DNA from: an uncultured Pseudomonadota bacterium
Lineage (GTDB): Bacteria > Pseudomonadota > Alphaproteobacteria > Rs-D84
NCBI GenBank assembly: GCA_947307295.1
Contig: CAMZIQ010000002.1
Span: 80,621-144,620 of the forward strand
Length of the DNA: 64,000 nucleotides
Direction of reading: 5' to 3'
Shown here: in pieces, positions 1 through 64,000 of the stretch
How positions within the stretch are numbered: the stretch's first letter is position 1
How the letters are laid out: every line of letters begins with the position of its first letter
The notes under the pieces: model-generated
What the model saw: the letters and a program-made list of their open reading frames with translations, nothing else
What the model was told of the DNA's origin: nothing
Database searches by the model: none
Position numbers and translations under genes: made by a program

Positions 1-367
1 CACAGATTCAAAAATAACAGTTAAATTTTTTGTGCCCTTTAAAATTTTCATAACAGATTCATGATAAAAATCTCTGTCTATTTGTGCGCGCAAAGCCTGG
101 GTAGCAGCGCCATGCGTGGCGTTAAGGGTTCGCCAATGAATACCCGAAGAATCCGCTGCATTTGGCATAACACCACCGAATACAGCCATTTCGGCAACCA
201 TTTGCGATTTTCCTGGTCCACCGATGGATGGATTACAAGACATCGCACCTATATCACTTTCGCGCATGGTTAATAACAATGTTTTTGCGCCACGACGTGC
301 AGCGGCTGTTGCAGCTTCAACACCCGCGTGTCCACCACCAATAACAATCACATCATAGTTTTTCATT
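1..367 (-). CDS. mnmG: tRNA uridine 5-carboxymethylaminomethyl modification enzyme MnmG (GidA), N-terminal ~122 aa only; gene runs off window start
   Basis: Reverse complement of 300-367 reads MKNYDVIVIGGGHAGVEAATAAARRGAKTLLL (FAD GxGxxG N-terminus typical of MnmG). No stop before the window edge, so it is absent from the ORF track. The antisense ORF 61..273(+) is spurious. Confidence 0.85.
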
Positions 368-370
368 TTT

Positions 371-1096
371 CTAGAATCGTCCCATACCACCATTGATATG
401 AATAGTTTGTCCGTTAATATATGATGCTTCATCACTTGCCAAAAATACACAAGCATTTGCAATATCCACAGGTTCACCAAAACGACCAGCCGGAATTTGT
501 TCAAGATATTTCTTTTTCAATTCTTCTGGCAAAACATCTGTCATAGGTGTTTTTATAAAGCCCGGAGCAATCGCATTTGCCGTGATTCCACGCGAAGCAA
601 CTTCTGCGGCAATAGATTTTGTCATCGCAATAATTGCGCCCTTAGATGCGGCATAATTTGTTTGACCTGCACCACCAACAACGCCAACAATGGAAGCCAT
701 ATTTATAATGCGACCACCTCTTTGTTTCATCATAGGCATTAAACACGCACGACAAAGTTTAAAAGTTGCGCGCAAGTTCGTATTCAAAACATTGTCAAAT
801 TGTTCATCAGTCATACGCATCATCAAAGTATCTGCTGTAATACCGGCATTATTAATCAAAACATCAATACGCCCTGCTTTTTCAATGGTGTCGGTAATCA
901 ATTTTTCTGCTGCGCCTTCTTGTGATAAATCAGCCGCGATTTTTATATAAGAATCATCAAACCCAGCAAGTTTTTCCGTGCTGCGTCCAGTCACAACAAC
1001 CTTTGCACCTGCTTCTTTCATCTGTTGTGCGATTGCGCCACCAATACCGCCTGTGGCACCTGTGATTAAAACAACTTTGTCTGTTAAATCGAACAT
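371..1096 (-). CDS. fabG: 3-oxoacyl-[acyl-carrier-protein] reductase FabG
   Basis: TGATGGIGGAIA cofactor motif, NAG, and YAASKGA catalytic Y-x3-K of the SDR family. Adjacent to fabD. Confidence 0.9.
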   Translation of the reverse strand: MFDLTDKVVLITGATGGIGGAIAQQMKEAGAKVVVTGRSTEKLAGFDDSYIKIAADLSQEGAAEKLITDTIEKAGRIDVLINNAGITADTLMMRMTDEQFDNVLNTNLRATFKLCRACLMPMMKQRGGRIINMASIVGVVGGAGQTNYAASKGAIIAMTKSIAAEVASRGITANAIAPGFIKTPMTDVLPEELKKKYLEQIPAGRFGEPVDIANACVFLASDEASYINGQTIHINGGMGRF

Positions 1097-1098
1097 GA

Positions 1099-1383
1099 TT
1101 ATCCCTTTTGTGTTGAATTTATTTCTTTTAAATATTTGTTAATTATATGTTGTGTTTTAGTATGTTGATTGTGTGGTATAACCAATGTAATTTTATTAAA
1201 AGGCATTTTAACATTAGTGTGCAAAATATTCGCTAAATTTATCGCTGCTTTTGATGCATCATCTATGCCAATACCTTTTGCTACATCAAATTGTATATAC
1301 TGTTGTGGATATACATAATAAACATAGGTGCCTATAAATCTACCCAGTTCATCGTGATAAACATAATCATTCTTTCCCAACAT
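1099..1383 (-). CDS. hypothetical protein (94 aa) between fabD and fabG
   Basis: ORF in operon position. No recognisable motif (not ACP). Confidence 0.35.
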   Translation of the reverse strand: MLGKNDYVYHDELGRFIGTYVYYVYPQQYIQFDVAKGIGIDDASKAAINLANILHTNVKMPFNKITLVIPHNQHTKTQHIINKYLKEINSTQKG

Positions 1384-1385
1384 AT

Positions 1386-2261
1386 TTATATCTCTAATTT
1401 TTCTGTCCCTATTTTATCGGTTGTGCGCGATATTAAACCCGACAGCACATTCCCGGGTCCAATTTCAATCGCCTTTGTAATGCCCAGGTTTACCATTTCC
1501 AAAACACTTTCACGCCAACGAACACCATGTGTTAATTGATAAATAAGCGCTTCTTTGATTTCATCTGGATTTTCAATAACAGTACAAGTTTTATTAGAAA
1601 TCCATTTTGATTTTGGTGTTTCAATTTTAACTTTTTCAAATTCATGGCGCATAATTTCGACTGATTTTTCTTGGGCGCGACAATGAACAGGTGCGGAAAG
1701 TGCCAATGGCATAACGCGTCTTGCACCCAATTCTTTTAATTTTGCCGTTGCCATTTCTACTGGTTCTTTAAGGCCTGAAATAACAACCTGACCCGGACAG
1801 TTATCGTTCGCCATATCGCAATCAGATTCTGCACAAACAGTACGTACTGTGTCGGCATCCAAACCCAAAACCACAGATGTTAAACCCATACCAACGGGAA
1901 CAGATTCTTGCATCGCATTTCCGCGTGCGCGCAAAAGGCGCGCAGTATCTGCCAAACTAATCGCGCCAGCAACACAAAGTGCGGTATATTCACCCAAACT
2001 GTGTCCAGCGACAAATTCTGGAATTGGTAATCCACTTGCCCGAAACATAGCAATTGATGTTGCCATAATCGCAGGTTGAACATTTTTTGTTAAAGTTAAT
2101 TCTTCCATTGGTCCATTGAAAATTATATTTGATAATTTTTCATTCAATGCTTCATCAACTTCGTCAAACACAGCACGCGCAGCAGAGTTGTTTTTATAAA
2201 GTTCTGCGCCCATACCAACAATTTGAGCACCTTGACCAGGAAAAACATAAATAGTCGACAT
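1386..2261 (-). CDS. fabD: malonyl CoA-ACP transacylase FabD
   Basis: GHSLGEYTAL active-site serine motif. Length 291 aa. Confidence 0.9.
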   Translation of the reverse strand: MSTIYVFPGQGAQIVGMGAELYKNNSAARAVFDEVDEALNEKLSNIIFNGPMEELTLTKNVQPAIMATSIAMFRASGLPIPEFVAGHSLGEYTALCVAGAISLADTARLLRARGNAMQESVPVGMGLTSVVLGLDADTVRTVCAESDCDMANDNCPGQVVISGLKEPVEMATAKLKELGARRVMPLALSAPVHCRAQEKSVEIMRHEFEKVKIETPKSKWISNKTCTVIENPDEIKEALIYQLTHGVRWRESVLEMVNLGITKAIEIGPGNVLSGLISRTTDKIGTEKLEI

Positions 2262-2321
2262 TTTTGACCTTTTTATTCGTTTGGTAAAATTATAGAAAAT
2301 TAAACAAAAAAAGCAAATTTA

Positions 2322-2861
2322 TTATTTGCGCAAAGAAAATTCGCAACCACAGTAATTTTGGCGATAAAATTCAAGTTCACGGTTAATTTCTTGACGCAAT
2401 TGTTCGTTCCATTTAATTGGCAAATATTTTATATCTTCGCAAGACTCGTTCCCCGCACAGTCAACTTGGTTTTGGTCTTTGTGACGCGACACACCGAACA
2501 CACTCGCAATCGCGTTAAAGCCGTGTTTTTTGGCGTATTCGCGTGCCCAGCAAAAACGATAAGCAAAACATTTACTGCAACGCGCGCCACGTTCTGGTTC
2601 GTTTTCCAGACCACAAACAGCCTTTCTCCAATCATCGTGATTATAATCACCAATTACATATTTTACACCCAATTTTTCACAGTATTTTATTTGTTCGTTT
2701 AATCTTTTTTGATATTCTTCTATGGGAAAAATATTAGGATTAAAAAACATAACTATAAATTCATCTATGCCTGGAATTTCGCCGTATACGAGTTGTTTAA
2801 TAGCACCGCATGAACATGGTGCACAACAAGACATTAAAATAAGTTTGGTTTTATCTGTCAT
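2322..2861 (-). CDS. queH: epoxyqueuosine reductase QueH (DUF208 family)
   Basis: N-terminal CCAPCS cysteine cluster and size (~180 aa) typical of QueH. Confidence 0.7.
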   Translation of the reverse strand: MTDKTKLILMSCCAPCSCGAIKQLVYGEIPGIDEFIVMFFNPNIFPIEEYQKRLNEQIKYCEKLGVKYVIGDYNHDDWRKAVCGLENEPERGARCSKCFAYRFCWAREYAKKHGFNAIASVFGVSRHKDQNQVDCAGNESCEDIKYLPIKWNEQLRQEINRELEFYRQNYCGCEFSLRK

Positions 2862-3390
2862 GGCTTATTTCAAACAATTTTCTTAAAACAACAGGTGCAC
2901 GTTTTGTTGCATTTGGCCAAATTTGTTGCAGTTTTTTATCAACAACAATATCTATGTCATTCAATGGACGCCAAATAATAGTAGGTTTATCTTGGCCAGA
3001 TGGAAATAACCTTGCTTCCACAATAGCGGGCGCATTTTTAAAATCAGAACCATATCTTAATTTATCAAAATCATAGGTTGTGCCAAATTTCTTTTCTAAC
3101 CATTTTTCAATATCAAATGGTGTCCAAAATTTATCAATGACTTTAAAGTAGCTTGTATGTGTTTCGTTATAGATACTTTTTGTTCCGTTCATTAAATTAT
3201 CAACACGAAAAACATTGATTTCGTAAAAGTTTTTATCACCATTACGCGCGGTCTTTTCGACATCAGTATTTGCCACAAATGCTTTGATGTCAGATAACGA
3301 TTTAACATCTTGTCGTTTATACCAAAAATCTTCACCAGGATGCATAAAATACATTTCCGTAGCCCAATGAAGTTCTTTATTCAAAGCCAT
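2851..3390 (-). CDS. hypothetical protein (179 aa)
   Basis: ORF between queH and metG on the same strand. No motif recognised. Confidence 0.4.
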   Translation of the reverse strand: MALNKELHWATEMYFMHPGEDFWYKRQDVKSLSDIKAFVANTDVEKTARNGDKNFYEINVFRVDNLMNGTKSIYNETHTSYFKVIDKFWTPFDIEKWLEKKFGTTYDFDKLRYGSDFKNAPAIVEARLFPSGQDKPTIIWRPLNDIDIVVDKKLQQIWPNATKRAPVVLRKLFEISHDR

Positions 3391-3392
3391 TT

Positions 3393-5024
3393 TTATTTAT
3401 CCTCTTTTTCAGCCAATTCTATTCTGTTAAATAAATTTTCTGGGACAACAAATTTTTCGTTCGTTTTGATACGATGTTCGTATTTTGTTGGCCAAGATAA
3501 ATCATGTTTATTTTCAAATATATTTTGCATTTTTTCTGCGGCGTCTGGAATAAAAGGCGCTGATATACGTGCAAACAAATCTATCATTTGAAAACATTCA
3601 TTTAACGCACGTGCAGCCCCATTTGTGTCACCGTTTTTAACCAATGCCCAAGGTTCTTTGACGGTCATATATTCATTAGCAATCGCCCACAAAGAACGTA
3701 GTGCAAATACAGAATCTCTGAATTCACATTTTTCCATCGCATTTGTTAAATCAGATAGTTTTTCGTCTATTCTGTTTGCCAAATCTTCATCAATGCCATC
3801 ACCGTTTGGGACGATGTCGCCGAAATTTTTCGCGGACAGTTTGCAAACACGTGATACGAAATTACCAAGCATACCATTTAAATCTTTATTTACCACATCA
3901 GCAAAACGTGCCATTGTAAAATCTGTATCATCAGTTTCTGGTGCAGAAGACATTAAAGCGTATCTCCAACAATCACTGGGTGCTATATTTAATGCTTCGT
4001 CCAAAAATATTCCGTTTCCTGTTGATTTTGCGACTTTGCCACCTTCAAAATTTAAAAAATTAACAGCCTTTAATAAATCTACTGTTTTCCAGTTATCGTG
4101 CATTGCTAATTCTTGTTCTGGGAAAAACACAGAATGGAATTTAACGTTGTCTTTACCCATAAATTGTGCATAAAAACAATCTGGGTTTTTCCACCAAGAC
4201 TCCCAATCTTTATTTGCTGCCTGGGAAATGGACACATATCCCCAAGGTGCATCAAACCAAACATAAAAAACCTTGTTTTCATATCCAGGCTTATTCACAG
4301 GTATTCCCCACGACAAATCGCGTGTAATGGATGTATCGTGTAATCCTTCGTTTGCCCAACCCATAGCGATAGCAGAGGCAGTTTTTGACCATTTTGGTGC
4401 ATGTTCTAATAACCATTTACGCCATTCATCTTGCATTTTTGATGCCAGGAAAAACAGGTTTTTTGTTGGTCTCATTTCGATATTTGTTGAACCAGAAATT
4501 GTAGAGTGCGGATTTTTTAATTCTGTTGCTTCGTATGTGGCACTGCAATTATCACATTGGTCACCGCGCGCCTTTTCATAACCACATTTTGGGCAAGTCC
4601 CTTCGAGTTGTCTGTCTGCCAAAAACATATTATCATCTACAGAAAATGGTTGAACAGTTTCACGTTCTTCAATTAAACCTTGGTTTTCAAGACGAATAAA
4701 TAAATCTTGAACTAATTTTTCCTGTAATTCAGTATGTGTGCGACCATATAAATCAAAAGACAATTTAAAATCAGATACAGCACGCAAATGTTTTTCATAG
4801 TATTTATCAGTATATTCTTTGATGGGGATATTTTCTTTTGCTGCACCAACAATAGCAGGTGTTCCATGTTCGTCTGCGCCACAAACATAAAGCACATCAC
4901 GACCCATCGCGCGACAGAATCTGGCGTATACATCGCTTGGCAAATAACAACCAATTAAATGACCGATATGTAATTCACCGTTTATATATGGTAATGCAGA
5001 AGTGATTAAATATTTTTTTCCCAT
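3393..5024 (-). CDS. metG: methionyl-tRNA synthetase (short form without C-terminal tRNA-binding domain)
   Basis: HIGH motif (ELHIGHLIG), Zn knuckle CPKCG/CDNC, and KMSKS-like KVAKSTGNG. Confidence 0.95.
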   Translation of the reverse strand: MGKKYLITSALPYINGELHIGHLIGCYLPSDVYARFCRAMGRDVLYVCGADEHGTPAIVGAAKENIPIKEYTDKYYEKHLRAVSDFKLSFDLYGRTHTELQEKLVQDLFIRLENQGLIEERETVQPFSVDDNMFLADRQLEGTCPKCGYEKARGDQCDNCSATYEATELKNPHSTISGSTNIEMRPTKNLFFLASKMQDEWRKWLLEHAPKWSKTASAIAMGWANEGLHDTSITRDLSWGIPVNKPGYENKVFYVWFDAPWGYVSISQAANKDWESWWKNPDCFYAQFMGKDNVKFHSVFFPEQELAMHDNWKTVDLLKAVNFLNFEGGKVAKSTGNGIFLDEALNIAPSDCWRYALMSSAPETDDTDFTMARFADVVNKDLNGMLGNFVSRVCKLSAKNFGDIVPNGDGIDEDLANRIDEKLSDLTNAMEKCEFRDSVFALRSLWAIANEYMTVKEPWALVKNGDTNGAARALNECFQMIDLFARISAPFIPDAAEKMQNIFENKHDLSWPTKYEHRIKTNEKFVVPENLFNRIELAEKEDK

Positions 5025-5282
5025 GTGTCTATTCCTTTGATTTTAAAATAAATGCGCCGTCACGGGCGCATGAATTTGTTCCCGCAATATTTTGATAAAG
5101 ATTATTTGTACATTCGCATTTATCTAACTTTTACTTATTGGTGTCTTTTGTCCGCCTTCGCTATTTTTAATCGCGTTTTATGAATACTAGTACATATTTG
5201 ACCTTTTTCCGCTGAACACACAGCTACGGCGAGACACTCGATTTTCTTAATTGTGCGCGCAGCGCGCAATAACGAAAATCAG

Positions 5283-5359
5283 TGGTGGGTGGTATTGGGC
5301 TCGAACCAACGACCTCCACGATGTCAACGTGACGCTCTAGCCAACTGAGCTAACCACCC
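5283..5359 (-). tRNA. tRNA-Val (anticodon GAC), CCA encoded
   Basis: Reverse complement folds as a cloverleaf: GGGTGGT acceptor, D-arm TAGCTCAGTTGGCTAGAGC, anticodon stem TCACG/CGTGG with loop TTGACAT, T-arm GGTCGTTGGTTCGAGCC, then ACCACCC-A-CCA. The 5' half is supplied by the left att repeat of the integrated element. Confidence 0.9.
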
Positions 5360-5364
5360 AAAGC
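5317..5364. repeat. att core copy 1 (attL; equals the 5' half of tRNA-Val(GAC) plus 5 bp)
   Basis: Exact 48-bp direct repeat. Forms part of the intact tRNA. Confidence 0.85.
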
Positions 5365-5370
5365 CACTGA

Positions 5371-5398
5371 ATTATAACATCTAAATTCTAGAATGCAA
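5371..5398 (-). promoter_or_regulatory. element-borne sigma70-like promoter for tRNA-Val (TTGCAT-16-TATAAT on the minus strand)
   Basis: Minus strand reads ttgcat-N16-tataat, ending 11 nt before tRNA +1. A homologous native promoter (TTGCAA-16-TATAAT) sits beside the orphan att copy at 23535..23562. Confidence 0.45.
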
Positions 5399-5511
5399 AT
5401 AAAATCGCTTTTTTTTGCTTTGGTGGCTTTTAGATATAATTTGCTATAGCATCCCCTTTTCACCTACAGTATACTCTAGAGCATGCTCCAAATATGCTCC
5501 TAAATGGTGTT

Positions 5512-5721
5512 TTAGTAGTGTTTATTGGCAAATTTATCTATTCTAATTCGTTTTCCCCATGAATTTACAACAATAACATCTTCACCACTATGAAAAACAT
5601 CACGAGGTTTGTGGAATTCGAGTCTTCGACCACCAATTTGTTTGACTATTACATCATCGTCTTTCCAACGGTATCTCAAATTGCTTTTTGTTTGCATGTT
5701 TAAACCTCTTACTATGATCAT
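5512..5721 (-). CDS. hypothetical small protein (69 aa) at the element left end
   Basis: ORF conserved in both element copies. No motif recognised. Confidence 0.35.
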   Translation of the reverse strand: MIIVRGLNMQTKSNLRYRWKDDDVIVKQIGGRRLEFHKPRDVFHSGEDVIVVNSWGKRIRIDKFANKHY

Positions 5722-5823
5722 TAGAACTAAATTTGGTGCAGATTTTTACCATAAAAGGAATAAAAACACACATTTTAGAGTATAAATATTGTGTAAACAC
5801 TGTTTTCGTGTTATAATTGCTAC

Positions 5824-6975
5824 ATGTTTTATGATGTACAACCGATTCAGAATAAAGAAGACTATAAAAGAATGTTGACTCTTGTAGGTCAGCTTTCGAA
5901 TCTTTTTTCTGAGAGCGATTGTCCTTATTTATCTTACAGGGCTCATGAAAATATATTTTGTAGATTTTTGGGAGCAGAGAATTTAGCCAGATCTGATTGT
6001 TCTGCTGATGCCAAGAAAGATAAAGTTGGTGTTGGTTTGAAAACGTGGATGGGTAACAATGATCAGAAGGTTGCAGAATTTGGGCGTTTGAAGAATAGTT
6101 ATGCTAGTCTTTCTGGAATTGAATTAGTAAAGAAAATAGCTGAATACAGGAATGAACGCATCAGAATTACAAAGAGGTTACATGGATTAGATTCTATGAT
6201 ATACCATGTTGTAAAACGTGTTCCCGGAGCTATGCAAATTCTTGAGGGTGTGTTTGACGAGATAAATATAGAAAACATCACATTATTATCAAACACTGGG
6301 AACGATAACAACACATACTTTACTGATGGAAAACACAAATATCATTTTAGCACATCAAAAAACACTCTGTATATGATATTTGATTTTCTTGAACAGTTGG
6401 ATTCTTTTGAGGTAAAAATATTAGAAAATCCTTATGAATGGTTGTCGAAAGCTACAGATAAAAAAACTATTTCCAAAGACATCAAGAAAGTTGTCAAAGC
6501 TATACAAGAGGAATCAGCAAGAAAACCCCAATTATGTTTGAGATTATATTCGGTAAAGAAGGGTGAAAGGTTTGTTGCTGAGAAGAGTGGTTTAAATCAG
6601 TGGAACGCATCAGGAAGAGCAAGGAATCCTAATGAGTTATATATACCATACCCTAAGGAAGACAGAGACAGAATTCCTAATTTCTTTCCACCAAGAGACA
6701 CACCTTTTACACTACATTTGCCAGATGGTACAGCTATTTCTGCTAAAGTGTGCCAAGCAGACAACAAGGCTATAATGAGTAATCCTAACAGTTTATTGGG
6801 CAAATGGCTTTTGCGAGATGTGTTTGAATTGCCAGATAATACTTTAGTAACATATCAAATGTTAGAAAGGTTTGGTATAGATAGTGTGATTTTCACTAGA
6901 AATGCAGAATTAGATTATTCCGTAGAATTTTCAGAATTGGGCACTTATGAACGTTTTTATGAGATTGAAGACTAA
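5824..6975 (+). CDS. candidate Type II restriction endonuclease (383 aa) directly upstream of the C5-MTase
   Basis: Context only: co-oriented and 45 bp upstream of a Dcm-type MTase on a mobile element. No unambiguous PD-(D/E)xK motif. TATAAT (5812-5817) ends 6 nt before the ATG, suggesting a leaderless transcript. Confidence 0.45.
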   Translation: MFYDVQPIQNKEDYKRMLTLVGQLSNLFSESDCPYLSYRAHENIFCRFLGAENLARSDCSADAKKDKVGVGLKTWMGNNDQKVAEFGRLKNSYASLSGIELVKKIAEYRNERIRITKRLHGLDSMIYHVVKRVPGAMQILEGVFDEINIENITLLSNTGNDNNTYFTDGKHKYHFSTSKNTLYMIFDFLEQLDSFEVKILENPYEWLSKATDKKTISKDIKKVVKAIQEESARKPQLCLRLYSVKKGERFVAEKSGLNQWNASGRARNPNELYIPYPKEDRDRIPNFFPPRDTPFTLHLPDGTAISAKVCQADNKAIMSNPNSLLGKWLLRDVFELPDNTLVTYQMLERFGIDSVIFTRNAELDYSVEFSELGTYERFYEIED

Positions 6976-7017
6976 AAGAGTTTTTGGTTTTTTTATTTTA
7001 TTTTTTTTTGTTTTATT

Positions 7018-7035
7018 TTATTGCGGCGTGCCGCA
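7018..7035. promoter_or_regulatory. perfect palindrome ATTGCGGCGTGCCGCAAT between the R and M genes (attenuator or operator candidate)
   Basis: 8-bp arms ttgcggcg/cgccgcaa, preceded by a long T-rich tract and followed by tttat. A TAAAAT -10-like box and RBS aggag for the MTase lie downstream. Confidence 0.35.
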
Positions 7036-8067
7036 ATTTATGATAGAGTAAAATATGGTTACAGACACAGGAGTTTAAATATGTATACAATAGCATCGTT
7101 TTTTGCCGGTGTTGGTGGCATAGACTTAGGTTTTGAACAAACTAATAAATGCAAAACAATCTATGCTAATGAGTTTGATAGTTATGCAAGTGAGACGTTT
7201 GAAAAAAATTTTCCCGATGTCAAAGTTGATCAACGAGATATACATGATGTGCCTGAAAAAGATATACCAAATGTTGATATTTTTATAGGCGGTTTTCCAT
7301 GTCAGGCATTTTCTATAGCCGGCTACAGACGTGGCTTTGAGGACGAGAAAGGTAGAGGAAATTTGTTTTTTGAGCTTGTTCGTATGATGAAGGCAAAAAA
7401 ACCTCGTGTTGCGTTGTTTGAAAATGTAAAAAATTTAGTTAGCCACGACAAAGGGAATACGTTTCGTGTGATTTGTAATGAGTTGGAAAAATTGGGTTAT
7501 TATTATACATATCATGTTTTGAATGCCATGGATTATGGGAATATGGCTCAAAACAGGGAACGTATATATATAGTAGCATTCAAAAATAAGAAAGATTTTA
7601 TAAAATTCAAATGGGCGAAGACGGTACCTCTAACAACAACAGTAAAAGATATTATAGATTTTACTAAGAAGGTAGACGATAGATTTTATTATACAAAGGG
7701 AAAATACAAGGGTGATATATATGAAAGGCTTGTTGAAGCTACAAAAGGTGACGATCCTAAAAATCCGGCAATATACCAATGGCGTAGAAAATATGTTAGA
7801 AAAAACAAAAGTGGAGTGGTGCCAACTCTAACAGCTAATCAAGGTGAAGGTGGTCATAATGTTTGTATTGTAAAAACAAAATATGGTTTGAGAAAAATGA
7901 CCCCTCAAGAATGCTTTAATACCCAAGGCTTTCCAAAAACGTTTTTGTTACCAAAGCAAAGCGATGCACGTTTATATAAGCAGGCTGGCAATTCTGTTTG
8001 TGTACCGGTTATACACAATATAGCAGAAAACATAGTAACAGCTTTGTCTGACGGCGAAGATAGCTAG
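7021..8067 (+). CDS. DNA (cytosine-5)-methyltransferase, Dcm/HhaI-like; true start probably ATG at 7081 (MYTIASFF) after RBS aggag
   Basis: Motif I FAGVGG, motif IV GGFPCQAFS, motif VI ENVKNL, motif VIII QNRERIYIVAF, motif X GNSV. Short TRD (~328 aa total) as in M.HhaI and M.HaeIII. Confidence 0.9.
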   Translation: MRRAAIYDRVKYGYRHRSLNMYTIASFFAGVGGIDLGFEQTNKCKTIYANEFDSYASETFEKNFPDVKVDQRDIHDVPEKDIPNVDIFIGGFPCQAFSIAGYRRGFEDEKGRGNLFFELVRMMKAKKPRVALFENVKNLVSHDKGNTFRVICNELEKLGYYYTYHVLNAMDYGNMAQNRERIYIVAFKNKKDFIKFKWAKTVPLTTTVKDIIDFTKKVDDRFYYTKGKYKGDIYERLVEATKGDDPKNPAIYQWRRKYVRKNKSGVVPTLTANQGEGGHNVCIVKTKYGLRKMTPQECFNTQGFPKTFLLPKQSDARLYKQAGNSVCVPVIHNIAENIVTALSDGEDS

Positions 8068-8224
8068 AGCTCTTAGTGCGTAGCTGAGATTGTGTAATTA
8101 TTGCAGGCACAACAAAAACTTGAAAAATGTAAGTAACGTGGTATATTTAATGTGAGTACTCGTAAGTGTGCTTGTGACATTAGATAGCGGAACGGGTTTG
8201 ATCACCCAAGTACTAGTCTAGATA

Positions 8225-8346
8225 GTGTCCCAACCGAATGGTTGGGATGCCTTGTGCTATACAATAGGTCTTACCGACTAAAAGCCTTGGGGTTCTGTAC
8301 TTGAATTGATCAACATCCCAACCGCCTAATAAAGCGGTTGTTTTTT
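8225..8346 (+). repeat. divergent copy (C) of a CCAACC-N-GGTTGG leader-like repeat ending in hairpin aaccgc-ctaataaa-gcggtt plus T-run, immediately 5' of the Nuc-like gene
   Basis: Same architecture as repeats A (23624..23816) and B (40478..40660): an internal palindrome cccaaccgaatggttggg, about 85 nt, then ccaaccgcc-loop-gcgg plus Ts. Confidence 0.5.
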
Positions 8347-8871
8347 ATGTTGAAAGCTACTGGATGTTTTTTGTTTTTGATTCTTATATTTGAATTGGTT
8401 GCATGTAATCAAAATGCTATACAACCAATTCAAGAAAACCATAATGATATAAAGATATTTTTTACTCCCGGCACAGAATGTGAAAATAATATTATTGAAA
8501 GAATAAACCAATCAAAAAAAGTGGACATAGCTGTTTATTCAATTACAAACCCTGCTATTACAAAGGCTATTATTTCTGCATATAAACATGGGGTAAATGT
8601 AAGAATTGTGACAGATAAAACACAAGCATCAGGAAAAAAATCATTAGTCTCTCAAATACGTGCTGCCGGAATACCTGTTTTGACTAATAAAAAACACAAG
8701 ATAGAACATAATAAGTTTGCTGTTTTTGACGATGTACATGTTGTTTCTGGATCTTATAACTGGACAACAAACGCAACCAACTATAACAGTGAAAATTGCC
8801 TATTCTTTGATCAACCAGACATGGAATATTCTAAAAGATTTGAGTATCTATGGAAGGTTTATAGTGAATAG
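8338..8871 (+). CDS. Nuc-like phospholipase-D-family (HKD) endonuclease with lipoprotein signal peptide; start likely ATG at 8347
   Basis: HNKFAVFDD HxK(x4)D motif followed by SGSYNWT (PLD/Nuc family). N-terminus MLKATGCFLFLILIFELVAC has the lipobox LVAC. Size ~175 aa, as for pKM101 Nuc. Confidence 0.8.
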   Translation: MFFMLKATGCFLFLILIFELVACNQNAIQPIQENHNDIKIFFTPGTECENNIIERINQSKKVDIAVYSITNPAITKAIISAYKHGVNVRIVTDKTQASGKKSLVSQIRAAGIPVLTNKKHKIEHNKFAVFDDVHVVSGSYNWTTNATNYNSENCLFFDQPDMEYSKRFEYLWKVYSE

Positions 8872-8872
8872 C

Positions 8873-10558
8873 CTAGTAGTATATTTTAAATCCATCGTCT
8901 GTACCCAACTCTTCTATCACATTTTGTATTCTTTTTATTGTTATTTGATCTACTGTTTGAAATCCTGCTTTGCCTTCTATGGATTTTGGATCAACTTTTT
9001 CTGGTATCTGAGAGACGATAAAGTTGAAATTTGTACCTTCTTGTTTGTTTTTTAGCAAGCAGGCATGACTAACTACAGATGCTCCACCATACATCTCAAA
9101 TATCACCCCGGATCGTTGCCCAATAAGATCCAAAAGCATAGTTATAAGTTTTACCGGTTTTTTTGATCCACTAAATGATATATGACCTTCATTTTGTAGT
9201 GTTGATTTAGTGTCTGAAACATCCCATATATCACCTAAAATAACAGAATTTTTCAAGGATCCATCTTCTTGTTTTATAAGGCTATCGCTAAAACGCAAAT
9301 ATAAGGCGTTTTTAGAGCCTTTTTCTAGTAACTTGCCCTTGTACTCGAATATAGGGTCTAAATCGTCTCTATGGGCATAAAAAACGCTTTTATAAGCATT
9401 TGATTTGGGGTAAACAGCTTTGTATAGGTCTTTTGCTATAGTATTGTACATATAATGTTTGAATTCTGGCTCTATTTTGATCATTTTTTCTATGTTTTTA
9501 GATAATAGTTCCATGTTGTGCTTTTTGAATAAGTTTATTATATGAGGTTGCTGTTTCAGGTGGTCAATCAAATATATTTTTTCGTGCACTCCAAAAGTCG
9601 AATTTGGTTTTTTGATAAGATGCTTAAAGGAGTTTTGCCAGTAAGTACTAGATGGAGTGTATAAACGTTGCAGGTGATTTACTTTTGATTTGTCTTTTGC
9701 ATATACTAATAAATAGGATTTTAGTCCGGGTAATCTGTATTGAGTCCTAGATACAATAATAGATGCAGGGGTGCTTGTTTTTATGACGATGTTGTTTATA
9801 AAGTTTTCTCTACCGTATACAGAATCCATAAGCACTTTTACATACGCCATTTCGTGCTCACTTACAGATAGAGCAACAAGTCCGTCTGGTTGAAGAAGTT
9901 TTTTTACTAATTCAAGGCGAGGAAAAAGGTGCTCTAAAAGCTGGCACGTTCCGTCAAATGAAGAATTATATGCTAATACAGCTCTGTTTGATGGCATGTT
10001 AAAGGGTATGTCCCCGTATGCAAGTAACAGTTTTCCTGAGTATTCTGGTAAGAGCCATTTACAAGCATCTATATTATCTTTCACTAGAACAAGATTTTTA
10101 GATTTTTCATTATTTGGTAAGGAGTTGAAAGATTTGTTTGGGTGAAATTTGACTTTTGTTGGAGTGTTTGTTAGTTTTTCTGCCCTTTCTCTTCCATTAA
10201 AGTATAGAAATAGTCCGTTTTTGTTTTGTGTTTGTGTGGTGTTGTTTTTAAAGTCTTCTAGCGATCCAATTATTCCTTCGTATCTATACAGTTGCCCCCA
10301 TTTTTTACCATTTTCAACTTTGCTTATAATTCCGGTGTTGCAGAGAAGTTTGAGTGTGTTGGTGATGGTTGGTCTTGGGATTTTTGTTTGTTTGCATAAA
10401 GTTGTGATGTCGAGTTGAGGGGTTTTGCAAAAAGTATCAAATATGGCTAATGCTGTGTTTTTTGATCTACCAATGTTTTCTATTTTTGCTCGATCTGTAG
10501 ATATAATTTCTGTATTGAATGTATTTATTGTTTTTCTGATGGTTTGTTTTTTTATCAT
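8873..10558 (-). CDS. winged-HTH fused to a divergent N6/N4 amino-methyltransferase-like domain (PF01555-like fold with degenerate catalytic and SAM motifs)
   Basis: N-terminal wHTH-like segment AIFDTFCKTPQLDITTLCKQTKIPRPTITNTLKLLCNTGIISK. Motif IV position reads LLLAYGDIPFNMP (DIPF rather than DPPY). Typical post-motif segments: LQPDGLVALSVSEH..., NNIVIKT, YLLVYAKDKSK. C-terminal motif I position reads GVIFEMYGGASVV rather than VLDPFxGSGTT. Confidence 0.65.
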   Translation of the reverse strand: MIKKQTIRKTINTFNTEIISTDRAKIENIGRSKNTALAIFDTFCKTPQLDITTLCKQTKIPRPTITNTLKLLCNTGIISKVENGKKWGQLYRYEGIIGSLEDFKNNTTQTQNKNGLFLYFNGRERAEKLTNTPTKVKFHPNKSFNSLPNNEKSKNLVLVKDNIDACKWLLPEYSGKLLLAYGDIPFNMPSNRAVLAYNSSFDGTCQLLEHLFPRLELVKKLLQPDGLVALSVSEHEMAYVKVLMDSVYGRENFINNIVIKTSTPASIIVSRTQYRLPGLKSYLLVYAKDKSKVNHLQRLYTPSSTYWQNSFKHLIKKPNSTFGVHEKIYLIDHLKQQPHIINLFKKHNMELLSKNIEKMIKIEPEFKHYMYNTIAKDLYKAVYPKSNAYKSVFYAHRDDLDPIFEYKGKLLEKGSKNALYLRFSDSLIKQEDGSLKNSVILGDIWDVSDTKSTLQNEGHISFSGSKKPVKLITMLLDLIGQRSGVIFEMYGGASVVSHACLLKNKQEGTNFNFIVSQIPEKVDPKSIEGKAGFQTVDQITIKRIQNVIEELGTDDGFKIYY

Positions 10559-10577
10559 GGTACGCTCTCTCTTGAAT

Positions 10578-10604
10578 CATTATTTTTTATAGCAGAAAAT
10601 AATG
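10578..10604. promoter_or_regulatory. 9-bp-stem inverted repeat cattatttt-N9-aaaataatg 20 bp upstream of the MTase-like gene
   Basis: Perfect inverted repeat seen directly. Lies in the divergent intergenic region between the MTase-like gene (-) and the AlpA-like gene (+). Confidence 0.3.
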
Positions 10605-10692
10605 AATAATGCCAATCTAAAAAAAATAACAAAGTATACATTTTTATCATAATTTTGAGTTCTAATATACATACAAAAAAGGATCTATACTA

Positions 10693-10875
10693 ATGCTAAC
10701 AAAACCAGAATTCACACAAGAAAAACTATTGACGGTTACAGAGGCAGCTAATATTTTGAATTTAAAACCTTCTACCTTATACCGTATCAAACAAAATGAA
10801 AGGTCTCCCAAAAAGGTCAAAGTTTGTGGCAGGCTTTATTTTACTCTTTCTTCTATAAACAACATAATGGGCTAA
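10693..10875 (+). CDS. AlpA-like HTH DNA-binding protein (prophage regulatory / excisionase family)
   Basis: LLTVTEAANILNLKPSTLYR helix-turn-helix and the GRLYF / SINNI C-terminal pattern of the AlpA family. RBS aagga 8 nt upstream. Convergently overlaps the 3' end of the Rep gene by ~100 bp. Confidence 0.65.
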   Translation: MLTKPEFTQEKLLTVTEAANILNLKPSTLYRIKQNERSPKKVKVCGRLYFTLSSINNIMG

Positions 10876-11709
10876 TCTCTTTTCTAATATCTTTCTCAAT
10901 TTGTTTATGGGGTTTGGTAAGAGTAATTCGCCACGTTGTTTGAGCCATAAAGCAAAGATAATGACGGTTTTCAGTTGCTTTATATCAAAATAATTCACTT
11001 TATGTGGGTTGAATCTCTCTTTGCCAAACCAAGTCTTCATTGTAAACAGCTCACTACCTTCGTTGATATGTGGATCTTCGTTGTCTTTTAATTCTTTGAC
11101 AAGGTAAGCACAAATTCCCTCTTTATCATAAACACATCTCAAATCAAAAACGGTCTTATAAAACTTATATTTATCAACGATTTTACTAATTGCATCACAT
11201 AATCTGTAGCCAATATATTCGTCATGATCTGTACTTTTGAAGAGAATATGAACATGCCACCAAAAATCATTCTTACCATGTTCCATTACACCAACACATT
11301 GTAAAGCGTTTCTAGTCCAATGATTTTTTTGTTCTATGGCAAGAGTTTGAATTTCTTTGAATAATTTTTTATAAGATTTTTTAGCGTCTTCTCTGTTTCT
11401 TGTTCTTCTAAAACCGGATTGGGTGCATCTGGGTAGTTTGATTGTCAAAAGATAAGAATAGTCTTCTTGCATTAGTTGTTTTTGCCAATATTTCCTAGAG
11501 TCTTGATATTCAGTTTGGTGATTCCTATAAAAACCATTCAATTCTTCATTTATCTCATTTGTAAATTTAGACATGATTTCCTCTAGCGTTCTAAACCTTC
11601 TTCTTATTTTCAATCCACGTTCTTCCACATAAAACGTTCTTCTTTTTATTGTTTTACTTAGTTGGGAATGTTGAACATCTAAATTAGAAAATAAATCATA
11701 ACCATTCAT
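10777..11709 (-). CDS. HUH-superfamily rolling-circle Rep / MobT-like relaxase candidate (310 aa)
   Basis: WWHVHILF (HUH motif) followed by Tyr-containing segments (DEYIGYRL, ICAYLVKELK), as in Rep_trans/MobT proteins. Divergent from the regulator gene across a promoter/operator region. Confidence 0.55.
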   Translation of the reverse strand: MNGYDLFSNLDVQHSQLSKTIKRRTFYVEERGLKIRRRFRTLEEIMSKFTNEINEELNGFYRNHQTEYQDSRKYWQKQLMQEDYSYLLTIKLPRCTQSGFRRTRNREDAKKSYKKLFKEIQTLAIEQKNHWTRNALQCVGVMEHGKNDFWWHVHILFKSTDHDEYIGYRLCDAISKIVDKYKFYKTVFDLRCVYDKEGICAYLVKELKDNEDPHINEGSELFTMKTWFGKERFNPHKVNYFDIKQLKTVIIFALWLKQRGELLLPNPINKLRKILEKRLAHYVVYRRKSKIKPATNFDLFGRPFILFDTV

Positions 11710-11971
11710 TTATTACCTTCTTGGTTTACTTTGTTTAATGAATGATCAACACACCTTTTGTTTTGGGTGCTAATCAGTTTGAATCAAAAAGCCCGGATTT
11801 ATAAGGGTTGAAGCGTAATCCAATCCAACAGGAGCGATTTGATTTATTTCCTAGAACTGTTTTTTTTCATAAAGTTGTAAAATTTTTCATTCTTTGTGAT
11901 TTTTTTGAGGAACGATTCGTAAAAAAAGACAAATTCGATACAAAAATAGGTGTTTTTTCTGGCAGGAGGCA

Positions 11972-12029
11972 AGTGTATACACTTTGTGTATAAAAAATAC
12001 TTGACATCGGTACACAAAAAGTGTATACT
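11972..12029 (+). promoter_or_regulatory. switch region: consensus sigma70 promoter (TTGACA 12001-12006, 17 bp spacer, TATACT 12024-12029) with GTGTAYAC operator repeats, including the 12-bp palindrome AGTGTATACACT at 11972-11983
   Basis: Sequence read directly. Operator-like motifs at 11972-83, 11986-93, 12008-15 (inverted) and 12019-29 overlap the -35 and -10 boxes. RBS aaagaggtg then ATG of the HTH regulator. Confidence 0.6.
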
Positions 12030-12058
12030 GTAGCTGTAACAAAAACAAAAGAGGTGTT

Positions 12059-12601
12059 TTGATGGAAAAATATAGAACAAAGTTTGGTACATGGATCTCT
12101 GTATTTTGTGCCAGACATGGATTAAACATCGCAAGGGCTGCTTATGAATTGGGGTTGGCTCCTACTACATTGGCATCTATTGTAGCTGGAAGACATCCTT
12201 TACCGGTGTTCTTGCGTGAAAATATCATAGCGACTTTCGGAAGATATTTGTCCGGAACAGATATTGCCGAAATGGATCAAAGCATTGTTGATACAGAGGC
12301 AGGAGCTGTGATTGTGTCAAGGAACTATAAAAAATACGTCAGTGCACAAACAGTGAATGACAAAGAATGGTGTCTAAAACTGATGGATGTAATGGCTAAA
12401 GCGACCAATAAAATGAACAAGGAGGAATCTGAAGAAATTTATGCTCGTTTGCAAGAGATTGCTGAACGCCCTGCACCAGTATCTATAGAATTAGACAAAG
12501 ATATAGATATTGAAACGCTGAGACAAGATATTCGCAGACGGTATAAAGACCCTGTAAAAACAGAACAAATTGTAGAAAAAATAAAAGAACTGAGACAATA
12601 A
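12059..12601 (+). CDS. XRE/Cro-like HTH transcriptional regulator (element repressor candidate), acidic coiled-coil C-terminus
   Basis: N-terminal HTH WISVFCARHGLNIARAAYELGLAPTTLASIVAGRH. Immediately downstream of the operator-rich promoter. Confidence 0.6.
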   Translation: MMEKYRTKFGTWISVFCARHGLNIARAAYELGLAPTTLASIVAGRHPLPVFLRENIIATFGRYLSGTDIAEMDQSIVDTEAGAVIVSRNYKKYVSAQTVNDKEWCLKLMDVMAKATNKMNKEESEEIYARLQEIAERPAPVSIELDKDIDIETLRQDIRRRYKDPVKTEQIVEKIKELRQ

Positions 12602-12715
12602 AAAATAAAGTGGGTGAACAAGCTGCAACCTGCTCACCCTAACAAACACCAAACGAGTTGGATGTCTGCCACAAAGTCATTTTAGCTCGTTTGGATCAAA
12701 AATCAAGAACCAAAG

Positions 12716-14029
12716 GTGACTAAAATGAGCAAACAAGAAAATATTACACAAACATTAGTAAATAAAATCGTATACAACATCGAAAAAGGCAACACGTCTG
12801 AATTATGTGATGTGTGGGATTCTAAGACATCAGGTTTTGGTATACGAGTTGGCAAAACCAATGCATCTTTTATTTTCAAATATAGAAATAAGGCAAACAA
12901 AGCCCAAACAAAAACATTTGGTAAAATAACCGAAATGTCTGTTGCTGAGGCTAGAAATCTATTGGACGCATTTAAACCAACAATAAAATCTGATCTTGCA
13001 ACAATTCAGAAAACTAATAAGAAATATACGGTGAAAGATTTATGTGAAAAATATCTTGCGGAACACCAAACTCGTGCAACAACGAAAAAACAAGACGAAA
13101 GCAGGATTGAAAGACACGTCTTGCCAACACTTGGCAACATACCATTACATTTATTGACAGCTAAAGATATTATGAATGCACAAACGGCTATTGCAAACGG
13201 TGATAAAAAAATAATTATAGCAGGACATAAAAACCCAAATAATCCACATTCATATATCAAAGTATCTGGCGGTCAAGGTGCTGCTAAAAGGGTTATGGAA
13301 ATGCTGAAAACAATTTTGAATTTTGCAGAAGACGAAGAGTTGATTGAAAAAAATCCTATGAATTCTCGTAAATTCAAAAAAATCAAATACGATAAAAAAG
13401 AAACAGCGTATCTCGAAAACAACAATTATGAAAATCTTGGTTATTTGTTGAAAAAGCATGAACAGCAATCAAAGAAAAGCAATCAAAGTGTGTTGTTTAT
13501 AAAATTATTGGCTTTGACGGGCTGTCGTAAAGGTGAATTATTAGGTCTTACTTGGAATCGAGTAGATTTTACCAACCAATATTTTGTGTTTGCTAAAACA
13601 AAAACTACAGGGGAACAAAAACGATATTTTGGATCTGCAGCAAAAAGATTATTGTTAGATATGCACCAAAAAGCTACATCCAACTACTTGTTCCCTAGTA
13701 TTACAAAAACAGGTACACATAGAAAAGATTGTTTGAGAGCTTTAAAGCAGATTTGTAAAACAGCACAAGAAAACAAAAGTCAATTTGATGCAATACAAAA
13801 ACTAACCCTACATGGTCTTAGACATTCATTTTCAACAATGTGTAACACCCTCTCTTTTCCCGATGTAATTAGAGAAGGACTTATGGGGCACAAGAATGGT
13901 GGTGTACAATATATTTATACACACAATACACATAACACAATGATTGAACATGCAGATAAAGTATCAGAAAGTATCAACACGTTGTTAGATACGGGATGTA
14001 AAAAAGCAGAATTGGAAAACAACAACTAA
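12716..14029 (+). CDS. int: tyrosine recombinase / phage integrase (P4-like, DUF4102 N-terminus); start possibly ATG 12725
   Basis: Box I LTGCRKGELLGLTWNRVD (Arg), box II HGLRHSF (H-x-x-R), and catalytic Tyr in HKNGGVQYIYTH. Adjacent to the tRNA att site. Confidence 0.92.
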   Translation: MTKMSKQENITQTLVNKIVYNIEKGNTSELCDVWDSKTSGFGIRVGKTNASFIFKYRNKANKAQTKTFGKITEMSVAEARNLLDAFKPTIKSDLATIQKTNKKYTVKDLCEKYLAEHQTRATTKKQDESRIERHVLPTLGNIPLHLLTAKDIMNAQTAIANGDKKIIIAGHKNPNNPHSYIKVSGGQGAAKRVMEMLKTILNFAEDEELIEKNPMNSRKFKKIKYDKKETAYLENNNYENLGYLLKKHEQQSKKSNQSVLFIKLLALTGCRKGELLGLTWNRVDFTNQYFVFAKTKTTGEQKRYFGSAAKRLLLDMHQKATSNYLFPSITKTGTHRKDCLRALKQICKTAQENKSQFDAIQKLTLHGLRHSFSTMCNTLSFPDVIREGLMGHKNGGVQYIYTHNTHNTMIEHADKVSESINTLLDTGCKKAELENNN

Positions 14030-14041
14030 AGAGGTAAAAAA

Positions 14042-14263
14042 ATGAAATTTATAACAGAAAGAGAATTAGCTAAATTTTTATCGAATGAATATGGTTTGCC
14101 AACATCGAAAAAATCATTAGAAAAATTACGTGCAAAAGGTAAAGCACCAAATTTTAGAGTTTGGGGTGGAAAAATTGTATATGAAAAGCAAGATGTACAG
14201 ACATGGCTCAACAATCAAATGGCGATTTGTTACAAGTACACAATGCCAAAATATAGCATATAA
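14042..14263 (+). CDS. excisionase-like HTH protein (HTH_17/AlpA-Xis family)
   Basis: ITERELAKFL ... NFRVWGGKIVYEKQDVQTWL pattern. Immediately follows the integrase, with RBS gaggtaaaaaaATG. Confidence 0.55.
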   Translation: MKFITERELAKFLSNEYGLPTSKKSLEKLRAKGKAPNFRVWGGKIVYEKQDVQTWLNNQMAICYKYTMPKYSI

Positions 14264-14273
14264 AAAAAGCAAA

Positions 14274-14291
14274 ATGCTCCCAATATGCTCC
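14274..14291 (+). promoter_or_regulatory. pair of ATGCTCC direct repeats 11 bp apart at the element right end (putative integrase/Xis arm-type sites); equivalent pair at the left end, 5483-5500
   Basis: atgctcc at 14274-80 and 14285-91. atgctcc at 5483-89 and 5494-5500. Same orientation and spacing (one helical turn) at both arms. Confidence 0.35.
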
Positions 14292-14340
14292 AAAATGATA
14301 AAAACCACAAAACTAACACAAACACTAGAGAATCAAAAAA

Positions 14341-14367
14341 CCCCGGAAATCCGGGGTAAATCTTTTT
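14341..14367 (+). terminator. Rho-independent terminator after xis (ccccgg-aaat-ccgggg then T-run)
   Basis: Hairpin and tctttttgtt read directly. Last feature before att. Confidence 0.5.
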
Positions 14368-14398
14368 GTTGGGGGGCTAAAATCTTCATAACGAATTT

Positions 14399-14446
14399 CA
14401 CGATGTCAACGTGACGCTCTAGCCAACTGAGCTAACCACCCAAAGC
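14399..14446. repeat. att core copy 2 (junction between the two element units; partial tRNA-Val 5' half)
   Basis: Exact 48-bp direct repeat. Preceded by the element right end and followed by the element left end. Confidence 0.85.
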
Positions 14447-14593
14447 CACTGAATTATAACATCTAAATTCTAGAATGCAAATAAAATCGCTTTTTTTTGC
14501 TTTGGTGGCTTTTAGATATAATTTGCTATAGCATCCCCTTTTCACCTACAGTATACTCTAGAGCATGCTCCAAATATGCTCCTAAATGGTGTT

Positions 14594-14803
14594 TTAGTAG
14601 TGTTTATTGGCAAATTTATCTATTCTAATTCGTTTTCCCCATGAATTTACAACAATAACATCTTCACCACTATGAAAAACATCACGAGGTTTGTGGAATT
14701 CGAGTCTTCGACCACCAATTTGTTTGACTATTACATCATCGTCTTTCCAACGGTATCTCAAATTGCTTTTTGTTTGCATGTTTAAACCTCTTACTATGAT
14801 CAT
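14594..14803 (-). CDS. hypothetical small protein (copy 2 of 5512..5721)
   Basis: Identical translation at offset +9082. Confidence 0.35.
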   Translation of the reverse strand: MIIVRGLNMQTKSNLRYRWKDDDVIVKQIGGRRLEFHKPRDVFHSGEDVIVVNSWGKRIRIDKFANKHY

Positions 14804-14905
14804 TAGAACTAAATTTGGTGCAGATTTTTACCATAAAAGGAATAAAAACACACATTTTAGAGTATAAATATTGTGTAAACACTGTTTTCGTGTTATAATT
14901 GCTAC

Positions 14906-16057
14906 ATGTTTTATGATGTACAACCGATTCAGAATAAAGAAGACTATAAAAGAATGTTGACTCTTGTAGGTCAGCTTTCGAATCTTTTTTCTGAGAGCGA
15001 TTGTCCTTATTTATCTTACAGGGCTCATGAAAATATATTTTGTAGATTTTTGGGAGCAGAGAATTTAGCCAGATCTGATTGTTCTGCTGATGCCAAGAAA
15101 GATAAAGTTGGTGTTGGTTTGAAAACGTGGATGGGTAACAATGATCAGAAGGTTGCAGAATTTGGGCGTTTGAAGAATAGTTATGCTAGTCTTTCTGGAA
15201 TTGAATTAGTAAAGAAAATAGCTGAATACAGGAATGAACGCATCAGAATTACAAAGAGGTTACATGGATTAGATTCTATGATATACCATGTTGTAAAACG
15301 TGTTCCCGGAGCTATGCAAATTCTTGAGGGTGTGTTTGACGAGATAAATATAGAAAACATCACATTATTATCAAACACTGGGAACGATAACAACACATAC
15401 TTTACTGATGGAAAACACAAATATCATTTTAGCACATCAAAAAACACTCTGTATATGATATTTGATTTTCTTGAACAGTTGGATTCTTTTGAGGTAAAAA
15501 TATTAGAAAATCCTTATGAATGGTTGTCGAAAGCTACAGATAAAAAAACTATTTCCAAAGACATCAAGAAAGTTGTCAAAGCTATACAAGAGGAATCAGC
15601 AAGAAAACCCCAATTATGTTTGAGATTATATTCGGTAAAGAAGGGTGAAAGGTTTGTTGCTGAGAAGAGTGGTTTAAATCAGTGGAACGCATCAGGAAGA
15701 GCAAGGAATCCTAATGAGTTATATATACCATACCCTAAGGAAGACAGAGACAGAATTCCTAATTTCTTTCCACCAAGAGACACACCTTTTACACTACATT
15801 TGCCAGATGGTACAGCTATTTCTGCTAAAGTGTGCCAAGCAGACAACAAGGCTATAATGAGTAATCCTAACAGTTTATTGGGCAAATGGCTTTTGCGAGA
15901 TGTGTTTGAATTGCCAGATAATACTTTAGTAACATATCAAATGTTAGAAAGGTTTGGTATAGATAGTGTGATTTTCACTAGAAATGCAGAATTAGATTAT
16001 TCCGTAGAATTTTCAGAATTGGGCACTTATGAACGTTTTTATGAGATTGAAGACTAA
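14906..16057 (+). CDS. candidate Type II restriction endonuclease (copy 2)
   Basis: Identical translation at offset +9082. Confidence 0.45.
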   Translation: MFYDVQPIQNKEDYKRMLTLVGQLSNLFSESDCPYLSYRAHENIFCRFLGAENLARSDCSADAKKDKVGVGLKTWMGNNDQKVAEFGRLKNSYASLSGIELVKKIAEYRNERIRITKRLHGLDSMIYHVVKRVPGAMQILEGVFDEINIENITLLSNTGNDNNTYFTDGKHKYHFSTSKNTLYMIFDFLEQLDSFEVKILENPYEWLSKATDKKTISKDIKKVVKAIQEESARKPQLCLRLYSVKKGERFVAEKSGLNQWNASGRARNPNELYIPYPKEDRDRIPNFFPPRDTPFTLHLPDGTAISAKVCQADNKAIMSNPNSLLGKWLLRDVFELPDNTLVTYQMLERFGIDSVIFTRNAELDYSVEFSELGTYERFYEIED

Positions 16058-16102
16058 AAGAGTTTTTGGTTTTTTTATTTTATTTTTTTTTGTTTTATTT
16101 TA

Positions 16103-17149
16103 TTGCGGCGTGCCGCAATTTATGATAGAGTAAAATATGGTTACAGACACAGGAGTTTAAATATGTATACAATAGCATCGTTTTTTGCCGGTGTTGGTGG
16201 CATAGACTTAGGTTTTGAACAAACTAATAAATGCAAAACAATCTATGCTAATGAGTTTGATAGTTATGCAAGTGAGACGTTTGAAAAAAATTTTCCCGAT
16301 GTCAAAGTTGATCAACGAGATATACATGATGTGCCTGAAAAAGATATACCAAATGTTGATATTTTTATAGGCGGTTTTCCATGTCAGGCATTTTCTATAG
16401 CCGGCTACAGACGTGGCTTTGAGGACGAGAAAGGTAGAGGAAATTTGTTTTTTGAGCTTGTTCGTATGATGAAGGCAAAAAAACCTCGTGTTGCGTTGTT
16501 TGAAAATGTAAAAAATTTAGTTAGCCACGACAAAGGGAATACGTTTCGTGTGATTTGTAATGAGTTGGAAAAATTGGGTTATTATTATACATATCATGTT
16601 TTGAATGCCATGGATTATGGGAATATGGCTCAAAACAGGGAACGTATATATATAGTAGCATTCAAAAATAAGAAAGATTTTATAAAATTCAAATGGGCGA
16701 AGACGGTACCTCTAACAACAACAGTAAAAGATATTATAGATTTTACTAAGAAGGTAGACGATAGATTTTATTATACAAAGGGAAAATACAAGGGTGATAT
16801 ATATGAAAGGCTTGTTGAAGCTACAAAAGGTGACGATCCTAAAAATCCGGCAATATACCAATGGCGTAGAAAATATGTTAGAAAAAACAAAAGTGGAGTG
16901 GTGCCAACTCTAACAGCTAATCAAGGTGAAGGTGGTCATAATGTTTGTATTGTAAAAACAAAATATGGTTTGAGAAAAATGACCCCTCAAGAATGCTTTA
17001 ATACCCAAGGCTTTCCAAAAACGTTTTTGTTACCAAAGCAAAGCGATGCACGTTTATATAAGCAGGCTGGCAATTCTGTTTGTGTACCGGTTATACACAA
17101 TATAGCAGAAAACATAGTAACAGCTTTGTCTGACGGCGAAGATAGCTAG
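16103..17149 (+). CDS. DNA (cytosine-5)-methyltransferase (copy 2; start probably 16163)
   Basis: Identical translation at offset +9082, with the same m5C motifs. Confidence 0.9.
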   Translation: MRRAAIYDRVKYGYRHRSLNMYTIASFFAGVGGIDLGFEQTNKCKTIYANEFDSYASETFEKNFPDVKVDQRDIHDVPEKDIPNVDIFIGGFPCQAFSIAGYRRGFEDEKGRGNLFFELVRMMKAKKPRVALFENVKNLVSHDKGNTFRVICNELEKLGYYYTYHVLNAMDYGNMAQNRERIYIVAFKNKKDFIKFKWAKTVPLTTTVKDIIDFTKKVDDRFYYTKGKYKGDIYERLVEATKGDDPKNPAIYQWRRKYVRKNKSGVVPTLTANQGEGGHNVCIVKTKYGLRKMTPQECFNTQGFPKTFLLPKQSDARLYKQAGNSVCVPVIHNIAENIVTALSDGEDS

Positions 17150-17306
17150 AGCTCTTAGTGCGTAGCTGAGATTGTGTAATTATTGCAGGCACAACAAAAA
17201 CTTGAAAAATGTAAGTAACGTGGTATATTTAATGTGAGTACTCGTAAGTGTGCTTGTGACATTAGATAGCGGAACGGGTTTGATCACCCAAGTACTAGTC
17301 TAGATA

Positions 17307-17428
17307 GTGTCCCAACCGAATGGTTGGGATGCCTTGTGCTATACAATAGGTCTTACCGACTAAAAGCCTTGGGGTTCTGTACTTGAATTGATCAACATCC
17401 CAACCGCCTAATAAAGCGGTTGTTTTTT
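17307..17428 (+). repeat. leader-like repeat C (copy 2) ending in a terminator hairpin at the Nuc-like start
   Basis: Identical to 8225..8346 at +9082. Confidence 0.5.
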
Positions 17429-17953
17429 ATGTTGAAAGCTACTGGATGTTTTTTGTTTTTGATTCTTATATTTGAATTGGTTGCATGTAATCAAAATGCT
17501 ATACAACCAATTCAAGAAAACCATAATGATATAAAGATATTTTTTACTCCCGGCACAGAATGTGAAAATAATATTATTGAAAGAATAAACCAATCAAAAA
17601 AAGTGGACATAGCTGTTTATTCAATTACAAACCCTGCTATTACAAAGGCTATTATTTCTGCATATAAACATGGGGTAAATGTAAGAATTGTGACAGATAA
17701 AACACAAGCATCAGGAAAAAAATCATTAGTCTCTCAAATACGTGCTGCCGGAATACCTGTTTTGACTAATAAAAAACACAAGATAGAACATAATAAGTTT
17801 GCTGTTTTTGACGATGTACATGTTGTTTCTGGATCTTATAACTGGACAACAAACGCAACCAACTATAACAGTGAAAATTGCCTATTCTTTGATCAACCAG
17901 ACATGGAATATTCTAAAAGATTTGAGTATCTATGGAAGGTTTATAGTGAATAG
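17420..17953 (+). CDS. Nuc-like PLD-family endonuclease lipoprotein (copy 2)
   Basis: Identical translation at offset +9082. Confidence 0.8.
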   Translation: MFFMLKATGCFLFLILIFELVACNQNAIQPIQENHNDIKIFFTPGTECENNIIERINQSKKVDIAVYSITNPAITKAIISAYKHGVNVRIVTDKTQASGKKSLVSQIRAAGIPVLTNKKHKIEHNKFAVFDDVHVVSGSYNWTTNATNYNSENCLFFDQPDMEYSKRFEYLWKVYSE

Positions 17954-17954
17954 C

Positions 17955-19640
17955 CTAGTAGTATATTTTAAATCCATCGTCTGTACCCAACTCTTCTATC
18001 ACATTTTGTATTCTTTTTATTGTTATTTGATCTACTGTTTGAAATCCTGCTTTGCCTTCTATGGATTTTGGATCAACTTTTTCTGGTATCTGAGAGACGA
18101 TAAAGTTGAAATTTGTACCTTCTTGTTTGTTTTTTAGCAAGCAGGCATGACTAACTACAGATGCTCCACCATACATCTCAAATATCACCCCGGATCGTTG
18201 CCCAATAAGATCCAAAAGCATAGTTATAAGTTTTACCGGTTTTTTTGATCCACTAAATGATATATGACCTTCATTTTGTAGTGTTGATTTAGTGTCTGAA
18301 ACATCCCATATATCACCTAAAATAACAGAATTTTTCAAGGATCCATCTTCTTGTTTTATAAGGCTATCGCTAAAACGCAAATATAAGGCGTTTTTAGAGC
18401 CTTTTTCTAGTAACTTGCCCTTGTACTCGAATATAGGGTCTAAATCGTCTCTATGGGCATAAAAAACGCTTTTATAAGCATTTGATTTGGGGTAAACAGC
18501 TTTGTATAGGTCTTTTGCTATAGTATTGTACATATAATGTTTGAATTCTGGCTCTATTTTGATCATTTTTTCTATGTTTTTAGATAATAGTTCCATGTTG
18601 TGCTTTTTGAATAAGTTTATTATATGAGGTTGCTGTTTCAGGTGGTCAATCAAATATATTTTTTCGTGCACTCCAAAAGTCGAATTTGGTTTTTTGATAA
18701 GATGCTTAAAGGAGTTTTGCCAGTAAGTACTAGATGGAGTGTATAAACGTTGCAGGTGATTTACTTTTGATTTGTCTTTTGCATATACTAATAAATAGGA
18801 TTTTAGTCCGGGTAATCTGTATTGAGTCCTAGATACAATAATAGATGCAGGGGTGCTTGTTTTTATGACGATGTTGTTTATAAAGTTTTCTCTACCGTAT
18901 ACAGAATCCATAAGCACTTTTACATACGCCATTTCGTGCTCACTTACAGATAGAGCAACAAGTCCGTCTGGTTGAAGAAGTTTTTTTACTAATTCAAGGC
19001 GAGGAAAAAGGTGCTCTAAAAGCTGGCACGTTCCGTCAAATGAAGAATTATATGCTAATACAGCTCTGTTTGATGGCATGTTAAAGGGTATGTCCCCGTA
19101 TGCAAGTAACAGTTTTCCTGAGTATTCTGGTAAGAGCCATTTACAAGCATCTATATTATCTTTCACTAGAACAAGATTTTTAGATTTTTCATTATTTGGT
19201 AAGGAGTTGAAAGATTTGTTTGGGTGAAATTTGACTTTTGTTGGAGTGTTTGTTAGTTTTTCTGCCCTTTCTCTTCCATTAAAGTATAGAAATAGTCCGT
19301 TTTTGTTTTGTGTTTGTGTGGTGTTGTTTTTAAAGTCTTCTAGCGATCCAATTATTCCTTCGTATCTATACAGTTGCCCCCATTTTTTACCATTTTCAAC
19401 TTTGCTTATAATTCCGGTGTTGCAGAGAAGTTTGAGTGTGTTGGTGATGGTTGGTCTTGGGATTTTTGTTTGTTTGCATAAAGTTGTGATGTCGAGTTGA
19501 GGGGTTTTGCAAAAAGTATCAAATATGGCTAATGCTGTGTTTTTTGATCTACCAATGTTTTCTATTTTTGCTCGATCTGTAGATATAATTTCTGTATTGA
19601 ATGTATTTATTGTTTTTCTGATGGTTTGTTTTTTTATCAT
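17955..19640 (-). CDS. wHTH plus degenerate amino-MTase-like protein (copy 2)
   Basis: Identical translation at offset +9082. Confidence 0.65.
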   Translation of the reverse strand: MIKKQTIRKTINTFNTEIISTDRAKIENIGRSKNTALAIFDTFCKTPQLDITTLCKQTKIPRPTITNTLKLLCNTGIISKVENGKKWGQLYRYEGIIGSLEDFKNNTTQTQNKNGLFLYFNGRERAEKLTNTPTKVKFHPNKSFNSLPNNEKSKNLVLVKDNIDACKWLLPEYSGKLLLAYGDIPFNMPSNRAVLAYNSSFDGTCQLLEHLFPRLELVKKLLQPDGLVALSVSEHEMAYVKVLMDSVYGRENFINNIVIKTSTPASIIVSRTQYRLPGLKSYLLVYAKDKSKVNHLQRLYTPSSTYWQNSFKHLIKKPNSTFGVHEKIYLIDHLKQQPHIINLFKKHNMELLSKNIEKMIKIEPEFKHYMYNTIAKDLYKAVYPKSNAYKSVFYAHRDDLDPIFEYKGKLLEKGSKNALYLRFSDSLIKQEDGSLKNSVILGDIWDVSDTKSTLQNEGHISFSGSKKPVKLITMLLDLIGQRSGVIFEMYGGASVVSHACLLKNKQEGTNFNFIVSQIPEKVDPKSIEGKAGFQTVDQITIKRIQNVIEELGTDDGFKIYY

Positions 19641-19774
19641 GGTACGCTCTCTCTTGAATCATTATTTTTTATAGCAGAAAATAATGAATAATGCCAATCT
19701 AAAAAAAATAACAAAGTATACATTTTTATCATAATTTTGAGTTCTAATATACATACAAAAAAGGATCTATACTA

Positions 19775-19957
19775 ATGCTAACAAAACCAGAATTCACACA
19801 AGAAAAACTATTGACGGTTACAGAGGCAGCTAATATTTTGAATTTAAAACCTTCTACCTTATACCGTATCAAACAAAATGAAAGGTCTCCCAAAAAGGTC
19901 AAAGTTTGTGGCAGGCTTTATTTTACTCTTTCTTCTATAAACAACATAATGGGCTAA
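19775..19957 (+). CDS. AlpA-like HTH protein (copy 2)
   Basis: Identical translation at offset +9082. Confidence 0.65.
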   Translation: MLTKPEFTQEKLLTVTEAANILNLKPSTLYRIKQNERSPKKVKVCGRLYFTLSSINNIMG

Positions 19958-20791
19958 TCTCTTTTCTAATATCTTTCTCAATTTGTTTATGGGGTTTGGT
20001 AAGAGTAATTCGCCACGTTGTTTGAGCCATAAAGCAAAGATAATGACGGTTTTCAGTTGCTTTATATCAAAATAATTCACTTTATGTGGGTTGAATCTCT
20101 CTTTGCCAAACCAAGTCTTCATTGTAAACAGCTCACTACCTTCGTTGATATGTGGATCTTCGTTGTCTTTTAATTCTTTGACAAGGTAAGCACAAATTCC
20201 CTCTTTATCATAAACACATCTCAAATCAAAAACGGTCTTATAAAACTTATATTTATCAACGATTTTACTAATTGCATCACATAATCTGTAGCCAATATAT
20301 TCGTCATGATCTGTACTTTTGAAGAGAATATGAACATGCCACCAAAAATCATTCTTACCATGTTCCATTACACCAACACATTGTAAAGCGTTTCTAGTCC
20401 AATGATTTTTTTGTTCTATGGCAAGAGTTTGAATTTCTTTGAATAATTTTTTATAAGATTTTTTAGCGTCTTCTCTGTTTCTTGTTCTTCTAAAACCGGA
20501 TTGGGTGCATCTGGGTAGTTTGATTGTCAAAAGATAAGAATAGTCTTCTTGCATTAGTTGTTTTTGCCAATATTTCCTAGAGTCTTGATATTCAGTTTGG
20601 TGATTCCTATAAAAACCATTCAATTCTTCATTTATCTCATTTGTAAATTTAGACATGATTTCCTCTAGCGTTCTAAACCTTCTTCTTATTTTCAATCCAC
20701 GTTCTTCCACATAAAACGTTCTTCTTTTTATTGTTTTACTTAGTTGGGAATGTTGAACATCTAAATTAGAAAATAAATCATAACCATTCAT
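19859..20791 (-). CDS. HUH Rep/MobT-like protein (copy 2)
   Basis: Identical translation at offset +9082. Confidence 0.55.
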   Translation of the reverse strand: MNGYDLFSNLDVQHSQLSKTIKRRTFYVEERGLKIRRRFRTLEEIMSKFTNEINEELNGFYRNHQTEYQDSRKYWQKQLMQEDYSYLLTIKLPRCTQSGFRRTRNREDAKKSYKKLFKEIQTLAIEQKNHWTRNALQCVGVMEHGKNDFWWHVHILFKSTDHDEYIGYRLCDAISKIVDKYKFYKTVFDLRCVYDKEGICAYLVKELKDNEDPHINEGSELFTMKTWFGKERFNPHKVNYFDIKQLKTVIIFALWLKQRGELLLPNPINKLRKILEKRLAHYVVYRRKSKIKPATNFDLFGRPFILFDTV

Positions 20792-21053
20792 TTATTACCT
20801 TCTTGGTTTACTTTGTTTAATGAATGATCAACACACCTTTTGTTTTGGGTGCTAATCAGTTTGAATCAAAAAGCCCGGATTTATAAGGGTTGAAGCGTAA
20901 TCCAATCCAACAGGAGCGATTTGATTTATTTCCTAGAACTGTTTTTTTTCATAAAGTTGTAAAATTTTTCATTCTTTGTGATTTTTTTGAGGAACGATTC
21001 GTAAAAAAAGACAAATTCGATACAAAAATAGGTGTTTTTTCTGGCAGGAGGCA

Positions 21054-21111
21054 AGTGTATACACTTTGTGTATAAAAAATACTTGACATCGGTACACAAA
21101 AAGTGTATACT
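21054..21111 (+). promoter_or_regulatory. switch region copy 2 (TTGACA 21083-21088, TATACT 21106-21111, GTGTAYAC operators)
   Basis: Identical to 11972..12029 at +9082. Confidence 0.6.
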
Positions 21112-21140
21112 GTAGCTGTAACAAAAACAAAAGAGGTGTT

Positions 21141-21683
21141 TTGATGGAAAAATATAGAACAAAGTTTGGTACATGGATCTCTGTATTTTGTGCCAGACAT
21201 GGATTAAACATCGCAAGGGCTGCTTATGAATTGGGGTTGGCTCCTACTACATTGGCATCTATTGTAGCTGGAAGACATCCTTTACCGGTGTTCTTGCGTG
21301 AAAATATCATAGCGACTTTCGGAAGATATTTGTCCGGAACAGATATTGCCGAAATGGATCAAAGCATTGTTGATACAGAGGCAGGAGCTGTGATTGTGTC
21401 AAGGAACTATAAAAAATACGTCAGTGCACAAACAGTGAATGACAAAGAATGGTGTCTAAAACTGATGGATGTAATGGCTAAAGCGACCAATAAAATGAAC
21501 AAGGAGGAATCTGAAGAAATTTATGCTCGTTTGCAAGAGATTGCTGAACGCCCTGCACCAGTATCTATAGAATTAGACAAAGATATAGATATTGAAACGC
21601 TGAGACAAGATATTCGCAGACGGTATAAAGACCCTGTAAAAACAGAACAAATTGTAGAAAAAATAAAAGAACTGAGACAATAA
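21141..21683 (+). CDS. XRE-like HTH regulator (copy 2)
   Basis: Identical translation at offset +9082. Confidence 0.6.
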   Translation: MMEKYRTKFGTWISVFCARHGLNIARAAYELGLAPTTLASIVAGRHPLPVFLRENIIATFGRYLSGTDIAEMDQSIVDTEAGAVIVSRNYKKYVSAQTVNDKEWCLKLMDVMAKATNKMNKEESEEIYARLQEIAERPAPVSIELDKDIDIETLRQDIRRRYKDPVKTEQIVEKIKELRQ

Positions 21684-21797
21684 AAAATAAAGTGGGTGAA
21701 CAAGCTGCAACCTGCTCACCCTAACAAACACCAAACGAGTTGGATGTCTGCCACAAAGTCATTTTAGCTCGTTTGGATCAAAAATCAAGAACCAAAG

Positions 21798-23111
21798 GTG
21801 ACTAAAATGAGCAAACAAGAAAATATTACACAAACATTAGTAAATAAAATCGTATACAACATCGAAAAAGGCAACACGTCTGAATTATGTGATGTGTGGG
21901 ATTCTAAGACATCAGGTTTTGGTATACGAGTTGGCAAAACCAATGCATCTTTTATTTTCAAATATAGAAATAAGGCAAACAAAGCCCAAACAAAAACATT
22001 TGGTAAAATAACCGAAATGTCTGTTGCTGAGGCTAGAAATCTATTGGACGCATTTAAACCAACAATAAAATCTGATCTTGCAACAATTCAGAAAACTAAT
22101 AAGAAATATACGGTGAAAGATTTATGTGAAAAATATCTTGCGGAACACCAAACTCGTGCAACAACGAAAAAACAAGACGAAAGCAGGATTGAAAGACACG
22201 TCTTGCCAACACTTGGCAACATACCATTACATTTATTGACAGCTAAAGATATTATGAATGCACAAACGGCTATTGCAAACGGTGATAAAAAAATAATTAT
22301 AGCAGGACATAAAAACCCAAATAATCCACATTCATATATCAAAGTATCTGGCGGTCAAGGTGCTGCTAAAAGGGTTATGGAAATGCTGAAAACAATTTTG
22401 AATTTTGCAGAAGACGAAGAGTTGATTGAAAAAAATCCTATGAATTCTCGTAAATTCAAAAAAATCAAATACGATAAAAAAGAAACAGCGTATCTCGAAA
22501 ACAACAATTATGAAAATCTTGGTTATTTGTTGAAAAAGCATGAACAGCAATCAAAGAAAAGCAATCAAAGTGTGTTGTTTATAAAATTATTGGCTTTGAC
22601 GGGCTGTCGTAAAGGTGAATTATTAGGTCTTACTTGGAATCGAGTAGATTTTACCAACCAATATTTTGTGTTTGCTAAAACAAAAACTACAGGGGAACAA
22701 AAACGATATTTTGGATCTGCAGCAAAAAGATTATTGTTAGATATGCACCAAAAAGCTACATCCAACTACTTGTTCCCTAGTATTACAAAAACAGGTACAC
22801 ATAGAAAAGATTGTTTGAGAGCTTTAAAGCAGATTTGTAAAACAGCACAAGAAAACAAAAGTCAATTTGATGCAATACAAAAACTAACCCTACATGGTCT
22901 TAGACATTCATTTTCAACAATGTGTAACACCCTCTCTTTTCCCGATGTAATTAGAGAAGGACTTATGGGGCACAAGAATGGTGGTGTACAATATATTTAT
23001 ACACACAATACACATAACACAATGATTGAACATGCAGATAAAGTATCAGAAAGTATCAACACGTTGTTAGATACGGGATGTAAAAAAGCAGAATTGGAAA
23101 ACAACAACTAA
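21798..23111 (+). CDS. int: tyrosine integrase (copy 2)
   Basis: Identical translation at offset +9082. Confidence 0.92.
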   Translation: MTKMSKQENITQTLVNKIVYNIEKGNTSELCDVWDSKTSGFGIRVGKTNASFIFKYRNKANKAQTKTFGKITEMSVAEARNLLDAFKPTIKSDLATIQKTNKKYTVKDLCEKYLAEHQTRATTKKQDESRIERHVLPTLGNIPLHLLTAKDIMNAQTAIANGDKKIIIAGHKNPNNPHSYIKVSGGQGAAKRVMEMLKTILNFAEDEELIEKNPMNSRKFKKIKYDKKETAYLENNNYENLGYLLKKHEQQSKKSNQSVLFIKLLALTGCRKGELLGLTWNRVDFTNQYFVFAKTKTTGEQKRYFGSAAKRLLLDMHQKATSNYLFPSITKTGTHRKDCLRALKQICKTAQENKSQFDAIQKLTLHGLRHSFSTMCNTLSFPDVIREGLMGHKNGGVQYIYTHNTHNTMIEHADKVSESINTLLDTGCKKAELENNN

Positions 23112-23123
23112 AGAGGTAAAAAA

Positions 23124-23345
23124 ATGAAATTTATAACAGAAAGAGAATTAGCTAAATTTTTATCGAATGAATATGGTTTGCCAACATCGAAAAAATCATT
23201 AGAAAAATTACGTGCAAAAGGTAAAGCACCAAATTTTAGAGTTTGGGGTGGAAAAATTGTATATGAAAAGCAAGATGTACAGACATGGCTCAACAATCAA
23301 ATGGCGATTTGTTACAAGTACACAATGCCAAAATATAGCATATAA
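23124..23345 (+). CDS. excisionase-like HTH protein (copy 2)
   Basis: Identical translation at offset +9082. Confidence 0.55.
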   Translation: MKFITERELAKFLSNEYGLPTSKKSLEKLRAKGKAPNFRVWGGKIVYEKQDVQTWLNNQMAICYKYTMPKYSI

Positions 23346-23422
23346 AAAAAGCAAAATGCTCCCAATATGCTCCAAAATGATAAAAACCACAAAACTAACA
23401 CAAACACTAGAGAATCAAAAAA

Positions 23423-23449
23423 CCCCGGAAATCCGGGGTAAATCTTTTT
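23423..23449 (+). terminator. Rho-independent terminator after xis (copy 2)
   Basis: Identical to 14341..14367. Confidence 0.5.
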
Positions 23450-23480
23450 GTTGGGGGGCTAAAATCTTCATAACGAATTT

Positions 23481-23528
23481 CACGATGTCAACGTGACGCT
23501 CTAGCCAACTGAGCTAACCACCCAAAGC
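23481..23528. repeat. att core copy 3 (attR; orphan tRNA-Val 5' half next to the native upstream flank)
   Basis: Exact 48-bp direct repeat. Downstream sequence diverges from the element (gaaagtattataacaactt...). Confidence 0.85.
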
Positions 23529-23623
23529 GAAAGTATTATAACAACTTATTTTGGATTTGCAAATAAAAAACCAGAATTATTAGTTTTTATCTTGATGATT
23601 TTTTTAAAGTTTGCTAGACTTGT

Positions 23624-23816
23624 CTTGTCAGGAAGAGTTTTTCTGATGGGGTGTCGAAACCCGTTTAAGAGCGTCAAAACGTTCCTATTGTTTTGATGAA
23701 AAATCTCCAACCAAAATGGTTGGAGGGCTGTCGAATAATATCGTTTATGATAAAATAAGACGCACAATTCTCTTAAATTGTTTCGAACCTCCAACCGCCT
23801 GTAATTCATCAGGCGT
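23624..23816 (+). repeat. leader-like repeat A (~190 nt), ending in hairpin cgcctg-taattcat-caggcg plus TTTTT, 22 nt upstream of the OMP gene start
   Basis: About 85% identical to the reverse complement of 40478..40660. Contains the palindrome ctccaaccaaaatggttggag. A putative promoter ttgatg-17-tagact lies at 23591-23619. Confidence 0.6.
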
Positions 23817-23842
23817 TTTTAATATAAACAAAGGATAAAACA

Positions 23843-24493
23843 ATGAAAAAATTTTTTATGACAAGTTCTTGTGTGGCTTTGGCTTTGACAAGTTTTTCTG
23901 CGTATGCCGCAGATATTAAACCTTTTATCGGTGTTAATGCATCTCTTAGTGGCGTTGCTTATTCTGATGATGTAAAAACAGCAACTGATGATTTAGGTGT
24001 TAAATTGCCAGAATCTTTTTTCGGTGTTGGGGCGGAAGCTGGTTTAAAAATCGAAACGGATAGAGTTTATAGTGCGGGGTTTACATTCGCATATGATTAT
24101 GCTGTTGATTCAGAAGCAGATATTGATGCTATCGCGGATGATTATGTGTCTTCTGTAGAATTGGGTTTTTCGGCTTGGAGTTTAACATTTGATAACTATC
24201 TTCGCGTTTCTGGTGCTGCGAAACATCGTCAAGATATTGTTTTGGGGGTTGGTTTTGGGAATGCAAAAGAAAGATTTAAAATGGATGCCACGTATTTAGG
24301 AGAATCATACGGTTTATATGATATAGATGAATCTGATGATGGTAATGTTGTTGTTTTCAAAGTCGGGTATATTTATAATGTGGGTGAACATGCGGATTTA
24401 GTTTTAAATGGGCGTTTTTTTGTGCCGACAGATTCCGAAACAGATGTAGATGTTTTGTTTAATATGAGTGCTGGAGTAAGAGTTGTATTCTGA
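23843..24493 (+). CDS. outer-membrane beta-barrel protein (OmpW/OmpA-barrel-like) with signal peptide
   Basis: Signal peptide MKKFFMTSSCVALALTSFSAYA. Alternating amphipathic strands and a C-terminal ...VRVVF aromatic terminus typical of OMPs. Confidence 0.6.
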   Translation: MKKFFMTSSCVALALTSFSAYAADIKPFIGVNASLSGVAYSDDVKTATDDLGVKLPESFFGVGAEAGLKIETDRVYSAGFTFAYDYAVDSEADIDAIADDYVSSVELGFSAWSLTFDNYLRVSGAAKHRQDIVLGVGFGNAKERFKMDATYLGESYGLYDIDESDDGNVVVFKVGYIYNVGEHADLVLNGRFFVPTDSETDVDVLFNMSAGVRVVF

Positions 24494-24499
24494 TAAAAA

Positions 24500-24560
24500 A
24501 AAGCCGGCGATTTTATCGCGGCTTTGCTGTTGCAAAGACGGATGCCGGCTTTTTCTTAAA
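24500..24560. terminator. bidirectional terminator region between the OMP gene (+) and mreB (-): GC hairpins gccggcga/tcgcggc and gccggc plus T-runs
   Basis: Hairpins and T tracts read directly between convergent genes. Confidence 0.45.
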
Positions 24561-24569
24561 TTTTTTATT

Positions 24570-25715
<1,146 letters not shown>

Positions 25716-25739
25716 TTATATTCTGGTAATATTAGCCTT

Positions 25740-26093
25740 ATGAAAAGAAAAACTATACGTAATCACAAAGATTTTTATGTGTCACCAGATGGTTTTACGG
25801 TGTCGTCTGATTGCTTTATGATAAAGGCCAAGTCTGCAAAAATAGATGGTGATGCTAGATATGGTTTGATTGCATCAAAACGAACCTTTAAATTGGCGGT
25901 GCAACGCAATCGCGCCAAAAGATTGATACGTGATTGGATTGCTGCAAATGAAGATTTAATGTTGCCAGAATTAGATTATGTTTTCATTTTGCGTAATTCT
26001 ATATTGTCAATCAATCGTGATTTGGGGCGCAAAAAAATGTCAATTGCGTTGAAAAAAGTGTCAAAGCAATATAACAATGCAAAACAATCATAA
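25740..26093 (+). CDS. rnpA: ribonuclease P protein component
   Basis: [15 protein letters not shown] resembles the RnpA RNR motif. Size 117 aa and position directly upstream of yidD. Confidence 0.7.
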
Positions 26094-26316
26094 TGATTTT
26101 TTTTCAAAGTGCGGATGCAGGTTGGTACGGCTATATCAAATATGTATATCACCGTTTATTGGTGGTCGTGCAGCATGCAGATTTACTCCAACTTGCAGCG
26201 AATATACAAAGCAAGCAATCGAAAAATATGGTCTTTTTCATGGGGTGTGGTTGGGTATGAAACGTATATCTCGGTGCAGACCTGGCGGTGGGTATGGATA
26301 CGACCCTGTTCCTTGA
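26077..26316 (+). CDS. yidD: membrane protein insertion efficiency factor YidD
   Basis: [19 protein letters not shown] signature, 79 aa. Confidence 0.9.
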
Positions 26317-26378
26317 CATAGGAAATCAATGTGGTAAAATTATAGTAATAAGTATGTTATTAAAAAGGATTTATAATT

Positions 26379-26831
26379 ATGGCATCTTTTCGTTCAACAG
26401 TTGAGAATATGTCCAAATTAATGGATGAAATGGGCATAACTGAATTAGATTTGGAACGTCAACTGTTATTAGGTTTATATCGTAAACATATTCATTTATC
26501 TAAACAACAAACTGTGGCGGCCCCATCGGCAACTTTTGTTCCGCAGTCTAAGACAAATGGTGAAGACAAAATATCTGGTCATGCGTTAAAGTCACCAATG
26601 GTTGGTGTGCTGTATTTGGCACCAGAACCTGGCGCAAAACCTTTTGTAAAGGTTGGTGCATCGGTCAAGGCTGGGGATACTGTCGCATTGGTTGAAGCAA
26701 TGAAAACTTTTAATCCGATAAAATCAGATATTGATGGTGTTGTTAAAGAAATATTGGTGGCAGACGGTGCGGCTGTTGAATTTGATACACCAATTGTTGT
26801 AATAGAACAGGTTTCAAATGACGCAGATTAA
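26379..26831 (+). CDS. accB: acetyl-CoA carboxylase biotin carboxyl carrier protein
   Basis: Biotinyl-lysine motif EAMKTFN in a C-terminal lipoyl-like domain. Followed by accC. Confidence 0.85.
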   Translation: MASFRSTVENMSKLMDEMGITELDLERQLLLGLYRKHIHLSKQQTVAAPSATFVPQSKTNGEDKISGHALKSPMVGVLYLAPEPGAKPFVKVGASVKAGDTVALVEAMKTFNPIKSDIDGVVKEILVADGAAVEFDTPIVVIEQVSNDAD

Positions 26832-28209
26832 GAAAGTTTTAATCGCCAATCGTGGCGAAATAGCACTGCGTATTATTCGTGCTTGTCGTGATATGGGTAT
26901 AAGAACTGTCGCGGTATATTCTACTGCGGACAGAGAAGCGATGCATGTTAAATTGGCTGATGAATCGGTATGTATCGGACCCGCACAAAGCGCAGAATCC
27001 TATTTAAATGAATCTGCGATATTAACGGCGGCATTGTTAACTAATGCAGATGCAATTCATCCGGGTTATGGATTTTTGTCTGAACGTGCGGACTTTGTGG
27101 ATAAAGTTGAACAGCATGGGTTGATATGGATTGGCCCCAGTGCTGATATGATTCGTAAAATGGGCGACAAAGTTAATGCTAAAAAAACAGCAATTAAATG
27201 CGGTTTGCCGGTTGTTCCTGGGTCTGACGGCGCAATAAAAACAATCGAAGACGCAACTATTTGGGCTGATAAAATCGGATATCCTGTAATGATAAAGGCT
27301 GCTGCGGGTGGTGGTGGCCGTGGCATGCGCGCAATAAACAATGCTAATGAATTACGCGAAGCTTTCCCGCTTGTAAAAGCCGAATCAAAAACTGCTTTTG
27401 GTGATGACACTCTTTATATGGAAAAATTGTTATTACATCCGCGTCATATTGAATTCCAGGTTTTGGGTGATAAGCACGGTAATGTGGTGATTTTCGGTGA
27501 ACGTGATTGTTCTTTGCAAAGAAAAAATCAAAAAGTTATGGAAGAATGTCCGGCTGCAATTTTAACACAAAAGCAACGCGATGATATGATTGAAATTTGC
27601 AAAACTGCCGCAAAAAAGATGAAATATACAAATGCTGGAACTTTTGAATTTATGTTCGAAGACGGCAAATTTTATTTCTTGGAAATGAATACGCGGTTGC
27701 AGGTGGAACATCCTGTGACAGAAATGGTTTACGGCATAGATTTGGTGCGCGAACAAATACGTATAGCGGCTGGTGAAAAATTGGGCTATACACAATCTAA
27801 TCTGGTTGCACATGGACATGCGATTGAATTTCGTGTTAATGCCGAAGATCCAGAAACTTTTATCCCAAACCCAGGCAAAATAACATTATATGCGCCGGCG
27901 GGTGGATTGGGGGTTCGTGTGGATTCCGCCGTATACAGTGGATATACAATACCGCCAACATACGATTCAATGATTGCTAAATTGGTTGTGCATGCTCAAT
28001 CAAGACCTGCTTGCATTATGCGTGCCCAGCGTGCGCTGGATGAATTCGTAATCGAAGGCATCAAAACAACCATACCATTGCAAAAGAAATTATTGGAAAA
28101 CAGCGATGTTCGCCAATTAAAAACAGATAATCATTGGTTGGAAAAATTCTTGGAATCTGAAAAGAAAAAAGAAGAAATAAAATCAGAAACAATCGAAGAT
28201 AAAGAATAA
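26818..28209 (+). CDS. accC: acetyl-CoA carboxylase biotin carboxylase subunit
   Basis: ATP-grasp motifs KAAAGGGGRGMR, EMNTRLQVEHPVTE and others. Confidence 0.92.
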   Translation: MTQIKKVLIANRGEIALRIIRACRDMGIRTVAVYSTADREAMHVKLADESVCIGPAQSAESYLNESAILTAALLTNADAIHPGYGFLSERADFVDKVEQHGLIWIGPSADMIRKMGDKVNAKKTAIKCGLPVVPGSDGAIKTIEDATIWADKIGYPVMIKAAAGGGGRGMRAINNANELREAFPLVKAESKTAFGDDTLYMEKLLLHPRHIEFQVLGDKHGNVVIFGERDCSLQRKNQKVMEECPAAILTQKQRDDMIEICKTAAKKMKYTNAGTFEFMFEDGKFYFLEMNTRLQVEHPVTEMVYGIDLVREQIRIAAGEKLGYTQSNLVAHGHAIEFRVNAEDPETFIPNPGKITLYAPAGGLGVRVDSAVYSGYTIPPTYDSMIAKLVVHAQSRPACIMRAQRALDEFVIEGIKTTIPLQKKLLENSDVRQLKTDNHWLEKFLESEKKKEEIKSETIEDKE

Positions 28210-28211
28210 AA

Positions 28212-28236
28212 AACACCGGCATTTGCCGGTGTTTTT
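28212..28236. terminator. bidirectional Rho-independent terminator caccggc-attt-gccggtg plus T-run (recurrent hairpin family)
   Basis: Perfect 7-bp GC-rich stem flanked by A-run and T-run, between accC (+) and rpsO (-). Confidence 0.7.
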
Positions 28237-28239
28237 GTA

Positions 28240-28512
28240 TTATTTACGCAGACCTAATTTTTTAATCAAATCTTCGTATTCAGAAACATCATTCTTTTTG
28301 ATATAAGCCAACAATTTTTTGCGGCGATTAACCATCAACAACAATCCACGTTTAGAATGTTCATCTTTGTGATTGTTTTTCATGTGTTCTGTTAAATTGC
28401 GGATACGTTCTGTTAAAATTGCAACCTGAGATGCAGCAGAACCACCATTGTCGCGTTCACTTGTTTTGAACGCAGCGACCAATTCGCTTTTCTTTTGTTT
28501 AGTCACGGACAT
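28240..28512 (-). CDS. rpsO: 30S ribosomal protein S15
   Basis: 90 aa. Conserved S15 segments [26 protein letters not shown]. Confidence 0.9.
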
Positions 28513-28529
28513 TGTTAATCCTTATTGTT

Positions 28530-29399
28530 TTAAAGTGTTCGTTTTGGATGCAAAGTCTTGTCTTTTATGCGCCCTATTCCGACGAAAGTTTTATCGCAAT
28601 AAACCCGCACAAAACCGTCGCTTGCATCGACTTTGATAAAGCCACCATTTTTATATAATTTGGTATCTTTATCGTCCAAATTGATTACCGGAATGTCCCC
28701 CAGCGCACAATCTGATGCCATCAAATATTTCATGACAGCGGTATTATTATTAACTAGATTTTCCAAAAAATCAAGTTTTACAGCGTTTTTTATATCAAAC
28801 CCATTTGTTTTAATTCTGCGGATATAAGTTGTAGTTGCAATTGCACCGCACAATTTTGCAATATCACGGACAATTGAACGAACATAAGTCCCGCGTGAAC
28901 ACACCACGCGAAAATTATATTCTTTATCATTTTTACCAGTATATTCTAATTCATAAATAGTTATTTTGCGTGGTTGCAAATCAATTTCTTTCCCATCACG
29001 TGCCAATTCATAAGCGCGTTTTCCGTTTACGTGAATTGCGGAAAATATCGGCGGAATTTGTTCTGTTGTTTTAGATATCTGTTCGCATGCTTTTTTTATA
29101 TTTTCTTCATCAGGAATAATATCGTTGGTTTCAATAGTTTTTCCGGTTATATCCAAAGAATCTGTTTCTGTTCCAAATTTTAATCCGAACAAATATTCTT
29201 TTTTGTTTTCGTTTTCTTCCTCAATAAAAGGAATCATCTTTGTTGCATTTCCAATTGCTATGGGTAAAACACCACTAGCCATAGGATCCAGCGTTCCGAT
29301 GTGTCCGAATTTTTTGTTTCCGAATATCTTAGCAACGCGCCAGCCAGCTTTTCTGCTGTATACGCCACTTTCTTTGTCTAAGATTATAATTCCATCCAT
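28530..29399 (-). CDS. truB: tRNA pseudouridine(55) synthase TruB
   Basis: GHIGTLDPMASGVLPI catalytic Asp motif. Confidence 0.9.
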   Translation of the reverse strand: MDGIIILDKESGVYSRKAGWRVAKIFGNKKFGHIGTLDPMASGVLPIAIGNATKMIPFIEEENENKKEYLFGLKFGTETDSLDITGKTIETNDIIPDEENIKKACEQISKTTEQIPPIFSAIHVNGKRAYELARDGKEIDLQPRKITIYELEYTGKNDKEYNFRVVCSRGTYVRSIVRDIAKLCGAIATTTYIRRIKTNGFDIKNAVKLDFLENLVNNNTAVMKYLMASDCALGDIPVINLDDKDTKLYKNGGFIKVDASDGFVRVYCDKTFVGIGRIKDKTLHPKRTL

Positions 29400-29401
29400 A
29401 T

Positions 29402-31915
29402 CTATCCAAATAATGATAATTGTGATTTGTTTTTTGGTTCTTCAACAACAGGTTTTACAGACGGTTTTTCTTTTTTTATCTGAATCGTTTGAGTTTCTGT
29501 ATTACCAGATTCAAGATTTGATAAAACCTGTTCCGCCCTAGCAACAATTTTTTCAGGCATGCCAGCCATTTTTGCAACTGCGATACCATATGAACGATTT
29601 GCAACACCTGGTATAATCTTATGCAAAAACACTATGTCATTATTATGTTCGCGAACATCAATTGTTAAACATGAAACATTATCCAGATTTTCATCAGTTA
29701 CCAATCTGGTTAATTCGTGATAATGTGTCGCAAAAAGTGTGCGTGGCGCCAATGTGTTCAAATATTCTAATACAGCCTGGGCAATAGCCATACCATCAAA
29801 AGTTGACGTCCCCCGCCCTATTTCATCAAAAATGATAAAAGATTTTTTGGTTGCGCGATTCAGTATATTTGAAGTTTCAACCATTTCAACCATAAATGTA
29901 GATTGACCTGCGGCTAAATTATCTGAAGCCCCAACGCGAGAAAATAATTGATCACATATCCCAATCGTAGCTTTTGTTGCTGGCACAAACGAACCAAGAT
30001 GAGCAAGGACGACCAAAATAGCGTTCTGACGCAAATATGTTGATTTACCAGCCATATTAGGTCCAGTTAACAATGCAATTGGACTTTCGTTCAAATTACA
30101 ATCGTTTTTAACAAAATTTCCACCATTATGACGAAGAACAAATTCTATAACCGGATGTCGACCACCAACAATGTCAAATTTATTATCTTCTGTGATATTT
30201 GGACGAACCCAAGAGTATAAATCTGCACATTCTGCCAAAGACAACCAAACATCAACATCCGCGATTAAATCGGCAGTATTCATTAAATCTGTAGACACAT
30301 CGCGAATTTTTTCTATGAATTTTTCAATGATTTCGTTTTCTATTGCGCTGGCTTTTTCCGAAGCACTTCGAATATCATTATCTAAATCAATCAATCGTGA
30401 TGTTGTAAATCGCATATTGCCAGCCATTGTTTGACGGTGTATAAAACCAGATTCTGGCGCCATTAAAACATCTGCGCGTGCAGAAGGAACCTCTATAAAA
30501 TAACCCAATATATTATTATATTTAATTTTCAAAGTGTTAACATTTGTTTGATTTATATACTGAGCCTGTAATTCAGCAATAGTTTCAATCGCACCATTTG
30601 ATAAATTTCGCATGTTATCCAAAGATAAATCAAATCCAGTTTTTATAACATTGCCATCCCTGAAAAAAGTGGGTAAATCTTCATTCAGCGCGCGTTGCAA
30701 TTCATTAGTAAGTGCATCATGAGTATTTATATCTGCAAATTTTTCCGATAAACCAATATCTAATTTTTTGCCAAAATTTTTTGCAGAATCTAACATAGAT
30801 AAAAATTCAGAAACATTACGTAAATCACGTGGAGTTCCGCGACCCGACAATAAACGCGATATTGCACGATTCACATCGGGTATCCGTGTTAAAACAGATG
30901 TAATTTCTGCCATCAAAGAATGATTAGATAACAAATGACCAATATGTGATTGACGTGATAAAATTACGTCTTTATCGCCCGGTAAAGTACGTAAATAAGA
31001 ACGCAATTTTCGTGCACCTGATGCTGTTTTTGTTTTATCAATTACATCTAATAAACATGTTCCGCCATCATTAAGCGAAGAATCTATTTCTAAACTTTTC
31101 CAAGTTGATGAATCTATGATTAATTGTCGACCTGATTTAAATGCGTACGGTGCGCGGAAAGATATATTTGCACCACGTTGAGTATTAAATAAATATCCCG
31201 CCAATAATCGTATTGCTGAAACATCTGTTTGATTATCTGATGGCGCATTTCCGCCGAATACATGTGAAACAATTACGTTTATATCAGAACGTAAATATAA
31301 TTTTTCATATACTGGCGTAGTTTTATATATTTCACGTAAATTTTTAATTATTTGGTGTTCCGCATTTTGTTCTGGATAGATAATTTCAGCAGGATTTATA
31401 CGAATCATATCATCAACAATACAGTCTGATTGCCCGATAAAAAATTCACCCGTAGAAATATCACAACCAGCCAAATCAAATTTAGCATTACCAATCGGAA
31501 CAATAGAAATTAAAAAATTAGAATTTTTTGGTGTTAATAAATTATCATCTGTCAAAGTTCCAGGCGTTAAAACACGTACAACTTTGCGTTCAATGAATTT
31601 GTGCCCGCGTTGTTTTGCCTGTTGCGGTGTTTCCATTTGTTCAACCAGTGCCACTTTGAATCCGGATTTTACCAATCTTCCGAAATAGTTATCTGCTGCA
31701 TGCCACGGAATCCCACACATAGGAACATCTACGCCAAAACCATCTGTTCCACGATGTGTTAAAACCAGACTTAAAGCTTCGCTTACAGTTTTTGCATCTT
31801 CAAAAAAAGCCTCATAAAAATCGCCCAAACGAAAAAGCAAAAGCGCATCTGGGTTTTCAGATTTCATATCAACATATTGTTGCATAACTGGCGAAAGTTT
31901 ATTTTTTTCAGCCAT
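29402..31915 (-). CDS. mutS: DNA mismatch repair protein MutS
   Basis: Walker A GPNMAGKST, Walker B IIFDEIGRGTS, length 837 aa, N-terminal mismatch-binding domain. Confidence 0.92.
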   Translation of the reverse strand: MAEKNKLSPVMQQYVDMKSENPDALLLFRLGDFYEAFFEDAKTVSEALSLVLTHRGTDGFGVDVPMCGIPWHAADNYFGRLVKSGFKVALVEQMETPQQAKQRGHKFIERKVVRVLTPGTLTDDNLLTPKNSNFLISIVPIGNAKFDLAGCDISTGEFFIGQSDCIVDDMIRINPAEIIYPEQNAEHQIIKNLREIYKTTPVYEKLYLRSDINVIVSHVFGGNAPSDNQTDVSAIRLLAGYLFNTQRGANISFRAPYAFKSGRQLIIDSSTWKSLEIDSSLNDGGTCLLDVIDKTKTASGARKLRSYLRTLPGDKDVILSRQSHIGHLLSNHSLMAEITSVLTRIPDVNRAISRLLSGRGTPRDLRNVSEFLSMLDSAKNFGKKLDIGLSEKFADINTHDALTNELQRALNEDLPTFFRDGNVIKTGFDLSLDNMRNLSNGAIETIAELQAQYINQTNVNTLKIKYNNILGYFIEVPSARADVLMAPESGFIHRQTMAGNMRFTTSRLIDLDNDIRSASEKASAIENEIIEKFIEKIRDVSTDLMNTADLIADVDVWLSLAECADLYSWVRPNITEDNKFDIVGGRHPVIEFVLRHNGGNFVKNDCNLNESPIALLTGPNMAGKSTYLRQNAILVVLAHLGSFVPATKATIGICDQLFSRVGASDNLAAGQSTFMVEMVETSNILNRATKKSFIIFDEIGRGTSTFDGMAIAQAVLEYLNTLAPRTLFATHYHELTRLVTDENLDNVSCLTIDVREHNNDIVFLHKIIPGVANRSYGIAVAKMAGMPEKIVARAEQVLSNLESGNTETQTIQIKKEKPSVKPVVEEPKNKSQLSLFG

Positions 31916-31917
31916 TT

Positions 31918-32124
31918 TTATTCACCGGTATTAGCTATTTTCAACGTTTCAATTTTTAATTCTGCTTCTTTTAATAACTGTTCACAATATGCTTTTAATT
32001 TAATTCCTTGTTCATACGCAGCAACAGAATCAGCCAAAGGCATTTCCCCGCTTTCCATTTTTTTTACCAATTCAGTTAATTGTTTGTACGCATCTTCAAA
32101 AGAAAGTTTATTTGTATCCATCAA
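31918..32124 (-). CDS. xseB: exodeoxyribonuclease VII small subunit
   Basis: 68 aa. FEDAYKQLTELVKKMESGEMPL...YEQGIKL XseB pattern. Confidence 0.8.
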   Translation of the reverse strand: MMDTNKLSFEDAYKQLTELVKKMESGEMPLADSVAAYEQGIKLKAYCEQLLKEAELKIETLKIANTGE

Positions 32125-32228
32125 AATATCCTTTTGTTTTTAACAAAATCAAGATACAGCATAAAATCATTTTTTGCAACAAATAAACTTTGTATATGTA
32201 TAAAAAAACCGCCCTTTTGGGCGGAATT

Positions 32229-32741
32229 TTATTTTGCTGGGGCAATTATAATTGATTTAGTTCTTTCATCGGGTTTCGATTTGGATTCCAGCGTTCCACG
32301 TTCGCCGACCAATTCAACAATATGAGCAAATAATTGTGGAATTGCATCACGACCACGTGCCAGAACTTTTTTTGCACCCTTGGTCATAATAGCGATTTTT
32401 ACTTTGTTGCCTTCGTCCAAGAATTCAAAAACTTTTTTCATTTTGATGTTTAAATCGTTTTCTTCGATAAAAGGTTTAACCCAAACTTCTTTTAATTCTA
32501 TGGTTTTTTGTTTTTTACGTGCTTCGCTAGCGCGTTTTTTCTGTTCGTATTTATATTTGCCATAATCCATAATTTTGACCAATACAGGCGTAGCTTGTGC
32601 GTTTATTTCTACCAAATCTAAATTTGCATCAAAAGCCATATTTAATGCATCGCTTGTATTCATGACACCGAGATTTTGACCATCCTGACTAATTACTTGG
32701 ACAGTTTTTGCAAATATCTTTTCGTTTATACGTGGGCCCAT
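32229..32741 (-). CDS. infC: translation initiation factor IF-3
   Basis: RINEKI...VISQDGQNLGVM N-domain and IMDYGKYKYEQ linker, 170 aa. Confidence 0.88.
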   Translation of the reverse strand: MGPRINEKIFAKTVQVISQDGQNLGVMNTSDALNMAFDANLDLVEINAQATPVLVKIMDYGKYKYEQKKRASEARKKQKTIELKEVWVKPFIEENDLNIKMKKVFEFLDEGNKVKIAIMTKGAKKVLARGRDAIPQLFAHIVELVGERGTLESKSKPDERTKSIIIAPAK

Positions 32742-32820
32742 ATCACGAGCCTTGTTATTTGTATTATTCGTTTTAATAGTAATGCTCCTTTAATAACTAC
32801 AGGCGCATTATTAAATATTT

Positions 32821-33621
32821 TTAAGAGTTTTTCAACAATTTTTGAACATTTTGCAAAGCAACCCATACATCTTTTTTTGCGCTTGGTTTCAAAATCAAAT
32901 AATTTGGGTGATACATAGGTACAACTATACTTCCGTTATCGCTGATGATTTCGCTTCCGTGGACATCACTAAGGTTGCTTTTAGTGATTTCTGTTGTAGC
33001 CATTGTTCCAAAAGTAATAATTACGCGTGGCGACAACATTTCTATTATTTTATTAACAAAAGGCAAAGATAAATCTAATTCTTCACGAGATGGGCTGCGA
33101 CCACCAGGTGTTCGCCAAAATAGCAATGGTATAATAGAAACGTTTTTGCGCGACATACCTATGGCAGATAACATTTTATCTGTCATTTCACCGGCGTTCC
33201 CAGATAAAATTTGTCCTGATAAATCATCGTCTGTACTTGGCAAATCAGTAATGATTAATAAACCATTTGGCTCAGTTGCTATATTTGGTAAAACAACATT
33301 TGTCGCCCCATTTCGCAAAGGATGATTAAATTCACCAATCATACGAATCAGAGAATTTATATCAGTTGGTCGCAAAACCATGGATTTTACAGTATCTAAA
33401 TTTATTGGTGCAGAAGGTGGAATAATGGATGGCTTTTCTGAACCGGGCCGATTCGTTTGAAAAGTTTGTTGAACAGGCGGACGTTTATAATCGTGCTTTA
33501 CCGGCGTTTCTGTCAGTTCCCAACGCACCCCAGCCATATTCAAATCTTGTAAAGCATGTATTTCCATGTTTTTTCCTTGATTTTTAAATAATCTTATTAT
33601 ACAATATACCCTGAGCAACAA
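32821..33621 (-). CDS. uracil-DNA glycosylase superfamily protein (family 4/5-like C-terminal domain) with ~120-aa N-terminal extension
   Basis: C-terminal half has the UDG-fold pattern (ITDLPS..., VVPMYHPNYL as the HPS-like motif). N-terminal region is Pro-rich and unassigned. Confidence 0.5.
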   Translation of the reverse strand: MLLRVYCIIRLFKNQGKNMEIHALQDLNMAGVRWELTETPVKHDYKRPPVQQTFQTNRPGSEKPSIIPPSAPINLDTVKSMVLRPTDINSLIRMIGEFNHPLRNGATNVVLPNIATEPNGLLIITDLPSTDDDLSGQILSGNAGEMTDKMLSAIGMSRKNVSIIPLLFWRTPGGRSPSREELDLSLPFVNKIIEMLSPRVIITFGTMATTEITKSNLSDVHGSEIISDNGSIVVPMYHPNYLILKPSAKKDVWVALQNVQKLLKNS

Positions 33622-33641
33622 AAACTCAAGGGAGTATTTTC

Positions 33642-34058
33642 ATGAAAATAGTAAACTTTGCTTTGTTAGCTGGTGTTGCTGGAATGCTTGCTGCTTGCGG
33701 CGGTTCCAGTGTTGTTGAACCAACTGATTTGAATGATCAACGTGTTTTCTTTGCTTTTAATTCAGCAGAAATTTCTGACGAAGCAGAAAACAATTTGTTG
33801 GGTCAATCTTTGTATTTGAAAAATCACGAAGACACAAAAATCCAAATAGCTGGTAATTGTGACGAACGTGGTTCCACAGAATACAACTTGGCTTTGGGTG
33901 CACGTCGTGCAAACGCTGCCAAAAGAGTGTTGGTTAATGATGGTATAGATGCATCTCGTATCTCTACAATCTCTTACGGTAAAGAACGTCCATTGGTCAA
34001 AGGTACTGGTGAAGACGTTTGGAAATATAACCGTAACGCAACAACAACAGTTAAATAA
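33642..34058 (+). CDS. pal: peptidoglycan-associated lipoprotein (OmpA-like)
   Basis: Lipobox LAACGG and the OmpA_C motif NCDERGSTEYNLALGARRANAAKRVL. Confidence 0.85.
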   Translation: MKIVNFALLAGVAGMLAACGGSSVVEPTDLNDQRVFFAFNSAEISDEAENNLLGQSLYLKNHEDTKIQIAGNCDERGSTEYNLALGARRANAAKRVLVNDGIDASRISTISYGKERPLVKGTGEDVWKYNRNATTTVK

Positions 34059-34068
34059 TAACTTTGTT

Positions 34069-34093
34069 ATTCAAAAAACACCGGCAAATGCCG
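34069..34093. terminator. Rho-independent terminator caccggc-aaat-gccggtg plus T7
   Basis: Perfect hairpin plus T-run directly after pal. Same hairpin family as at 28212. Confidence 0.7.
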
Positions 34094-34147
34094 GTGTTTT
34101 TTTATAAAAATACATTGTTTTAATTTTTTGTTTTTGGTAAAATATTT

Positions 34148-34759
34148 TTGATTAGAAAAGCAGGTAATAACATGATTCTTTTGTTGTATTTTTTATATGT
34201 ATTGGTTGCGATAGTTTTTGTTTTAGATTGTTATTTAATATTGAAATTTATTGAATTTGTCTATTGTGCGCATGTTCTTAAACAACCACCTATGGCAGCA
34301 AGTGTTAAAGATTTAAGAAAAACTGTTGTCAAAGAAATAAATAAATATTATAAAAACGCTAAAAATATTTGTGATTTTGGTTCTGGATTTGGTGGCTTGG
34401 CGCGTTATATTTCTAAAAATACTGGGGCAAATGTATATGGTCTGGAAAATATGCCGTTCAGCGTGTTTATATCAAAATTGTCTGATTATTTTTGCAAGAC
34501 AACTAATAAAACAATTTGGTGTAATGGTTTTGATTACATGGATAAAACCAAGACAAAATTTGATGTTATTGTTGCCTATCTTGGACCTGATTTAACACCG
34601 CATTTATTAAAGTATAAAAATAAAATGCGTGTATTGATATCTTTAGATTTTAAAATCAAAGGTTTAAAACCAACCCGTATAACAAAGGTTGGTTCTGGCG
34701 CAACGATTTATTGGGGTAAATTATATCCGCACAGGTTATACGTATATGAATTTAAATAA
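34148..34759 (+). CDS. class I SAM-dependent methyltransferase with N-terminal transmembrane helix (start probably internal Met, MILLLYF)
   Basis: Motif I ICDFGSGFGGLARYI and the post-I acidic residue YGLEN. Hydrophobic N-terminus. Confidence 0.55.
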   Translation: MIRKAGNNMILLLYFLYVLVAIVFVLDCYLILKFIEFVYCAHVLKQPPMAASVKDLRKTVVKEINKYYKNAKNICDFGSGFGGLARYISKNTGANVYGLENMPFSVFISKLSDYFCKTTNKTIWCNGFDYMDKTKTKFDVIVAYLGPDLTPHLLKYKNKMRVLISLDFKIKGLKPTRITKVGSGATIYWGKLYPHRLYVYEFK

Positions 34760-34764
34760 AAAAA

Positions 34765-34788
34765 CACCGGCATTTACCGGTGTTTTCT
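34765..34788. terminator. bidirectional terminator caccgg-cattta-ccggtg plus T-run between the methyltransferase (+) and parB (-)
   Basis: Hairpin family variant, flanked by A-run and T-run. Confidence 0.6.
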
Positions 34789-34795
34789 AATATTT

Positions 34796-35671
34796 TTATT
34801 TGGATAATTTATTTATCAAATCTTCCATTTGAATGCGATTCGAAAAAGATATTATAAATTGCCCTGCTCCACCCTTTTTTTCGCGTAATTTAACATCTGA
34901 ATCTAATTTTGATGATAATTTAGATTCTATTTTTGCTACATACGCCTTATCCAATGTATTCTTATTAAAAGACCGGCTGTTTTGTGAACGAGTTGTATTT
35001 TTTACACGTTTTTGTGTTTCTGCTACGGACAATTTGTTGTTTATAATATCGTGAGCCATTTGTTCTGGGTTATCAGAAACTGCGATTGTGCGTGCATGAG
35101 ATGCTGATATTTTACCTTCTTTGATTAAATTTTTGACAGATTCAGGCAAAGAAACAATACGCATAAGGTTTCTGATATAACTTTCTGATTTTCCGATTAA
35201 TCTTGAAACGTCTTGCAAAGAATATTGACATTTTTCCATCAAATTCTTATAACCTTCGGCTTCTTCGACTGGATTAAGATTTTCGCGTTGCACGTTTTCA
35301 ATCAAAGCAATTTCCATTGCATTTTTGTCGTCCAATGTTTTTACCAGCGCAGGAATTTCGCTTAAACCAGCTAATTGAGCAGCACGAAAACGTCTTTCGC
35401 CAGCAACAATTTCGTACAAATAAGGCTTGTTTTTAACACTACGCAAAATGATAGGGACTAAAACCCCCTGCTCTTTAATGGATTTTGCCAGTTCTTGTAA
35501 TTCTTCTTCATTAAAAGTTTTGCGTGGCTGATCAGGATTAGGACTTATTTGTGCCAAAGGGATAGGTTTTACGACAACGCGTTCCGTGCCAGTTAATACA
35601 GAAATATCTGGGATTTGTCCCATTTCTTCATTTAATTCTGCCAAACCTTTGCCTAAAAATTTAGATGCCAT
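34796..35671 (-). CDS. parB: chromosome partitioning protein ParB
   Basis: GERRFRAA motif (IVAGERRFRAAQLAGL) and HTH region. Confidence 0.92.
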   Translation of the reverse strand: MASKFLGKGLAELNEEMGQIPDISVLTGTERVVVKPIPLAQISPNPDQPRKTFNEEELQELAKSIKEQGVLVPIILRSVKNKPYLYEIVAGERRFRAAQLAGLSEIPALVKTLDDKNAMEIALIENVQRENLNPVEEAEGYKNLMEKCQYSLQDVSRLIGKSESYIRNLMRIVSLPESVKNLIKEGKISASHARTIAVSDNPEQMAHDIINNKLSVAETQKRVKNTTRSQNSRSFNKNTLDKAYVAKIESKLSSKLDSDVKLREKKGGAGQFIISFSNRIQMEDLINKLSK

Positions 35672-35672
35672 A

Positions 35673-36446
35673 TTATATCCTTTTTTCTAATGCGTTCACA
35701 ACTTCGGTGGCTACGCGTAAATAAGCCTGGGCGCCAGAAGATTTAAAATCATAGAATAGGGCAGGTTTTCCATGACTTGGCGCTTCTGAGATACGAACGT
35801 TGCGTGGAACAACAGTTTTAAATACTTTGTCCCCAAATGTTTTTCTAACATCCTCTTCCACAGCGCGAGTTAAACCCAATTTTTTGTCGTACATTGTTAA
35901 AACCATACCCAATATATCTAATTTTGGATTCCATTTTTGTTGAATTGCTTTGATTGTAGACAGCAAATGTTGTACACCTTCTAATGCAAAAAATTCACAT
36001 TGTAATGGAATTATAACATAATCTGAAGCCGTTAAAGCGTTTATAGTTATCATACCCAAATTTGGCGGACAATCTATTAGTATATAATCATAATTATTTT
36101 TTACAGAATCCAAAGCATCGCGCAAACGATATTCGCGTTTGTCTAAATCCAGCATATCTAATTCCGCGCCAGCTAATTTAGCAGAAGCCGGCAATAAATG
36201 CATATTTGGTACAGCCGTAGTTAAAATGTTTTCAGCAACCGTTGCAGTGCCCATTAAAACACCATATACGCTTTGTTTGTGGGATGCACGAACAAAACCT
36301 AAACCTGTACCTGCGTTGCCCTGGGAATCTAAATCTATTAACAAAACGCGTTTTTTTATTGCAGCCAAAGATGTAGCGATATTTATCGCGGTCGTTGTTT
36401 TTCCTACACCACCTTTTTGATTTGCAAAAGATATTATTTTTGTCAT
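35673..36446 (-). CDS. parA: chromosome partitioning ATPase ParA (Soj)
   Basis: Deviant Walker A KGGVGKTT. Directly upstream of parB. Confidence 0.92.
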   Translation of the reverse strand: MTKIISFANQKGGVGKTTTAINIATSLAAIKKRVLLIDLDSQGNAGTGLGFVRASHKQSVYGVLMGTATVAENILTTAVPNMHLLPASAKLAGAELDMLDLDKREYRLRDALDSVKNNYDYILIDCPPNLGMITINALTASDYVIIPLQCEFFALEGVQHLLSTIKAIQQKWNPKLDILGMVLTMYDKKLGLTRAVEEDVRKTFGDKVFKTVVPRNVRISEAPSHGKPALFYDFKSSGAQAYLRVATEVVNALEKRI

Positions 36447-36561
36447 TTATTCGCCTTTCTTGATAGAAAACAGCATATAAAATAGAAAAAAATTAGTCAA
36501 TACAAATATTAAAATCGTGTAAAAACAATAAGTTATATGTTATTTCATATGAAATATTGGA

Positions 36562-37122
36562 TTATTTTAAGTTATAGATATATGCGATATAACCATCGCC
36601 TGTTTCAGATTTGTATAATTTATAATCAAACTTATAACCGGCTTTTGCGATTAGAATTTCGCTATCAATTTCCCGGCCTTTTAATAGAAAAAGCCGGCAT
36701 TTTGTTTTGTGTGTATAATCAAAAATTTTTATTAATGGTGCAAATGCCCGTGCGGTGAATACAAAATCCCCGGCCTTTACCGGTGTTTTCGATAAAAAAT
36801 TTTCAATCCTGTCATTAATAATTGTCAGATTTGGTAAATCTAGTTTTTCTTTTAATTCAGACAAAAATTTTGTTTTTTTGCCAATCGATTCGATACATGT
36901 CACATTCCAACCCAAAATTGCCAAAACAACGCCAGGAAAACCAGCACCGCTACCCAAATCAATAATGTTTACATCTTTTGGGATATATTTAGCCAATTGA
37001 GCGCTGTCGTTTATGTGTCTTTGGCGTATGTTTGTTAAGGTGCTAGGGGCCACCAAGTTCATTTTGGTTGACCATTCTTTGAGTAATTTTTCGTATTCAA
37101 TAAATTTTTCTTCTATTTTCAT
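36562..37122 (-). CDS. rsmG: 16S rRNA (guanine527-N7)-methyltransferase RsmG (GidB)
   Basis: SAM motif DLGSGAGFPGVVLAI. Operon rsmG-parA-parB. Confidence 0.85.
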   Translation of the reverse strand: MKIEEKFIEYEKLLKEWSTKMNLVAPSTLTNIRQRHINDSAQLAKYIPKDVNIIDLGSGAGFPGVVLAILGWNVTCIESIGKKTKFLSELKEKLDLPNLTIINDRIENFLSKTPVKAGDFVFTARAFAPLIKIFDYTHKTKCRLFLLKGREIDSEILIAKAGYKFDYKLYKSETGDGYIAYIYNLK

Positions 37123-38767
37123 AATATTTATTCTAACATATCTGATTATGAAAGAAACGAAAAAATTTTATGTTGGTGTGTTTTTGGCAATCGCGATTGT
37201 CTGTTGCTTTTGTTTTGTTGGCTATAAAATGCTTAACAACAGGGCGTATGAATCTGCATCAGACAATATTGTCACGGATACTGATTTTGGTTATTTTCTT
37301 GCTGCACAGCATGCGCTGTATGTTAATGATTTTGATAATGCAGAAAAAATGGTTAATTCAATTAAAACTGATAACAAAACCATAGCCAAAGTTCAAAGTT
37401 TAACAGATTTTTTTAATGGTAAAATGCCAAAAAGCGCAAAAACTTTTAAAGATTCAAAAGATTTGGTTAACAGATTAATTTACGATGCGTATCTAATTCA
37501 ACAAGATGATTGGAAATCGGTATATGCCAGACATGAAAAGGAAACAAGTATGCTGGCTGCGCCATTGCGCATATTTTCTGGTGTAAAGCAGGGCAAAACG
37601 AAAGAAATTACAAAGTTCATAGATTCTTTAAAAGTTAGCGATTCTTGGAAATCTTTTGTGCGTGGTCAAATCGCTGTGTTGAACAATGATATTGACAAGG
37701 CTGCCAAAGAATTTGCTAATGTGCATCCAGATTTTATGAATGTTAATGATTATCTGTATTTGATGTCTTTCTATAAAGAAAATGGTATGACTAAAGATAT
37801 GGAAATATTGCGCAATGATTTTTTGGCTAAACCTGGCGGAATGTACATAGTTAATTATCCTGATATTCCAGATTGGTCAAATTATGCTGGGTATAAAAAT
37901 AATTTAGTTTTTTCGATGATACAAAATGTTTCTCATACTCAGGTTATGCTTTATACAGACTTGTCTTTGATGTTTTTAAGATTTGCGCAAATTATATCTA
38001 GTGATGCGAATTTAGATGCAGTAAATTATTATCTGGGACAATATTATTTTTATAATTCAGGCGATTATAAAACATGTTTTAATAGCATTAAAAAATCAAG
38101 TCCATTATATCTGTTTGGCAAATTAAACATCGCTGAACGAGATAATGATTTTAAAACGATAAAAAAGATTGTGCGTGACAATCCTTTGTTTATGCCAGCG
38201 GTTCAAAAAATCGTTCGTGAAAGCATAAAAAATGGCTATAAGCATGATGCGTTAAAGGTTGTAAATCGTGCATTAAAACAAAAGGGTTTGCCTGACGAAG
38301 CCAGGGCATATTTTTTAAAGCAGCGCGCATATATTTATCTGATGTTTAGTGACGGAAAGCGTGCACAGAAAGATTTGTATACTATAAAATCTATGACAGA
38401 TAATATGACACCAGATATTATGGCATTACAGGCACACGCATGGCTTTTGCAAAATCGCAATTTAGAAGAAGCGTATAATTATTCTATGTTGCTGATAAAA
38501 AATAATACCTCGGATATGCATGCGTGGGACATGGTGGCACAGATTGTTGCAAAGAAAGAAAGTTTAGAAAACGGTTTAGAACTGATGGAATCTGTCAGCA
38601 GAACTGCTGGAAATACATCTTCGCTATTTGAACATTTGGGTGATTTATATAAGCAGCAAGGCGACAAAGAAAAGGCATTGCGTGCATATCAACAGGCACT
38701 AGATTTATCTGAAGATGCTTTGATAGTTGTGCCGTTTGTTCAGAAAAAAATAAGGAATTTAAAATGA
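37013..38767 (+). CDS. TPR-repeat membrane-anchored protein; real start most likely ATG at 37148 (MKETKKFYVGVFLAIAIV...), as the upstream part overlaps rsmG
   Basis: N-terminal TM helix. Helical repeat regions with TPR-like LGDLYKQQGDKEKALRAYQQALDL. Confidence 0.5.
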   Translation: MCLWRMFVKVLGATKFILVDHSLSNFSYSINFSSIFIIFILTYLIMKETKKFYVGVFLAIAIVCCFCFVGYKMLNNRAYESASDNIVTDTDFGYFLAAQHALYVNDFDNAEKMVNSIKTDNKTIAKVQSLTDFFNGKMPKSAKTFKDSKDLVNRLIYDAYLIQQDDWKSVYARHEKETSMLAAPLRIFSGVKQGKTKEITKFIDSLKVSDSWKSFVRGQIAVLNNDIDKAAKEFANVHPDFMNVNDYLYLMSFYKENGMTKDMEILRNDFLAKPGGMYIVNYPDIPDWSNYAGYKNNLVFSMIQNVSHTQVMLYTDLSLMFLRFAQIISSDANLDAVNYYLGQYYFYNSGDYKTCFNSIKKSSPLYLFGKLNIAERDNDFKTIKKIVRDNPLFMPAVQKIVRESIKNGYKHDALKVVNRALKQKGLPDEARAYFLKQRAYIYLMFSDGKRAQKDLYTIKSMTDNMTPDIMALQAHAWLLQNRNLEEAYNYSMLLIKNNTSDMHAWDMVAQIVAKKESLENGLELMESVSRTAGNTSSLFEHLGDLYKQQGDKEKALRAYQQALDLSEDALIVVPFVQKKIRNLK

Positions 38768-39627
38768 AAATAGGTGTTTTTGGTGCTGGTGCATGGGGCA
38801 CAGCCTTGGCTTATACGTGCGCAAAATCTGATAATGATGTTATACATTGGGGGTACGGTGGTATCTTTGATGGTTTACCTGATTTGCAAAAACCAGAAAA
38901 TGTATCAAGAACAGATAAAATATCTGATTTAAGTGGTTGTGAATATTGGTTAATTGTCACGCCTGCGGCTTTTTTTAGGGAAACTGTGCGAAAAATGCGT
39001 GATGTTTATAATGGTCAACCGATTTTGATTTGTACCAAGGGGATGGAAGCGGAATCGGGTGAATTTATGTCTGAAATTTTAAATACAGAAATCCCAGAAT
39101 GTAAAGATTTTGGTATATTGTCAGGACCGCAATTTGCACGCGAAGTCGCAAGCGGTGTCCCAACAGGCTCTACATTGGCAGGTAATAAAAAGGTTAGGGC
39201 AGGTGGACACAAGGCTTTATCTACGCTTTATTTGCAAGACTGTGAAGATGTAATTGGAACACAACTTTGCGGTGTCGGTAAAAACGCAGTATCTTTAATT
39301 TCTGGATTTTTAACTATTAAATCAGGTGGTGAAAATGAACGTGCATTAGTTTTTACTCGTGCTTGGGATGAAATCGCAGAATTAGGTGTAAAAATGGGCG
39401 CAGAATGTGGAACATTTCTTGGGCTTTGCGGTATAGGTGATTTGTTTTTGTCTGCCACATCACCAACCAGTCGTAATTTTTCAGCGGGTGAATTAATCGC
39501 ACGTGGTGAACAATATACCGGCACAGTCGAAGGGATATTCGCCCTGCGCGGTTTGATTAGACGCGCAGAAAAACTGGGTGTAAAAACCCCAATATTATGT
39601 GAAATGAAAGAAAAAATGGGGTTGTAA
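38764..39627 (+). CDS. gpsA: NAD(P)H-dependent glycerol-3-phosphate dehydrogenase (short form)
   Basis: MKIGVFGAGAWGTALA Rossmann N-terminus and the C-terminal LCGIGDLFLSATSPTSRN GpsA motif. Confidence 0.7.
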   Translation: MKIGVFGAGAWGTALAYTCAKSDNDVIHWGYGGIFDGLPDLQKPENVSRTDKISDLSGCEYWLIVTPAAFFRETVRKMRDVYNGQPILICTKGMEAESGEFMSEILNTEIPECKDFGILSGPQFAREVASGVPTGSTLAGNKKVRAGGHKALSTLYLQDCEDVIGTQLCGVGKNAVSLISGFLTIKSGGENERALVFTRAWDEIAELGVKMGAECGTFLGLCGIGDLFLSATSPTSRNFSAGELIARGEQYTGTVEGIFALRGLIRRAEKLGVKTPILCEMKEKMGL

Positions 39628-39641
39628 TAATTTCTTGTTTA

Positions 39642-40514
39642 TTACTGAATCGCTGGTCCCGCAACAAATGTTCCGCCACCAGCATTTGTAAAAAATGTTT
39701 GACTAACAGTATCATACATTCCCAAAACATTATCAGAATTGCGCTTTGCTGGAATCATATTACGAACTGGTGAACCGTTGTCTGACAATGTAAAATAATA
39801 AATTCTGATTCTAGTATTGCTTGAACCTGTTGTTGTGCCACGATTCCAAAAGAATAAATAACACGAACGTTGTCCTTGATAAGATGTATACCATCCAGTT
39901 GTATATGCAGTACCATTGATTGTCACCGTATTTTTATTCATTGTGACAGTATAATCTGTTTTTGGACTAAACGCTGGTCCTGGTCGTACTAACGCACTGC
40001 TGGTATTTGAAGTTGGATATACAACATCAAAAAGACTCTCGTAATTAATTTTGTAATAAAACAATGCGATTTCCCCGCCATTCCAAGCACTTCCATTACC
40101 TGCCCCGAATATTGCACGATTTCCATTATCGCTTTGAACATTGAATTTTACTGATATATTTGAATTTGCATTTAATGTCACACCAGTATCTATGTACGCG
40201 TAATCGGTGTTTTCTAGATATTCTAAATATGTATATTCTTCTTTTATCGTCCAGCCATCGAATATATAACCTTGGGCGGGCGGTGTTGGTTCTGGTGGCA
40301 AAGTCAAAGTTCCACCATATTCACAAGATTGTGCATCATTTGGTACTGACAATTGTGTATTACCATTATACCAACTAAGCGGAACTGTTGTAGCAAACAA
40401 CGATGTACAAAAAATACTAGCCACGGATAATGTCCAAAATAATTTCATGTTATTTGCCCCCTTTGCCTTTAACAAATAACCGCCGAAAATCAGGCGGTTG
40501 GAGGTTCGAAACAA
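39642..40514 (-). CDS. secreted protein with a Listeria-Bacteroides (Flg_new)-like repeat motif; start most likely ATG at 40448 (MKLFWTLSVASIFCTSLFA) after RBS aggggg
   Basis: Signal peptide and the GYIFDGWT (GYxFxGW) motif. The N-terminal 22 codons of the track ORF run through repeat B and its terminator hairpin, so they are probably not translated. Confidence 0.5.
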   Translation of the reverse strand: MFRTSNRLIFGGYLLKAKGANNMKLFWTLSVASIFCTSLFATTVPLSWYNGNTQLSVPNDAQSCEYGGTLTLPPEPTPPAQGYIFDGWTIKEEYTYLEYLENTDYAYIDTGVTLNANSNISVKFNVQSDNGNRAIFGAGNGSAWNGGEIALFYYKINYESLFDVVYPTSNTSSALVRPGPAFSPKTDYTVTMNKNTVTINGTAYTTGWYTSYQGQRSCYLFFWNRGTTTGSSNTRIRIYYFTLSDNGSPVRNMIPAKRNSDNVLGMYDTVSQTFFTNAGGGTFVAGPAIQ

Positions 40515-40660
40515 TTCAACTGAAATTGTGTGCTTATTTTATCGTAAACGATATTATTCACATCCCTCCAACCATGCTTGGTTGGAGATTTTTAACGTCA
40601 ATCCCTTGACGCAGTTGAAAGGGTTTCGACACCCCATCAGAAAAACTCTTTCTGACAAAT
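40478..40660 (-). repeat. leader-like repeat B (reverse orientation), ending on the minus strand in hairpin ccgcc-tgattttc-ggcgg about 30 nt before the 40448 start codon
   Basis: About 85% identical to repeat A. A TATAAT box lies on the minus strand just upstream (40667-40672). Confidence 0.6.
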
Positions 40661-40879
40661 TGATTGTTTCAAAAATTATAATTTAAAACAAGGAAAAAAT
40701 ATTTAAAAAAATCCTAATAAAAACCGGCTTTTTTGTTGCAAATAAATAAATATATTTTATAATTCGCAAAGATGTCGCGAAGAAGGAATTGTTCTTTCTT
40801 GTATTTTTGAACGGAATACAAAAACGAATAATTTTTCTTCGCATAGAATAATAACTAATTAAAAAATGGAGAAAAATAT

Positions 40880-43048
40880 ATGTTTGGTATATTTAAAAAA
40901 TCAAAAGACGAAGAACATGTTTTAAACAATCCTGTTGCGGTTGAATTTCAATACGGTGGTGAAACAGTTCGTTTGGAAACAGGTCGTTATGCGAAACAGG
41001 CAACTGGTGCAGTAATGGCTACAATGGGTGGCACAATGGTTTTGGCAACTGTGTGCGCTGAAAAAACAGCAGTCGAAGGGCAAGATTTCTTTCCTTTGAC
41101 CGTAGATTATCAGGAAAAATACGCATCTGCTGGTCGTATTCCAGGTTCCCGCGATAGACGCGAAGGAAAATCTAGCGTAAATGAAACTTTGACAGCGCGC
41201 CTTATTGACAGACCTATACGTCCGCTTTTCCCAGAAACATTTAAGAACAAAGTTCAAATTATTGCCCAGGTTTTTTCTTATGATAAAAAGAATCAGCCTG
41301 ATATTTTGGCAATGATTGCGTCATCTGCGGCATTGGCAATATCTGGTGTTCCTTTCCAAGGGCCAATTGGTGCTGCGCGTGTTGGATACAAAGACGGGCA
41401 ATATGTTTTAAATCCTTCTAAGAAAGAAGTTGAAGATTCTCAAATGGATTTGGTTGTTGCTGCGACCAAAGACGGTGTTTTGATGGTAGAATCTGAAATC
41501 GGTGAATTGGATGAAAAAACAACTTTGGGTGCTGTGAAGTTTGGTTTTGATGAACAACAAACTGTTATCAAAGCAATTAACGAATTCGTTGAAAAGGCTG
41601 GTAAAGAACGTTGGGAAATTCCAACTAACAGCGAAGAATATGTTGTTATGGAAAAAGATTTCGAACAATTCGCAAACGAAATCACAGATGCTTTGTTGAT
41701 TAAGGAAAAATTGGTTCGCCTTGATACATTGGCTGAAATTCATGCAAAAGCAAAAGCACGTATTCCAGAATTGTTCCCAGAAACCACAACGGCTACATCT
41801 ACATTGGAATCATGGGCTGATGAAATAGTTGAAAATATTACTGCACGTATTATGCGTGGAAATATTTTGGCTGGAAAACCTCGTATAGACGGTCGTGATA
41901 CAAAGACAGTTCGTCCAATTGAAATTGAATTGGGTGTATTGCCACGCGCACACGGTTCTGCATTGTTTACACGTGGTGAAACTCAGGCTTTGGTTTCATT
42001 GACTTTGGGTGGTGGCAAAGATGCGTTGCCAATCGAAGCTTTGGACGGTGACAGCGAACGTGATTTCATTTTGAATTATAATTTCCCAGGTTATTCAGTC
42101 GGCGAAGCCAAAGGTTTAAAAGCCCCAGGTCGTCGTGAACTTGGCCATGGTAATTTGGCATGGCGTGCTGTGCATCCAATGGTCCCAACTCGTGAAGAAT
42201 TTGATTATGTAATTCGCGTATGTTCTGACATTTTGGAATCTAATGGTTCTTCATCTATGGCGACAACATGTGGCGCTACATTGGCGATGATGGACGGTGG
42301 CGTTCCTATGAAAAGACCGGTTGCAGGTATCGCAATGGGATTGATTAAAGAAGGTGATGATTACGCAATCTTGACTGATATTTTGGGTGACGAAGATCAC
42401 TTGGGCGACATGGATTTCAAAGTGACAGGAACAAACAAAGGTATCACAGCTTTGCAGATGGATATTAAAATCACATCAATCACTTTTGAAATTATGGAAC
42501 ATGCGCTGGCCCAGGCTAAAGATGGTCGTATGCATATTTTGGGTAAAATTGAAAAAGCGATTAAGGCACCAAGAAAATCTGTGTCTGAATATGCGCCACA
42601 AAGTTATGCTATGAAAATCAATCCTGATAAAGTTCGCGAAGTAATCGGCAAAGGTGGTTCGGTTATTCAGGCTTTGACACGTGATACAAATACTCAAATC
42701 GAATTAGAAGACGATGGCAGTATTAAAATTATGGCTGTATCCAAAGAAGATGCAGATGCTGCAATCGCACGTATCAAAGAAATAGTTGCAGAACCAGAAG
42801 TTGGCGAAATCTATGAAGGTGTCGTTTCTGGTGTTAAAGATTTTGGTTTGTTTGTAAAGATTTTGAAAAATTTTGAATCTATGGTTCATATTTCTGAAAT
42901 CACAGGTGAAAGATTAAACAAAATCGAAGATGCTAAAATCAAAGAAGGCGATAAAGTTTTTGTAAGATATTTGGGCACAGATAAACGCGGTAAAACACGT
43001 ATGTCTATGGTTGGTATCGATCAAAAAACTGGTAAAGAAACGAAATAA
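40880..43048 (+). CDS. pnp: polyribonucleotide nucleotidyltransferase (PNPase)
   Basis: Two RNase PH domains, KH (VIGKGGSVIQ) and S1 C-terminus, 722 aa. Confidence 0.95.
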   Translation: MFGIFKKSKDEEHVLNNPVAVEFQYGGETVRLETGRYAKQATGAVMATMGGTMVLATVCAEKTAVEGQDFFPLTVDYQEKYASAGRIPGSRDRREGKSSVNETLTARLIDRPIRPLFPETFKNKVQIIAQVFSYDKKNQPDILAMIASSAALAISGVPFQGPIGAARVGYKDGQYVLNPSKKEVEDSQMDLVVAATKDGVLMVESEIGELDEKTTLGAVKFGFDEQQTVIKAINEFVEKAGKERWEIPTNSEEYVVMEKDFEQFANEITDALLIKEKLVRLDTLAEIHAKAKARIPELFPETTTATSTLESWADEIVENITARIMRGNILAGKPRIDGRDTKTVRPIEIELGVLPRAHGSALFTRGETQALVSLTLGGGKDALPIEALDGDSERDFILNYNFPGYSVGEAKGLKAPGRRELGHGNLAWRAVHPMVPTREEFDYVIRVCSDILESNGSSSMATTCGATLAMMDGGVPMKRPVAGIAMGLIKEGDDYAILTDILGDEDHLGDMDFKVTGTNKGITALQMDIKITSITFEIMEHALAQAKDGRMHILGKIEKAIKAPRKSVSEYAPQSYAMKINPDKVREVIGKGGSVIQALTRDTNTQIELEDDGSIKIMAVSKEDADAAIARIKEIVAEPEVGEIYEGVVSGVKDFGLFVKILKNFESMVHISEITGERLNKIEDAKIKEGDKVFVRYLGTDKRGKTRMSMVGIDQKTGKETK

Positions 43049-43054
43049 AAATTC

Positions 43055-43090
43055 TCTCGGGCGGGGGGATAACTCGCCCGAGATTTTTTC
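43055..43090 (+). terminator. Rho-independent terminator after pnp (tctcgggcg-N11-cgcccgaga plus T6)
   Basis: 9-bp GC stem plus T-run read directly. Confidence 0.7.
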
Positions 43091-43104
43091 AAAAGGATAA
43101 AATT

Positions 43105-43398
43105 ATGGATATGGAAGCTTTGATGGCGCAAGCCCAAGATTTGCAATCAAAAATATCATCTGCCCAAGATTCTCTTGGCAATATGCATGTCAAAGGGATT
43201 GCAGAAAACGGTGCTGTGGTTGTTGATATGACCGGAAAATATGATATAGTTTCTGTGAATATCAATCCAAATGCTTTGTCTTTTGGTGCGGAAAAATTGT
43301 CTAAATTGGTTTTTGATGCGTATAAAGATGCAAAAGAAAAAGCCGATGTTTTAATAGATAAAACAATGTCTGCAATTACTGGTGGATTGACAGACTGA
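43105..43398 (+). CDS. ybaB: nucleoid-associated protein YbaB/EbfC
   Basis: 97 aa. MxxLMxQAQxLQ N-terminus and conserved core VKGIAENGAVVVDMTGKYDIVSVNIN. Confidence 0.85.
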   Translation: MDMEALMAQAQDLQSKISSAQDSLGNMHVKGIAENGAVVVDMTGKYDIVSVNINPNALSFGAEKLSKLVFDAYKDAKEKADVLIDKTMSAITGGLTD

Positions 43399-43427
43399 CG
43401 CAAATTACGTTTAGTTAAGTTAAAAAT

Positions 43428-43452
43428 AAAACCGGGGTAAAACCCGGTTTGA
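43428..43452. terminator. bidirectional hairpin accggg-gtaaaa-cccggt flanked by A/T runs (terminates tRNA-Val(TAC) on minus and ybaB on plus)
   Basis: Read directly. T-run on the minus strand after the tRNA 3' end. Confidence 0.5.
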
Positions 43453-43457
43453 ATCTT

Positions 43458-43534
43458 TGGTGGACGTTAAGAGACTTGAACTCCTGACCCTCTGCGTGTA
43501 AAGCAGATGCTCTAGCCAACTGAGCTAAACGTCC
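43458..43534 (-). tRNA. tRNA-Val (anticodon TAC), CCA encoded
   Basis: RC: GGACGTT-TA-GCTCAGTTGGCTAGAGC-A-TCTGC-TTTACAC-GCAGA-GGGTC-AGGAGTTCAAGTCTCTT-AACGTCC-ACCA. D-arm identical to that of tRNA-Val(GAC). Confidence 0.88.
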
Positions 43535-43640
43535 AAAGCGATACACATAATACCTTAATTTTTTAATTTGTCCAGAAAAAACTGCATTTCAATTTGAAAT
43601 ACGGTCAAAAATATGATACAATTCGGGTAAGAATAGGGGG

Positions 43641-44051
43641 GTGTCTGTGAAAAAGTATATTTTTCCCATATTGATGATATTTGCATTTTTATGTGAAGCT
43701 GATGCAGCGGTAAAGATTAAAAATTCCACAGAAACGCGTTATGAAGAACAATATTATGAAACTTCTGGGGACGCGGAAGATGCTGGTGATATCGCTACGT
43801 TGGAAAACGATATTCGTATATTAGACGAAGAAATTGCAAAGTGTAAAAAGCAAAAGAAAGGCTGGATAGCTGCAACCGTTATCGGTGCTGCTGGAACGGT
43901 GGCTACGGGTGTTGCCGCCGGTGTTCAGGGTGTAAAGCTTCGTGATAAAAAAGACGATTATAGGGAACAAGCCACAGAATTGGGCAAATTAGACAGACAA
44001 AAAGCAGAACTGGATAAACAGATAAAAGCAGAAGAGGCGAAGAAAAAATGA
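43641..44051 (+). CDS. secreted/membrane glycine-zipper coiled-coil protein (136 aa; GTG start, possibly at 43647)
   Basis: Signal peptide, Gly-zipper segment GWIAATVIGAAGTVATGVAAGVQG, and a K/E-rich coiled coil. Paralogous N-terminal architecture to the next gene. Confidence 0.5.
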   Translation: MSVKKYIFPILMIFAFLCEADAAVKIKNSTETRYEEQYYETSGDAEDAGDIATLENDIRILDEEIAKCKKQKKGWIAATVIGAAGTVATGVAAGVQGVKLRDKKDDYREQATELGKLDRQKAELDKQIKAEEAKKK

Positions 44052-45889
44052 GAAAATATTTTCTGATTGGATTATTGGTTTCTTTGATGCCGAATATTTG
44101 TTTGGCATACGGTCCACGTTATACACAATTGGTGCGTGAAAAAGAACGCAAAATGGCTGAATTGGAAAAATGTATGGGTTCGACCAAGGGATTAAAGATA
44201 GCGGGCGTATCCACGTTGGGATTGACTGCCGCCGGGGTTGCGGGCAATATCGCAGAAGCCAGCGCGATAAAAAGTTATGATAAAAAGATAGATAAAGCCA
44301 AAGACGATATTAAAAAGGCACAAAAAGCCGTAGATGAAAAAGATGCCGAATTAAATAATTTAAAACAACAAAATCAGCAACCTAATCAAAACCAACAAGG
44401 TAATGCACAAGCATCAAGCGCGAATAATCCATCCAACAGCGAATGTCCAGAATTTGCAAATACACCAAATGTGGTAAAGACAGAAAAGAAAGAAGATAAA
44501 TGCGTAATTACCGAATGTGCCGAAAATTTTAAACCCGCCGAAAACGGACAAATTTGCGTGCCAGCGAAAGATTGTGGTCCAATAAAATTATTGTACGGTG
44601 ATTATTGTGTAGATTTTTGTCCAGATGGTACAAAAGAATATATGCGCGTTTGTCAAGATGAAGAAACAGCAAAACATAATTTAGAATTTGATAAAAAAGT
44701 TAAAGAATGTCTTAAACACGGCGCTGCTGGTTATTCAGAAGGAAAAGGTTGTTTGTGTCAAAATGAGAACACACATCAATGGGATGAAAACAAAAAACAA
44801 TGTGTCGAAAAAACAGACGAGTCTGAAAATAAAAAATCTGAAGAGTGTCATAATAAAGTTGCTCATGAATTTATAAATGGTATACCAAGCAAATATGATA
44901 CCTTATACCAAAATAATTTATCTGCATTGCGAAACCGTACTGCTGATGCGGATGGAACTATAGATTTTGTTTGTACTTGTAACAAAACAGCAGTATGTGA
45001 AAAAGGGAAAAACTGGTCAGAATGTAAATATGCTTATGATGTTTTACCAGATATCGCAAGACATTACACAAAAATGCATGCCTTAAATGAAGAATGTGGT
45101 GAAACAAATGACGACACTATGCAATATTTGAAAATTAAGCCAACAACAGAACAAACAAAGAAAGACCAAAAAGACTGTATAAAGGAAGTTGCGCAAAGTT
45201 TTAAAAATGAGATACCTGATGGGTACAAAACCCATTATAACGAACTTTTGGGACAGTTAAAAAGTCAAACAGCAGAAGAAGCTGGTTTTGTAAATCCTGT
45301 GATGAATGGTATAACAATAACTTGTAAAAAAGGTCAAAAGTTTGAAAAATGTGAAAATGGTAAAGATGGTTTGGCAGCTATAGCGAAAGACTATACCATG
45401 AATTATGCAAAAAATGATAAATGTGGAACAAATCATCCAACAGTTCCAACACTTACAATTCATCCAACAAAAGAAAGTGAAAAATCAAATCGTCCAGAAA
45501 AAGCGGAAGACGATATAGATTGTAAAAAAAATGTAGAATATTACGCCAAGCAGAAATGGTATTTTGATGTAAATTCGAGTGAGATTGGCAACGAGTATGA
45601 ATTAGCGGTTAGAAACGATATTGATGTTTATAATAAGTACAAAGCAAAGGTGCAAGAAATATACGAAAAAGAAAAGACGGAATTTGATAAACATATAATA
45701 CAAGAAGGTGAAACGAAACAATGCGATGCTTATAGTGTATCGTATAAAAAATGTCCAGATAAAACATATGAAGCATGTGATAAGAATTATTATATTTGTA
45801 GTTTAGCATTGGTGGCGGACGCCATACAAAAACAAGTAGGACCACAGTATATAAACGAAATGGTAGAAGTAATATGTAAAAATAAATAA
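44048..45889 (+). CDS. secreted Cys-rich protein: signal peptide, Gly-zipper, coiled coil, Q/N-rich linker, then Cys-rich region with two tandem ~110-aa repeats
   Basis: Internal repeat ECHNKVAHEFINGIPSKYDTLYQNN... versus DCIKEVAQSFKNEIPDGYKTHYNEL.... Multiple CxxxC/CxC spacings. No homolog recognised. Confidence 0.5.
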   Translation: MRKYFLIGLLVSLMPNICLAYGPRYTQLVREKERKMAELEKCMGSTKGLKIAGVSTLGLTAAGVAGNIAEASAIKSYDKKIDKAKDDIKKAQKAVDEKDAELNNLKQQNQQPNQNQQGNAQASSANNPSNSECPEFANTPNVVKTEKKEDKCVITECAENFKPAENGQICVPAKDCGPIKLLYGDYCVDFCPDGTKEYMRVCQDEETAKHNLEFDKKVKECLKHGAAGYSEGKGCLCQNENTHQWDENKKQCVEKTDESENKKSEECHNKVAHEFINGIPSKYDTLYQNNLSALRNRTADADGTIDFVCTCNKTAVCEKGKNWSECKYAYDVLPDIARHYTKMHALNEECGETNDDTMQYLKIKPTTEQTKKDQKDCIKEVAQSFKNEIPDGYKTHYNELLGQLKSQTAEEAGFVNPVMNGITITCKKGQKFEKCENGKDGLAAIAKDYTMNYAKNDKCGTNHPTVPTLTIHPTKESEKSNRPEKAEDDIDCKKNVEYYAKQKWYFDVNSSEIGNEYELAVRNDIDVYNKYKAKVQEIYEKEKTEFDKHIIQEGETKQCDAYSVSYKKCPDKTYEACDKNYYICSLALVADAIQKQVGPQYINEMVEVICKNK

Positions 45890-45912
45890 AACCGGCATTT
45901 GCCGGTTTTAAT
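45890..45912. terminator. bidirectional terminator aaccggc-attt-gccggtt plus T-run (recurrent hairpin family)
   Basis: Read directly between convergent genes. Confidence 0.6.
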
Positions 45913-45955
45913 TTTTTCTGTGACGGTTAGAGACGAGAACGAAGGAGTTCAACAA

Positions 45956-46708
45956 TTATCTTTTCTTTTGCCAAGCGTTTGCACGGCGGACATAACCTTT
46001 GGCAAGTTCGGTATCAAACAATGCTTTTTCGCTGAACATGGTTTGTGATTTTAATTTTCCTTCGGCGTCTATCCAGATATCGCGATGTTCAGGGACAACA
46101 GCGTTTATTTTGTTCAAATTTTCAATAACGTTATCTGGGGACATTCCACCACTGTATCCCATTGGGTGAGTTTCGTAAATTGGTTTTTGCCACGCCTTTG
46201 GTGCGATGCCATTTCCGCCGCTGGCATCAAAAAGCAAAGAAAATTTTGCACCGGTATTATGCATTTTTTCTATTGCTGATTTCGTGTTATCATTATATTG
46301 AAAAATAAATTCATGGTGCGGGAAATCGTGTATAATCTTAGCCAGCCCGTCTGTATCTATATTTGTGGCTGTTATTTTTGGCATATTTAATTGAATACGT
46401 TTGATAAGTGGTTTATTATGAGATTTTTCAAGTTTTATCCAATCTAGGACAATATTTGGAATTTTAGCCCCAGCACAAATATCATTTGCCCATTCTTGAT
46501 TAATATGGATTGCTAAACTGATACGGCTGCCTTGGTTAACCGCATATAATAAATCATTAAACCAAACATTTCGTGGCATACCTTCACTCATTTTCGAAGG
46601 GTGGCATTGAACAGCGACTTCTGCATGGGGCAAATGCGCCAAATCTATGATAGACTTTATTGAATTGTGTTCACGTGGGTCAGAACAAGTTATATATCTT
46701 AATTTCAT
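45956..46708 (-). CDS. phosphoribosylanthranilate isomerase (TrpF)-like TIM-barrel protein
   Basis: LLFDASGGNGIAPKAW and GYSGGMSPDNV resemble the PRAI D-x-GGxG...FDW and AGGLxxxNV motifs. No other trp genes in the window. Confidence 0.45.
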   Translation of the reverse strand: MKLRYITCSDPREHNSIKSIIDLAHLPHAEVAVQCHPSKMSEGMPRNVWFNDLLYAVNQGSRISLAIHINQEWANDICAGAKIPNIVLDWIKLEKSHNKPLIKRIQLNMPKITATNIDTDGLAKIIHDFPHHEFIFQYNDNTKSAIEKMHNTGAKFSLLFDASGGNGIAPKAWQKPIYETHPMGYSGGMSPDNVIENLNKINAVVPEHRDIWIDAEGKLKSQTMFSEKALFDTELAKGYVRRANAWQKKR

Positions 46709-46713
46709 AATAT

Positions 46714-47811
46714 TTACCCTTTTTTAGCATTTTTTAATCTTAATTGTCCACATGCAGAACCTATATCTGCGCCACGTTCACGTCTTATTCGTGTATGTAT
46801 CCCATTTTTTATCAAAATATCTTGGAATCGATGCACTGCGTTTCCAGAAATTGATGCGAAATCACGTTCGTCTACGCTGTTCCATGGAATAAGGTTTACC
46901 ATAACATTATGTCCATGTAATAATTCTACCAATTTTTCAGCATGTTCGTTATTCGCGTTATAAAGCGTCACAGAATCGTTTTTATCTTTTTTACCCAGCA
47001 ATATATATTCAATCATTAATTGGCGATTGTGCGTGTCTGAAAATGCGAAAGCAGCATCCAATACTTCGCCTAATTTATATTTATTATTTATCGGCATGAT
47101 AGATGAACGTAATTCATCTGTTGGTGCGTGCAAAGATATCGCCAAATTTATCGGGCGACCCCATTCGTTTAATTTTTTAATACCAGGCACTATGCCACAC
47201 GTAGAAACAGTTATTCTGCGCCAAGATATGTTTAATTCGCTGTTTGCACGTTCCAAAAATCCAATCACGTTTTCTGTGTTTTGCAATGGTTCGCCCGTCC
47301 CCATAACGACTATGTGAGAAACATCGTCATTATTTGGATCGCCGTTCGGATGAATATCGCGGGTTTTATCACCACGTAATTCCCAAGCTGCCACCAAAAG
47401 TTGCGCATACATTTCATTCACAGTCAGATTGCGTTTAAGCCCCAATAATGTCGAAGCACAAAATTTACAACCCATTGCACAACCGGCCTGGCTTGATACA
47501 CAAACGCTATTTCCATACGTGGTTCGCATCAAAACACATTCTATTTGTTCGCCATCATTTAATTCCAGCAAAAATTTAGTTGTTTGATTATCAGAACTTT
47601 CTAATTTTTTTACAACCTTTAATGGCAAAGTTTCAGCAGTTTCGTTTAATTTTTCCCTTAATTCAGCAGGCAAATTTTTCATCACACTAAAATCAGGCGC
47701 ACCACGATTAAGCCATTCGCGAATTTGTTTCGCACGGAAACGTGGCAATCCTGCATCAGTCACAAATTTTTCCAGTTCTGAATCTGTTAAATTAAACAAT
47801 ATAGTTTTCAT
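46714..47811 (-). CDS. rlmN: 23S rRNA/tRNA m2A methyltransferase RlmN (radical SAM)
   Basis: CxxxCxxC cluster GCAMGCKFCAS and the downstream cysteine motif, 365 aa. Confidence 0.9.
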   Translation of the reverse strand: MKTILFNLTDSELEKFVTDAGLPRFRAKQIREWLNRGAPDFSVMKNLPAELREKLNETAETLPLKVVKKLESSDNQTTKFLLELNDGEQIECVLMRTTYGNSVCVSSQAGCAMGCKFCASTLLGLKRNLTVNEMYAQLLVAAWELRGDKTRDIHPNGDPNNDDVSHIVVMGTGEPLQNTENVIGFLERANSELNISWRRITVSTCGIVPGIKKLNEWGRPINLAISLHAPTDELRSSIMPINNKYKLGEVLDAAFAFSDTHNRQLMIEYILLGKKDKNDSVTLYNANNEHAEKLVELLHGHNVMVNLIPWNSVDERDFASISGNAVHRFQDILIKNGIHTRIRRERGADIGSACGQLRLKNAKKG

Positions 47812-48632
47812 AATTTATACCTGTCATCGTTTATGATAATTACAGCCTTTCTGCGTAATTGTTTTAATTGCTGGTCAGCAATCGAAGAAGCTTTTTTAAA
47901 TTCTGCATTTTGTTTTATTATGTTATCCAGATTTTTATATTCTTTGCCTTTCTTTTCGCTGCACACCAAAACAACAGAACTGTTTTCAACTTTTGACCAA
48001 GTTAAAAGCGGTAATCCAGAAATTCTTTCGCGTATCTCTGGCGCTAATTCATAGTGCATAGCAGTAATTTTTTGCGGATATCCACCTAAATCTTCAACCA
48101 TTTTTTCAGCTGCGTCACAGCTTTTGGGTTTTGTTAATTTTTGTGCAATTTCGGATGGAATATCAGTTAATCTTATCATTGTAATTTCGATTGGTAAACC
48201 ATGTTCGCGGGCTATGGCAGATTTTTCTTCGGCTATGTCAGATGTTGACACTTCAATTGTAGGAATGATTGTTCGGCTGGTGATAACTTGCCATGCTATA
48301 TCAGAACGAACAGCTAAACGCGCCATAGAACGCATAGTTGGACTTAATTCACCCAAATTCATACGCTTTAATTCTTTGTCAGCATCAGCATCTGTAGGCT
48401 TTACATTAAACTTTGCCGCATAATCTAATTTAACATAATCATCAATGATGTTTTGAAAAGCTTGTTTGCGGTTTGTTGTGGAAACTTTACCTTGGCGCGC
48501 CATTAATTCTGTGCGTGCAGTTATATCCGAATCTGTTATTGGATTACCATTTACTGTGCCAACCACAGTTGCACTATTTGCACATTCAATACTAAAAAAT
48601 AATATTGTGAAAATACTAAATATTTTTTTCAT
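47808..48632 (-). CDS. SurA-like periplasmic chaperone (N-terminal domain only, no obvious PPIase domain)
   Basis: Signal peptide. Position directly downstream of lptD as in lptD-surA operons. Helical chaperone-domain-like sequence. Confidence 0.45.
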   Translation of the reverse strand: MKKIFSIFTILFFSIECANSATVVGTVNGNPITDSDITARTELMARQGKVSTTNRKQAFQNIIDDYVKLDYAAKFNVKPTDADADKELKRMNLGELSPTMRSMARLAVRSDIAWQVITSRTIIPTIEVSTSDIAEEKSAIAREHGLPIEITMIRLTDIPSEIAQKLTKPKSCDAAEKMVEDLGGYPQKITAMHYELAPEIRERISGLPLLTWSKVENSSVVLVCSEKKGKEYKNLDNIIKQNAEFKKASSIADQQLKQLRRKAVIIINDDRYKL

Positions 48633-48644
48633 TGTCCTTTCCTT

Positions 48645-50681
48645 TTAATAATGTTTGCCATCAATACTCATACCGAATTTAAAACTGTAAGTAGTATTTC
48701 CGACATAGTCACTTTTGATAGTGTTATCACGATAATATTCCAAAGAAAAATGATAACACGGATGTTCGTAAAAAATACCACCACCATGCCCATGAACAAT
48801 GTGTTCATACGCATTGTAAATCACAGATTCACGCGCAAATATACGTCTGGTTAGTTTTAATCCAACGCCTGCAGAAATTTCGTGAGTATTTTGATCGTCA
48901 GCAGAAAAAACATCAATAGGCTGAGTGTCCCAAATATGCCCGACTGTTAAATAATATCCGTCTTTACCAACATAAAGCGAATTTTCAATATGGCTTAATG
49001 ATGCATCTTCCCGGTCAAAACGAAAGCGACTGGATATTTGAAAATATTTCCTTGAATAAGCAACACGCCCAACATAATCTGAAAAACCGTTTCTAAATCC
49101 GTTTTCATTAAAATCTTTATCAGCAGATTCGGTATTAAAATCGTATGTCTGACCCAAAAATATTTCAATGTTGTTATTATCGTTAAACGCAGCCCATCTT
49201 GCACCATAATCAATAAAATTGCCGTTTTCCCAAACGTCCAGACCAGCAAATCTATTGTCTGAAAATAATGTCGTATCCGATAAAAATCGACCAGCAGAAT
49301 CATTGTTAACAGAAAACACAGCATCTTTGCTGGAATGTTCCATAATTGTTAAACGTGCGCGCGGTTCAATGATATAAGTCCAATCATTTTTCACGCTGTA
49401 TAACGGCAGTCCCCATTCTAAATAACCGTTTGGTAAAAACCTGGACTTTATCCCAGAATAAGATTCTACTATTTGATTATCATCATACACAGGTGTTTTG
49501 TTAAAATTATAAATATCATAACGAGTAGCCACGCTGGCAGTAAAACGATTTCCACCCCATAATGTCCAAGGGGAAATTATGCGTGTTTCACCAATAACAC
49601 GTTGACTGTCTGAATTATGCCCGGATACGCCCAATATATCACCAGAAATACTTAAATAAGTTTCTTTGAAAAATGGGTCTGTTTGATATGTCCCACGAAT
49701 ATTAGGCAATATGTTTCCAGAAATCGAATGTTGATTACCTGCGGCTTGACGTAATTCTTGGAATATGTGCGCATCCGCAACAGCATAACTGGTTTGACCG
49801 AATAATTCTACCTTAGCACCAGAATCTAAGTACGGTTGATTATCGTAAAAACCATATTTCTGCAAATATGTTTTATCAGATGTTCTGGCAACATAAATCG
49901 ATGCGCGAGCATTTTCGCCCAATTCTATTTTATCATTGTTATAAAGATGCCAACGATTTTCACCTTCGGTGTTATGCGTAAAAGAACCATTTGTTCTGAA
50001 TTCTGAATGAGTCAGATTTAAACGATGTTCCAATTGAAATAATGGGTTTTCTTTGGTTAAATAAGAAACCGTTGTTGTCATATCGTGGGTTTCAGAAAAA
50101 TTAATATAAAATGGAACGTTGATTTGTAATCCCATTTCATTAGTAGAATTAAAACTGGGGTTTAAAAATCCCGTTTTATATTTAACAGACGGATCTGGCA
50201 TCTCATAATACGGCAACCATAAAATAGGAAAAGTATCATTATAAATCCAAAACGATGCGTTATGAAAATATAGCATCTTTTCTTCTGAATCATGAATTAT
50301 TTTATAACTGAAAATTTCCCACGCGTTTCCATAATCATCGCATCCATCACAAGCGGTAAATTCTGCGTGTTTTGCAATGGTTTCATTGCCTTCTCGCGTT
50401 ATTTCTTCGGCGCGAATATATACATGACTGCCCAACCATAATTCAATATTTTCAGCAGCAACACTATCATGGTCTTTGGACATGGTAAGGCTGTTTAATT
50501 TTACGCGTTGCCCAGAAGAGTTTGTCATTTCAGTATTGCCAGACGCTTTCATTTCTTCTGTTTTTATATCGTATTCAATTACGTCAGATTTTATTGTTTT
50601 TGGTTCATCCATTTTAACACCTAATGCAAAGGCACTAGATGTAAACAAATATGCTGATAAAAATGATACAAAATATCTCAT
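48645..50681 (-). CDS. lptD: LPS-assembly outer-membrane protein LptD
   Basis: 678-aa signal-peptide protein with beta-barrel character and aromatic C-terminus. Synteny with the surA-like gene and lptF/G. Confidence 0.65.
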   Translation of the reverse strand: MRYFVSFLSAYLFTSSAFALGVKMDEPKTIKSDVIEYDIKTEEMKASGNTEMTNSSGQRVKLNSLTMSKDHDSVAAENIELWLGSHVYIRAEEITREGNETIAKHAEFTACDGCDDYGNAWEIFSYKIIHDSEEKMLYFHNASFWIYNDTFPILWLPYYEMPDPSVKYKTGFLNPSFNSTNEMGLQINVPFYINFSETHDMTTTVSYLTKENPLFQLEHRLNLTHSEFRTNGSFTHNTEGENRWHLYNNDKIELGENARASIYVARTSDKTYLQKYGFYDNQPYLDSGAKVELFGQTSYAVADAHIFQELRQAAGNQHSISGNILPNIRGTYQTDPFFKETYLSISGDILGVSGHNSDSQRVIGETRIISPWTLWGGNRFTASVATRYDIYNFNKTPVYDDNQIVESYSGIKSRFLPNGYLEWGLPLYSVKNDWTYIIEPRARLTIMEHSSKDAVFSVNNDSAGRFLSDTTLFSDNRFAGLDVWENGNFIDYGARWAAFNDNNNIEIFLGQTYDFNTESADKDFNENGFRNGFSDYVGRVAYSRKYFQISSRFRFDREDASLSHIENSLYVGKDGYYLTVGHIWDTQPIDVFSADDQNTHEISAGVGLKLTRRIFARESVIYNAYEHIVHGHGGGIFYEHPCYHFSLEYYRDNTIKSDYVGNTTYSFKFGMSIDGKHY

Positions 50682-51910
50682 TTCTTTAACAACAAACCAA
50701 TTAAACCGAATAAAACAACAAAGACACCCCCCGCAACAAGACCCACGTCAGTCAAACTTGATACCATATTGGATGCAGACATGTATAATGACATAATCAA
50801 AGCCATTGATAATACAGACATTGCCGGCGCAAAACTAGCGCGTCTGCGCAATAACGATGTTTTTAACAATATTAATGTGCAAACAATAGCCAATATTAAA
50901 TTCATAAATGGATTGATTAATCTGGTGCATATTTCTACCAAAGTTAATTTATGATGTCTGGCATTTTCTTGTGAAAAAACAGATTCTAGTAATGTATATG
51001 TTGGAACACGACGTACGCGAAAAGTCATATCAGAATCATTTTCAACCAAATTTAAATCCATGTCTAAACTATCAAAAGTTCCAGTCGTAAAACCATTTTT
51101 TCCAAACATCTGCAAAGAACCGTTGTTCGTCACAATAGAAAGTCCGTGAATAGTAGATACCAATTTACCACGTTCTGCAAATACCAGCATTTGGTTTTTT
51201 TCTTCACGCATATCAGATATCATTAATTGATTTAAATCATTTCCTGATACATTGTCTACATAAACAACCAAACCATTTGCCAGCTTTGTAAACGCGCCTT
51301 CTTGTAATTTTAAATGTGCCAATCCATAACGCAAATTCCATTGAGTGCTGTAAAACATGGATTGACTGGCTGGCACAATCCAAATGTTTAATACCAGGTG
51401 CAATGCTGTTAAAATAGCCGCAAATTTAATAGCAGGTTTTGCGATTTGCCATGGAGATAAGCCAGAAGCTGCCATAACTGTCACTTCATTTTCTGAAATC
51501 ATTTTATTATAAACAAAAATCGTAGTGATAAATGTCACAAAAGGAACAATGATAGACATTATAAATGGAATCATCAGAGAAGTCAGATATACAAAACTGG
51601 AAAAATCAACACCATAAGTCAGTAAAAATTTCATCATGGTCATAATCTGCATCATCCATGCAACCCCGACAAGGATTAACAATAACATGATGAAGATACC
51701 CAGCAATTGATTCCTAAAATATTTATTAATTATTTTCATAAGAACAAGTATAAAGCCCAAAACTATAACCGTCAAGCAACAATACATTAGATGACGAGAG
51801 TATTGTAAAATTATAATTTTTTTCTTGCTTTTTAACGATTCGGGCATAATAATAGAGCGTGTTCTTAAAAAAGTTTTTAAGGGCGGGGTTAAAAAACCCC
51901 GCTCTTTCAA
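50678..51910 (-). CDS. LPS export ABC transporter permease, LptF/LptG (YjgP/YjgQ) family
   Basis: Three N-terminal TM helices, a periplasmic beta-jellyroll-like domain, and three C-terminal TM helices. Adjacent to lptD. Confidence 0.65.
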   Translation of the reverse strand: MKERGFLTPPLKTFLRTRSIIMPESLKSKKKIIILQYSRHLMYCCLTVIVLGFILVLMKIINKYFRNQLLGIFIMLLLILVGVAWMMQIMTMMKFLLTYGVDFSSFVYLTSLMIPFIMSIIVPFVTFITTIFVYNKMISENEVTVMAASGLSPWQIAKPAIKFAAILTALHLVLNIWIVPASQSMFYSTQWNLRYGLAHLKLQEGAFTKLANGLVVYVDNVSGNDLNQLMISDMREEKNQMLVFAERGKLVSTIHGLSIVTNNGSLQMFGKNGFTTGTFDSLDMDLNLVENDSDMTFRVRRVPTYTLLESVFSQENARHHKLTLVEICTRLINPFMNLILAIVCTLILLKTSLLRRRASFAPAMSVLSMALIMSLYMSASNMVSSLTDVGLVAGGVFVVLFGLIGLLLKK

Positions 51911-51941
51911 TAAAAGGCAATGTAAATTAAGGAGAAAGTAA

Positions 51942-53483
51942 ATGTCTTTTGAATCTATGCCACGTCAGGATTTATTGCTAGCCATTGATTCTTTGGCGCA
52001 AGAAAAAATGATAGACAGGGAAACTGTTATTGAATCTTTAGAAGCTGCGATTGCTAAAATTGCGAAACATAAATACGGTGAAGAATTTAATATTGTTGCA
52101 CAAATAGACCGTAAAAATGGCGCAATACATGTAAAACGTTTGTTCGAAGTTATTGAATCCCCTGAATCTAAGGGTGATGAATATGATGCAAACACTATGT
52201 TGACTGTTAATCAAGCAAAAAAGTATTCAAAAAATCCAGTCGTTGGTGAAATGGTTGAAGATATGTTGCCAGAACCTGAATTTGGTCGTATGGCTTTTCA
52301 AACAGCTCGTCAAATCATGTCTGCAAGGGTCAGGGATGCAGAAAAAGGCAGACAATACGAAGAATTCAAAGAAAACATCGGTGATATTGTTAACGGTGTT
52401 GTTAAACGTATTGAATTTGGTAGTGTTTTTGTTGATATTAACGGCAAAGCCGAAGGTTATATTAAAAATACTGAATTAATCCCAGGCGAAAGATTGGCTG
52501 TTGGTGACCGTGTTCGCGCATTGATTATGGACGTTGTTCGTTCTAATTCTGGGCCACAAATCTTTTTAACAAGAACACATCCTATGTTTATGGAAAAATT
52601 GTTTACCCAAGAAGTTCCAGAAATATACGAAGGTATTATTAAAATTAAATCTGTATCTCGTGCGCCTGGTTCTCATGCTAAAATAGCTGTTGAAACCCAA
52701 GACCCATCTATTGATGCAGTTGGTATGACAGTTGGTATCAAAGGAACACGTATTCAACCTGTGATAAATGAATGTCATGGTGAAAAAATCGACGTTATTT
52801 TGTATTCCGAAGACCCAGCAGTATTTATCGTCAATGCTATGCAACCTGCGAAAGTTGCAAAAATTATTGTTGATGAAGATACTCATACAGCGGCTGTTGT
52901 TGTCACCGAAGATCAACAATCTTTGGCAATAGGTCGTCGTGGTCAAAATGTTCGTTTGGCTTCTCAGTTAACTGGTTGGAATATTGATGTTATGAGTGAA
53001 GCCGAAGAACAAGAACGTCGTGCAAAAGAATTCAAAGAAAAAACAGAATTGTTTACAACTGCGCTGGACGTTGATGAAACAATTGCTCAATTGTTGATAA
53101 CAGAAGGTTTCAGAACTATCGAAGAAATTGCTTATGTTGAACAAAAAGAATTAGAATCTATCGAAGGGTTTAATCCTGAATTGGCAACAGAATTGCAAAA
53201 TCGTGCAAAGGCATATCTTGCAAAGATAGAACAAGATTATTTTGATAATGGACATAAAATTGGTATGAGTGATGATTTGTTAAAATTTGATTTTATCAAA
53301 CGTCCAATTATCATGAAACTAGGCGAAGCAGATATTAAATCTTTATCTGATTTAGCAGATTTGGCTTCTGATGAATTAGTTGAAATTTTGGGCGAAGATA
53401 ATATGTCACCACGTTTAGCAGAACGTGTAATTATGAAAGCACGTGAATTGGCATATGGTATCGTTCCAGAAGAAGCGGAATAA
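51942..53483 (+). CDS. nusA: transcription termination/antitermination factor NusA
   Basis: NusA N-terminal domain, S1 and two KH domains (GRRGQNVRLASQLTG), 513 aa. Followed by infB. Confidence 0.92.
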   Translation: MSFESMPRQDLLLAIDSLAQEKMIDRETVIESLEAAIAKIAKHKYGEEFNIVAQIDRKNGAIHVKRLFEVIESPESKGDEYDANTMLTVNQAKKYSKNPVVGEMVEDMLPEPEFGRMAFQTARQIMSARVRDAEKGRQYEEFKENIGDIVNGVVKRIEFGSVFVDINGKAEGYIKNTELIPGERLAVGDRVRALIMDVVRSNSGPQIFLTRTHPMFMEKLFTQEVPEIYEGIIKIKSVSRAPGSHAKIAVETQDPSIDAVGMTVGIKGTRIQPVINECHGEKIDVILYSEDPAVFIVNAMQPAKVAKIIVDEDTHTAAVVVTEDQQSLAIGRRGQNVRLASQLTGWNIDVMSEAEEQERRAKEFKEKTELFTTALDVDETIAQLLITEGFRTIEEIAYVEQKELESIEGFNPELATELQNRAKAYLAKIEQDYFDNGHKIGMSDDLLKFDFIKRPIIMKLGEADIKSLSDLADLASDELVEILGEDNMSPRLAERVIMKARELAYGIVPEEAE

Positions 53484-53507
53484 GTTAACTTAACCAAAGG
53501 TTAAAAT

Positions 53508-55910
53508 ATGGCAACATTAACACTGGGAAAATCAGTAACGATTGGTGCAGTACAAAGCAAAAAAGGTGATGCTGTTTTTGTAGAACGTCGTCGCCGTATT
53601 GTTGCACCTGGCAGCAAAGAATTACGAGAAGAACCTAAAAAGGTTGAAACTGTGCGCAGCGTCGCAGATGAAAAATTGCGTGCTGTGTTGGCTGCTGCTA
53701 AGGCCAGAGAAGAAGAACGTAAAAAACGTGAAGCAGAAGAGGAAGCAGCGCGTCTTGCACGCGAAGCGGAAATTGAACGCGAAAATCGTGAATACGAAGC
53801 AGTTAAAGAACAACTGGCTCAACGTGAAACCAGCACAGAACAACAACCTGTTGAAGAAATTGTTAATACTGTGCCACGTGAAAATACTCACGAATCTAAA
53901 AAGAATAATGTTGCTTTTCAAAATCATAATAATCGCCGTGATAATGATGAAGAAGATACGCGTTTTGGCAAACAAAATCGCTTTAAAAAAGATTTCAAAA
54001 AGGGCGGAAAAATTTCTATCCACGATATTGTAATTGGTGGCGGCGAAGATGACGATGATGATGAAATCGGATTGCGTGGTGCTAACCGCAGACGTAGCGA
54101 AGCTTCATTAAAACGTTTTCGTGAAAAAGCACGTGCTGTGTTTACTGCACCACAAAAAGTTGAACATGTTGTCACATTGGGTGATACCATAACAGTTAAA
54201 GATTTGGCGGCTGCGATGGCAGAAAAGGTTGGTAATGTTATTAAAAAATTGATGGAAATGGGTATGATGGCATCACAAAACCAATCTATTGACGCAGATA
54301 CAGCTGAATTAATCGCAACTGAATTTGGTGCTACGGTTAAACGTGTGGTTGTAAAACCTTATGCTGATATTTTGGAAGCACAACCAAACCCAGAAAGATT
54401 ACAACCACGTTGTCCTGTTGTGACTGTTGTTGGACACGTTGATCATGGTAAAACTTCGTTGTTAGATGCTTTTCGTAATGCGAATGTTGTTGCTGGCGAA
54501 GCAGGCGGAATCACACAGCATATATCTTCTTATGAAGTTAAAACTAAATCTGGTGCTGTGATTACTTTCTTAGATACGCCGGGTCACGAAACATTTACAG
54601 CAATGCGTGCACGTGGTGCGCAAATCGCGGACATAGTTGTTTTAGTGGTTGCGGCTAATGATTCTATAATGCCACAAACAATCGAAGCAATTAATCACAT
54701 TCGTGCGGCTAAGGTTCCGTTTATAGTTGCAATTAATAAATGTGATTTACCCGAAGCTGACCCGCAACGTGTAAAAACTGATTTATTGCAACAAGAAGTC
54801 CAAGTTGAAGAAATGGGTGGTGATGTTCAATGCGTTGAAATATCTGCTAAAACAAAAATGGGATTGGATAAATTAGAAGAAGCAATTCTTTTACAAGCTG
54901 AAATTATGGATTTAAAAGCTGACCCAGAAATGTTGGCATCTGCCTATGTTGTCGAAGCAAAAATGGAAAAAGGTTTGGGTGCTGTCGCAACTGTTTTGAT
55001 AAGACAAGGAACATTGTCTGTTGGTGATGTTTTTGTTGTTGGTGAAACTTTTGGACGTGTGCGTGGGCTTATTAATTCTGCTGGCGTTCGTGTTAAATCA
55101 GTTAAACCAGGTCAACCAGCAATGGTTTTAGGATTGGAATCTGTGCCAAGTGCGGGTGATGAATTGCATGTTATGGAAACCGAAGCGCAAACACGTGAAG
55201 TCGCTGCTTACCGTGTGCAAAAGGCAAAGGATAAAGCAAACGCAGTTAAACGTTCAACACTTGAAGAATTGTTTGCTAAACGTGATGAAACAAAGAAATT
55301 AACTTTGCCAATTATTTTGCGTGCGGACGTACAGGGTTCTGTCGAAGCAATTTCTGATATGTTGCATGGATTTAATTCTGAAAAGGCTGGCGTAGAATTG
55401 TTGTCTGCTGGCGTAGGTCAAATTACCGAAGGTGACATCAGATTAGCCACAGCATCAGGTGCGGTTATAATCGCGTTTAATGTACGTGCTGATTCTGCTG
55501 TGCGCGATATGGCGCGTAATAATGGTGTTGATATCAGATATCACAGTGTTGTTTATCGTATCACAGACGAAATCAAAGAAATTTTGTCTGGTAAATTGGC
55601 ACCAGAACACAAAGAAAACTTTATCGGATATGCAGACGTTATTGCTTTGTTTACTGTTGGCAAAGGCACCAAGGTTGCGGGCTGTCGCGTTAGCGAAGGC
55701 ACAATTAAAAAATCTGCTTTCGTGCGTTTGTTGCGCAACAATGTTGTGATATATGACGGTAAAATCGGTGAACTGCGCCGCGAAAAGAACGAAGTTAGTG
55801 AAGTGTCAAATGGTGTAGAATTTGGTATGAGTTTTGACAAATACAACGACCTTAAAGAAGGTGACCGTGTTGAATGTTATGAAGTTCAAGAAGTCAAAGC
55901 CGAATTGTAA
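53508..55910 (+). CDS. infB: translation initiation factor IF-2
   Basis: G-domain [28 protein letters not shown]-rich N-terminal region. 800 aa. Confidence 0.95.
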
Positions 55911-55937
55911 AATACATAATATGTAAAAGGATGACAA

Positions 55938-56237
55938 ATGAAATACATTTTGCAATTAAAGACAGCTGTGGATATGTTAAAGTTGTTGAAAAAATCTATC
56001 ACCAGCAAAATTATCTGTGATGATAAAATAAGTTATCGTCTTTGTGATAAAGAATATAAAATATCTTGTATTGTTCAATGTGAAGCTACGAAGAACAAAA
56101 CAATTTACAGTTTCTTAACAAAACAAGATGATAAACTGTTAAATGTAAATATGAATCAAAATTTAAATAGGTTTTTATATAACAAGGTTGCTCAAACGCA
56201 TGAGCTTAACAGTAGAAAATTATCAACACAAAGATAA
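55938..56237 (+). CDS. hypothetical protein in the position normally occupied by rbfA (possibly a very divergent RbfA)
   Basis: 99 aa. Only faint resemblance to the RbfA pattern. Followed by a strong terminator. Confidence 0.3.
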   Translation: MKYILQLKTAVDMLKLLKKSITSKIICDDKISYRLCDKEYKISCIVQCEATKNKTIYSFLTKQDDKLLNVNMNQNLNRFLYNKVAQTHELNSRKLSTQR

Positions 56238-56257
56238 AGATAATAACTATAAAAAAA

Positions 56258-56285
56258 CACCGCCAATTTTGGCGGTATTTTTTTA
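56258..56285. terminator. bidirectional Rho-independent terminator caccgcc-aatttt-ggcggt plus T-run
   Basis: Read directly between the infB-operon end (+) and skp (-). Confidence 0.7.
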
Positions 56286-56296
56286 GTGCTTTATTT

Positions 56297-56956
56297 TTAT
56301 AAACCTTTTGGGGTTGCCATTTTAATTGATGAAATTTTCTTGTTCAATGCTTTGACAACTTCGTCTGTGATATCCAATCCGTTTATATTTGTCCCAACAC
56401 GAGCCATACGACCGTCAATCACCAAATCTAAATTTTTCTTTGCGATTATGCCTTCGATAAGTGGGTCCAAATGTTTTTTCTGTATCGTTGACAATGCTTC
56501 TTGATAAGAAGCTTCGATTGCTTGTGCGCTTTCAGACAAATCACGTTGGAATTGATTTACGCGACGTTGATATTCAACAACACGACGTTGCAAAGCTTCC
56601 TGAGATAATACGTCTTGAGATTTTTCAATATCAGCTTTTTCTTTTTCTATCGCTTTTTGTTCTTTTTCCAGTTTAGATTTTAATTTGCTTTCAAAAGAAG
56701 CGCGTTGTTTGTGCAAATCTTCCAACACAGTTGCTTCTGTTTGGATTTTATCCATACTGATTACAGCGACGCGCAAATCTGCAGCGGTGACCGCTGTTTC
56801 AGATACTTCTTTTAATGCGGTTGCAGTATCTACGCCCTTTTTAAGACCGGAAATTGCAAATATTCCAGCCACAGCCACAACCACTACAGCCGTAGCAATA
56901 ATGCCCATTTTTGAATATTTTTTTAACATTGGATTTAATTCTTTGGTTTGAGTCAT
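56297..56956 (-). CDS. OmpH/Skp-like periplasmic chaperone
   Basis: N-terminal TM/signal, long K/E-rich coiled coil, and C-terminal NLDLVIDG pattern typical of Skp. Confidence 0.5.
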   Translation of the reverse strand: MTQTKELNPMLKKYSKMGIIATAVVVVAVAGIFAISGLKKGVDTATALKEVSETAVTAADLRVAVISMDKIQTEATVLEDLHKQRASFESKLKSKLEKEQKAIEKEKADIEKSQDVLSQEALQRRVVEYQRRVNQFQRDLSESAQAIEASYQEALSTIQKKHLDPLIEGIIAKKNLDLVIDGRMARVGTNINGLDITDEVVKALNKKISSIKMATPKGL

Positions 56957-57031
56957 TTTTTCTTCCTTTTAGTTATTAGTTAATTATTAACTGCTTAAGA
57001 ATATAGCAAGATTTCCACAAAAAATCAATGA

Positions 57032-57712
57032 TTATCTGGCTGGGCTTAATCTTATTTCTATGCGGCGATTCATTAATCGACCCATGTCATCTTGGGCTGC
57101 AATCGGGCGCGCTGAACCACGACCAACTATGAACATGCGTGATGTAGAAACATCGTGTTGTGCCAGATATACGCCGACACGTTCAGCCATATCTAATGAT
57201 AATGCACCTGCGGCACTTTTATCTTTCATAGAATCTGTGTATCCCGCAATTTCCATAAATGTCGCGTTATATTTATTTAATATTTTTGAAATGATTTTTA
57301 ATGTGTCTGCACCATCTGATGAAATATCTGCGATATCATCCCGCATAATTGCACCACGTACCAAAATTATAACAACATCAGTTCCGGCGCGTTGGACAGA
57401 TAACCCGGGTTTGCGTAATGCATCATACAATTCATATTCTAATCCAGACATATATTTTACAAGCACCGTATTATCGATATTATTTTTATCACCATATTGC
57501 ATCTTTTCGGATAATTCACCTGATGCGGTGACTATTTTTCCACCATGTCCCATGTATATAGGTAATTTTGCGGTTTTGGCAGTTTCTGTCATATCCATAA
57601 AAGATGCACCATACAAATATTGATTCCATGTATTACGAGCAGGACTGTGGTATTGCAAACATCCTGATAATAAAATTGATAAAGCAACAAAAATTATTTT
57701 ATTCATTTTCAT
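57032..57712 (-). CDS. OmpA-family lipoprotein (OmpA_C / MotB-like peptidoglycan-binding domain)
   Basis: Lipobox LLSGC. C-terminal AGYTDS...SLDMAERVGVYL...GRGSARPIA...GRLMNRRIEI motif set. Confidence 0.75.
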   Translation of the reverse strand: MKMNKIIFVALSILLSGCLQYHSPARNTWNQYLYGASFMDMTETAKTAKLPIYMGHGGKIVTASGELSEKMQYGDKNNIDNTVLVKYMSGLEYELYDALRKPGLSVQRAGTDVVIILVRGAIMRDDIADISSDGADTLKIISKILNKYNATFMEIAGYTDSMKDKSAAGALSLDMAERVGVYLAQHDVSTSRMFIVGRGSARPIAAQDDMGRLMNRRIEIRLSPAR

Positions 57713-57715
57713 ATT

Positions 57716-58171
57716 TTATTGCGCAAAGAACGATATCATATTGTCGCCAGATTTCATACAATACGAAGAATCTGAAGAATCATAACCGTTCACATTTATA
57801 CGTGTTGCCCAATTAAATTTTTTTGTTGTAAAATATGCACATTCTGAAAAAGACAATCCTACTAAATTAATCGAAAATTCTGTGCCTTCAAAATTACTTG
57901 TCACAGACCAATCTTCACCACCAGCTGGTGCCCGATTATCATTAATCACGCCTGCTTCAATTAAATAGTCGACAGATACAGGCGTATATCCAGAATATTC
58001 CAACAAAGTTTTTGTTTTTTGTGCAATGTCTTTTAATTCTTCACTGGCAATTAAACGCTTTTGTTTTTCATTAGTGGTATGATAAATACTGTACGTTGCA
58101 GATATCATTAAAGCACCGATTGCCAAAACACCGATAATTTCTATTAAAGAACGTCCTGATTGCTCTCTCAT
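57716..58171 (-). CDS. type IV prepilin-like (pseudopilin) protein, 151 aa
   Basis: Class III signal MREQSG|RSLIEIIGVLAIGALMISA with Glu at +5 after the predicted cleavage site. Small pilin-size body with Cys pair. Confidence 0.6.
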   Translation of the reverse strand: MREQSGRSLIEIIGVLAIGALMISATYSIYHTTNEKQKRLIASEELKDIAQKTKTLLEYSGYTPVSVDYLIEAGVINDNRAPAGGEDWSVTSNFEGTEFSINLVGLSFSECAYFTTKKFNWATRINVNGYDSSDSSYCMKSGDNMISFFAQ

Positions 58172-58182
58172 TTTTATCCCTT

Positions 58183-59715
58183 TTATTTAGATATATTTAC
58201 AATTTCTGCATCTTTGAATAAATCCATTGCGCTGGCAACCATAGGGTCTGCCGCAATTTCAGATTTATTGTGTTCAGATATAGTTTGTTGATGTGGTGTT
58301 TCATCTACGCGTTCCAGAACCCAATCATTGCCAGTATTATCTTTTAACCATAATGCTAATTTTTGAGTAAAATTTTTATCATTTTGTCTATCAAAATATT
58401 TTATTTTATTGTTGCCAAATTCAATTATTTCAAGATTAGAACTGAAATAAGAATACAACAATAATTCGCGCGCTTTCTGTAATTCTTCAACCAACATTTC
58501 TGCAGAAGTTATGTTTAAAAATTTTGGTTTTTCAACCACAGGAGCCTCTGGTTGTTTTACAGGTGTTTTTTCGGGCTGTTGTTTTAATAGTTCTGGAATA
58601 GATGGCATGTCTGCAATGTGCATCAAACGTATAACCAGCATATCAAAACATTGTTTTTGATTACCAGATGCCTGTAATTCAGGTACAGCTGCAACCATAA
58701 CTTGCCATATTCTTGATAATGTATTCAAAGAAATTGTTTCGTCTATCTTTTTTATAGTTTCGCGTTGATCCGCAGTATATGGTGAAGATACAACATCTTG
58801 TAATCTTAAAGATTGGTGCATACGTGTTGCCCAATGAGTCCATTCCATCATATCATTTAACAACATCGTTAAATCTGCGCCATTAGAATAAATTTCGTCT
58901 AATTTATTCAAAGCGGCACTTACATCACCAGATAAAACAACCTTCATAAAATTAACAACTGTACCCCTGTCTGTTCGTTTAAGCATATCCAATACAGCGC
59001 CTTCGTCAACGTGACCACCTGTTTGCGCGATTGCTTGGTCAAGCAAAGACAATCCATCGCGGACAGAACCATCTGCCGCACGTGCCAACAATTCGTTGGC
59101 TTCAGCAGATAATTCGATTTTTTCTTGTTCTGCAACCCATGCAAAATGTTTTTTCAAAGTTTCAACAGGAACGCGAGCCAAATCAAACCGTTGGCAACGT
59201 GATAAAATAGTGACAGGAACCTTTCTTATTTCTGTTGTAGCCAAAATAAATATAACATGTGCAGGAGGTTCTTCCAGGGTTTTCAGCAACGCGTTAAATG
59301 CGCTGGGCGATAGCATGTGAACTTCGTCAATAATATATACTTTGTATCGTGCGTTTGTGGGACGATAAAGTGCTGCATCTAATATTTCACGCATATTATC
59401 AACGCCAGTATGCGAAGCCGCATCGATTTCCATAACGTCAATATGTTGACCCGCCGCAATAGCCCGACAATTTTCACATTCACCACATGGCTTTGATGTT
59501 GCCTTATCGGACGATAAACAATTCAAAGCTTTTGCCAAAATACGCGCGGTACTGGTTTTTCCAGTTCCGCGAATACCAGTAAAAATATAAGCGTGTGCAA
59601 TACGCCCAGTATTAATGGCAGTTGTTAAAGTTTTGACCAAAACATCTTGACCAATAAGAGTTTCGAAATTTTGGCTGCGATATTTGCGTGCTAAAACGGT
59701 ATAATTATTTTCCAT
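58183..59715 (-). CDS. dnaX: DNA polymerase III subunits gamma/tau
   Basis: AAA+ Walker A GIRGTGKTS, zinc module CGECENC, sensor motifs, 510 aa. Confidence 0.92.
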   Translation of the reverse strand: MENNYTVLARKYRSQNFETLIGQDVLVKTLTTAINTGRIAHAYIFTGIRGTGKTSTARILAKALNCLSSDKATSKPCGECENCRAIAAGQHIDVMEIDAASHTGVDNMREILDAALYRPTNARYKVYIIDEVHMLSPSAFNALLKTLEEPPAHVIFILATTEIRKVPVTILSRCQRFDLARVPVETLKKHFAWVAEQEKIELSAEANELLARAADGSVRDGLSLLDQAIAQTGGHVDEGAVLDMLKRTDRGTVVNFMKVVLSGDVSAALNKLDEIYSNGADLTMLLNDMMEWTHWATRMHQSLRLQDVVSSPYTADQRETIKKIDETISLNTLSRIWQVMVAAVPELQASGNQKQCFDMLVIRLMHIADMPSIPELLKQQPEKTPVKQPEAPVVEKPKFLNITSAEMLVEELQKARELLLYSYFSSNLEIIEFGNNKIKYFDRQNDKNFTQKLALWLKDNTGNDWVLERVDETPHQQTISEHNKSEIAADPMVASAMDLFKDAEIVNISK

Positions 59716-59781
59716 GATGCTTCCTTATGTCAGAAAGCATAGCAAATAAATATATGATTTCAATTAAAAAACGCAGTTAAA

Positions 59782-60108
59782 TTATTTTAAATTTGTGATG
59801 AAATCAGGAAATCCCATTTCTTCATCTTCGCCAGAATCATTTGTTTCGCCCGCATCAGTTGAATCTGTTGTTTCAGCGATTTCTTCGGGAACCACAGTTT
59901 TATCTTTGGGATCGCGCTGAGAATCAATTTTCATTTGTTCTTCGTTTGCGATACGACAATAGTGTTCAGCCGCCTGCAATAAACGTTCACGTTCAACTTC
60001 ATCGCTAGTTTGACGAGCCTGGTCAATATATTGTTTTCTTTTCTGACGCCATTTATGACAGCGTTGAATCATCTGTCCCACAGGGGTTTGATTTTTTTTA
60101 TTAGCCAT
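59782..60108 (-). CDS. DUF4167-like conserved alphaproteobacterial protein
   Basis: QAAEHYCRIANEE resembles the DUF4167 QHAEHYFRI signature. Basic N-terminus, acidic C-terminus. Confidence 0.45.
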   Translation of the reverse strand: MANKKNQTPVGQMIQRCHKWRQKRKQYIDQARQTSDEVERERLLQAAEHYCRIANEEQMKIDSQRDPKDKTVVPEEIAETTDSTDAGETNDSGEDEEMGFPDFITNLK

Positions 60109-60232
60109 TTTGTTTCTTTTGTTAAAGGAAATATTCTTTCTCTAAGCAGTAATTTTTATTACCACCTAACGTTTCAACAGTAGATATGTTATAACATCTT
60201 AAAACTGATTGCAATAATTTTTTTCAATTGCT

Positions 60233-61612
60233 ATGCTTAACGACATAAGGGGGGATTTTTTGCAAAATCAACGGGGTAATTTTCTATTGCAGGCTTTGTT
60301 GGCGTTGACTTTGGTCTTTGCTTTTATGCCGTTTTTTGCTAATAAATTGTCTTCGCGTGATACTGCGGCACAAATGTATACGGCAACAGAACAAATTGAA
60401 ACTGCGTATAACGCAGCGCGTATATATTTACGCGAAGAAAAAGACAATCTGCCATATAAAAAGCAAGAATTATCAGAAAGCGCTTTTGTAGATGTATTAG
60501 AAAGTTATGGTTTGCCACTCGGTTTTGTCCCAGAAACCAGTTTTAAGCAAAAGATATCTTTGGTCATAGATAAAAACCAAGATGGCATAAGGGGATATAT
60601 TAAAATAGATGGTGGAAAATTATCAAAAATACAAATCGCAGAAATGGCACGAAGAATTGGTTTTTACGCCGTGGCTAATAGTTCTGGCATAGAAGTTAAT
60701 ATTCCGATTGATACGATGTATTCTGATATTGTGTCAAAAAAGGAAACTGATGAAAATATTGGTTTCTTGGCAGAATTAGACATGAATGGAAACTCTATAG
60801 ACAAAGCCGGTGTTTTGTTTGCGCGTAATGGCAATTTTGAAACGGCTCAGTTTAATACATTGGTGCTTTATGGGGTAGAATCAAATCGTAAAGAAAAAAA
60901 TAAAATATCTGACATATATGCAAACAGGACTGTTTTTCAAAGTGCGGATGGTGGCGCAGCATTATCTATGGCCAAGGGCGAATTAAATGTTAGTGATTTA
61001 TCTTTGCGTACAATTTCTAAATTTGGTGTGGCGGGCGGTTTTGAATCTAATTCTGCCGCGGTTTATGATTTTTCAATGGCAGAAGGCAAAGCTGGATTTG
61101 TTGGTCCATCTGATTGGCAAGTACACGGTTCTGTACGTTCTGATAATTTTAGCTTTGTGGTGGATAGGTTAGATATAGGTTCTTATTTTGATGCTTCTCG
61201 TGGTCAAGATGTTTATATTGATTCAGACACTTTGTCGTACAATACAAAAATGGGTGTCGAAGTAAACAATATCTATGCTGCCAACATATCTTTACGTGAT
61301 CAAACATCGTATGGTTTATTAAACGGTCAAAGTGGCGCGCTATTAATAGATATTCGTCCGGCTGGAACATCTGTTTTGCCAGATGTTCTTATAGATACAA
61401 TAAATAATGATTCTTTTGATATTATTGCGAATGCAAAAGATATGGATGGTAAAACTGTATCTTGTCGAGATATTATCTCAGGATTAAATGTTGAATATAA
61501 TAATAAATCTTTGGTGCAAAATATTGTTTGTCAGTATGTTTTTTGGCAAAGATTAGAAGCGAGGATAGATATAAAACAATGTATGGTAAATGGTAGAAAT
61601 GACTGTCTATAA
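60233..61612 (+). CDS. large (≈450 aa) type IV prepilin-like protein; probable TTG start at 60260 giving MQNQRG|NFLLQALLALTLVFAF
   Basis: Short basic leader ending Q-R-G, followed by a ~20-aa hydrophobic helix. RBS aagggggg 60250-60257. Confidence 0.5.
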   Translation: MLNDIRGDFLQNQRGNFLLQALLALTLVFAFMPFFANKLSSRDTAAQMYTATEQIETAYNAARIYLREEKDNLPYKKQELSESAFVDVLESYGLPLGFVPETSFKQKISLVIDKNQDGIRGYIKIDGGKLSKIQIAEMARRIGFYAVANSSGIEVNIPIDTMYSDIVSKKETDENIGFLAELDMNGNSIDKAGVLFARNGNFETAQFNTLVLYGVESNRKEKNKISDIYANRTVFQSADGGAALSMAKGELNVSDLSLRTISKFGVAGGFESNSAAVYDFSMAEGKAGFVGPSDWQVHGSVRSDNFSFVVDRLDIGSYFDASRGQDVYIDSDTLSYNTKMGVEVNNIYAANISLRDQTSYGLLNGQSGALLIDIRPAGTSVLPDVLIDTINNDSFDIIANAKDMDGKTVSCRDIISGLNVEYNNKSLVQNIVCQYVFWQRLEARIDIKQCMVNGRNDCL

Positions 61613-62795
61613 AAAACATTTTAATCGTGCAAGCTTGCTCGCACAACGCGGGGCTTCGATGACAGAAGTAATTCTGGCAGTAGCTGTCGTTATCGTTGTG
61701 TCGCCTTTTTTATACAATCAAATTATAGATATGGTGCATGAATCTACAGATATAGCGATGGCGAATCAAATTGTTAATTTACGTGGTGGAATTATAAATT
61801 TTTTACGCATAAACCAAACAGAATGGGCAGATACGGTCGAAATAAAAATGACTGAAGAGCAAATTAAAGAAATCGCCCCATTTGCTCACAGTGGGTTTAT
61901 TGATAAATACAAAGTAAATGGTGCATCGATTACAGATGTGTATCTGGCTTTTGATATAGATGCGCCAGATTATAGAATTGCCAGTATTGCTAAACAAATT
62001 GGTGAAGATGCTGCGGTGGTTCGCGAAGACGGAATTGCTTATTCACAAAGTTGGGCTGTGTCTGCCCCAGAAGATTTTTATGTCGGCGATTTGATTTATA
62101 GAATTTCTCGTGATTTTGAAGGTGCAGACAGAACGCGATTTTTACATCGTGGAACGATGGGCGAAGATGGTTTAAATCAAATGCAACGTGATTTACATTT
62201 AAACAATTATAACATATTTAATGTAAGTACCATTGATGCAGTATCTGCCAAAATCATAGACGTTGATGCAGTATTTCTGGATTCAGATGTTATCGATGCA
62301 AATAGTGTATATTTTTCTTCTGGTGCGAATATGAATTCTGCAAATATTGCTGTTAATTCGATGCGTGTGACTGGCGATACGAACGGTTTTAAGATGATAA
62401 GTGCAGATAAATTAAATGGTGATAAATACACTACAAATGGACGTATTGTGGCAGACAGAGCAACTGTTGGAAAATCAATAAATGTATCTGGTAATTTGAT
62501 TTTAAAATCTTCTGGGGCGCAGACTATTAATGGTTTTGGTGGAATATCCATGAATAAACTTTTGACACCTTATATATCGGCTACGGATATGGCATTTTTT
62601 GAAAATTTTGGTGTGACAGTATCGGGCGAATTACTGTTGGCTGGCGAAGCACCTTTGAAAATAGGTTCTTGGTATTTTCCTTCGACAACGCCACCATCTT
62701 TTTCAAAGTTTATATTGACGCGTGCGACAATACCATCTGTGCCGGATGCATCTGAGTTTAAAGCAATCATACAAAAAAATTGGCAGAATAAGTAA
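61590..62795 (+). CDS. large (≈390 aa) type IV prepilin-like protein; possible in-frame TTG start at 61635 giving MLAQRG|ASMTEVILAVAVVIVV
   Basis: Leader ending Q-R-G with Glu at +5 and a hydrophobic helix. Overlaps the stop of the upstream gene. Confidence 0.5.
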   Translation: MVEMTVYKKHFNRASLLAQRGASMTEVILAVAVVIVVSPFLYNQIIDMVHESTDIAMANQIVNLRGGIINFLRINQTEWADTVEIKMTEEQIKEIAPFAHSGFIDKYKVNGASITDVYLAFDIDAPDYRIASIAKQIGEDAAVVREDGIAYSQSWAVSAPEDFYVGDLIYRISRDFEGADRTRFLHRGTMGEDGLNQMQRDLHLNNYNIFNVSTIDAVSAKIIDVDAVFLDSDVIDANSVYFSSGANMNSANIAVNSMRVTGDTNGFKMISADKLNGDKYTTNGRIVADRATVGKSINVSGNLILKSSGAQTINGFGGISMNKLLTPYISATDMAFFENFGVTVSGELLLAGEAPLKIGSWYFPSTTPPSFSKFILTRATIPSVPDASEFKAIIQKNWQNK

Positions 62796-64000
62796 TGATA
62801 AAAAAACGTACTTTTCTTTATCGAAATATGCAACATGGCGGGATGCTGGTTGAATTGATGATGACAATAGCATTGGCTGCGATAATAATTCCTTTTGTTT
62901 TCAGATATCAGCAAACCGCAGTTGTTCGTGCAAGAAATGTTGCAATAGCAAAACAAATGGAAAATGTGCAAAGTGTTTTGGAAAGATATATTATTGAAAA
63001 CAAAACAGAATTAATGAAGCCGACTGGTAAAAATATATCGCGTGTAAAAATATCTGATTTGGTTAATTATGGATTGCCTGAATATATTGCCACAGATTAC
63101 AAAGACGATTACCAATTGCGTGTATTAAAAACAGCAGATAAAAATAATAAATCTGTATTGCAAGGAATTGTAATTTTATCCAACAGCGAAATTACCCCGC
63201 TTCGTACACGCGAAATAGTAAATCTTGGTGGTGGACAAATAGGTTTTACAGAAAACGGCATAACACATGGTGGTTTTGGTGCTTTTCGTACAAATACATC
63301 TGAATTTGGTATCAAAGATGCCAAAGGCTTGATTGGAACGACTGCGACTACACGTGGTAATACAGAATATTTATGGCGACTGCCATCAGAAAACGAAAGT
63401 GATGCGACAATGTTATCGCCTTTGAATATTGATGGACATGATATAACCAAAGTAAATTTTTTTGATGCCAGCAAAGCGCAATTTGAAGAAAGATTAAAAG
63501 TCAGTAAAATTGCGACAGATTCATTAATGTTTTCTAATCGTGCAACCATAGATGCGATTTTTGCTACTAATACAGCGGTAGTAAATGGGGCTTTTACATC
63601 GGATTCGCGTAATTTAAATGTGGGTGGAACATTGGCTTTGGCAGATTCAGCAAAATTTTCTACATTTTATACAAATGATTTGTACGTGAACACATTAACG
63701 TTAAGTGGGTTTAGTATATCATCAACATCTGGCAAATCTTCAACTTTGCAAATTATTGGCGATATGGATTTAATTTTGGGTCGTATAACTGCGGCATATG
63801 TTTCTGTTGGATATACAGGTTCTGTGACACCGCAATTAACAGTCACTAATAAAATTCAAGACCCAAAAGATTCATCTTATTACTGGGATATCGGGAATAA
63901 AAAAGCACGTTTTTCAGATGTGAATTTCCCTGATTTGTCGCGAATGGCATCTCAGATAGTAAGGCTAGAATCTGTATCTGGCACGGTTGCAACGACTGTA
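62796..64000 (+). CDS. large type IV prepilin-like protein, 5' part (≥401 aa; runs off window end; not in ORF track)
   Basis: ATG at 62796 overlaps the upstream stop (taATG). N-terminus MIKKRTFLYRNMQHGGMLVELMMTIALAAIIIPFVF is a classic prepilin signal. The frame stays open to position 64000. Confidence 0.6.

Follow-up and report, generated by a model that had tools for sequence, protein, structure and literature searches.

A probable autorepressor-operator switch in the integrase module of a small restriction-modification island from a ruminant-gut alphaproteobacterium

A promoter overlapped by palindromic dyads lies immediately upstream of a gene for a 179-aa regulator with a predicted XRE-type fold. 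Judged from sequence, this region fairly likely controls a mobile-island module made up of the regulator, integrase and excisionase-like genes, and works as an autorepressor-operator switch. It would probably be an ordinary kind of genetic switch operated by a previously undescribed protein family. The region was analysed within a 64-kb stretch of DNA, referred to here as the window.

The element that carries the region is a small integrative island with swappable restriction-modification cargo and is not a phage or prophage. As assembled, it is present as two perfect tandem copies of 9,082 bp each (5317 to 23528) within tRNA-Val(gac), and 48-bp att cores at 5317-5364, 14399-14446 and 23481-23528 bound both copies. 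Because the element is tandemly duplicated, the operator-promoter region is present twice, with the second, identical copy on the plus strand at 21054 to 21113, offset by 9082 bp. The host is a ruminant-gut alphaproteobacterial MAG; the original prediction had called it endosymbiont-like, a status that is not demonstrable.

A Conserved Promoter Overlapped by Dyads

The regulator promoter is comprised of a -35 hexamer TTGACA (12001 to 12006) and a -10 hexamer TATACT (12024 to 12029) on the plus strand, as originally described. It matches the consensus at 11 of 12 positions, and its 17-nt spacer is within the 16-18 nt of sigma-70 promoters with near-consensus hexamers. Between 8000 and 16500 it is the top-scoring site. 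TTGACA lies 61 nt from the regulator start codon, an ATG at 12062 that follows the Shine-Dalgarno sequence AAGAGGTG (12049-12056), and transcription is predicted to start near 12036. A promoter of this quality had been called rare. Three sites with at least 11 of 12 matches were observed where 3.3 are expected, so that the argument from rarity is weak; the match by itself is at chance level, and the weight rests on conservation. A near-consensus promoter is retained 59-63 nt from the ATG in nine lineages, and its position before the regulator gene is fixed in all relatives. Eight of the nine carry TTGAC[AT]-16/17-TAnAnT with TTGAC[AT] at the same distance from the ATG, while L010 has TTGATT-16-TAATAT; across the relatives the -10 hexamer is kept as TATACT, TATAAT, TACAAT or TAATAT.

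Several dyads are arranged around this promoter. O1 is a perfect 12-bp dyad, AGTGTATACACT (AGTG-TATA-CACT; 11972 to 11983), centred near -58.5. It overlaps a 17-bp palindrome, TATACAC-TTT-GTGTATA (11976 to 11992), that reaches into the next half-site, GTGTATA at 11986-11992; 7-nt arms, a 3-nt spacer and half-site centres 10 bp apart are found in all four class-A lineages (the window, L011, L001 and L002). O2 is a partial dyad, TGTG-TATA-AAAA (11985 to 11996), with 8 of 12 positions identical to O1, and an A-tract runs from it to the -35 hexamer. The putative operator itself overlaps the regulator's core promoter: O3, AGTG-TATA-CTGT (12020 to 12031; 10 of 12 positions as in O1), contains the -10 hexamer, and in class-B relatives the dyad is in the spacer. 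Just 3' of the -10 hexamer is an O4-like site, GCTGTAACAAAA (12033 to 12044), of which CTGTAA is invariant. The 27-nt unit at 11971-97 is repeated directly at 12019-45 with 74% identity, and the O4-like site lies in its second half. Since 12 bp is short for the site of a classical HTH dimer, the unit that is actually bound may instead be the 17-bp palindrome or the 27-nt repeat. At -58 and -45, O1 and O2 occupy positions that activators use as well, so that regulation through them may be of either sign.

Exact GTGTAYAC occurs at 11973-80 (plus), 11975-82 (minus) and 12021-28 (plus). Of the four half-site copies originally reported, including the perfect palindrome, those in AGTGTATACACT, GTGTATA and O3 stood. 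The fourth, GTACAC in the promoter spacer (12010 to 12015), is not conserved, being replaced by GTATAC, GTAAGC or GTAAAC in L011, L001 and L002. The motif search proposed in the original prediction found other GTGTAYAC copies in the 64 kb only in the duplicate-element region at 21055-21110. The clustering is far beyond chance. With the duplicate element copy removed, four copies of GTGTATA fall within 60 bp, compared with a maximum of 2 in 1000 dinucleotide shuffles. A relaxed dyad search of the window (up to 3 mismatches) returned 24 sites against 25.7 expected and no enrichment. The exact 21-nt operator block was not found in IMG/VR.

The dyads are conserved where their surroundings are not. 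The block AAGTGTATACACTTTGTGTATAAAAAA (11971-11997), CTTGACA and the stretch CAAAAAGTGTATACTG that covers O3 are invariant in the four class-A lineages, O1 included, and the regulator proteins of these lineages are only 69-73% identical. No invariant stretch in the intergenic region is longer than the 27-nt dyad-bearing block, which includes O2, and the flanking intergenic DNA is unalignable. The class-A sample holds only four independent sequences. In every lineage, dyads lie upstream of the -35 hexamer and inside or adjoining the core promoter, and L022 carries the dyad TCTTTATAAAGA at the position matching O1.

A Divergent XRE-Type Regulator

The 179-aa regulator (12062 to 12601, plus strand) contains an N-terminal XRE-type HTH at residues ~7-62, with the recognition helix APTTLASIVAG, followed by a helical C-terminal part of ~115 aa. 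In the AlphaFold model, residues 7-62 have a pLDDT of ~80 and form helices at 7-18, 23-29, 34-41 and 51-62; the predicted fold is lambda-repressor-like, with the HTH at helices 2 and 3. The best Foldseek matches in the PDB are almost all XRE proteins, among them ClgR, HigA, C.BclI, C.Esp1396I and SinR. These matches to the predicted structure have a probability of ~1 and a target TM-score of 0.55-0.72, with E-values of only 0.05-0.3. The XRE-like label and the place of the promoter ahead of this gene both agree with the original prediction.

Sequence searches with the regulator gave nothing significant in Pfam, NCBIfam, PHROGs or PDB sequences, and no HTH match in the window protein reached the Pfam or NCBIfam threshold, including those of HTH_3 (PF01381) and HTH_31 (PF13560). 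Similarly, tblastn against annotated phages and plasmids returned nothing significant. Distant members found with the family profile, e.g., P0015, P0017 and P0026, pass HTH_3 or HTH_31 of Pfam. Among 1.84 billion representative proteins, only 25 members of the subfamily could be detected. As modelled, the regulator is a divergent XRE-type HTH protein of a tiny, previously undescribed family.

The Integrase, the Excisionase-Like Gene and a Candidate Antisense RNA

Downstream of the regulator gene lies a tyrosine integrase gene (12725 to 14029, plus strand) whose product has a P4-type arm-binding N-terminus; its probable start is the ATG at 12725, after AGGTGA. A 73-aa HTH_17 (excisionase/AlpA-like) gene with sub-threshold matches follows at 14042 to 14263 on the same strand, and it always comes after the integrase gene. 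No plus-strand terminator or promoter was found in the regulator-integrase interval. From these missing signals, and solely from them, we infer that the integrase and excisionase-like genes are transcribed together with the regulator gene. Control of excision, as originally proposed, is plausible because no plus-strand terminator separates the regulator from these co-oriented genes, which is a different reason from the one first given.

A candidate antisense small-RNA gene occupies the minus strand between the regulator and integrase genes (12596 to 12706). It has a predicted promoter (-35 TTGATT at 12706-12701, -10 TAAAAT at 12684-12679) and would encode an RNA of ~75 nt with a 5' stem-loop, a terminator hairpin (12639-12612) and a U-run (12611-12598). 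The candidate is found in every lineage examined, and its conservation exceeds that of the flanking coding sequences. The hairpin at 12612-12639 was also considered as a plus-strand terminator. The plus strand has A-C mismatches and no U-run there, and the minus strand has G-U pairs and a U-run; these features fit the minus strand only, and the plus-strand terminator was therefore rejected. The sense transcript has a predicted hairpin of its own (12649 to 12694, plus strand), the 5' arm of which is complementary to the antisense RNA. As read on the plus strand, one of its U-G pairs is invariant, one pair shows a compensatory change from GC to AU, and several more are G-U pairs. A search of viral contigs with a loose intercistronic-hairpin pattern gave at least 120 matches, all of a chance type. 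In Rfam, minus-strand positions 12595-12669 match RF00236 (ctRNA_pGA1) at 17.9 bits (E = 0.13). The gathering score is 45, so the candidate is not a member of that family and the likeness is one of layout only.

The Divergent Rep Gene

The divergent gene (10777 to 11709, minus strand) encodes a 310-aa HUH-type rolling-circle Rep, which bears out its original identification. Its motifs IKLP, HVH and YxxKE do not vary, and HVH and Y..KE are invariant in 10 homologues, giving the HUH and catalytic Tyr motifs of this class. The predicted structure has an HUH nuclease fold and matches AAV Rep, MVM NS1 and RepB with E-values of 2e-3 to 5e-2. The Pfam search found no match of the window Rep to REP_ORF2-G2P (PF23343); among the relatives, P0038 just passes the cut-off of 27.8 bits, at 27.9, and the others fall below it. 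The gene is lineage-specific. About half of the lineages lack it, and HsdM or a small (62-aa) ORF stands in its place. Neither the dyad motif nor a conserved minus-strand sigma-70 promoter was found near rep, and a conserved sigma-70 promoter was likewise looked for and not found on the minus strand near the dyads. As Rep is lineage-specific and the motif is missing near rep, the proposed control of replication is without support. The region had also been likened to a lysogeny switch. No Cro- or Cox-like partner gene and no promoter of an opposing protein gene were found, and hence this is not a classical lysogeny switch of two repressors.

The Proposed Switch and Its Alternatives

In the proposed mechanism, transcription from the promoter would cover the regulator gene and read through into the integrase and excisionase-like genes. 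A regulator dimer would bind the AGTG-TATA-CACT dyads, namely O1 with the adjoining O2 half-site (~ -58 and -45) and O3. Occupancy of O3 would block RNA polymerase and result in negative autoregulation, and the operon would therefore be kept low in the integrated state. O1/O2 would serve as a high-affinity anchor that may aid cooperative loading of O3. The operon would fire when no repressor is present, as upon entry into a new cell, or after the repressor is inactivated, possibly by a signal that is sensed by the C-terminal part of the regulator. The conserved convergent small RNA probably dampens expression of the integrase and excisionase as a second layer of control. Autoregulation by way of palindromes is common among XRE regulators (PMC12565409).

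A wider reading, which we offer as tentative, is that of a two-layer switch in an undescribed island family. An orphan XRE autorepressor and a convergent antisense RNA of ~75 nt might together gate the integrase and excisionase-like genes by transcriptional interference and RNA pairing. The island would shuttle interchangeable restriction-modification cassettes and, when it integrates, would supply a new promoter and 5' part for tRNA-Val in place of the old ones, leaving the 3' end as it was.

The same dyads could also be read as activator or dual-control sites, with a low level of regulator at O1/O2 stimulating the promoter and a high level at O3 repressing it, as for lambda CI at PRM and the controllers of restriction-modification systems. 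O1 and O2, centred near -58 and -45 and hence upstream of the -35 hexamer, would suit this arrangement, as would the grading of the sites (12/12, 8/12, 10/12), which is typical of ordered occupancy; C.BclI and C.Esp1396I, two controllers that act in this manner, are among the top fold matches. A promoter with 11 of 12 matches and a 17-nt spacer, however, needs no activator, and the second class-B dyad is in the spacer, a repressing position. We regard mainly activating or dual control as unlikely.

The dyads might also be sites for a protein other than the regulator, be it a host factor, the integrase through its arm-binding domain or the 73-aa excisionase/AlpA-like protein, and the 179-aa protein might act elsewhere. 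The same module does encode two further DNA-binding proteins, and proteins of the excisionase type, e.g., Cox of P2 and Apl of 186, are able to double as transcriptional regulators. Overall protein divergence was tried as a guide to the binder and was set aside, the regulator, integrase, excisionase-like protein and small ORF all diverging in parallel. Comparison of recognition helices is the sole informative test. Half-sites of the form AGTGTA go with the helix TLASIVAG, and ACTTTA or CTTTA with [TM][LM]SL[IV]x[SA]G, and the change is symmetric: relatives with the different helix carry CTTTAYAAAG-type dyads at equivalent promoter positions. The recognition helix of the excisionase-like protein is the same across operator classes; its HTH (LPTSKK.LEKLRAKGK) stays constant across differing dyads, while the helix of the regulator changes. 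Since the operator and the helix changed in a single evolutionary switch, this parallel is suggestive rather than statistical in pointing to the regulator as the dyad binder. Excisionase and arm sites are moreover normally direct repeats near att, whereas the dyads are palindromic, lie 2.4 kb away from the att core and occur nowhere else in the element. Another binder thus appears distinctly improbable, and we infer that the regulator binds the palindromic dyads.

It is very doubtful that the regulator belongs to the controllers (C proteins) of restriction-modification systems or to the antitoxin-like XRE proteins, with the dyads as C-boxes that time restriction genes or a toxin. Its fold does match C proteins and the HigA/HipB antitoxins, the island does carry restriction-modification cargo, and a 2-mismatch dyad, TGTGTAAACACT (14872-14883), lies just upstream of an NgoFVII-like endonuclease gene. 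This site, however, moves with the cargo cassette and not with the regulator, and relaxed matches are at chance level; on these two grounds a controller role was rejected. Identical regulators are found beside different restriction-modification systems. In every lineage the conserved module of regulator, integrase and excisionase-like gene stays linked while the cargo is swapped, and no toxin gene is adjacent. The protein has 179 aa compared with ~80 aa for C proteins. Membership among the C proteins was also examined by gene order: a C protein gene would be adjacent to and co-transcribed with the endonuclease gene, with C-boxes upstream of that unit, but the regulator gene always has the integrase and excisionase-like genes after it.

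Lastly, it is hardly credible that there is no dedicated operator and that the repeats reflect conserved promoter architecture (a UP-like A-tract, -10-like TATAC repeats) or neutral hitch-hiking: GTGTATAC does contain a -10-like TATAC, class A has only four independent sequences and so good a promoter match arises by chance in AT-rich DNA, but the symmetry is perfect, the clustering is absent from 1000 shuffles, the block is invariant beside unalignable DNA and distant relatives carry analogous dyads of another sequence at equal positions.

With the autorepressor-operator reading, an uncharacterised XRE subfamily gains a recognition helix and a matching candidate operator, i.e., a testable specificity pair. 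The natural switch of half-site from ACTTTA to AGTGTA can be used for studying the co-evolution of repressor and operator. A family of small islands also emerges from the analysis, whose members carry restriction-modification systems from one uncultured gut alphaproteobacterium to another, and the analysis brings to light a candidate antisense RNA for integrase control. The general understanding of how mobile elements are regulated is unchanged.

Comparison With Known Systems

The integrative element ICEBs1 of Bacillus subtilis, with ImmR and PimmR, also has an XRE-type HTH repressor gene first in an integrase-containing operon, and both elements integrate in a tRNA gene. ImmR autoregulates the immR-immA-int operon of ICEBs1 and keeps the element quiescent (PMC5812530). 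Unlike ICEBs1, the island contains neither an ImmA-like protease gene nor conjugation genes. Its excisionase-like gene is in the same predicted operon, whereas ICEBs1 has a divergent Pxis, and a convergent antisense RNA is predicted in the island. The relationship between the proteins extends no further than the HTH fold, and the island host is alphaproteobacterial.

The phage immunity regions of lambda, 434 and P22 (CI-OR) and of P2 (C/Cox; Pe/Pc) share with the island a strong promoter overlapped by several operator copies of graded quality, and they show the repressor autoregulation that is proposed here. In P2, the integrase gene is downstream of the repressor gene. P2 lysogeny needs repressor and integrase, and two converging promoters form its switch (PMC2995052). 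Convergent transcription in the island would come from the regulator promoter and the predicted antisense promoter, so that a candidate small RNA, and no protein, forms the opposing arm. In contrast to the phages, the island has no Cro- or Cox-like repressor gene facing the regulator, no S24 peptidase domain and no structural or lysis genes. The sites of P2 C repressor are direct repeats, whereas those of the island are palindromic.

The C proteins C.Esp1396I and C.BclI are among the best fold matches to the N-terminal domain of the regulator. Both they and the regulator have palindromic boxes before their own gene, with two adjacent sites of unequal strength. The island regulator differs in being twice as long and in its linkage to integrase and excisionase-like genes rather than to an endonuclease, and the cargo of the island varies independently of it.

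Plasmid ctRNAs (e.g., RF00236, ctRNA_pGA1) resemble the candidate RNA of ~75 nt in being short antisense transcripts that combine an intrinsic terminator with a stem-loop at the 5' end. The match to RF00236, although weak, is full-length and on the minus strand. Both the ctRNAs and the candidate oppose the leader of a key gene, which for the plasmids is a replication gene and for the island is predicted to be the integrase gene.

The regulator and its promoter

The best reading of the 11960-12060 region, judged by sequence comparison, is a site at which an XRE-type repressor would regulate its own promoter, which bears out the original interpretation in part. The regulator is a 179-aa protein (12062-12601, plus strand), and direct searches with it found no family. 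In its AlphaFold model, residues 7-62 form four helices (pLDDT ~80) and are followed by a C-terminal part of ~115 residues. The top PDB fold matches, including ClgR, HigA, C.BclI, C.Esp1396I, and SinR, are nearly all XRE-type HTH proteins (probability ~1, E-values 0.05-0.3), and distant relatives pass Pfam HTH_3 or HTH_31. Fold and transitive homology therefore support the XRE-like label of the original prediction. Relatives form only six 90%-identity clusters among 5.8 billion clusters, and a profile search found only 25 among 1.84 billion representatives.

The promoter region is as originally described. It comprises TTGACA (12001-12006, plus strand), a 17-nt spacer, TATACT (12024-12029), and the Shine-Dalgarno sequence AAGAGGTG (12049-12056) ahead of the regulator ATG at 12062. 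The 11/12 match is the top sigma-70-like site within 8000-16500. Such a promoter had been called rare for an AT-rich genome, but in this AT-rich DNA promoters of at least 11/12 occur at chance frequency (3 observed vs 3.3 expected), so the hexamer match alone proves little. In nine lineages with this regulator or a relative, a promoter close to consensus is kept at 59-63 nt from the start codon (TTGAC[AT]-16/17-TAnAnT in eight, TTGATT-16-TAATAT in L010). The ribosome-binding site lies in a GGTGT(G/T)TTGAT-containing stretch (12044-12063) that recurs ~100 bp upstream (11943-11956) and, inverted, in the rep leader (11745-11764; 20 nt, 80% complementary). Its core, ATCAACAC, is conserved in L002 and L011.

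Putative operator dyads

The perfect 12-bp palindrome of the original account, AGTGTATACACT, occupies 11972-11983 (O1). A further GTGTATA follows at 11986-11992 (within O2, 11985-11996), and AGTGTATACTGT (O3, 12020-12031), which matches the palindrome at 10/12 positions, contains the -10 hexamer. The symmetry extends further than first described: TATACAC-TTT-GTGTATA forms a 17-bp palindrome at 11976-11992, and the 27-nt unit 11971-11997 is repeated at 12019-12045 with 74% identity. With the duplicated island copy removed, the four GTGTATA in 60 bp were never reached in 1000 dinucleotide-preserving shuffles (maximum 2). Four GTGTAYAC half-sites had been proposed. Three are exact and recur only in the second copy of the region (21055-21110), while the fourth, the spacer GTACAC, varies among lineages.

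This variation is seen in four lineages sharing the window's recognition helix, APTTLASIVAG, whose proteins are 69-100% identical. The blocks AAGTGTATACACTTTGTGTATAAAAAA, CTTGACA, CAAAAAGTGTATACTG, and CTGTAA are invariant in all four, whereas the spacer GTACAC becomes GTATAC, GTAAGC, or GTAAAC, and the DNA immediately upstream of the blocks is unalignable. Five lineages have another helix type, [TM][LM]SL[IV]x[SA]G, and carry different dyads at corresponding positions. Upstream of the -35 and in the spacer, respectively, these are TCTTTATAAAGA and TTTATAAAG in L022, CTTTGTAAA and ACTTTACAAAGT in L006, and ACTTTATAAAC and again ACTTTATAAAC, ~22 bp from the first, in L018. L019 has TTTACAA upstream and twice in the core promoter (spacer and -10), and L010 has ATCTGTAAAGAT upstream and CTTTATA / TATAAAG around the -10. 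The half-site thus changes symmetrically from ACTTTA to AGTGTA alongside the recognition helix. As one evolutionary switch this provides no statistical argument; it is the pattern that would be expected for a dimeric repressor and its operator. The island's 73-aa protein has an HTH that stays conserved between the two operator classes, which counts against that protein as the binder.

The divergent Rep gene and exchanged cargo

The divergent gene (10777-11709, minus strand) encodes a 310-aa rolling-circle initiator of the HUH type. Ten homologues show HVH and Y..KE without variation, relatives touch Pfam REP_ORF2-G2P, and the predicted fold has matches in AAV Rep, MVM NS1, and RepB. Nothing links the motif to rep, since no dyad or conserved promoter was found near it and the gene is missing from about half of the island family. 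On the strand opposite rep, a 60-aa HTH_17 (excisionase/AlpA-like) candidate ORF (10693-10875, plus strand) overlaps its 3' end; gene calling also picked up this ORF in L012.

Across relatives' contigs, the regulator, the integrase, and a 71-77-aa HTH gene form a constant module, and everything to its left varies. Rep and type II restriction-modification genes are found in the window, L001, and L002, and type I genes without Rep in L006-L009. The divergent neighbor is a type I methylase (HsdM) gene in L010 and L018, whose contigs are too short for more, and a 62-aa ORF in L019; the L011 contig is too short to reveal neighbors. Different cargo also stands beside identical regulators. Between the left-end small ORF and the regulator, cargo is exchanged among otherwise near-identical islands (window 5824-10558; L012 2698-8496; L006 863-7764). 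One variant pairs an NgoFVII-like endonuclease with a C5 methylase, another has a 462-aa gene and two Dam-like methylases, and a third is a complete type I system. These islands thus serve as a shuttle for restriction-modification cassettes. At the start of the endonuclease gene (5790-5826 in copy 1; 14872-14908 in copy 2), the extended -10 promoter, TGTTATAAT, ends just 7 nt before the ATG, which suggests a leaderless mRNA or another start codon. Just upstream, the palindromic TGTGTAAACACT moves with this cassette and is also present in L001.

A tandem island in a tRNA gene

Rather than a prophage, the element is an integrative island carrying restriction-modification genes. It is 9,082 bp long and occurs twice in perfect tandem (5317-14446 = 14399-23528, zero mismatches) in tRNA-Val(gac) (5283-5359, minus strand). 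The host is an alphaproteobacterial MAG from yak omasum, and a relative is present in Candidatus Enterousia. The plus strand encodes the NgoFVII-like endonuclease (5824-6975 and, in copy 2, 14906-16057; Pfam RE_NgoFVII_C), a C5 methyltransferase (7021-8067; DNA_methylase), a PLD-family nuclease (8338-8871; PLDc_2), the tyrosine integrase (12725-14029; Phage_integrase), and the 73-aa excisionase-like HTH_17 protein (14042-14263; sub-threshold Pfam match). An N6/N4 methyltransferase (8873-10558; N6_N4_Mtase) and a small ORF without family match (14594-14803) lie on the minus strand. Among six other contigs with an identical regulator (L012-L017), those of sufficient length have a single copy. 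Either the island re-integrated in tandem very recently, which is plausible given that it has its own Rep, or the second copy is an assembly artefact.

In the att and tRNA regions examined (5283-5404, 14370-14486, 23472-23568), the 48-bp att core (5317-5364, 14399-14446, 23481-23528) consists of tRNA-Val positions 1-43 and 5 nt upstream. As a result, the 3' part of the intact tRNA is still the chromosomal one, and its promoter is supplied by the island (TTTGCA-17-TATAAT, minus strand, 5399-5371 and 14481-14453). The native promoter now precedes a pseudo-tRNA (27.7 bits in Rfam). Elements integrating in tRNA genes usually replace the tRNA 3' end. This unusual att arrangement and a candidate antisense module are the more original of our side observations.

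A candidate antisense small RNA

The 124-nt spacer separating the regulator and integrase genes holds, in every lineage examined, an ~85-nt module that resembles a minus-strand small-RNA gene with promoter, 5' stem-loop, and intrinsic terminator (12596-12706; copy 2, 21678-21788). Its nucleotide identity to the window is 74-91%, vs 59-76% for flanking coding sequences. All lineages have a promoter-like TTG(A/C)(T/A)T-16/17-TA(A/G)AAT, and the predicted transcript of ~75 nt begins with the stem-loop and ends in a 12-bp GC-rich hairpin and U-run. The pairing data favor the minus strand: pairing there is 94%, ~32 G-U cells would be mismatched if read on the plus strand, and double-sided pair changes number ten cells vs 3.7 in shuffles. 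Facing the module, the sense strand has its own hairpin at 12649-12694, in which G-U pairs specific to the plus strand occur together with a single GC-to-AU compensatory pair. The module has no Rfam family; a full-length resemblance to ctRNA_pGA1 is sub-threshold (17.9 bits vs gathering 45). We interpret it as a candidate antisense RNA, directed at the integrase leader, whose transcription would converge with that from the regulator promoter. The module is identical in L010 (1345-1428) and L006 (8548-8631), whose regulators and promoter dyads differ, which suggests that island lineages have recombined here.

A proposed switch and its relatives

A conserved strong promoter precedes the regulator, with conserved dyads at ~-58/-45 and over the -10 hexamer. 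The regulator would repress its own promoter by occupying O3, with O1 and O2 as a putative high-affinity anchor. The same promoter may also feed the integrase and excisionase-like genes; the three genes share one orientation, and no plus-strand terminator or promoter was found among them. Excision and replication functions had been named as the targets. Regulation most likely acts on the downstream integrase and excisionase-like genes, and not on rep. This is not a lysogeny switch of the classical two-repressor kind, as no Cro-like partner was found. Palindrome-based autoregulation is common among XRE regulators (PMC12565409). The closest arrangement to the module found here is immR-immA-int of ICEBs1, an operon autoregulated by ImmR (PMC5812530).

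Follow-up and report, generated by a model that had tools for sequence, protein, structure and literature searches.

What are the related stretches that stand directly ahead of secreted-protein genes in this DNA: copies of a mobile repeat, small-RNA genes, or leader RNAs that gate the transcription of the next gene? A sequence-only reading of the window (the whole stretch of 64,000 nucleotides that was analysed) had proposed a leader RNA whose terminator serves as a conditional gate. Here we compare the copies in the window with their relatives in other genomes, examine their fold by covariation and weigh this proposal against its alternatives.

Three copies of a structured leader RNA in the window

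Performing blastn within the window, we found that copies A and B are 82% identical over 181 nt (E 8e-44). The similarity claimed earlier was therefore correct, and its figure of about 85% was slightly too high. The A/B alignment starts a few bases 5' of the first hairpin and stops at the terminator, and the flanks are dissimilar. Both copies contain a CTCCAACC / GGTTGGAG hairpin. It had been described with a four-nucleotide loop; the hairpin itself is present in A and B, but the loop is AAAAT (5 nt) in A and AAGCAT (6 nt) in B. A second CCTCCAACC occurs in both copies and continues into a GC-rich hairpin followed by Ts, and the consensus scan calls an intrinsic terminator at the 3' end of each copy, as the earlier reading had it. 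Coordinates of all features are collected in Table 1.

The third, diverged copy (copy C) shows no BLAST similarity to A or B within the window. It was recovered by the covariance model R1 described below, with an E value of 1.5e-6 over 462 kb searched. The third copy proposed earlier is real, but its extent had been drawn too short (8225..8346, against an R1 match at 8170-8343). Copy C lies in an island of 9,082 bp that is integrated in tRNA-Val(gac) and carries an integrase, restriction-modification genes and a PLD nuclease. Because this island is present twice in tandem, copy C has a duplicate, which had rightly been placed inside a mobile element. When folded against shuffled sequences, all three copies gave z-scores far past chance (Table 1).

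Table 1. Positions of the leader RNA copies, their segments, signals and downstream genes in the window.
Feature	Position	Strand	Evidence or remark
Copy A, leader RNA	23623..23821	+	R1 126.4 bits, E 2e-34; fold z -8.0
Copy A, putative promoter	23592..23620 (-35 TTGATG 23592-23597; 17-nt spacer; -10 TAGACT 23615-23620)	+	read from sequence
Copy A, P0 (5' hairpin)	23627-23647	+	R1 segment map
Copy A, a:c hairpin GGG(G)/CCC	about 23648-23662	+	R1 segment map
Copy A, b (TCGAAAC) and partner b' (GTTTCGA)	23654..23660; 23780-23786	+	family-wide pairing
Copy A, d TTTAAGAG and partner d' CTCTTAAA (P5 loop)	23664..23671; 23770-23777	+	permutation test
Copy A, P2	23671-23698	+	R1 segment map
Copy A, P3 hairpin	23705..23726 (e CTCCAACC 23705-23712; e' GGTTGGAGG 23718-23726)	+	covariation
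Copy A, P4	23727-23763	+	R1 segment map
Copy A, P5	23765-23780	+	R1 segment map
Copy A, e'' CCTCCAACC, alternative partner of e'	23788..23796	+	covariation
Copy A, intrinsic terminator CGCCTG-8-CAGGCG then TTTTT	23796-23820	+	consensus scan
Copy A, gene: 216-aa outer-membrane beta-barrel-like protein, signal peptide	23843..24493	+	Pfam OMP_b-brl E 5e-5, below curated cutoff
Copy B, leader RNA	40475..40660	-	R1 145 bits, E 7.6e-40; fold z -6.3
Copy B, putative promoter	40663..40691 (-35 TTGTTT 40691-40686; 17-nt spacer; -10 AACAAT 40668-40663)	-	sequence and family position
Copy B, b and b'	40629-40623; 40512-40506	-	R1 segment map
Copy B, d and d'	40618-40612; 40522-40516	-	R1 segment map
Copy B, e, e' and e''	40587-40580; 40573-40565; 40504-40496	-	R1 segment map
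Copy B, intrinsic terminator AACCGCC-8-GGCGGTT	40499-40478	-	consensus scan
Copy B, gene: 268-aa secreted protein, Flg_new repeat	39642..40448	-	Pfam Flg_new E 1.8e-5
Copy C, diverged leader RNA	8170..8346	+	R1 full-length match 8170-8343, 31 bits; fold z -4.5
Copy C, promoter-like site TTGAAA-16-TATATT, TG ahead of -10	8120..8147	+	sequence scan
Copy C, segments e (U)CCCAACC, e' GGTTGGGATG, e'' CATCCCAACC		+	
Copy C, terminator CAACCGC-8-GCGGTTG plus T6	8319-8346 (hairpin 8319-8340)	+	consensus scan
Copy C, gene: PLD-family nuclease, lipoprotein-type signal peptide	8347..8871	+	Pfam PLDc_2 E 3.5e-25
Copy C, exact duplicate in second tandem island copy	17252..17428	+	R1 match 17252-17425
Tandem island copies	5308-14469; 14390-23551		99.9% identical

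A family of leaders with promoters of their own and linked genes

To collect relatives, we scanned one genome per species with the pattern CCAACC-N(2-7)-TGGTTGG-N(52-82)-CCAACCGCC and obtained 88 stretches, about 50 of them plainly related to A and B. From these relatives we built the covariance model R1 (176 positions, 47 pairs), which finds 62 copies at E < 1e-12 in 52 loci of 26 genome bins, including some copies that do not match the search pattern. The loci are 8-kb windows chosen by that pattern, and copies without a downstream gene are therefore possibly under-sampled. The hosts are uncultured gut, rumen, termite or mouse alphaproteobacterial bins, among them Candidatus Enterousia, Rickettsiales-labelled bins, and RUG and MGBC bins, with up to 7 related stretches per genome. 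The same motif pattern gave no match in viral contigs. The 62 leader RNAs measure 156-213 nt (median 179), and R1 is strand-specific, scoring 20-35 bits on the reverse strand against 110-160 bits.

Every family copy is preceded, in a constant position, by a sigma-70 promoter with a -35 element (TTGCA, TTGAA or TTGTA), 17 nt and a -10 element TAnAAT. The -10 matches TATAAT at 5.3 of 6 positions on average, and it usually begins 12-13 nt before the first paired base. Copies A and B have weaker versions at this family promoter place, with at most 8 of 12 consensus matches. For A, the promoter proposed earlier (ttgatg-17-tagact) was located correctly, at the family-wide promoter position; with 8 of 12 matches it stays under the scan threshold. 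A perfect TATAAT lies 12 nt farther upstream of the -10 of copy B, at 40680-40675 on the minus strand. At the other end of the RNA, a T-rich tail follows in 61 of the 62 family copies.

The next gene starts close behind the terminator. On the same strand, 22 nt separate the terminator end from the start codon in A (ATG 23843) and 26 nt in B (ATG 40448), in agreement with the 20-30 nt claimed earlier, and in copy C the T6 of the terminator abuts ATG 8347. We could assess the 58 family copies that have 250 nt or more of downstream sequence. In 47 of them, an ORF of 50 aa or longer begins on the same strand 19-68 nt past the model end (median 26) and is headed by a Shine-Dalgarno-like motif; several of the remaining copies are parsing failures of our simple ORF picker. 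The orientation and distance bias predicted for a leader is thus present among these pattern-chosen 8-kb loci. On sequence grounds, the downstream genes seem to have a ribosome-binding site and no room for a promoter of their own.

The products fall into two groups. The first comprises signal-peptide proteins: Flg_new-repeat paralogues, Cys-rich secreted proteins, OMP-like beta-barrels and lipoproteins. The second comprises XRE-type helix-turn-helix proteins of 64-78 aa, which follow about one third of the family copies and none of the three window copies, whose genes encode secreted proteins. The earlier generalisation that these elements precede envelope or secreted proteins therefore applies to all copies in the window but only to part of the family. 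A 45%-identical homologue of the copy A outer-membrane protein in another genome bin (locus L083) also has a leader copy ahead of it, so the association of this leader with this gene has been kept through substantial divergence. Flg_new paralogues of the copy B protein likewise stand behind other leader copies. The downstream genes share no metabolic theme.

Covariation supports a fold that is probably partly pseudoknotted

Reading from the 5' end, the leader starts with P0 and the a:c hairpin (GGGG/CCCY or GAGG/CCUC), whose loop holds the 7-nt strand b, followed by strand d. Next are P2 (GCGUC...GACG), a linker rich in A (AAAAUCU), and the segments e CUCCAACC and e' GGUUGGAGG with a small loop between them. 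The 3' part consists of P4, P5 (CAAUU/AAUUG or CUAUU/AAUAG, with d' as its loop), b', segment e'' CCUCCAACC and the terminator. P4 has the conserved loop GAAUAUAUUGAAUAAG or a long form, GAAUAAUA-hairpin-AAAAUAAG; A and B carry the long form with its additional inner hairpin.

Checking the nested helices across 61 distinct copies, we found 92.9% of the cells paired, compared with 32-54% when the partners were slid by 1-3 columns. Changes on both sides occur at 33 of the 47 pairs, and the covariation score is 0.432 against 0.153 for shuffles. The helices are maintained through G-U pairs and through changes that compensate on one strand only. Folding and covariation thus both speak for the structured RNA of the earlier reading.

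There are also two long-range contacts. The b:b' helix is 99.2% paired family-wide, although about 25 different 7-mers occur and most positions show 4 pair types. For d:d' we used an alignment-free test, comparing each copy's own strand pair with partners permuted between copies: the cognate pairs reach -7.9 kcal/mol, the permuted ones -1.8 +/- 0.2 kcal/mol, and 0 of 2000 permutations come up to the cognate value. P4 and P5 are 96.1% and 97.7% paired, respectively, and both covary. P5 has d' as its loop and covaries, as does d:d'; the fold is therefore pseudoknotted or dynamic.

Some pairings could be told apart by the same means. For a:c, register +1 covaries (24 double-change cells against 10.1 +/- 2.3), and register 0, which shows no covariation, was rejected. 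The CCU of e'' could also pair with strand a (a:a', GGG/CCU), but we rejected this as its main pairing: a:a' is 88.7% paired, with 12 broken cells at one pair, against 99-100% for e':e'' in these columns, and strand a shows better covariation with the nearby c. As a:a' is kept less well, we regard a:c, e':e'', P4 and P5 as the best-conserved set, with b:b' and d:d' as pseudoknot contacts.

The family resembles sRNA-Xcc1 and the Bartonella Brt RNAs

An Rfam search, as proposed in the sequence-only reading, placed the leaders in no family: only two tRNAs of the window reach the gathering threshold. At relaxed thresholds, copy A matches sRNA-Xcc1 (RF02221), an RNA of Xanthomonas campestris, integron cassettes and prophages, from e' to e'' at 39.6 bits, below the cutoff of 53. 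B and C have no sRNA-Xcc1 match at E <= 1, and of about ten further family copies run against this model, one scored 39.1 bits. With true examples at 69-73 bits, membership by the Rfam criterion was rejected. The match had also prompted us to consider a bridge or seek RNA of IS110/IS1111. That candidate was dropped: the ORF before copy C (7021-8067) encodes a C5 DNA methylase, and we found no recombinase near copy C and no transposase beside A or B.

We then compared the architectures. As genuine sRNA-Xcc1 elements we used three plasmid-collection entries (69-73 bits) and over 120 elements in viral contigs, which we detected by their conserved P4 motif; the statistics refer to 96 non-redundant phage elements. 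Both groups have a three-way junction closed by a G-rich/C-rich helix, which in the window family is e':e''. In both, the first hairpin has A-rich loops (GAAUA...AAUAAG), and P5 is the second hairpin. Both stand directly 5' of a same-strand gene; 76 of the 96 phage elements have an ORF with a Shine-Dalgarno sequence within 80 nt, and the phage element is almost always a 5' leader. The genes after the phage elements encode N-termini typical of BRO-N, KilA-N or Rha-like phage proteins, and published remarks likewise place sRNA-Xcc1 ahead of symE (integron cassettes) and ahead of an ORF6N gene (APSE phages).

A further shared element is an upstream strand, (A)GGUGUCGAAACCU...d...GCGG in sRNA-Xcc1, whose counterpart in the window family is GGGGUGUCGAAACCC...GCGUC. 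Seeking this strand in the 200 nt upstream of 60 sRNA-Xcc1 elements, we found that it pairs with the P5 loop plus the junction before e'' at -24.4 kcal/mol, against -20.5 +/- 0.36 kcal/mol for permuted partners (0/2000). The corresponding values in the window family are -15.1 and -6.0 kcal/mol (0/2000 permutations). The published sRNA-Xcc1 has 88 nt, compared with about 180 nt in the window family. Because the upstream strand is present in genuine elements, the 88-nt RNA that was mapped in Xanthomonas and is modelled by Rfam corresponds to the 3' domain of a larger architecture shared with the window family.

The two groups differ on the output side. An upstream e copy and an intrinsic terminator characterize the window family, whereas 14 of the 96 phage elements have an e-like segment and 5 a T-run. 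In the phage elements alone, a downstream strand over the Shine-Dalgarno sequence mimics the upstream strand (-18.7 against -14.2 +/- 0.35 kcal/mol, 0/2000). We detected no such Shine-Dalgarno-overlapping mimic past the terminator in the window family (-8.0 against -7.9 kcal/mol, reached by 663 of 2000 permutations).

The second likeness is to the Brt RNAs. Brt1-9 are structured RNAs of 194-203 nt that lie about 15 nt before a promoter-less XRE-HTH gene (PMC5387305; PMC8070961), and deletion of the 3' stem-loop of Brt1 leads to higher transcription of the downstream promoter-less trp1 (PMC8070961; PMC5387305). They have been reported as specific to the genus Bartonella. Like them, the window family consists of multi-copy, highly structured alphaproteobacterial RNAs of about 190-200 nt with a 3' stem-loop some 15-25 nt ahead of an apparently promoter-less gene. 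In Brt this gene encodes a small XRE-type regulator, as it does behind about one third of the window-family copies, though behind none of the three in the window. We located Brt copies on Bartonella plasmids through a published primer. By eye, these share the layout of the window family: a 5' hairpin, strands a-b-d paired to d'-b'-a' and, past an A-rich linker, the e:e' hairpin, with one compensatory change in d:d' between two plasmid copies. The conserved motif differs, being CCCGG in Brt and CCAACC in the window family.

Homology to Brt by covariance model was rejected: with filters off, R1 does not detect the Brt copies of L089 and L090 (positions 1501-1700), and neither does the Rfam scan. 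As R1 misses Brt, we claim a functional and architectural resemblance, not membership. On these Bartonella plasmids, R1's best, weak match coincides with an sRNA-Xcc1 element that scores 47-49 bits, near the threshold.

Terminating riboswitches and attenuators share with the window family the logic of terminator, anti-terminator and anti-anti-terminator in a 5' leader, and a conserved structured core coupled to lineage-specific expression platforms. We rejected a leader-peptide attenuator: just 30 of 62 copies have an ATG where P0 meets a, and the ORFs that it opens have 1-50 codons, none of them conserved. In the literature searched, no paper ascribes a leader or switch function to sRNA-Xcc1 or connects it with Brt. 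The window family appears to be a distant, differently wired relative of sRNA-Xcc1 and Bartonella Brt; its architecture matches that of the extended sRNA-Xcc1 in phage DNA and, by eye, that of Brt.

Two exclusive helices share bases with the terminator

The segment e' GGUUGGAGG has two partners, the upstream e and the downstream e'', and both pairings covary. Across the family e:e' is 93.6% paired, with covariation; e':e'' reaches 99.1%, and its double-change cells number 18 where 1.8 are expected. Where e' departs from the majority (GGUUGGGAG, GGUUGGAAG, GGUUGGAUG or GGUUGGGGAU), e'' follows, and in most cases e as well. Two divergent copies show joint changes of e, e' and e'' (CUCCUGA(A)CCC / GGGUCAGGAG / CCUCCUGACC), and both copies lie outside the reach of selection by our pattern scan. 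Copy C obeys the same rule with UCCCAACC / GGUUGGGAUG / CAUCCCAACC. The trio CUCCAACC / GGUUGGAG / CCUCCAACC is thus under selection as two mutually exclusive RNA helices.

The second helix reaches into the terminator. In at least 56 of 61 copies, the terminator stem begins with the AACC that forms the final 3-4 bases of e''. The family terminator hairpin has a mean energy of -11.3 kcal/mol, which falls to -4.8 kcal/mol without AACC. Removing the e'' bases changes the copy B terminator from -11.6 to -4.3 kcal/mol and that of copy A from -10.4 to -8.7 kcal/mol. The small effect in A is due to its shifted stem: here, as in L019 and L087, terminator stem and e'' overlap by one base, and e':e'' would therefore barely weaken the terminator in these copies. 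With its three segments and the shared AACC, the leader has what looks like the layout of a termination switch.

How might such a switch work? In the OFF state, e' would pair with e, leaving e'' free so that its AACC enters the terminator stem. In the ON state, e' would pair with e'', the three-way junction would be closed as in sRNA-Xcc1, and 3-4 of the 6-7 terminator pairs would be lost. The nested minimum-energy fold holds e:e' together with the terminator; as this is so, and as e is made before e'', termination should be the default. Transcription would then usually stop at the terminator, giving an abundant short RNA and low expression of the downstream gene, which would be expressed solely through read-through. 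In nested-only energy models, which leave pseudoknots unscored, the ON state lies 12-17 kcal/mol above the minimum-energy fold. Because e':e'' crosses b:b', it may instead be a permanent pseudoknot and not a switch arm.

The family, its promoter, the covarying fold, the two exclusive helices sharing terminator bases and the gene linkage are established computationally. These findings best support a leader RNA family with its own promoter and a terminator as its gate; that read-through is conditional, with e/e'/e'' as the gate, we infer from the anatomy and from the Bartonella Brt precedent. We consider it probable that each leader is part of a self-contained unit, made of promoter, compact and partly pseudoknotted leader, terminator and promoter-less gene, with e/e'/e'' as a conditional gate. 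The switch may respond to a protein, to a small molecule or to another RNA.

The same anatomy might be read as a constitutive leaky attenuator or insulator with a fixed low read-through and no sensing, in which the alternative helices would be folding intermediates or a static pseudoknot. Such a device would fit the default fold, which keeps the terminator intact, the lack of an evident ligand or leader peptide, and the terminator of copy A, which is almost independent of e''. The joint covariation of e, e' and e'', with AACC shared as described, is hard to explain without selection for exclusive states, however, and the phage relatives have a different, equally two-state platform. We therefore judge a constitutive attenuator unlikely.

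It is unlikely, too, that the copies are trans-acting sRNA genes travelling with a neighbour gene, with the terminator as the mere end of an RNA that pairs with distant mRNAs, for example through its anti-Shine-Dalgarno-like CCUCC segments. Each copy does have its own promoter and a strong terminator, the CCUCC motif occurs twice per RNA, and sRNA-Xcc1 and Brt1 were both originally described as sRNAs. But these CCUCC segments are base-paired in all conserved folds, and a purely trans-acting RNA does not account for the next gene, which in 47 of 58 copies has a Shine-Dalgarno sequence, lacks promoter space and starts at a median distance of 26 nt. A cis-acting leader does not exclude a dual role of this kind.

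A function at the DNA level, be it as a mobile repeat of MITE or REP type or as inverted repeats bound by proteins (operators of XRE regulators, for example), is highly improbable. The element is multi-copy, has a perfect 8-bp inverted repeat with a third direct copy, and lies in some cases in or beside a mobile island. But there are no terminal inverted repeats or target duplications, the A/B similarity spans the predicted transcription start to the terminator, the helices are kept by G-U pairs, R1 scores are strand-specific and the orientation is tied to the downstream gene; these points uphold the earlier view that this is not a random MITE.

Implications

We tentatively raise a wider reading, which we think possible but somewhat doubtful: the window family, sRNA-Xcc1 and probably Brt may form one very widespread class of sensor-like 5' leaders of about 170-200 nt, with a pseudoknotted core and interchangeable expression platforms. 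Its hosts would include prophages, integron cassettes, plasmids and gut alphaproteobacteria, and its platforms an intrinsic terminator in the window family and, in phages, a mimic strand that sequesters the Shine-Dalgarno sequence. If this is true, the class would be an orphan riboswitch or a protein-responsive switch placed over accessory genes, namely those for antirepressor-like proteins, SymE toxins, XRE regulators and surface proteins, and the published 88-nt trans-acting sRNA would be merely its 3' domain. Our comparison suggests that the Rfam sRNA-Xcc1 model covers just half of the functional RNA.

The family connects two RNAs of unsettled mechanism that had been treated apart, sRNA-Xcc1 of plant pathogens and phages and Brt of Bartonella. 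It offers a hypothesis that can be tested by mutation, in e/e'/e'' and the terminator here, and in the upstream strand and the Shine-Dalgarno-overlapping mimic strand in phages. For the uncultured gut and rumen alphaproteobacteria of the Candidatus Enterousia group and their relatives, it provides a defined multi-copy regulatory RNA that precedes genes for secreted repeat proteins, outer-membrane proteins and small XRE regulators.

Genomic surroundings of the leader copies

The tRNA-Val(gac) gene holds an integrated 9,082-bp island in two tandem copies (window 5283-23551), which are 99.9% identical and are each terminated by a ~52-nt repeat of the tRNA 5′ half. The island carries an NgoFVII-like restriction enzyme, a C5 methylase, a PLD nuclease, an N6/N4 methylase and a tyrosine integrase.

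On the opposite strand of leader RNA copies A and B, the hairpin formed by segments e and e′, read together with its preceding A-run, constitutes an intrinsic terminator of textbook form (CTCCAACC..GGTTGGAG ATTTTT), and it could block antisense transcription entering the leader. An 87-aa ORF also overlaps copy A on this strand. Because there is RNA evidence for copy A, we judge this ORF most likely spurious.

In many copies of the wider family (L043, L065, L080, L018, L004 and others), a terminator tail, GGCGG/GGTGG-TTTTTT, lies immediately 5′ of the −35 box. This placement suggests either insulated units or adjacent elements with the same type of terminator at their ends.

Positions of the features described
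Feature	Sequence	Position	Strand
Island copy 1	Window	5308-14469	
Island copy 2	Window	14390-23551	
Antisense terminator-like e:e′ hairpin, copy A	Window	23705-23725	-
Antisense terminator-like e:e′ hairpin, copy B	Window	40566-40587	+
87-aa ORF overlapping copy A	Window	23546-23809	-
Near-threshold sRNA-Xcc1 element	L089	2225-2314	
Near-threshold sRNA-Xcc1 element	L090	2206-2293	

Related elements in plasmids and phages

Two Bartonella plasmid loci (L089 and L090) carry a near-threshold element of sRNA-Xcc1 (RF02221) scoring 47-49 bits, ~500 nt downstream of the plasmid copy of Brt, a Bartonella structured RNA, and directly 5′ of a hypothetical gene. The best match of R1, our covariance model of the leader family, on these plasmids is weak and coincides with this element.

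Examining sRNA-Xcc1 of phages and prophages (L094-L173 and further viral loci; for example L104, L098 and L093 1182-1330), we find that the strand of the P5 loop and junction has two complementary strands elsewhere, one upstream and one downstream, the latter overlapping the following gene's Shine-Dalgarno sequence. In its layout this arrangement corresponds to a translational switch, and it appears to have no earlier description in the literature searched.

Variable and invariant segments of the leader

In the family alignment (A5), the long-range helices b:b′ and d:d′ are hypervariable, with ~25 different 7-mers, and differ between copies within one genome. The loops and the e segments, in contrast, hardly vary. 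The hypervariability of the two helices might prevent mispairing among many co-expressed copies.

Follow-up and report, generated by a model that had tools for sequence, protein, structure and literature searches.

Overlapping ORFs A and B at the locus

The window, by which we mean the whole 64,000-nucleotide stretch of DNA analyzed here, comes from a gut or rumen alphaproteobacterium of Candidatus Enterousia / order Rs-D84. It carries on the forward strand two ORFs that overlap by 4 nt (ATGA): ORF A (43641-44051, +; 136 aa, GTG start), which encodes the small conserved partner subunit, and ORF B (44048-45889, +; 613 aa, ATG start), which encodes the payload-carrying subunit. Because members of the A family open with MKKY and a Shine-Dalgarno-like GGGGGG run lies 5′ of position 43647, the true start of A is probably the GTG at 43647. 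The genes around the pair are pnp, ybaB, tRNA-Val, orf250, and rlmN. A search of the window returned no extra copy or silent cassette of either ORF, and no immunity-like gene lies near the pair.

A promoter-like site precedes A (43594..43622, +), with TTGAAA, a 17-nt spacer, TACAAT, and a TG before the −10 element (10/12 match); it is a consensus match only, and such sites are no commoner in the region than in shuffles. Directly 3′ of the B stop codon lies a 10-bp hairpin (45887..45910, no strand assigned) that scores as terminator-like on both strands and is common to B and the convergent downstream gene.

Read directly, the signal peptide of A (43641..43706, +; residues 1-22) is of the typical Sec type, composed of KK, YIFPILMIFAFL, and CEADA/AV, with the cleavage motif A-D-A/A (slashes mark cleavage sites); the corresponding region of the family reads FAFVFDADA/AVKIKN. 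A pre-zipper amphipathic helix (43785..43859, +; residues 49-73) has I51, L54, I58, L61, I65, and the invariant C68 at its heptad a/d positions and ends in C68 and a KKQKKG collar. The 21 residues before this Cys have a net charge of −5.5 ± 0.75 (120 homologs), and mature A contains exactly one Cys in 118 of 120 family members. The Gly/Ala zipper that follows (43860..43931, +; residues 74-97, GWIAATVIGAAGTVATGVAAGVQG) has a small residue at every fourth position and is nearly invariant across the family, whose 275 homologs (~115-150 aa) form 159 clusters at 50% identity. The protein closes with a K/E/D-rich helix predicted by AF2 (43932..44048, +; residues 98-136). AF2 models the A monomer as a single long helix (residues 49-135; pLDDT 62-84 at residues 101-136) at low overall confidence (pLDDT 56, <50 over the zipper), and this model therefore says nothing about assembly.

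ORF B opens with a similarly typical Sec signal peptide by direct reading (44048..44107, +; residues 1-20; RK, YFLIGLLVSLM, and PNICLA/YG), with P15 and C18 invariant and the latter at −3 of the predicted cleavage site; the family consensus at its end is PNICFGAS. The pre-zipper helix of B (44108..44188, +; residues 21-47, RYTQLVREKERKMAELEKC...KG) has the invariant residues L28, K32, K35, L39, E40, and C42, and the stretch that precedes the Cys carries a net +1.9 ± 0.74 (48 homologs), opposite in sign to that of A. It leads into a Gly/Ala zipper (44189..44263, +; residues 48-72, GLKIAGVSTLGLTAAGVAGNIAEAS) that holds K, S, T, and N. The Kyte-Doolittle 19-residue mean is 1.61 for the zipper of A (Hessa sum, +3.2 kcal/mol) and 1.41 for that of B, values by which both are borderline in hydrophobicity and that of A is borderline for membrane insertion. 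Beyond the zipper, composition delimits a K/D/A-rich coiled-coil stalk (44264..44365, +; residues 73-106) and a low-complexity linker (44366..44440, +; residues 107-131) of 32% Q and 28% N. Among the 63 homologs of B, conservation is limited to residues 1 to ~100 (50-66% identity).

Kinship, linkage, and distribution of A and B

A and B have a common core that consists of the amphipathic helix, the invariant Cys, the basic collar, a zipper of 21-24 residues, and the coiled coil. When the two family profiles were compared with hhalign, they matched with a probability of 95.3% (E = 2.2e−8) over an alignment that spans E-x-x-K-C-x4-K-G, the zipper, and the coiled coil. Pairwise, the paralogy is weak (Smith-Waterman z = 4.3; 2 of 500 shuffles reach the score). 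The initial annotation had described a secreted paralogous pair with Gly zippers followed by coiled coils and, in B, a Q/N-rich linker. The two Sec signal peptides and the profile match support the first of these points, the family data confirm the second at residues 74-97 of A and 48-72 of B, and the linker is borne out by composition.

Strict linkage of the two genes, with A as a conserved partner and the N-module of B as a carrier, is an observation that goes beyond the initial annotation. A is followed by B in all 33 fetched loci and in 38 of the 44 loci of a metagenome scan built from 9 sequences; in the remaining six, there is little or no DNA after A. The locus is single in each of 20 genomes. 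Synteny is conserved within Enterousia (pnp-ybaB-A-B-rlmN-surA-lptD), and the neighborhood is not kept outside that group. We therefore describe A-B, as judged from sequence, as a co-transcribed, family-wide, previously undescribed module in which A is the conserved partner and the N-module of B is a generic carrier.

The pair was seen in Candidatus Enterousia / order Rs-D84 and in metagenome-assembled genomes of other Alphaproteobacteria, and, as far as sampled, it appears to be limited to reduced-genome Alphaproteobacteria of the gut and rumen. Rs-D84 genomes are smaller than 1 Mb, Rs-D84/Enterousia bacteria are without most biosynthesis, the Rs-D84 lineage is without respiratory chains, and metabolites have been proposed to come from partner cells (PMC12306168). 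The premise of an intracellular bacterium, from which the initial annotation had argued, is not supported for this gut or rumen organism with its genome of less than 1 Mb, whose lineage is proposed to depend on other cells (PMC12306168).

Cys-rich C-terminal region of B

Beyond residue 130, the window B has 28 Cys. Twelve of them lie in R0 (44441..44833, +; residues 132-262), which is the first block that is hypervariable between strains. AF2 models its residues ~134-175 as beta hairpins (pLDDT 85-91), and the best Foldseek PDB matches of R0 are the EGF domains of factors Xa and IXa, with E of about 1.

Two tandem repeats follow. R1 (44834..45163, +; residues 263-372) has 6 Cys, made up of 4 conserved ones and an extra CTC pair, and is modeled by AF2 as helix, helix, beta hairpin, and helix (pLDDT about 80-92). 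R2 (45164..45511, +; residues 373-488) has the 4 conserved Cys and an AF2 pLDDT of 88-95. Residues 264-376 align to residues 374-488 with a Smith-Waterman score of 172, whereas shuffles average 29.7 (z = 27; 0 of 500 shuffles reach it); the copies are ~34% identical and recur with a 110-aa period, in agreement with the two Cys-rich repeats of ~110 aa that had been noticed initially. The flanks, residues 132-262 and 489-613, were considered as further copies and rejected (Smith-Waterman z about 0 or below). Because neither flank is a detectable copy, we count two repeats and not more. About 12 other B alleles contain a single copy of the R unit; the unit had no Pfam match and, in a profile search, no PDB sequence match at E < 0.1. 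With its helix, helix, hairpin, helix order and 4 Cys, this 110-aa unit fits no known family. The tail R3 (45512..45886, +; residues 489-613) contains 6 Cys, has a helical AF2 model of low confidence, and shares 34% identity with the related tail of P0007.

Variation of B across relatives and between strains

B ranges from 95 to 1,159 aa in length with the same N-module throughout, and its C-terminus can be as short as a 40-aa Cys knot or extend over more than 1,000 aa. In many relatives, B is reduced to a minimal form with the 40-aa Cys knot only, so that adhesion need not be the core function. The B of one relative has a Peptidase_M23 domain (62 bits; cut-off, 28.7), and that of one relative carries ankyrin repeats. 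Similarity was found in only 18% of B C-terminus pairs, with a median coverage of 39% in those, and a homolog search with the C-terminal 484 aa of the window B alone returned B itself and its one allele.

The number of Cys beyond residue 110 is even in 60 of 63 B homologs. Even numbers are also found in 83 of 92 non-identical B C-termini and in 23 of the 24 complete distant B proteins in which the core Cys could be located. Gaps between Cys residues are most often 2, 4-5, or 11-14 residues long, a spacing like that of EGF-like modules. CxxC accounts for only 0.7% of the gaps, and His stands at only 1.1%. In their Cys-gap peaks, AF2 beta hairpins, and top Foldseek matches, the payloads of B recall EGF-like and other small disulfide-rich extracellular modules. 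None of the matches is significant: the Foldseek E is about 1 and every Pfam match, including the weak ones of relatives to cEGF, EpCAM_N, and CPL1-like, is below its cut-off. For R0 and most family C-termini, a six-Cys EGF-like domain is at most a candidate.

These features bear on the topology of the pair. If the zipper were a stop-transfer anchor in the inner membrane, the coiled coil would lie in the cytoplasm, together with a metal-binding Cys-rich region. The zipper of A is at the usual transmembrane threshold, both sides of the zipper are rich in Lys, and ankyrin repeats on one relative would suit such a location. We nevertheless consider it extremely improbable, given the even Cys parity, the near absence of CxxC, the His content, the EGF-like Cys spacing and top structural matches, the M23 payload, and the B zipper with its K, S, T, and N and a Kyte-Doolittle mean of only 1.41. 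A cytoplasmic, Zn-binding B was rejected on the basis of Cys spacing and parity.

To compare near-identical genomes, we used strain L032, in which the genes beside A-B are 98-100% identical to those of the window (dS 0.01-0.05). Residues 1-127 and 297-490 of B are identical in the two strains. Residues 128-220, in contrast, have a dS of 0.60 and a dN of 0.39, with a 44-aa indel in the alignment, and the last 120 residues of B (R3) are swapped for unrelated sequence in L032. Aligned in this way, the near-identical strains show B to be a mosaic shaped by recombination, in which identical blocks alternate with divergent ones. The convergent downstream gene is 99.2% identical between these strains with unrelated B tails.

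A conserved N-terminal and a variable C-terminal region are also seen in polymorphic toxins, and B could be imagined as a polymorphic toxin or bacteriocin with a conserved N-terminal domain for trafficking, swappable toxic tips at the C-terminus, and A as its chaperone or export partner. The abrupt passage from 100% identity to an unrelated tail, the M23 payload in one relative, and small Cys-knot tails like disulfide-rich peptide toxins are all in line with such an arrangement. We rate it as very unlikely, because no immunity gene co-varies with the tail (the next gene runs convergently and is 99% identical between the strains), no recognized toxin or trafficking domain was found in the window B (Pfam, NCBIfam, and PADLOC), the variable part is internal too, and the locus is single-copy and syntenic. 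A polymorphic toxin system was rejected, since the downstream gene does not co-vary with the B tail.

Comparison with known families and systems

Neither A nor B had a match above threshold in Pfam, NCBIfam, PHROGs, or PADLOC, and the A-family profile had no match to PDB sequences at E < 0.1, so that the pair still belongs to no recognizable family, as initially stated. Below threshold, A matches NF033928 (alpha-xenorhabdolysin subunit A) at 25.8 bits against a cut-off of 125, and distant relatives do so at 15-29 bits. The matches cover ~80 of the 339 model positions, within about 169-264, and are direction-specific: they were obtained with A and 8 of 10 distant relatives and with 0 of 5 reversed-sequence controls. 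One relative also gave weak NheB and NheC matches. No solved XaxA/YaxA-type toxin subunit was among the PDB sequence matches of the A-family profile at E ≤ 10.

Like XaxA/YaxA pairs, A-B consists of adjacent genes for two helical subunits, and its coiled coil is broken by a Gly/Ala-rich hydrophobic segment, which is where the NF033928 matches fall. A and B could accordingly be imagined as a released, miniature pore-forming pair of the XaxAB/YaxAB or two-peptide-bacteriocin type, in which the helix/Gly-Ala tip/helix would enter the membrane of a partner cell, the variable B head would provide targeting, and nutrients would leak out to the benefit of a metabolically dependent bacterium. The direction-specific NF033928 matches, the NheB/NheC matches, the obligate adjacency of the genes, the proposed partner-dependent lifestyle, and the M23 payload of one relative count in favor of a pore. 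However, the scores are five-fold under the cut-off and extend over no more than roughly a quarter of the model, no solved XaxA/YaxA-type toxin subunit was matched in the PDB at E ≤ 10, A and B are about a third of the size of XaxA/YaxA and have Sec signal peptides, and the hydrophobic segment has ~22 residues rather than the ~40 of a double-helix hairpin. Moreover, B bears a large Cys-rich payload, and the module, unlike accessory toxins, is inherited vertically as a single copy within the syntenic core, with no immunity-like gene nearby. We consequently regard pore formation as quite unlikely.

Residues 57-121 of B weakly match Rz-like spanin/LysB models (TIGR03495, 17.8 bits against a cut-off of 92.75, E = 0.0031; phrog_89, E = 0.0013), while A had no PHROG match. 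Rz-like i-spanins resemble A and B in having a hydrophobic segment followed by a coiled coil, a conserved Cys, which in spanins makes intermolecular disulfides, and overlapping genes. They differ in that A and B have a cleavable signal peptide and an extra helix before the hydrophobic segment, and in that the A-B locus has no holin, endolysin, or lipoprotein o-spanin and lies among housekeeping chromosomal genes. A phage spanin identity was rejected on this gene context.

A-B might instead be a periplasmic envelope tether akin to spanins or Lpp-like tethers. Its zipper would be seated either in the inner membrane or in the outer membrane's inner leaflet, and the C-terminus of B would bind peptidoglycan or outer membrane components; the variability of that C-terminus would then reflect weak constraint. 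Besides the spanin/LysB matches (E of 1e−3 to 3e−3) and a conserved Cys fit for intermolecular disulfides, a tether would agree with the fixed place by surA-lptD-lptFG in Enterousia, with minimal B proteins that have tiny tails, with the M23 payload in one relative, and with retention of the module in genomes smaller than 1 Mb. Alphaproteobacteria are not known to have Lpp, which we also count for a tether. On the other hand, a mosaic with dS 10-30 times the background between near-identical strains and C-termini that cannot be aligned between orthologs are both typical of exposed rather than periplasmic structural proteins, the neighborhood is lost outside Enterousia, and EGF-like, ankyrin, and long fibrous payloads would be odd in the periplasm. 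Overall, we judge a tether to be unlikely.

SlyB/Pcp and the Rickettsia 17-kDa antigen are, like A and B, exported proteins with a (G/A/S)xxxG zipper thought to be seated in a membrane. Neither A nor B matched the Gly-zipper Pfam families PF05433, PF13488, and PF13441 at E ≤ 1, and, unlike in Gly-zipper outer membrane lipoproteins, the zippers of A and B lie between heptad coiled coils and are accompanied by an invariant Cys. By direct reading, the lipobox L-[AS]-[GA]-C is absent from both signal peptides (A, FLCEADA/A; B, PNICLA/Y), and a lipoprotein identity was rejected for this reason.

In overall architecture, B can be compared with Vaa of Mycoplasma hominis, a modular variable surface adhesin with a conserved N-terminus (PMC524362). 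As in Vaa, a conserved N-terminal part and a coiled-coil stalk in B are followed by C-terminal cassettes exchanged by recombination. The likeness to type IV pilins, with their conserved N-terminus and variable C-terminus, is looser; pilins end in a disulfide-bonded variable region. B differs in having an obligate paralogous partner (A) and in coming from a diderm organism; there is no sequence kinship, no silent cassettes were found in the window, and pilus or lipoprotein processing signals are absent.

Proposed role of the A-B module

We tentatively favor the possibility that A-B is a Sec-exported, probably disulfide-linked, membrane-anchoring stalk on which variable payloads are displayed outside the cytoplasm, with cell contact as the probable purpose. 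We envisage that, once exported, A and B would pair via the zipper and the coiled coil, and that the invariant Cys of each, predicted at a heptad d position, would lock the hetero-oligomer by a disulfide. The opposite charges of the helices that precede the two Cys would favor such a disulfide-locked hetero-oligomer. The Gly/Ala zipper would seat the stalk in an envelope membrane, as either a transmembrane segment or a re-entrant tip, and the coiled coil and Q/N-rich linker would keep a disulfide-bonded head off the membrane. In the window protein, this head would consist of EGF-like modules and two 4-Cys alpha/beta repeats. It would be extracytoplasmic, most likely at the cell surface, where it may bind partner or host cells and be diversified as phages, immunity, or shifting receptors select on it. 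The initial annotation had likewise seen in B an exposed interaction factor, and this part of it is consistent with the Cys parity, the EGF-like spacing, the hypervariable C-terminus, and the mosaic.

Several observations qualify the stalk. The charge complementarity is clear in Enterousia and weaker or mixed in distant pairs. Read residue by residue, the e/g positions give no clean parallel A-B heterodimer. No route across the outer membrane was identified, and the payload could stay periplasmic. The lineage has no respiratory chains, which makes it a question how disulfides would form in its periplasm.

A more far-reaching version of the stalk, which we consider rather improbable, is that A-B is a new diderm device for anchoring or delivery: a disulfide-locked heteromeric coiled coil with its zippers in the outer membrane or in the membrane of a partner cell would be the main cell-contact organelle of Rs-D84. 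If so, a Sec-exported protein would show or deliver payloads such as EGF-like knots, an M23 hydrolase, and ankyrin repeats without a beta-barrel, a lipid anchor, or a dedicated secretion system.

The A core and the N-module of B represent two new protein families, and the 4-Cys unit of about 100 aa represents a new domain; none of these has an entry in Pfam, NCBIfam, PHROGs, or PADLOC or a counterpart among PDB sequences. The membrane-anchoring stalk that we favor may be a new way to anchor variable proteins in the diderm envelope; if the role of A-B is periplasmic or structural instead, the pair would remain of note as an envelope component specific to the lineage. Given its strict conservation, its retention in small genomes, and the reshuffling of its presumably exposed part between near-identical strains, we suggest that A-B is a concrete, testable candidate for the partner-contact machinery of Rs-D84/Enterousia.

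The A-B gene pair and its surroundings

The initial annotation had described a pair of ORFs encoding secreted proteins, and both were found: ORF A (43641-44051, + strand, GTG start, 136 aa) and ORF B (44048-45889, + strand, 613 aa), whose reading frames overlap at ATGA. The true start of A is probably the GTG at 43647, because homologues of A begin with MKKY and a G-rich, Shine-Dalgarno-like run lies 5′ of this position. Upstream of the pair are pnp (40880-43048) and ybaB (43105-43398), followed by a terminator-like hairpin (43429-43450) and a gene for tRNA-Val(TAC) on the - strand (43458-43534). Because this tRNA gene and the hairpin lie between ybaB and A, the A-B pair has its own upstream intergenic region; a promoter-like site is located at 43594-43622. 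A hairpin that scores as terminator-like on both strands (45887-45910) comes after B, and beyond it lie a conserved, convergent ORF of 250 aa without a Pfam family (45956-46708, - strand) and further convergent genes, rlmN and then a surA-like gene. The 250-aa ORF has a faint likeness to phosphoribosylanthranilate isomerase (E = 0.03), and in some relatives its position is occupied by two genes in tandem, with products of 249 and 250 aa.

Elsewhere in the window, a 9.18-kb segment with seven ORFs is present twice in tandem (5308-14486 and 14390-23568). The copies are 99.85% identical (12 mismatches, 2 gaps) and overlap at a junction of ~97 bp, of which another 98-bp copy (86% identity) lies at 23472-23568. 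Either the segment was duplicated in tandem recently, or the doubling is an artefact of the assembly.

Both A and B begin with a canonical Sec-type signal peptide, recognized by direct reading and conserved in both families. The Gly zippers ascribed to the two proteins correspond to Gly/Ala-rich hydrophobic segments at residues 74-97 of A and 48-72 of B, and the charged helices, annotated as coiled coils, are indeed found after both zippers. In B, a Q/N-rich linker spans residues 107-131 (60% Q+N), and 28 Cys residues lie past residue 130. The proposed two tandem repeats of ~110 aa are borne out by the alignment of residues 264-376 with 374-488 at ~34% identity (Smith-Waterman score 172 versus a shuffle mean of 29.7, z = 27, matched by 0 of 500 shuffles); comparison of residues 132-262 and 489-613 with the repeat revealed no further copies. 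The claimed paralogy of A and B is marginal in pairwise comparison (z = 4.3) and is backed by the family profiles (hhalign probability 95.3%, E = 2.2e−8), the alignment being anchored on E-x-x-K-C-x4-K-G, the zipper and the helix after the zipper. The pair is real and richer than initially described.

A and B are conserved as a two-gene module

All named homologues and genome records that we found are MAGs from rumen and gut, labeled Candidatus Enterousia, Alphaproteobacteria, or uncultured proteobacterium. Enterousia is a member of the order Rs-D84, has genomes of <1 Mb without most biosynthetic pathways and without respiration, and, according to a published proposal, relies on partner cells (PMC12306168). 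We found 275 close homologues of A, with lengths of 115-150 aa, and in an exhaustive HMM search the family of A comprises 159 clusters at 50% identity, with sizes of 59-247 aa among the 150 clusters listed of these 159. For B there are 63 homologues, conserved over only the first ~100 residues (50-66% identity), which we refer to as the N-module. A core of A is near-invariant in the family (DIATLENDIRILDEEIAKCKKQKKGWIAATVIGAAGVVATG), and the N-module of B is conserved to a similar degree (RYTQLVREKQRKMEELEKCMGSTKGLKIAGISTLGLTAVGVAGNIAEA). Across the genus, A and the N-module have diverged about as much as YbaB or SurA (50-75% identity; PNPase, ~90%), and the C-terminus of B is not alignable.

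In each of the 33 loci retrieved via homologues or a genome scan, B comes directly after A, as it does in 38 of 44 more distant metagenome loci, the remaining six having little or no DNA 3′ of A. A single A-B locus was found in each of 20 GTDB species representatives. Within Enterousia the synteny pnp-ybaB-A-B-(orf250)-rlmN-surA-lptD-lptFG is conserved; outside this genus the pair is still together among other neighbors (e.g., smpB, ftsI, recJ, and acpS). Because the pair persists while its neighbors change, A-B is a self-contained two-gene module. Some genomes have two B genes with different payloads (the variable C-terminal parts of B) around one A gene, in the order A-B-B (loci L005/L006, L023, and L026) or B-A-B (L018 and L075), which fits a single conserved A partner serving several payload subunits.

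The payload of B varies as a mosaic

Relative to the near-identical strain L032, neighboring proteins are 98-100% identical (dS 0.01-0.05) and A is 98.4% identical, but B is only 72% identical. These differences are arranged in blocks. Residues 1-127 of B are identical (dS ~0), residues 128-220 are divergent (dS 0.60, dN 0.39), a 44-aa indel falls at ~220-264, residues 265-296 have dS of 0.13 and dN of 0.17, residues 297-490 are 99% identical (2 substitutions, dS 0.009), and in place of residues 491-613 L032 has unrelated sequence. Because synonymous divergence in the variable blocks is 10-30 times the background, these blocks are imports by recombination from divergent alleles. Their high dN/dS (0.66 over residues 128-220, and 1.3 over the few sites of 265-296) shows relaxed or diversifying selection. 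Among 92 B C-termini, similarity of any kind was detected in only 18% of pairs, with a median coverage of 39% in those pairs, a pattern indicative of module shuffling.

Two non-B ORFs of the window are also markedly less conserved than their neighbors in the comparison with L032: 34208-34756 (+ strand, 87% amino acid identity) and 39645-40448 (- strand, 92.5%). The dS of the latter is 0.22, versus a background of 0.01-0.05, and that of parB is also raised (0.15). These two ORFs and parB may be further recombined or fast-evolving genes.

Payloads mostly have an even number of cysteines and are predicted to lie outside the cytoplasm

B proteins vary in length between 95 and 1159 aa. Among the distant ones, many are minimal: beyond the N-module they have just a G/S-rich linker and a tail of 40-60 aa, which contains 2-8 Cys and frequently has CxC at the end. 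The number of Cys past the N-module is even in 60 of 63 close homologues, and even counts also prevail in non-identical B C-termini (83/92) and in complete distant B proteins with a locatable core Cys (23/24). CxxC makes up only 0.7% of adjacent Cys gaps in the payloads, and His makes up 1.1% of residues. The spectrum of gap lengths is EGF-like, with peaks at 2, 4-5, and 11-14 residues. An AF2 model of residues 125-613 (mean pLDDT 71.5) contains confident beta-hairpin modules at ~134-175 (pLDDT 85-91), repeats that are each composed of helix, helix, beta-hairpin, and helix (pLDDT 80-95), and a helical tail of low confidence. The repeat unit has four invariant Cys, is found in a single copy in each of ~12 other B alleles, and matched no family in Pfam or PDB.

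One distant B-like protein (locus L045, 1222-2307) carries a Peptidase_M23 payload (62.4 bits versus a threshold of 28.7, E = 4.8e−17), a domain that acts on peptidoglycan. Another distant B has ankyrin repeats, and yet another is a long fibrous protein rich in A, Q, and K. The M23 payload of this one relative, together with the even Cys parity, would place the C-terminus of B outside the cytoplasm, so that the weakly hydrophobic zipper would not be a stop-transfer anchor; a B protein with a cytoplasmic C-terminus, as such an anchor would leave it, is disfavored by the data. The M23-bearing protein could itself represent a version of the module that degrades cell walls, which is of interest in view of a potentially predatory or epibiotic way of life.

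Several distant B-like proteins, and also a 444-aa secreted protein without the N-module, end in a recurrent domain of ~70 aa with the motif CWC[KR]...W[VL]F...C..C...C....[FY]R (L031, 6395-7576; L028, 3093-4427, - strand; and B-like ORFs of L041, L049, and L065). This domain, not recognized by Pfam in the scanned B-like proteins, may have a common role in binding or sorting. Distant A-B pairs are also followed by genes for more small secreted proteins that lack the N-module (L028, 5672-6247 and 6275-6874; L030, 6967-7605, whose product has 10 Cys by hand count), suggesting that disulfide-rich secreted proteins are clustered locally.

A and B may form a disulfide-stabilized hetero-oligomer

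In 118 of 120 members of the A family the mature protein contains a single Cys, and the N-module of B has one Cys besides the even-numbered Cys of the payload. In A and B alike, this Cys is seven residues ahead of the first hydrophobic residue of the zipper. As read from the alignment, the Cys of A occupies a heptad d position, extending a perfect a/d series (I51, L54, I58, L61, I65, C68). Over the 21 residues before the Cys, net charge averages −5.5 ± 0.75 for 120 A proteins and +1.9 ± 0.74 for 48 B proteins, a contrast that is less clear in distant A-B pairs. K32 and K35 of B, which occupy core-like positions, are invariant. The Cys placement, the heptads, the opposite charges, and the core-like Lys of B suggest that A and B would form a disulfide-stabilized hetero-oligomer rather than homo-oligomers.

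Comparison with known systems and proposed function

When A and B were scanned against protein families, no match reached any family threshold, in agreement with the earlier statement that no family is recognizable. The steadiest weak signal comes from NF033928, the model for alpha-xenorhabdolysin subunit A: its positions ~170-260 match A and also eight of ten distant relatives, with scores of 15-29 bits versus a cut-off of 125. Because five reversed-sequence controls gave no such match, the resemblance is not purely compositional. It is limited to the helix, hydrophobic segment, and helix. A miniature binary membrane-inserting toxin is a rival reading of the module, which shares the adjacency of two genes with alpha-xenorhabdolysin-type binary toxins. 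Polymorphic toxins share the layout of a conserved N-terminus and a variable C-terminus with B, and Rz-like spanins have a weak likeness to B over residues 57-121. Apart from gene adjacency and this layout, none of the features that define the compared families was recognized in A-B; a polymorphic toxin is disfavored.

Given the observed export signals, homology of both cores, strict A-B linkage, conservation pattern, and recombination mosaic, A-B is best modeled as a stalk or anchor that is exported by the Sec pathway and would present variable disulfide-bonded payloads outside the cytoplasm. A and B would pair as a heteromer stabilized by a disulfide, and the zipper would embed in the membrane. 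The payload would be exposed, most probably at the cell surface, and could be adhesive, serving contact with partner or host cells; a periplasmic tether is the rival to this surface-exposed stalk or anchor. A-B is a previously undescribed pair of genes that occurs throughout a lineage of poorly understood gut bacteria with reduced genomes; it forms a module with a hypervariable payload and a putative function in cell contact.

Follow-up and report, generated by a model that had tools for sequence, protein, structure and literature searches.

Four prepilin-like genes of Candidatus Enterousia as probable filament subunits of a chromosomal R64 thin-pilus-type type IVb pilus

Four prepilin-like genes of Candidatus Enterousia, here termed pA, pB, pC and pD, are considered, with a probability of roughly 0.78, to code for the subunits from which the filament of a chromosomal, R64 thin-pilus-type type IVb pilus is built. 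Judged by its sequence relationships, pA is one small PilS-like major pilin, and pB, pC and pD are three large PilV-like minor pilins of the tip-adhesin type; together they form a pilus subunit set that is complete-looking and strongly conserved. The pilus may be used by Candidatus Enterousia for holding on to partner cells.

The window, i.e. the whole stretch of 64,000 nucleotides that was analysed, was assigned to Candidatus Enterousia, an uncultured gut alphaproteobacterium (Alphaproteobacteria, order Rs-D84). Enterousia genomes are smaller than about 1 Mb, and a lifestyle dependent on partners has been proposed (PMC12306168). Members of Rs-D84/Enterousia are common in ruminant, horse, chicken and human guts. 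They have neither respiration nor the standard nutrient transporters and are missing much of glycolysis, and they have been proposed to rely on partner organisms via unknown surface structures (PMC12306168). In the same genome survey type IV pili were given solely for a different Rs-D84 lineage (PMC12306168), a restriction which counts against the pilus reading. The assignment to Enterousia rests on 80 loci of Enterousia and alphaproteobacterial MAGs; about 1.6 Mb of related loci was covered overall, and motif counts were based on orthologue sets from 72-83 Enterousia species genomes with an overall identity of 41-53%.

Table 1. Positions of the pilin-like genes and their neighbours in the window.
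Feature	Position	Strand	Description
OmpA-family lipoprotein	57032..57712	-	PF00691, E 5.9e-11
pA	57716..58171	-	ORF; 151 aa; MREQSG|RSLIE; PilS-like type IVb major-pilin candidate
dnaX	58183-59715		pA 11 nt downstream of dnaX
pB	60233..61612	+	459 aa from ATG, 450 aa from TTG 60260; PilV-like minor pilin (predicted)
pC	61590..62795	+	401 aa from ATG, 386 aa from TTG 61635; PilV-like minor pilin (predicted)
pD	62795..64000	+	402/438 codons inside window; PilV-like minor pilin (predicted)

The four prepilin-like N-termini that the first-pass annotation had placed between 57716 and 64000 were confirmed (Table 1), with ORFs as described: all four proteins have a short hydrophilic leader, Gly at position -1 and a hydrophobic stretch of about 20 residues, as in class III leaders, and when the window was searched in six-frame translation for G-x4-[EQ] with a hydrophobic 22-mer behind it, only these four were returned. 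The described arrangement also held, with one gene on the minus strand downstream of dnaX and three tandem genes on the plus strand, of which pC and pD share an overlapping stop and start (TAATG, 62793-62797). For pB the TTG start at 60260 is preferred because of a Shine-Dalgarno-like AAGGGGGG at 60248-60255, giving MQNQRG|NFLLQ, and the TTG start of pC gives MLAQRG|ASMTE; depending on whether pC starts at its ATG or at the TTG, it overlaps pB by 23 nt or follows it after a gap of 22 nt. The N-terminal region of pD contains NMQHG|GMLVE, and this gene runs past the window, as had been stated; its full length of 438 aa was read in the identical contigs L001 and L002, and its end is expected about 111 nt past the window edge. 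A scan for promoters and terminators gave nothing above shuffled expectation.

Across the 72-83 Enterousia genomes Gly(-1) is invariant and hardly any change is seen at position +5 or in the hydrophobic helix, while the leader ahead of the Gly is free to vary. Position +5 is Glu in 74/74 orthologues of pA, 80/81 of pC and 78/83 of pD, and Gln in place of Glu in 75/76 of pB. As the motif has only four matches in the window and is fixed across Enterousia, it is more than a chance resemblance, and the pilin signature is, on this pattern of substitution, conserved under selection. The +1 residues are Arg (74/74 orthologues of pA), Asn, Ala and Gly, which are unusual in N-methylated pilins. Gene order is also stable: OmpA-pA-dnaX-DUF4167 followed by pB-pC-pD is the same in essentially all 84 loci, so that the comparison with relatives proposed by the first-pass annotation supported its cluster in both motif and synteny. 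The cluster lies among dnaX, infB, rluD and lpxD in an order kept in about 80 species, and pA adjoins dnaX in 73-74 loci. The OmpA-family gene, 3 nt downstream of pA on the same strand, always follows pA in the 73 loci long enough to reach it, and in L084 it separates pA from pilO-P-Q-R, all on one strand; its product is possibly a peptidoglycan-anchoring accessory, its membership in the pilus system being uncertain. Downstream of pD, conserved secreted proteins of 156 aa and 1093 aa, the latter Cys-rich, are encoded.

The PilS-type major pilin expected of an R64-type system is represented by pA, which aligned over its full length with R64-type PilS (hhalign 95.3%, E 2.3e-8, 144 columns). Its match to N_methyl (PF07963) reached 16 bits against a gathering cutoff of 21.2; among 20 orthologues, 19 matched N_methyl at E<1 (best 8.9e-4) and 8 matched PF08805 PilS_N (best E 3.9e-5). 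Cys111 and Cys138 are invariant, and this C-terminal pair looks like the D-region disulfide of a complete PilS-type filament pilin.

The other three proteins aligned with PilV: pB with hhalign 96.5% (E 8.6e-10, 186 columns), pC with 93.6% (E 2.2e-7) and pD with 96.9% (E 1.6e-10, 217 columns); pC and pD aligned with each other at 97.6% (E 2.8e-12), and all controls remained below 16% (pA/PilV 15.5%, pD/PilS 0.2%, pA/pD 0.8%). The proposal of the first-pass annotation, minor-pilin/tip-adhesin proteins of a type IV pilus, is upheld for the three large genes. The relationship was also reached by other searches. With IncK PilV as tblastn query, pD orthologues were matched in 27 loci (E about 1e-6). 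A search of 1.84 billion proteins with the pD profile returned 211 representatives only; 16/62 of the distant relatives carry PF04917 Shufflon_N (best E 1e-105), and one of these matches annotated PilV on 782 plasmids. Taken alone, pB, pC and pD reached no Pfam or NCBIfam threshold, with no match to N_methyl and no direct match to Shufflon_N in Pfam even at E<=1. In public records proteins of the pA-pD type are mostly unnamed or labelled PilE or 'type II secretion system protein', an annotation that the present assignment would correct.

A common N-terminal pilin module of about 200-230 residues is followed in pB, pC and pD by a C-terminal module of about 170-230 residues, different in each; the C-terminal halves are mutually unrelated (<3%), each is conserved across species, and pB has four invariant C-terminal Cys. 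From these alignments, the three large genes represent a fixed trio of PilV paralogues. No repeat family resembling shufflon sfx sites was found in the cluster above chance-level short matches, and no recombinase, and no Rci gene, within 10 kb of it; a shufflon was therefore rejected, the C-terminal halves being fixed. Diversifying selection on these halves was likewise rejected, because they are no less conserved than the N-terminal halves. AlphaFold2 (AF2) runs for pD gave pLDDT 46 with 39 sequences and 57.5 with 82 sequences, with a long N-terminal helix (residues 16-68) followed by strands and the central residues 130-350 unmodelled; a Foldseek search of this model against the PDB gave no match with E<1. 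Searches of PDB sequences with the profiles of pD and pA reached no further than the N-terminal-helix regions of geopilins, apart from a weak TcpA match (E 0.048 with pA).

Assembly genes were found in sister genomes, this strain's window being without them. A conserved operon with the gene order of R64, pilO2-pilP-pilQ(ATPase)-pilR(platform), occurs in five Enterousia contexts; it adjoins the pilin cluster in two species (JAZSAG010000045, JAWPOC010000011) and shares a contig with it in JAZQCH010000001. It encodes a PilO2-like protein of 420 aa (PF06864, 30.5 bits, cutoff 26.7), a PilP-like protein of 223-240 aa (TIGR03021, 34.0 bits, cutoff 34.65), a PilQ-type ATPase of 542-544 aa with a CPHC/CPYC motif (T2SSE, E 2e-61; 30% identity to IncK PilQ), named TadA in some NCBI records, and a PilR-type platform protein of 356 aa with two T2SSF domains (24% identity to PilR). 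The first-pass annotation had made its reading depend on an assembly ATPase and a prepilin peptidase: the ATPase, with its platform protein, is present in the lineage, but no A24 peptidase was found in the window or the approximately 1.6 Mb of loci, either by tblastn with IncK PilU or by a motif scan (GxGD-K and >=3 TM) of all ORFs of the window and about 90 loci. Nor was a secretin found in the window or these fetched loci; IncK PilN (secretin lipoprotein), PilL and PilM gave no tblastn or blastp match there (PilO and PilP were further tblastn queries), and four further ATPase contexts were inspected without revealing an A24 peptidase or a secretin. PilN and PilL/PilM may be encoded elsewhere in the genome. 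Because peptidase and secretin were not found in the window and loci, prepilin processing is treated here as a deduction.

By analogy with the functions of these protein families, an A24 prepilin peptidase would cut after the invariant Gly, and a machine of PilO2, PilP, PilQ (ATPase) and PilR (platform), with its genes at another place in the genome, would pull the subunits out of the inner membrane and polymerise pA. The PilV-like proteins would prime assembly and, as in analogous pili, sit at the tip, with pB, which is without Glu5, as a possible capping subunit. PilV is a cell-surface (LPS) adhesin (PMC9045228, PMC5297154). The C-terminal modules would be candidates for binding surface structures of other cells, and adhesion to partner or host cells is the likely role in a bacterium for which dependence on partners has been proposed. 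The conserved subunit set, which includes three minor pilins of adhesin type, offers a concrete candidate for the interaction with partners proposed for Enterousia. Speculatively, and with rather low likelihood, the three hard-wired paralogues could replace a shufflon by a heteromeric tip, in which a Gln5 pB cap above pC and pD docks a metabolically dependent bacterium with a sub-1-Mb genome onto its partners, possibly without a recognisable secretin or dedicated peptidase; if true, a plasmid-type mating pilus would have become the principal means of attachment in an episymbiotic life.

The suggestion of a T2SS-like or competence apparatus in the first-pass annotation did not stand, and the T2SS, competence and Tad readings are unsupported because the accessory genes are the R64-specific PilO2 (PF06864) and PilP (TIGR03021). 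A Tad/Flp system was rejected since no TadE or Flp match was obtained, both T2SSF domains of the platform are on a single protein and the ATPase has GspE/PilB-like scores; the T2SS pseudopilin class (GspG-K) was rejected for want of a GspH/I/J/K domain and of neighbouring gspC-D-L-M. It is still conceivable, if unlikely, that the machine serves mainly for secretion, as a T2SS-like pseudopilus or piston with pB, pC and pD as cargo-selecting pseudopilin tip in place of adhesins. In NCBIfam the ATPase matches GspE best (214 bits) and the platform GspF (77 bits), by a small margin over PilB and PilC respectively, but both scores are far under the family cutoffs (630 and 424 bits), and GspC, D, L and M were not found. 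The type IVb systems TCP and CFA/III secrete TcpF and CofJ, and the two conserved secreted proteins are encoded just downstream; pA, however, resembles a complete filament pilin. A DNA-uptake pilus, in which the large minor pilins bind or pull in DNA, is still less probable. Type IV pili commonly act in transformation and scavenging of DNA or nucleotides could benefit a reduced genome, but ComEA, ComEC and a retraction ATPase are absent from all fetched loci, the weak ComGG-like match of pB (E 0.064) scores 13.9 bits against a cutoff of 40, and the relatives indicated by homology are PilV adhesins and not minor pilins that bind DNA.

Very improbable, too, is that an IncI-like conjugative element once integrated here and left the cluster behind, its pilus still stabilising mating pairs for DNA transfer as in R64 or PAPI-1. 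The closest characterised relatives are indeed thin pili of conjugative plasmids, and an integrase-bearing island is present in the window; this island lies more than 34 kb from the pilin cluster and carries restriction-modification genes, whereas the cluster keeps its place among housekeeping genes, with no relaxase, T4SS or Rci gene nearby. As little probability is given to ordinary signal anchors or Sec signals on membrane-anchored surface proteins that never form a filament. The missing peptidase in the searched loci and the atypical +1 residues, with the Arg of pA odd for a methylated N-terminus, would fit such proteins, but not the invariant Gly(-1) and Glu/Gln(+5) beside freely varying leaders, nor a PilS/PilV homology over 144-217 columns, far past the helix, nor the fact that genomes of less than 1 Mb have kept a dedicated pilus ATPase, a platform, PilO2 and PilP.

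The R64-type pilus reading is best placed beside PilV of the IncI1/IncI2/IncK thin pilus (R64, TP114; PF04917 Shufflon_N), which shares with pB, pC and pD the prepilin N-terminus, the homologous N-terminal 200-230 or so residues (hhalign 93.6-96.9%), the architecture of a constant N-module with differing C-modules and a company of PilS-, PilO2-, PilP-, PilQ- and PilR-type genes. PilV of Pantoea and Erwinia shares even the unusual G|N-x-L-L-Q N-terminus of pB (HRG|NMLLQ, of the same Gln5 type). The first-pass annotation had called a run of 390-460-aa pilin-like proteins atypical; the size is no anomaly, since PilV itself has 415-462 aa, compared with 386-459 aa in Enterousia. In contrast to PilV, the Enterousia proteins are too divergent for the Pfam threshold, are encoded without a shufflon by three paralogous genes instead of one gene with switchable 3' ends, and belong to chromosomal core genes unlinked to conjugation genes. 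For pilus biology they would represent a naturally occurring R64/PilV architecture freed from both conjugation and the shufflon, in which paralogues have diversified instead. R64-type sets outside plasmids are also known from the Salmonella Typhi SPI-7 pil, Pseudomonas aeruginosa PAPI-1 and Burkholderia pseudomallei Tfp7 loci, with similarly reshuffled gene order. The operons of PAPI-1 and Tfp7 do not contain the peptidase gene pilU, which is supplied in trans (PMC3984277); this fits the missing peptidase in the Enterousia loci. Each of these systems forms one island with a single pilV in a large genome, whereas Enterousia has at least two loci among housekeeping genes, a genome below 1 Mb and three pilV-like genes, and pilN secretin and pilL/M were not recognised in its searched loci. 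CofB of CFA/III and TcpB of TCP consist of a pilin N-domain with extra C-terminal domains, are located at the tip and prime assembly. Tip minor pilins of this type are treated in a passage of PMC9045228 that cites Kawahara 2016. The likeness to them is at the level of concept only, as the Enterousia match to solved structures stops at the N-terminal helix, although the homotrimeric CofB tip invites comparison with the three paralogues. The T2SS minor pseudopilin GspK is larger than other pseudopilins and without Glu5. Large size and missing Glu5 are shared by pB with its conserved Gln5, but pB-pD differ from GspK in having neither a GspK domain match nor a T2SS gene context.

The four genes with prepilin-type N-termini proposed by the first-pass annotation, here termed pA, pB, pC and pD, were confirmed by ORF listing and translation, and the TTG start of pB with the leader MQNQRG was supported by a Shine-Dalgarno-like sequence upstream of it. 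The full length of pD (438 aa) was read from L001 and L002, two metagenome contigs identical to the window that run beyond its end and were retrieved by exact-sequence look-up of pC. When all six frames of the window were scanned for Gly-x4-Glu/Gln followed by a hydrophobic 22-mer, only pA, pB, pC and pD matched. The predicted mature N-terminus of pA is RSLIEIIGVLAIG..., with the first Lys/Arg only well past the helix.

Coordinates of the features (window positions unless a fetched contig or locus, L, is named)
Feature	Position	Strand	Detail
pA	57716-58171	minus	151 aa, 11 nt after dnaX
dnaX start	59715	minus
pB	60233-61612		459 aa; TTG start at 60260
Shine-Dalgarno-like AAGGGGGG	60248-60255		upstream of pB TTG
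pC	61590-62795		401 aa
pD	62795 to window end		remainder in L001/L002
TAATG	62793-62797		pC stop/pD start overlap
Inverted repeat	59723-59750, 60223-60250		28 nt, 82% complementary
Three genes after pD	L001 11450-13385		just past window end
Cys-rich protein gene	L001 13469-16750		1093 aa
dnaX to pilR	L084 4483-12701		JAZSAG010000045.1; also L061/L075
Lipoprotein gene	L087 6319-6735, L093 5965-6381, L094 7509-7922		137-138 aa, between lpxC and pilO2
Tandem unit	5283-23546		9,082 bp, two copies
tRNA-Val(GAC)	5283-5359		contains start of tandem unit
ORFs between pnp and rlmN	44048-45889, 45956-46708		613 aa, 250 aa

GTDB species genomes were scanned by pattern and by tblastn with the pD orthologue alignment as query, and 80 loci were recovered, all from rumen, gut or faecal MAGs whose labels read Candidatus Enterousia, Alphaproteobacteria or proteobacterium. 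The order OmpA-lipoprotein, pA, dnaX, DUF4167 / pB, pC, pD, Zn-ribbon protein, secreted protein, rluD was identical in essentially every locus of sufficient length. Overall orthologue identity was just 41-53%, and the processing motif was nonetheless fixed (arrow, predicted cleavage site): G↓RSLIE in pA (Arg+1 and Glu+5 each in 74/74), G↓(N/S)FLLQ in pB (Gln+5 in 75/76), G↓A..xE in pC (Glu+5 in 80/81) and G↓(G/S)MLVE in pD (Glu+5 in 78/83). The leader sequences varied freely, and C-terminal cysteines were invariant, two in pA and four in pB. The pilin cluster is real and well conserved.

The small DUF4167 gene is flanked by an inverted repeat, each arm of which closely precedes the dnaX or pB start in matching orientation and terminates in a Shine-Dalgarno-like ACATAAGG. 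The repeat core AAGCATAGCAA/TTGCTATGCTT recurs in four loci (L020, L026, L028, L032), though not every species has it, and might serve the two pilin transcription units as a common regulatory or translation-initiation element. Downstream of pD, in about 80 loci, three genes with overlapping or abutting frames encode a 169-aa MJ0042-type zinc-ribbon/TM/FxLYD-domain protein, a 156-aa secreted protein without family assignment and a pseudouridine synthase of the RluD type; of these, the former two may be part of the pilin operon. They are followed by the gene for a Cys-rich protein that has a signal peptide and, at its C-terminus, a hydrophobic segment; it matches nothing in Pfam or NCBIfam and is conserved on the downstream side of the cluster in 64 loci.

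Direct Pfam and NCBIfam scans gave no match for pB, pC and pD and a sub-threshold N_methyl match only for pA. A pD orthologue profile retrieved just 211 relatives from 1.84 billion representatives; the distant ones (400-1137 aa) matched only within their N-terminal 220-300 residues and nearly all carried a G↓xxxxE-hydrophobic-Pro N-terminus. Sixteen of 62 relatives belonged to PF04917 Shufflon_N (best E 1e-105), the constant region of PilV, the minor pilin that acts as tip adhesin on the thin pili of IncI plasmids. One relative was matched by annotated pilV genes on 782 plasmids, and tblastn with IncK PilV directly matched pD orthologues in 27 loci. Moreover, profile-profile comparison (hhalign, 72-80 orthologues per protein) related PilV to pD (96.9%, E 1.6e-10, 217 columns), pB (96.5%, E 8.6e-10, 186 columns) and pC (93.6%, E 2.2e-7, 202 columns), and pA over its full length to PilS, the R64-type major pilin (95.3%, E 2.3e-8, 144 columns). 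Since the controls were low (pA/PilV 15.5%, pD/PilS 0.2%, pA/pD 0.8%), these scores are not produced by the common hydrophobic helix alone. PF08805 PilS_N was also matched by 8/20 pA orthologues, and pB, pC and pD were mutually homologous over their N-terminal 180-230 residues (87-97.6% probability).

The suggestion that pilin-like proteins of 390-460 aa are atypical was not upheld: the PilV proteins fetched for comparison have 415-462 aa, and the size of pB-pD is therefore normal for the family. The unusual N-terminus of pB is shared by Pantoea and Erwinia PilV (HRG↓NMLLQ). Judged from sequence, the large proteins are explained as putative PilV-type minor pilins. Among the relatives, about 20 giant proteins (900-1137 aa; P0223-P0266) have a PilV-like N-domain with the conserved N-terminus G↓SMMVEA(L/I)AMLGLI..TPVLYKK; at least one (P0248) belongs to PF04917, and as a group they appear to be a separate branch of giant PilV-type pilins.

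In their C-terminal halves pB, pC and pD show no relation to one another (hhalign <3%), and between species these halves are conserved to the same degree as the N-terminal ones; they are therefore three fixed, distinct modules that do not vary rapidly. On relatives elsewhere, phage tail collar, bactofilin-like and FapA beta-solenoid modules occupy this position, which fits a pilin module joined to a swappable binding module. The predicted pD structure was of poor quality in its middle region, and fold searches were uninformative. Shufflon-type switching at pB-pD was ruled out, as repeats were at chance level and no recombinase was adjacent.

With the IncK PilQ ATPase as tblastn query, matches were found at the edges of two loci. 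The recovered 542-544-aa T2SSE ATPase has Walker motifs together with a zinc motif, CPHC/CPYC; sequence identity is 87-100% among its 120 best database relatives and 30% to IncK PilQ (E 3e-43). In 5/5 different Enterousia contigs the ATPase lies in the same four-gene operon with a 420-aa PilO2-like protein (PF06864, 30.5 bits against a cutoff of 26.7), a secreted, coiled-coil PilP-like protein of 223-240 aa (TIGR03021, R64-type PilP, 34.0 bits against 34.65) and a 356-aa PilR-like platform with two T2SSF domains (24% identity, E 1e-24), the gene order pilO-P-Q-R being that of R64. In JAZSAG010000045 and JAWPOC010000011 the dnaX-pA-OmpA-OmpH strand beside pB-pD runs straight on into the operon; in JAZQCH010000001 operon and pilin cluster share one contig, and in other Enterousia contigs the operon lies between lpxK-lpxC and gyrB. 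Contiguous dnaX, pA, OmpA lipoprotein, OmpH, pilO2, pilP, pilQ and pilR occupy one strand in two Enterousia species, without intervening genes and divergent from pB-pC-pD. In the window genome infB follows OmpH in place of pilO2, which places a rearrangement breakpoint between OmpH and pilO; R64-variant operons are often reshuffled (PMC3984277). A conserved lipoprotein gene (lipobox ...AACG/GCGG) always separates lpxC from pilO2; no family matched its product, which resembles PilP only insignificantly (E 0.04) and might be a pilus component not yet recognised or an LPS-related protein.

The lineage combines pilin signatures, PilS/PilV homology and strict synteny with a cognate ATPase-platform-PilO2-PilP set. 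Since no A24 peptidase, and likewise no secretin, PilL or PilM, was found in the window or about 1.6 Mb of fetched loci, it is the conservation of the motif that points to cleavage; the operons of PAPI-1 and Burkholderia also lack the peptidase gene pilU (PMC3984277). Prepilins pA-pD would be processed by a peptidase, pA would polymerise into the filament and pB-pD would be positioned at its tip, where the Gln5-bearing pB might form the cap, by analogy with tip subunits that lack Glu5. By analogy with PilV, which binds LPS (PMC9045228, PMC5297154), the pilus may let the bacterium attach to other cells' surfaces. A machine acting in secretion, a pilus for DNA uptake, a conjugative remnant and N-termini serving as unprocessed anchors each agree less well with the gene content and conservation than does this adhesive pilus.

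Elsewhere in the window, a 9,082-bp unit occurs as a perfect tandem duplicate: positions 5306-14464 are repeated 9,082 bp further downstream and differ only at the ends. Each copy carries genes for a tyrosine integrase, two nucleases (an NgoFVII-like restriction endonuclease and a PLD-like nuclease) and two methyltransferases (a C5 cytosine and an N6/N4 enzyme), together with two unknown genes. This looks like either a double insertion of an integrative restriction-modification island at the tRNA or an artefact of assembly. The two ORFs between pnp and rlmN had no Pfam or NCBIfam match.

Enterousia (order Rs-D84) has genomes of about 0.75-1.0 Mb, lacks flagella, a respiratory chain, complete glycolysis and standard nutrient transporters, and has been proposed to be partner-dependent; type IV pili are mentioned there solely for another lineage (PMC12306168). 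The host is a reduced-genome uncultured alphaproteobacterium in which R64-type pili had not been reported. Whereas PilV of IncI plasmids is switched by a shufflon, the Enterousia variant is new in being chromosomal and core, shufflon-less and built on three paralogues.
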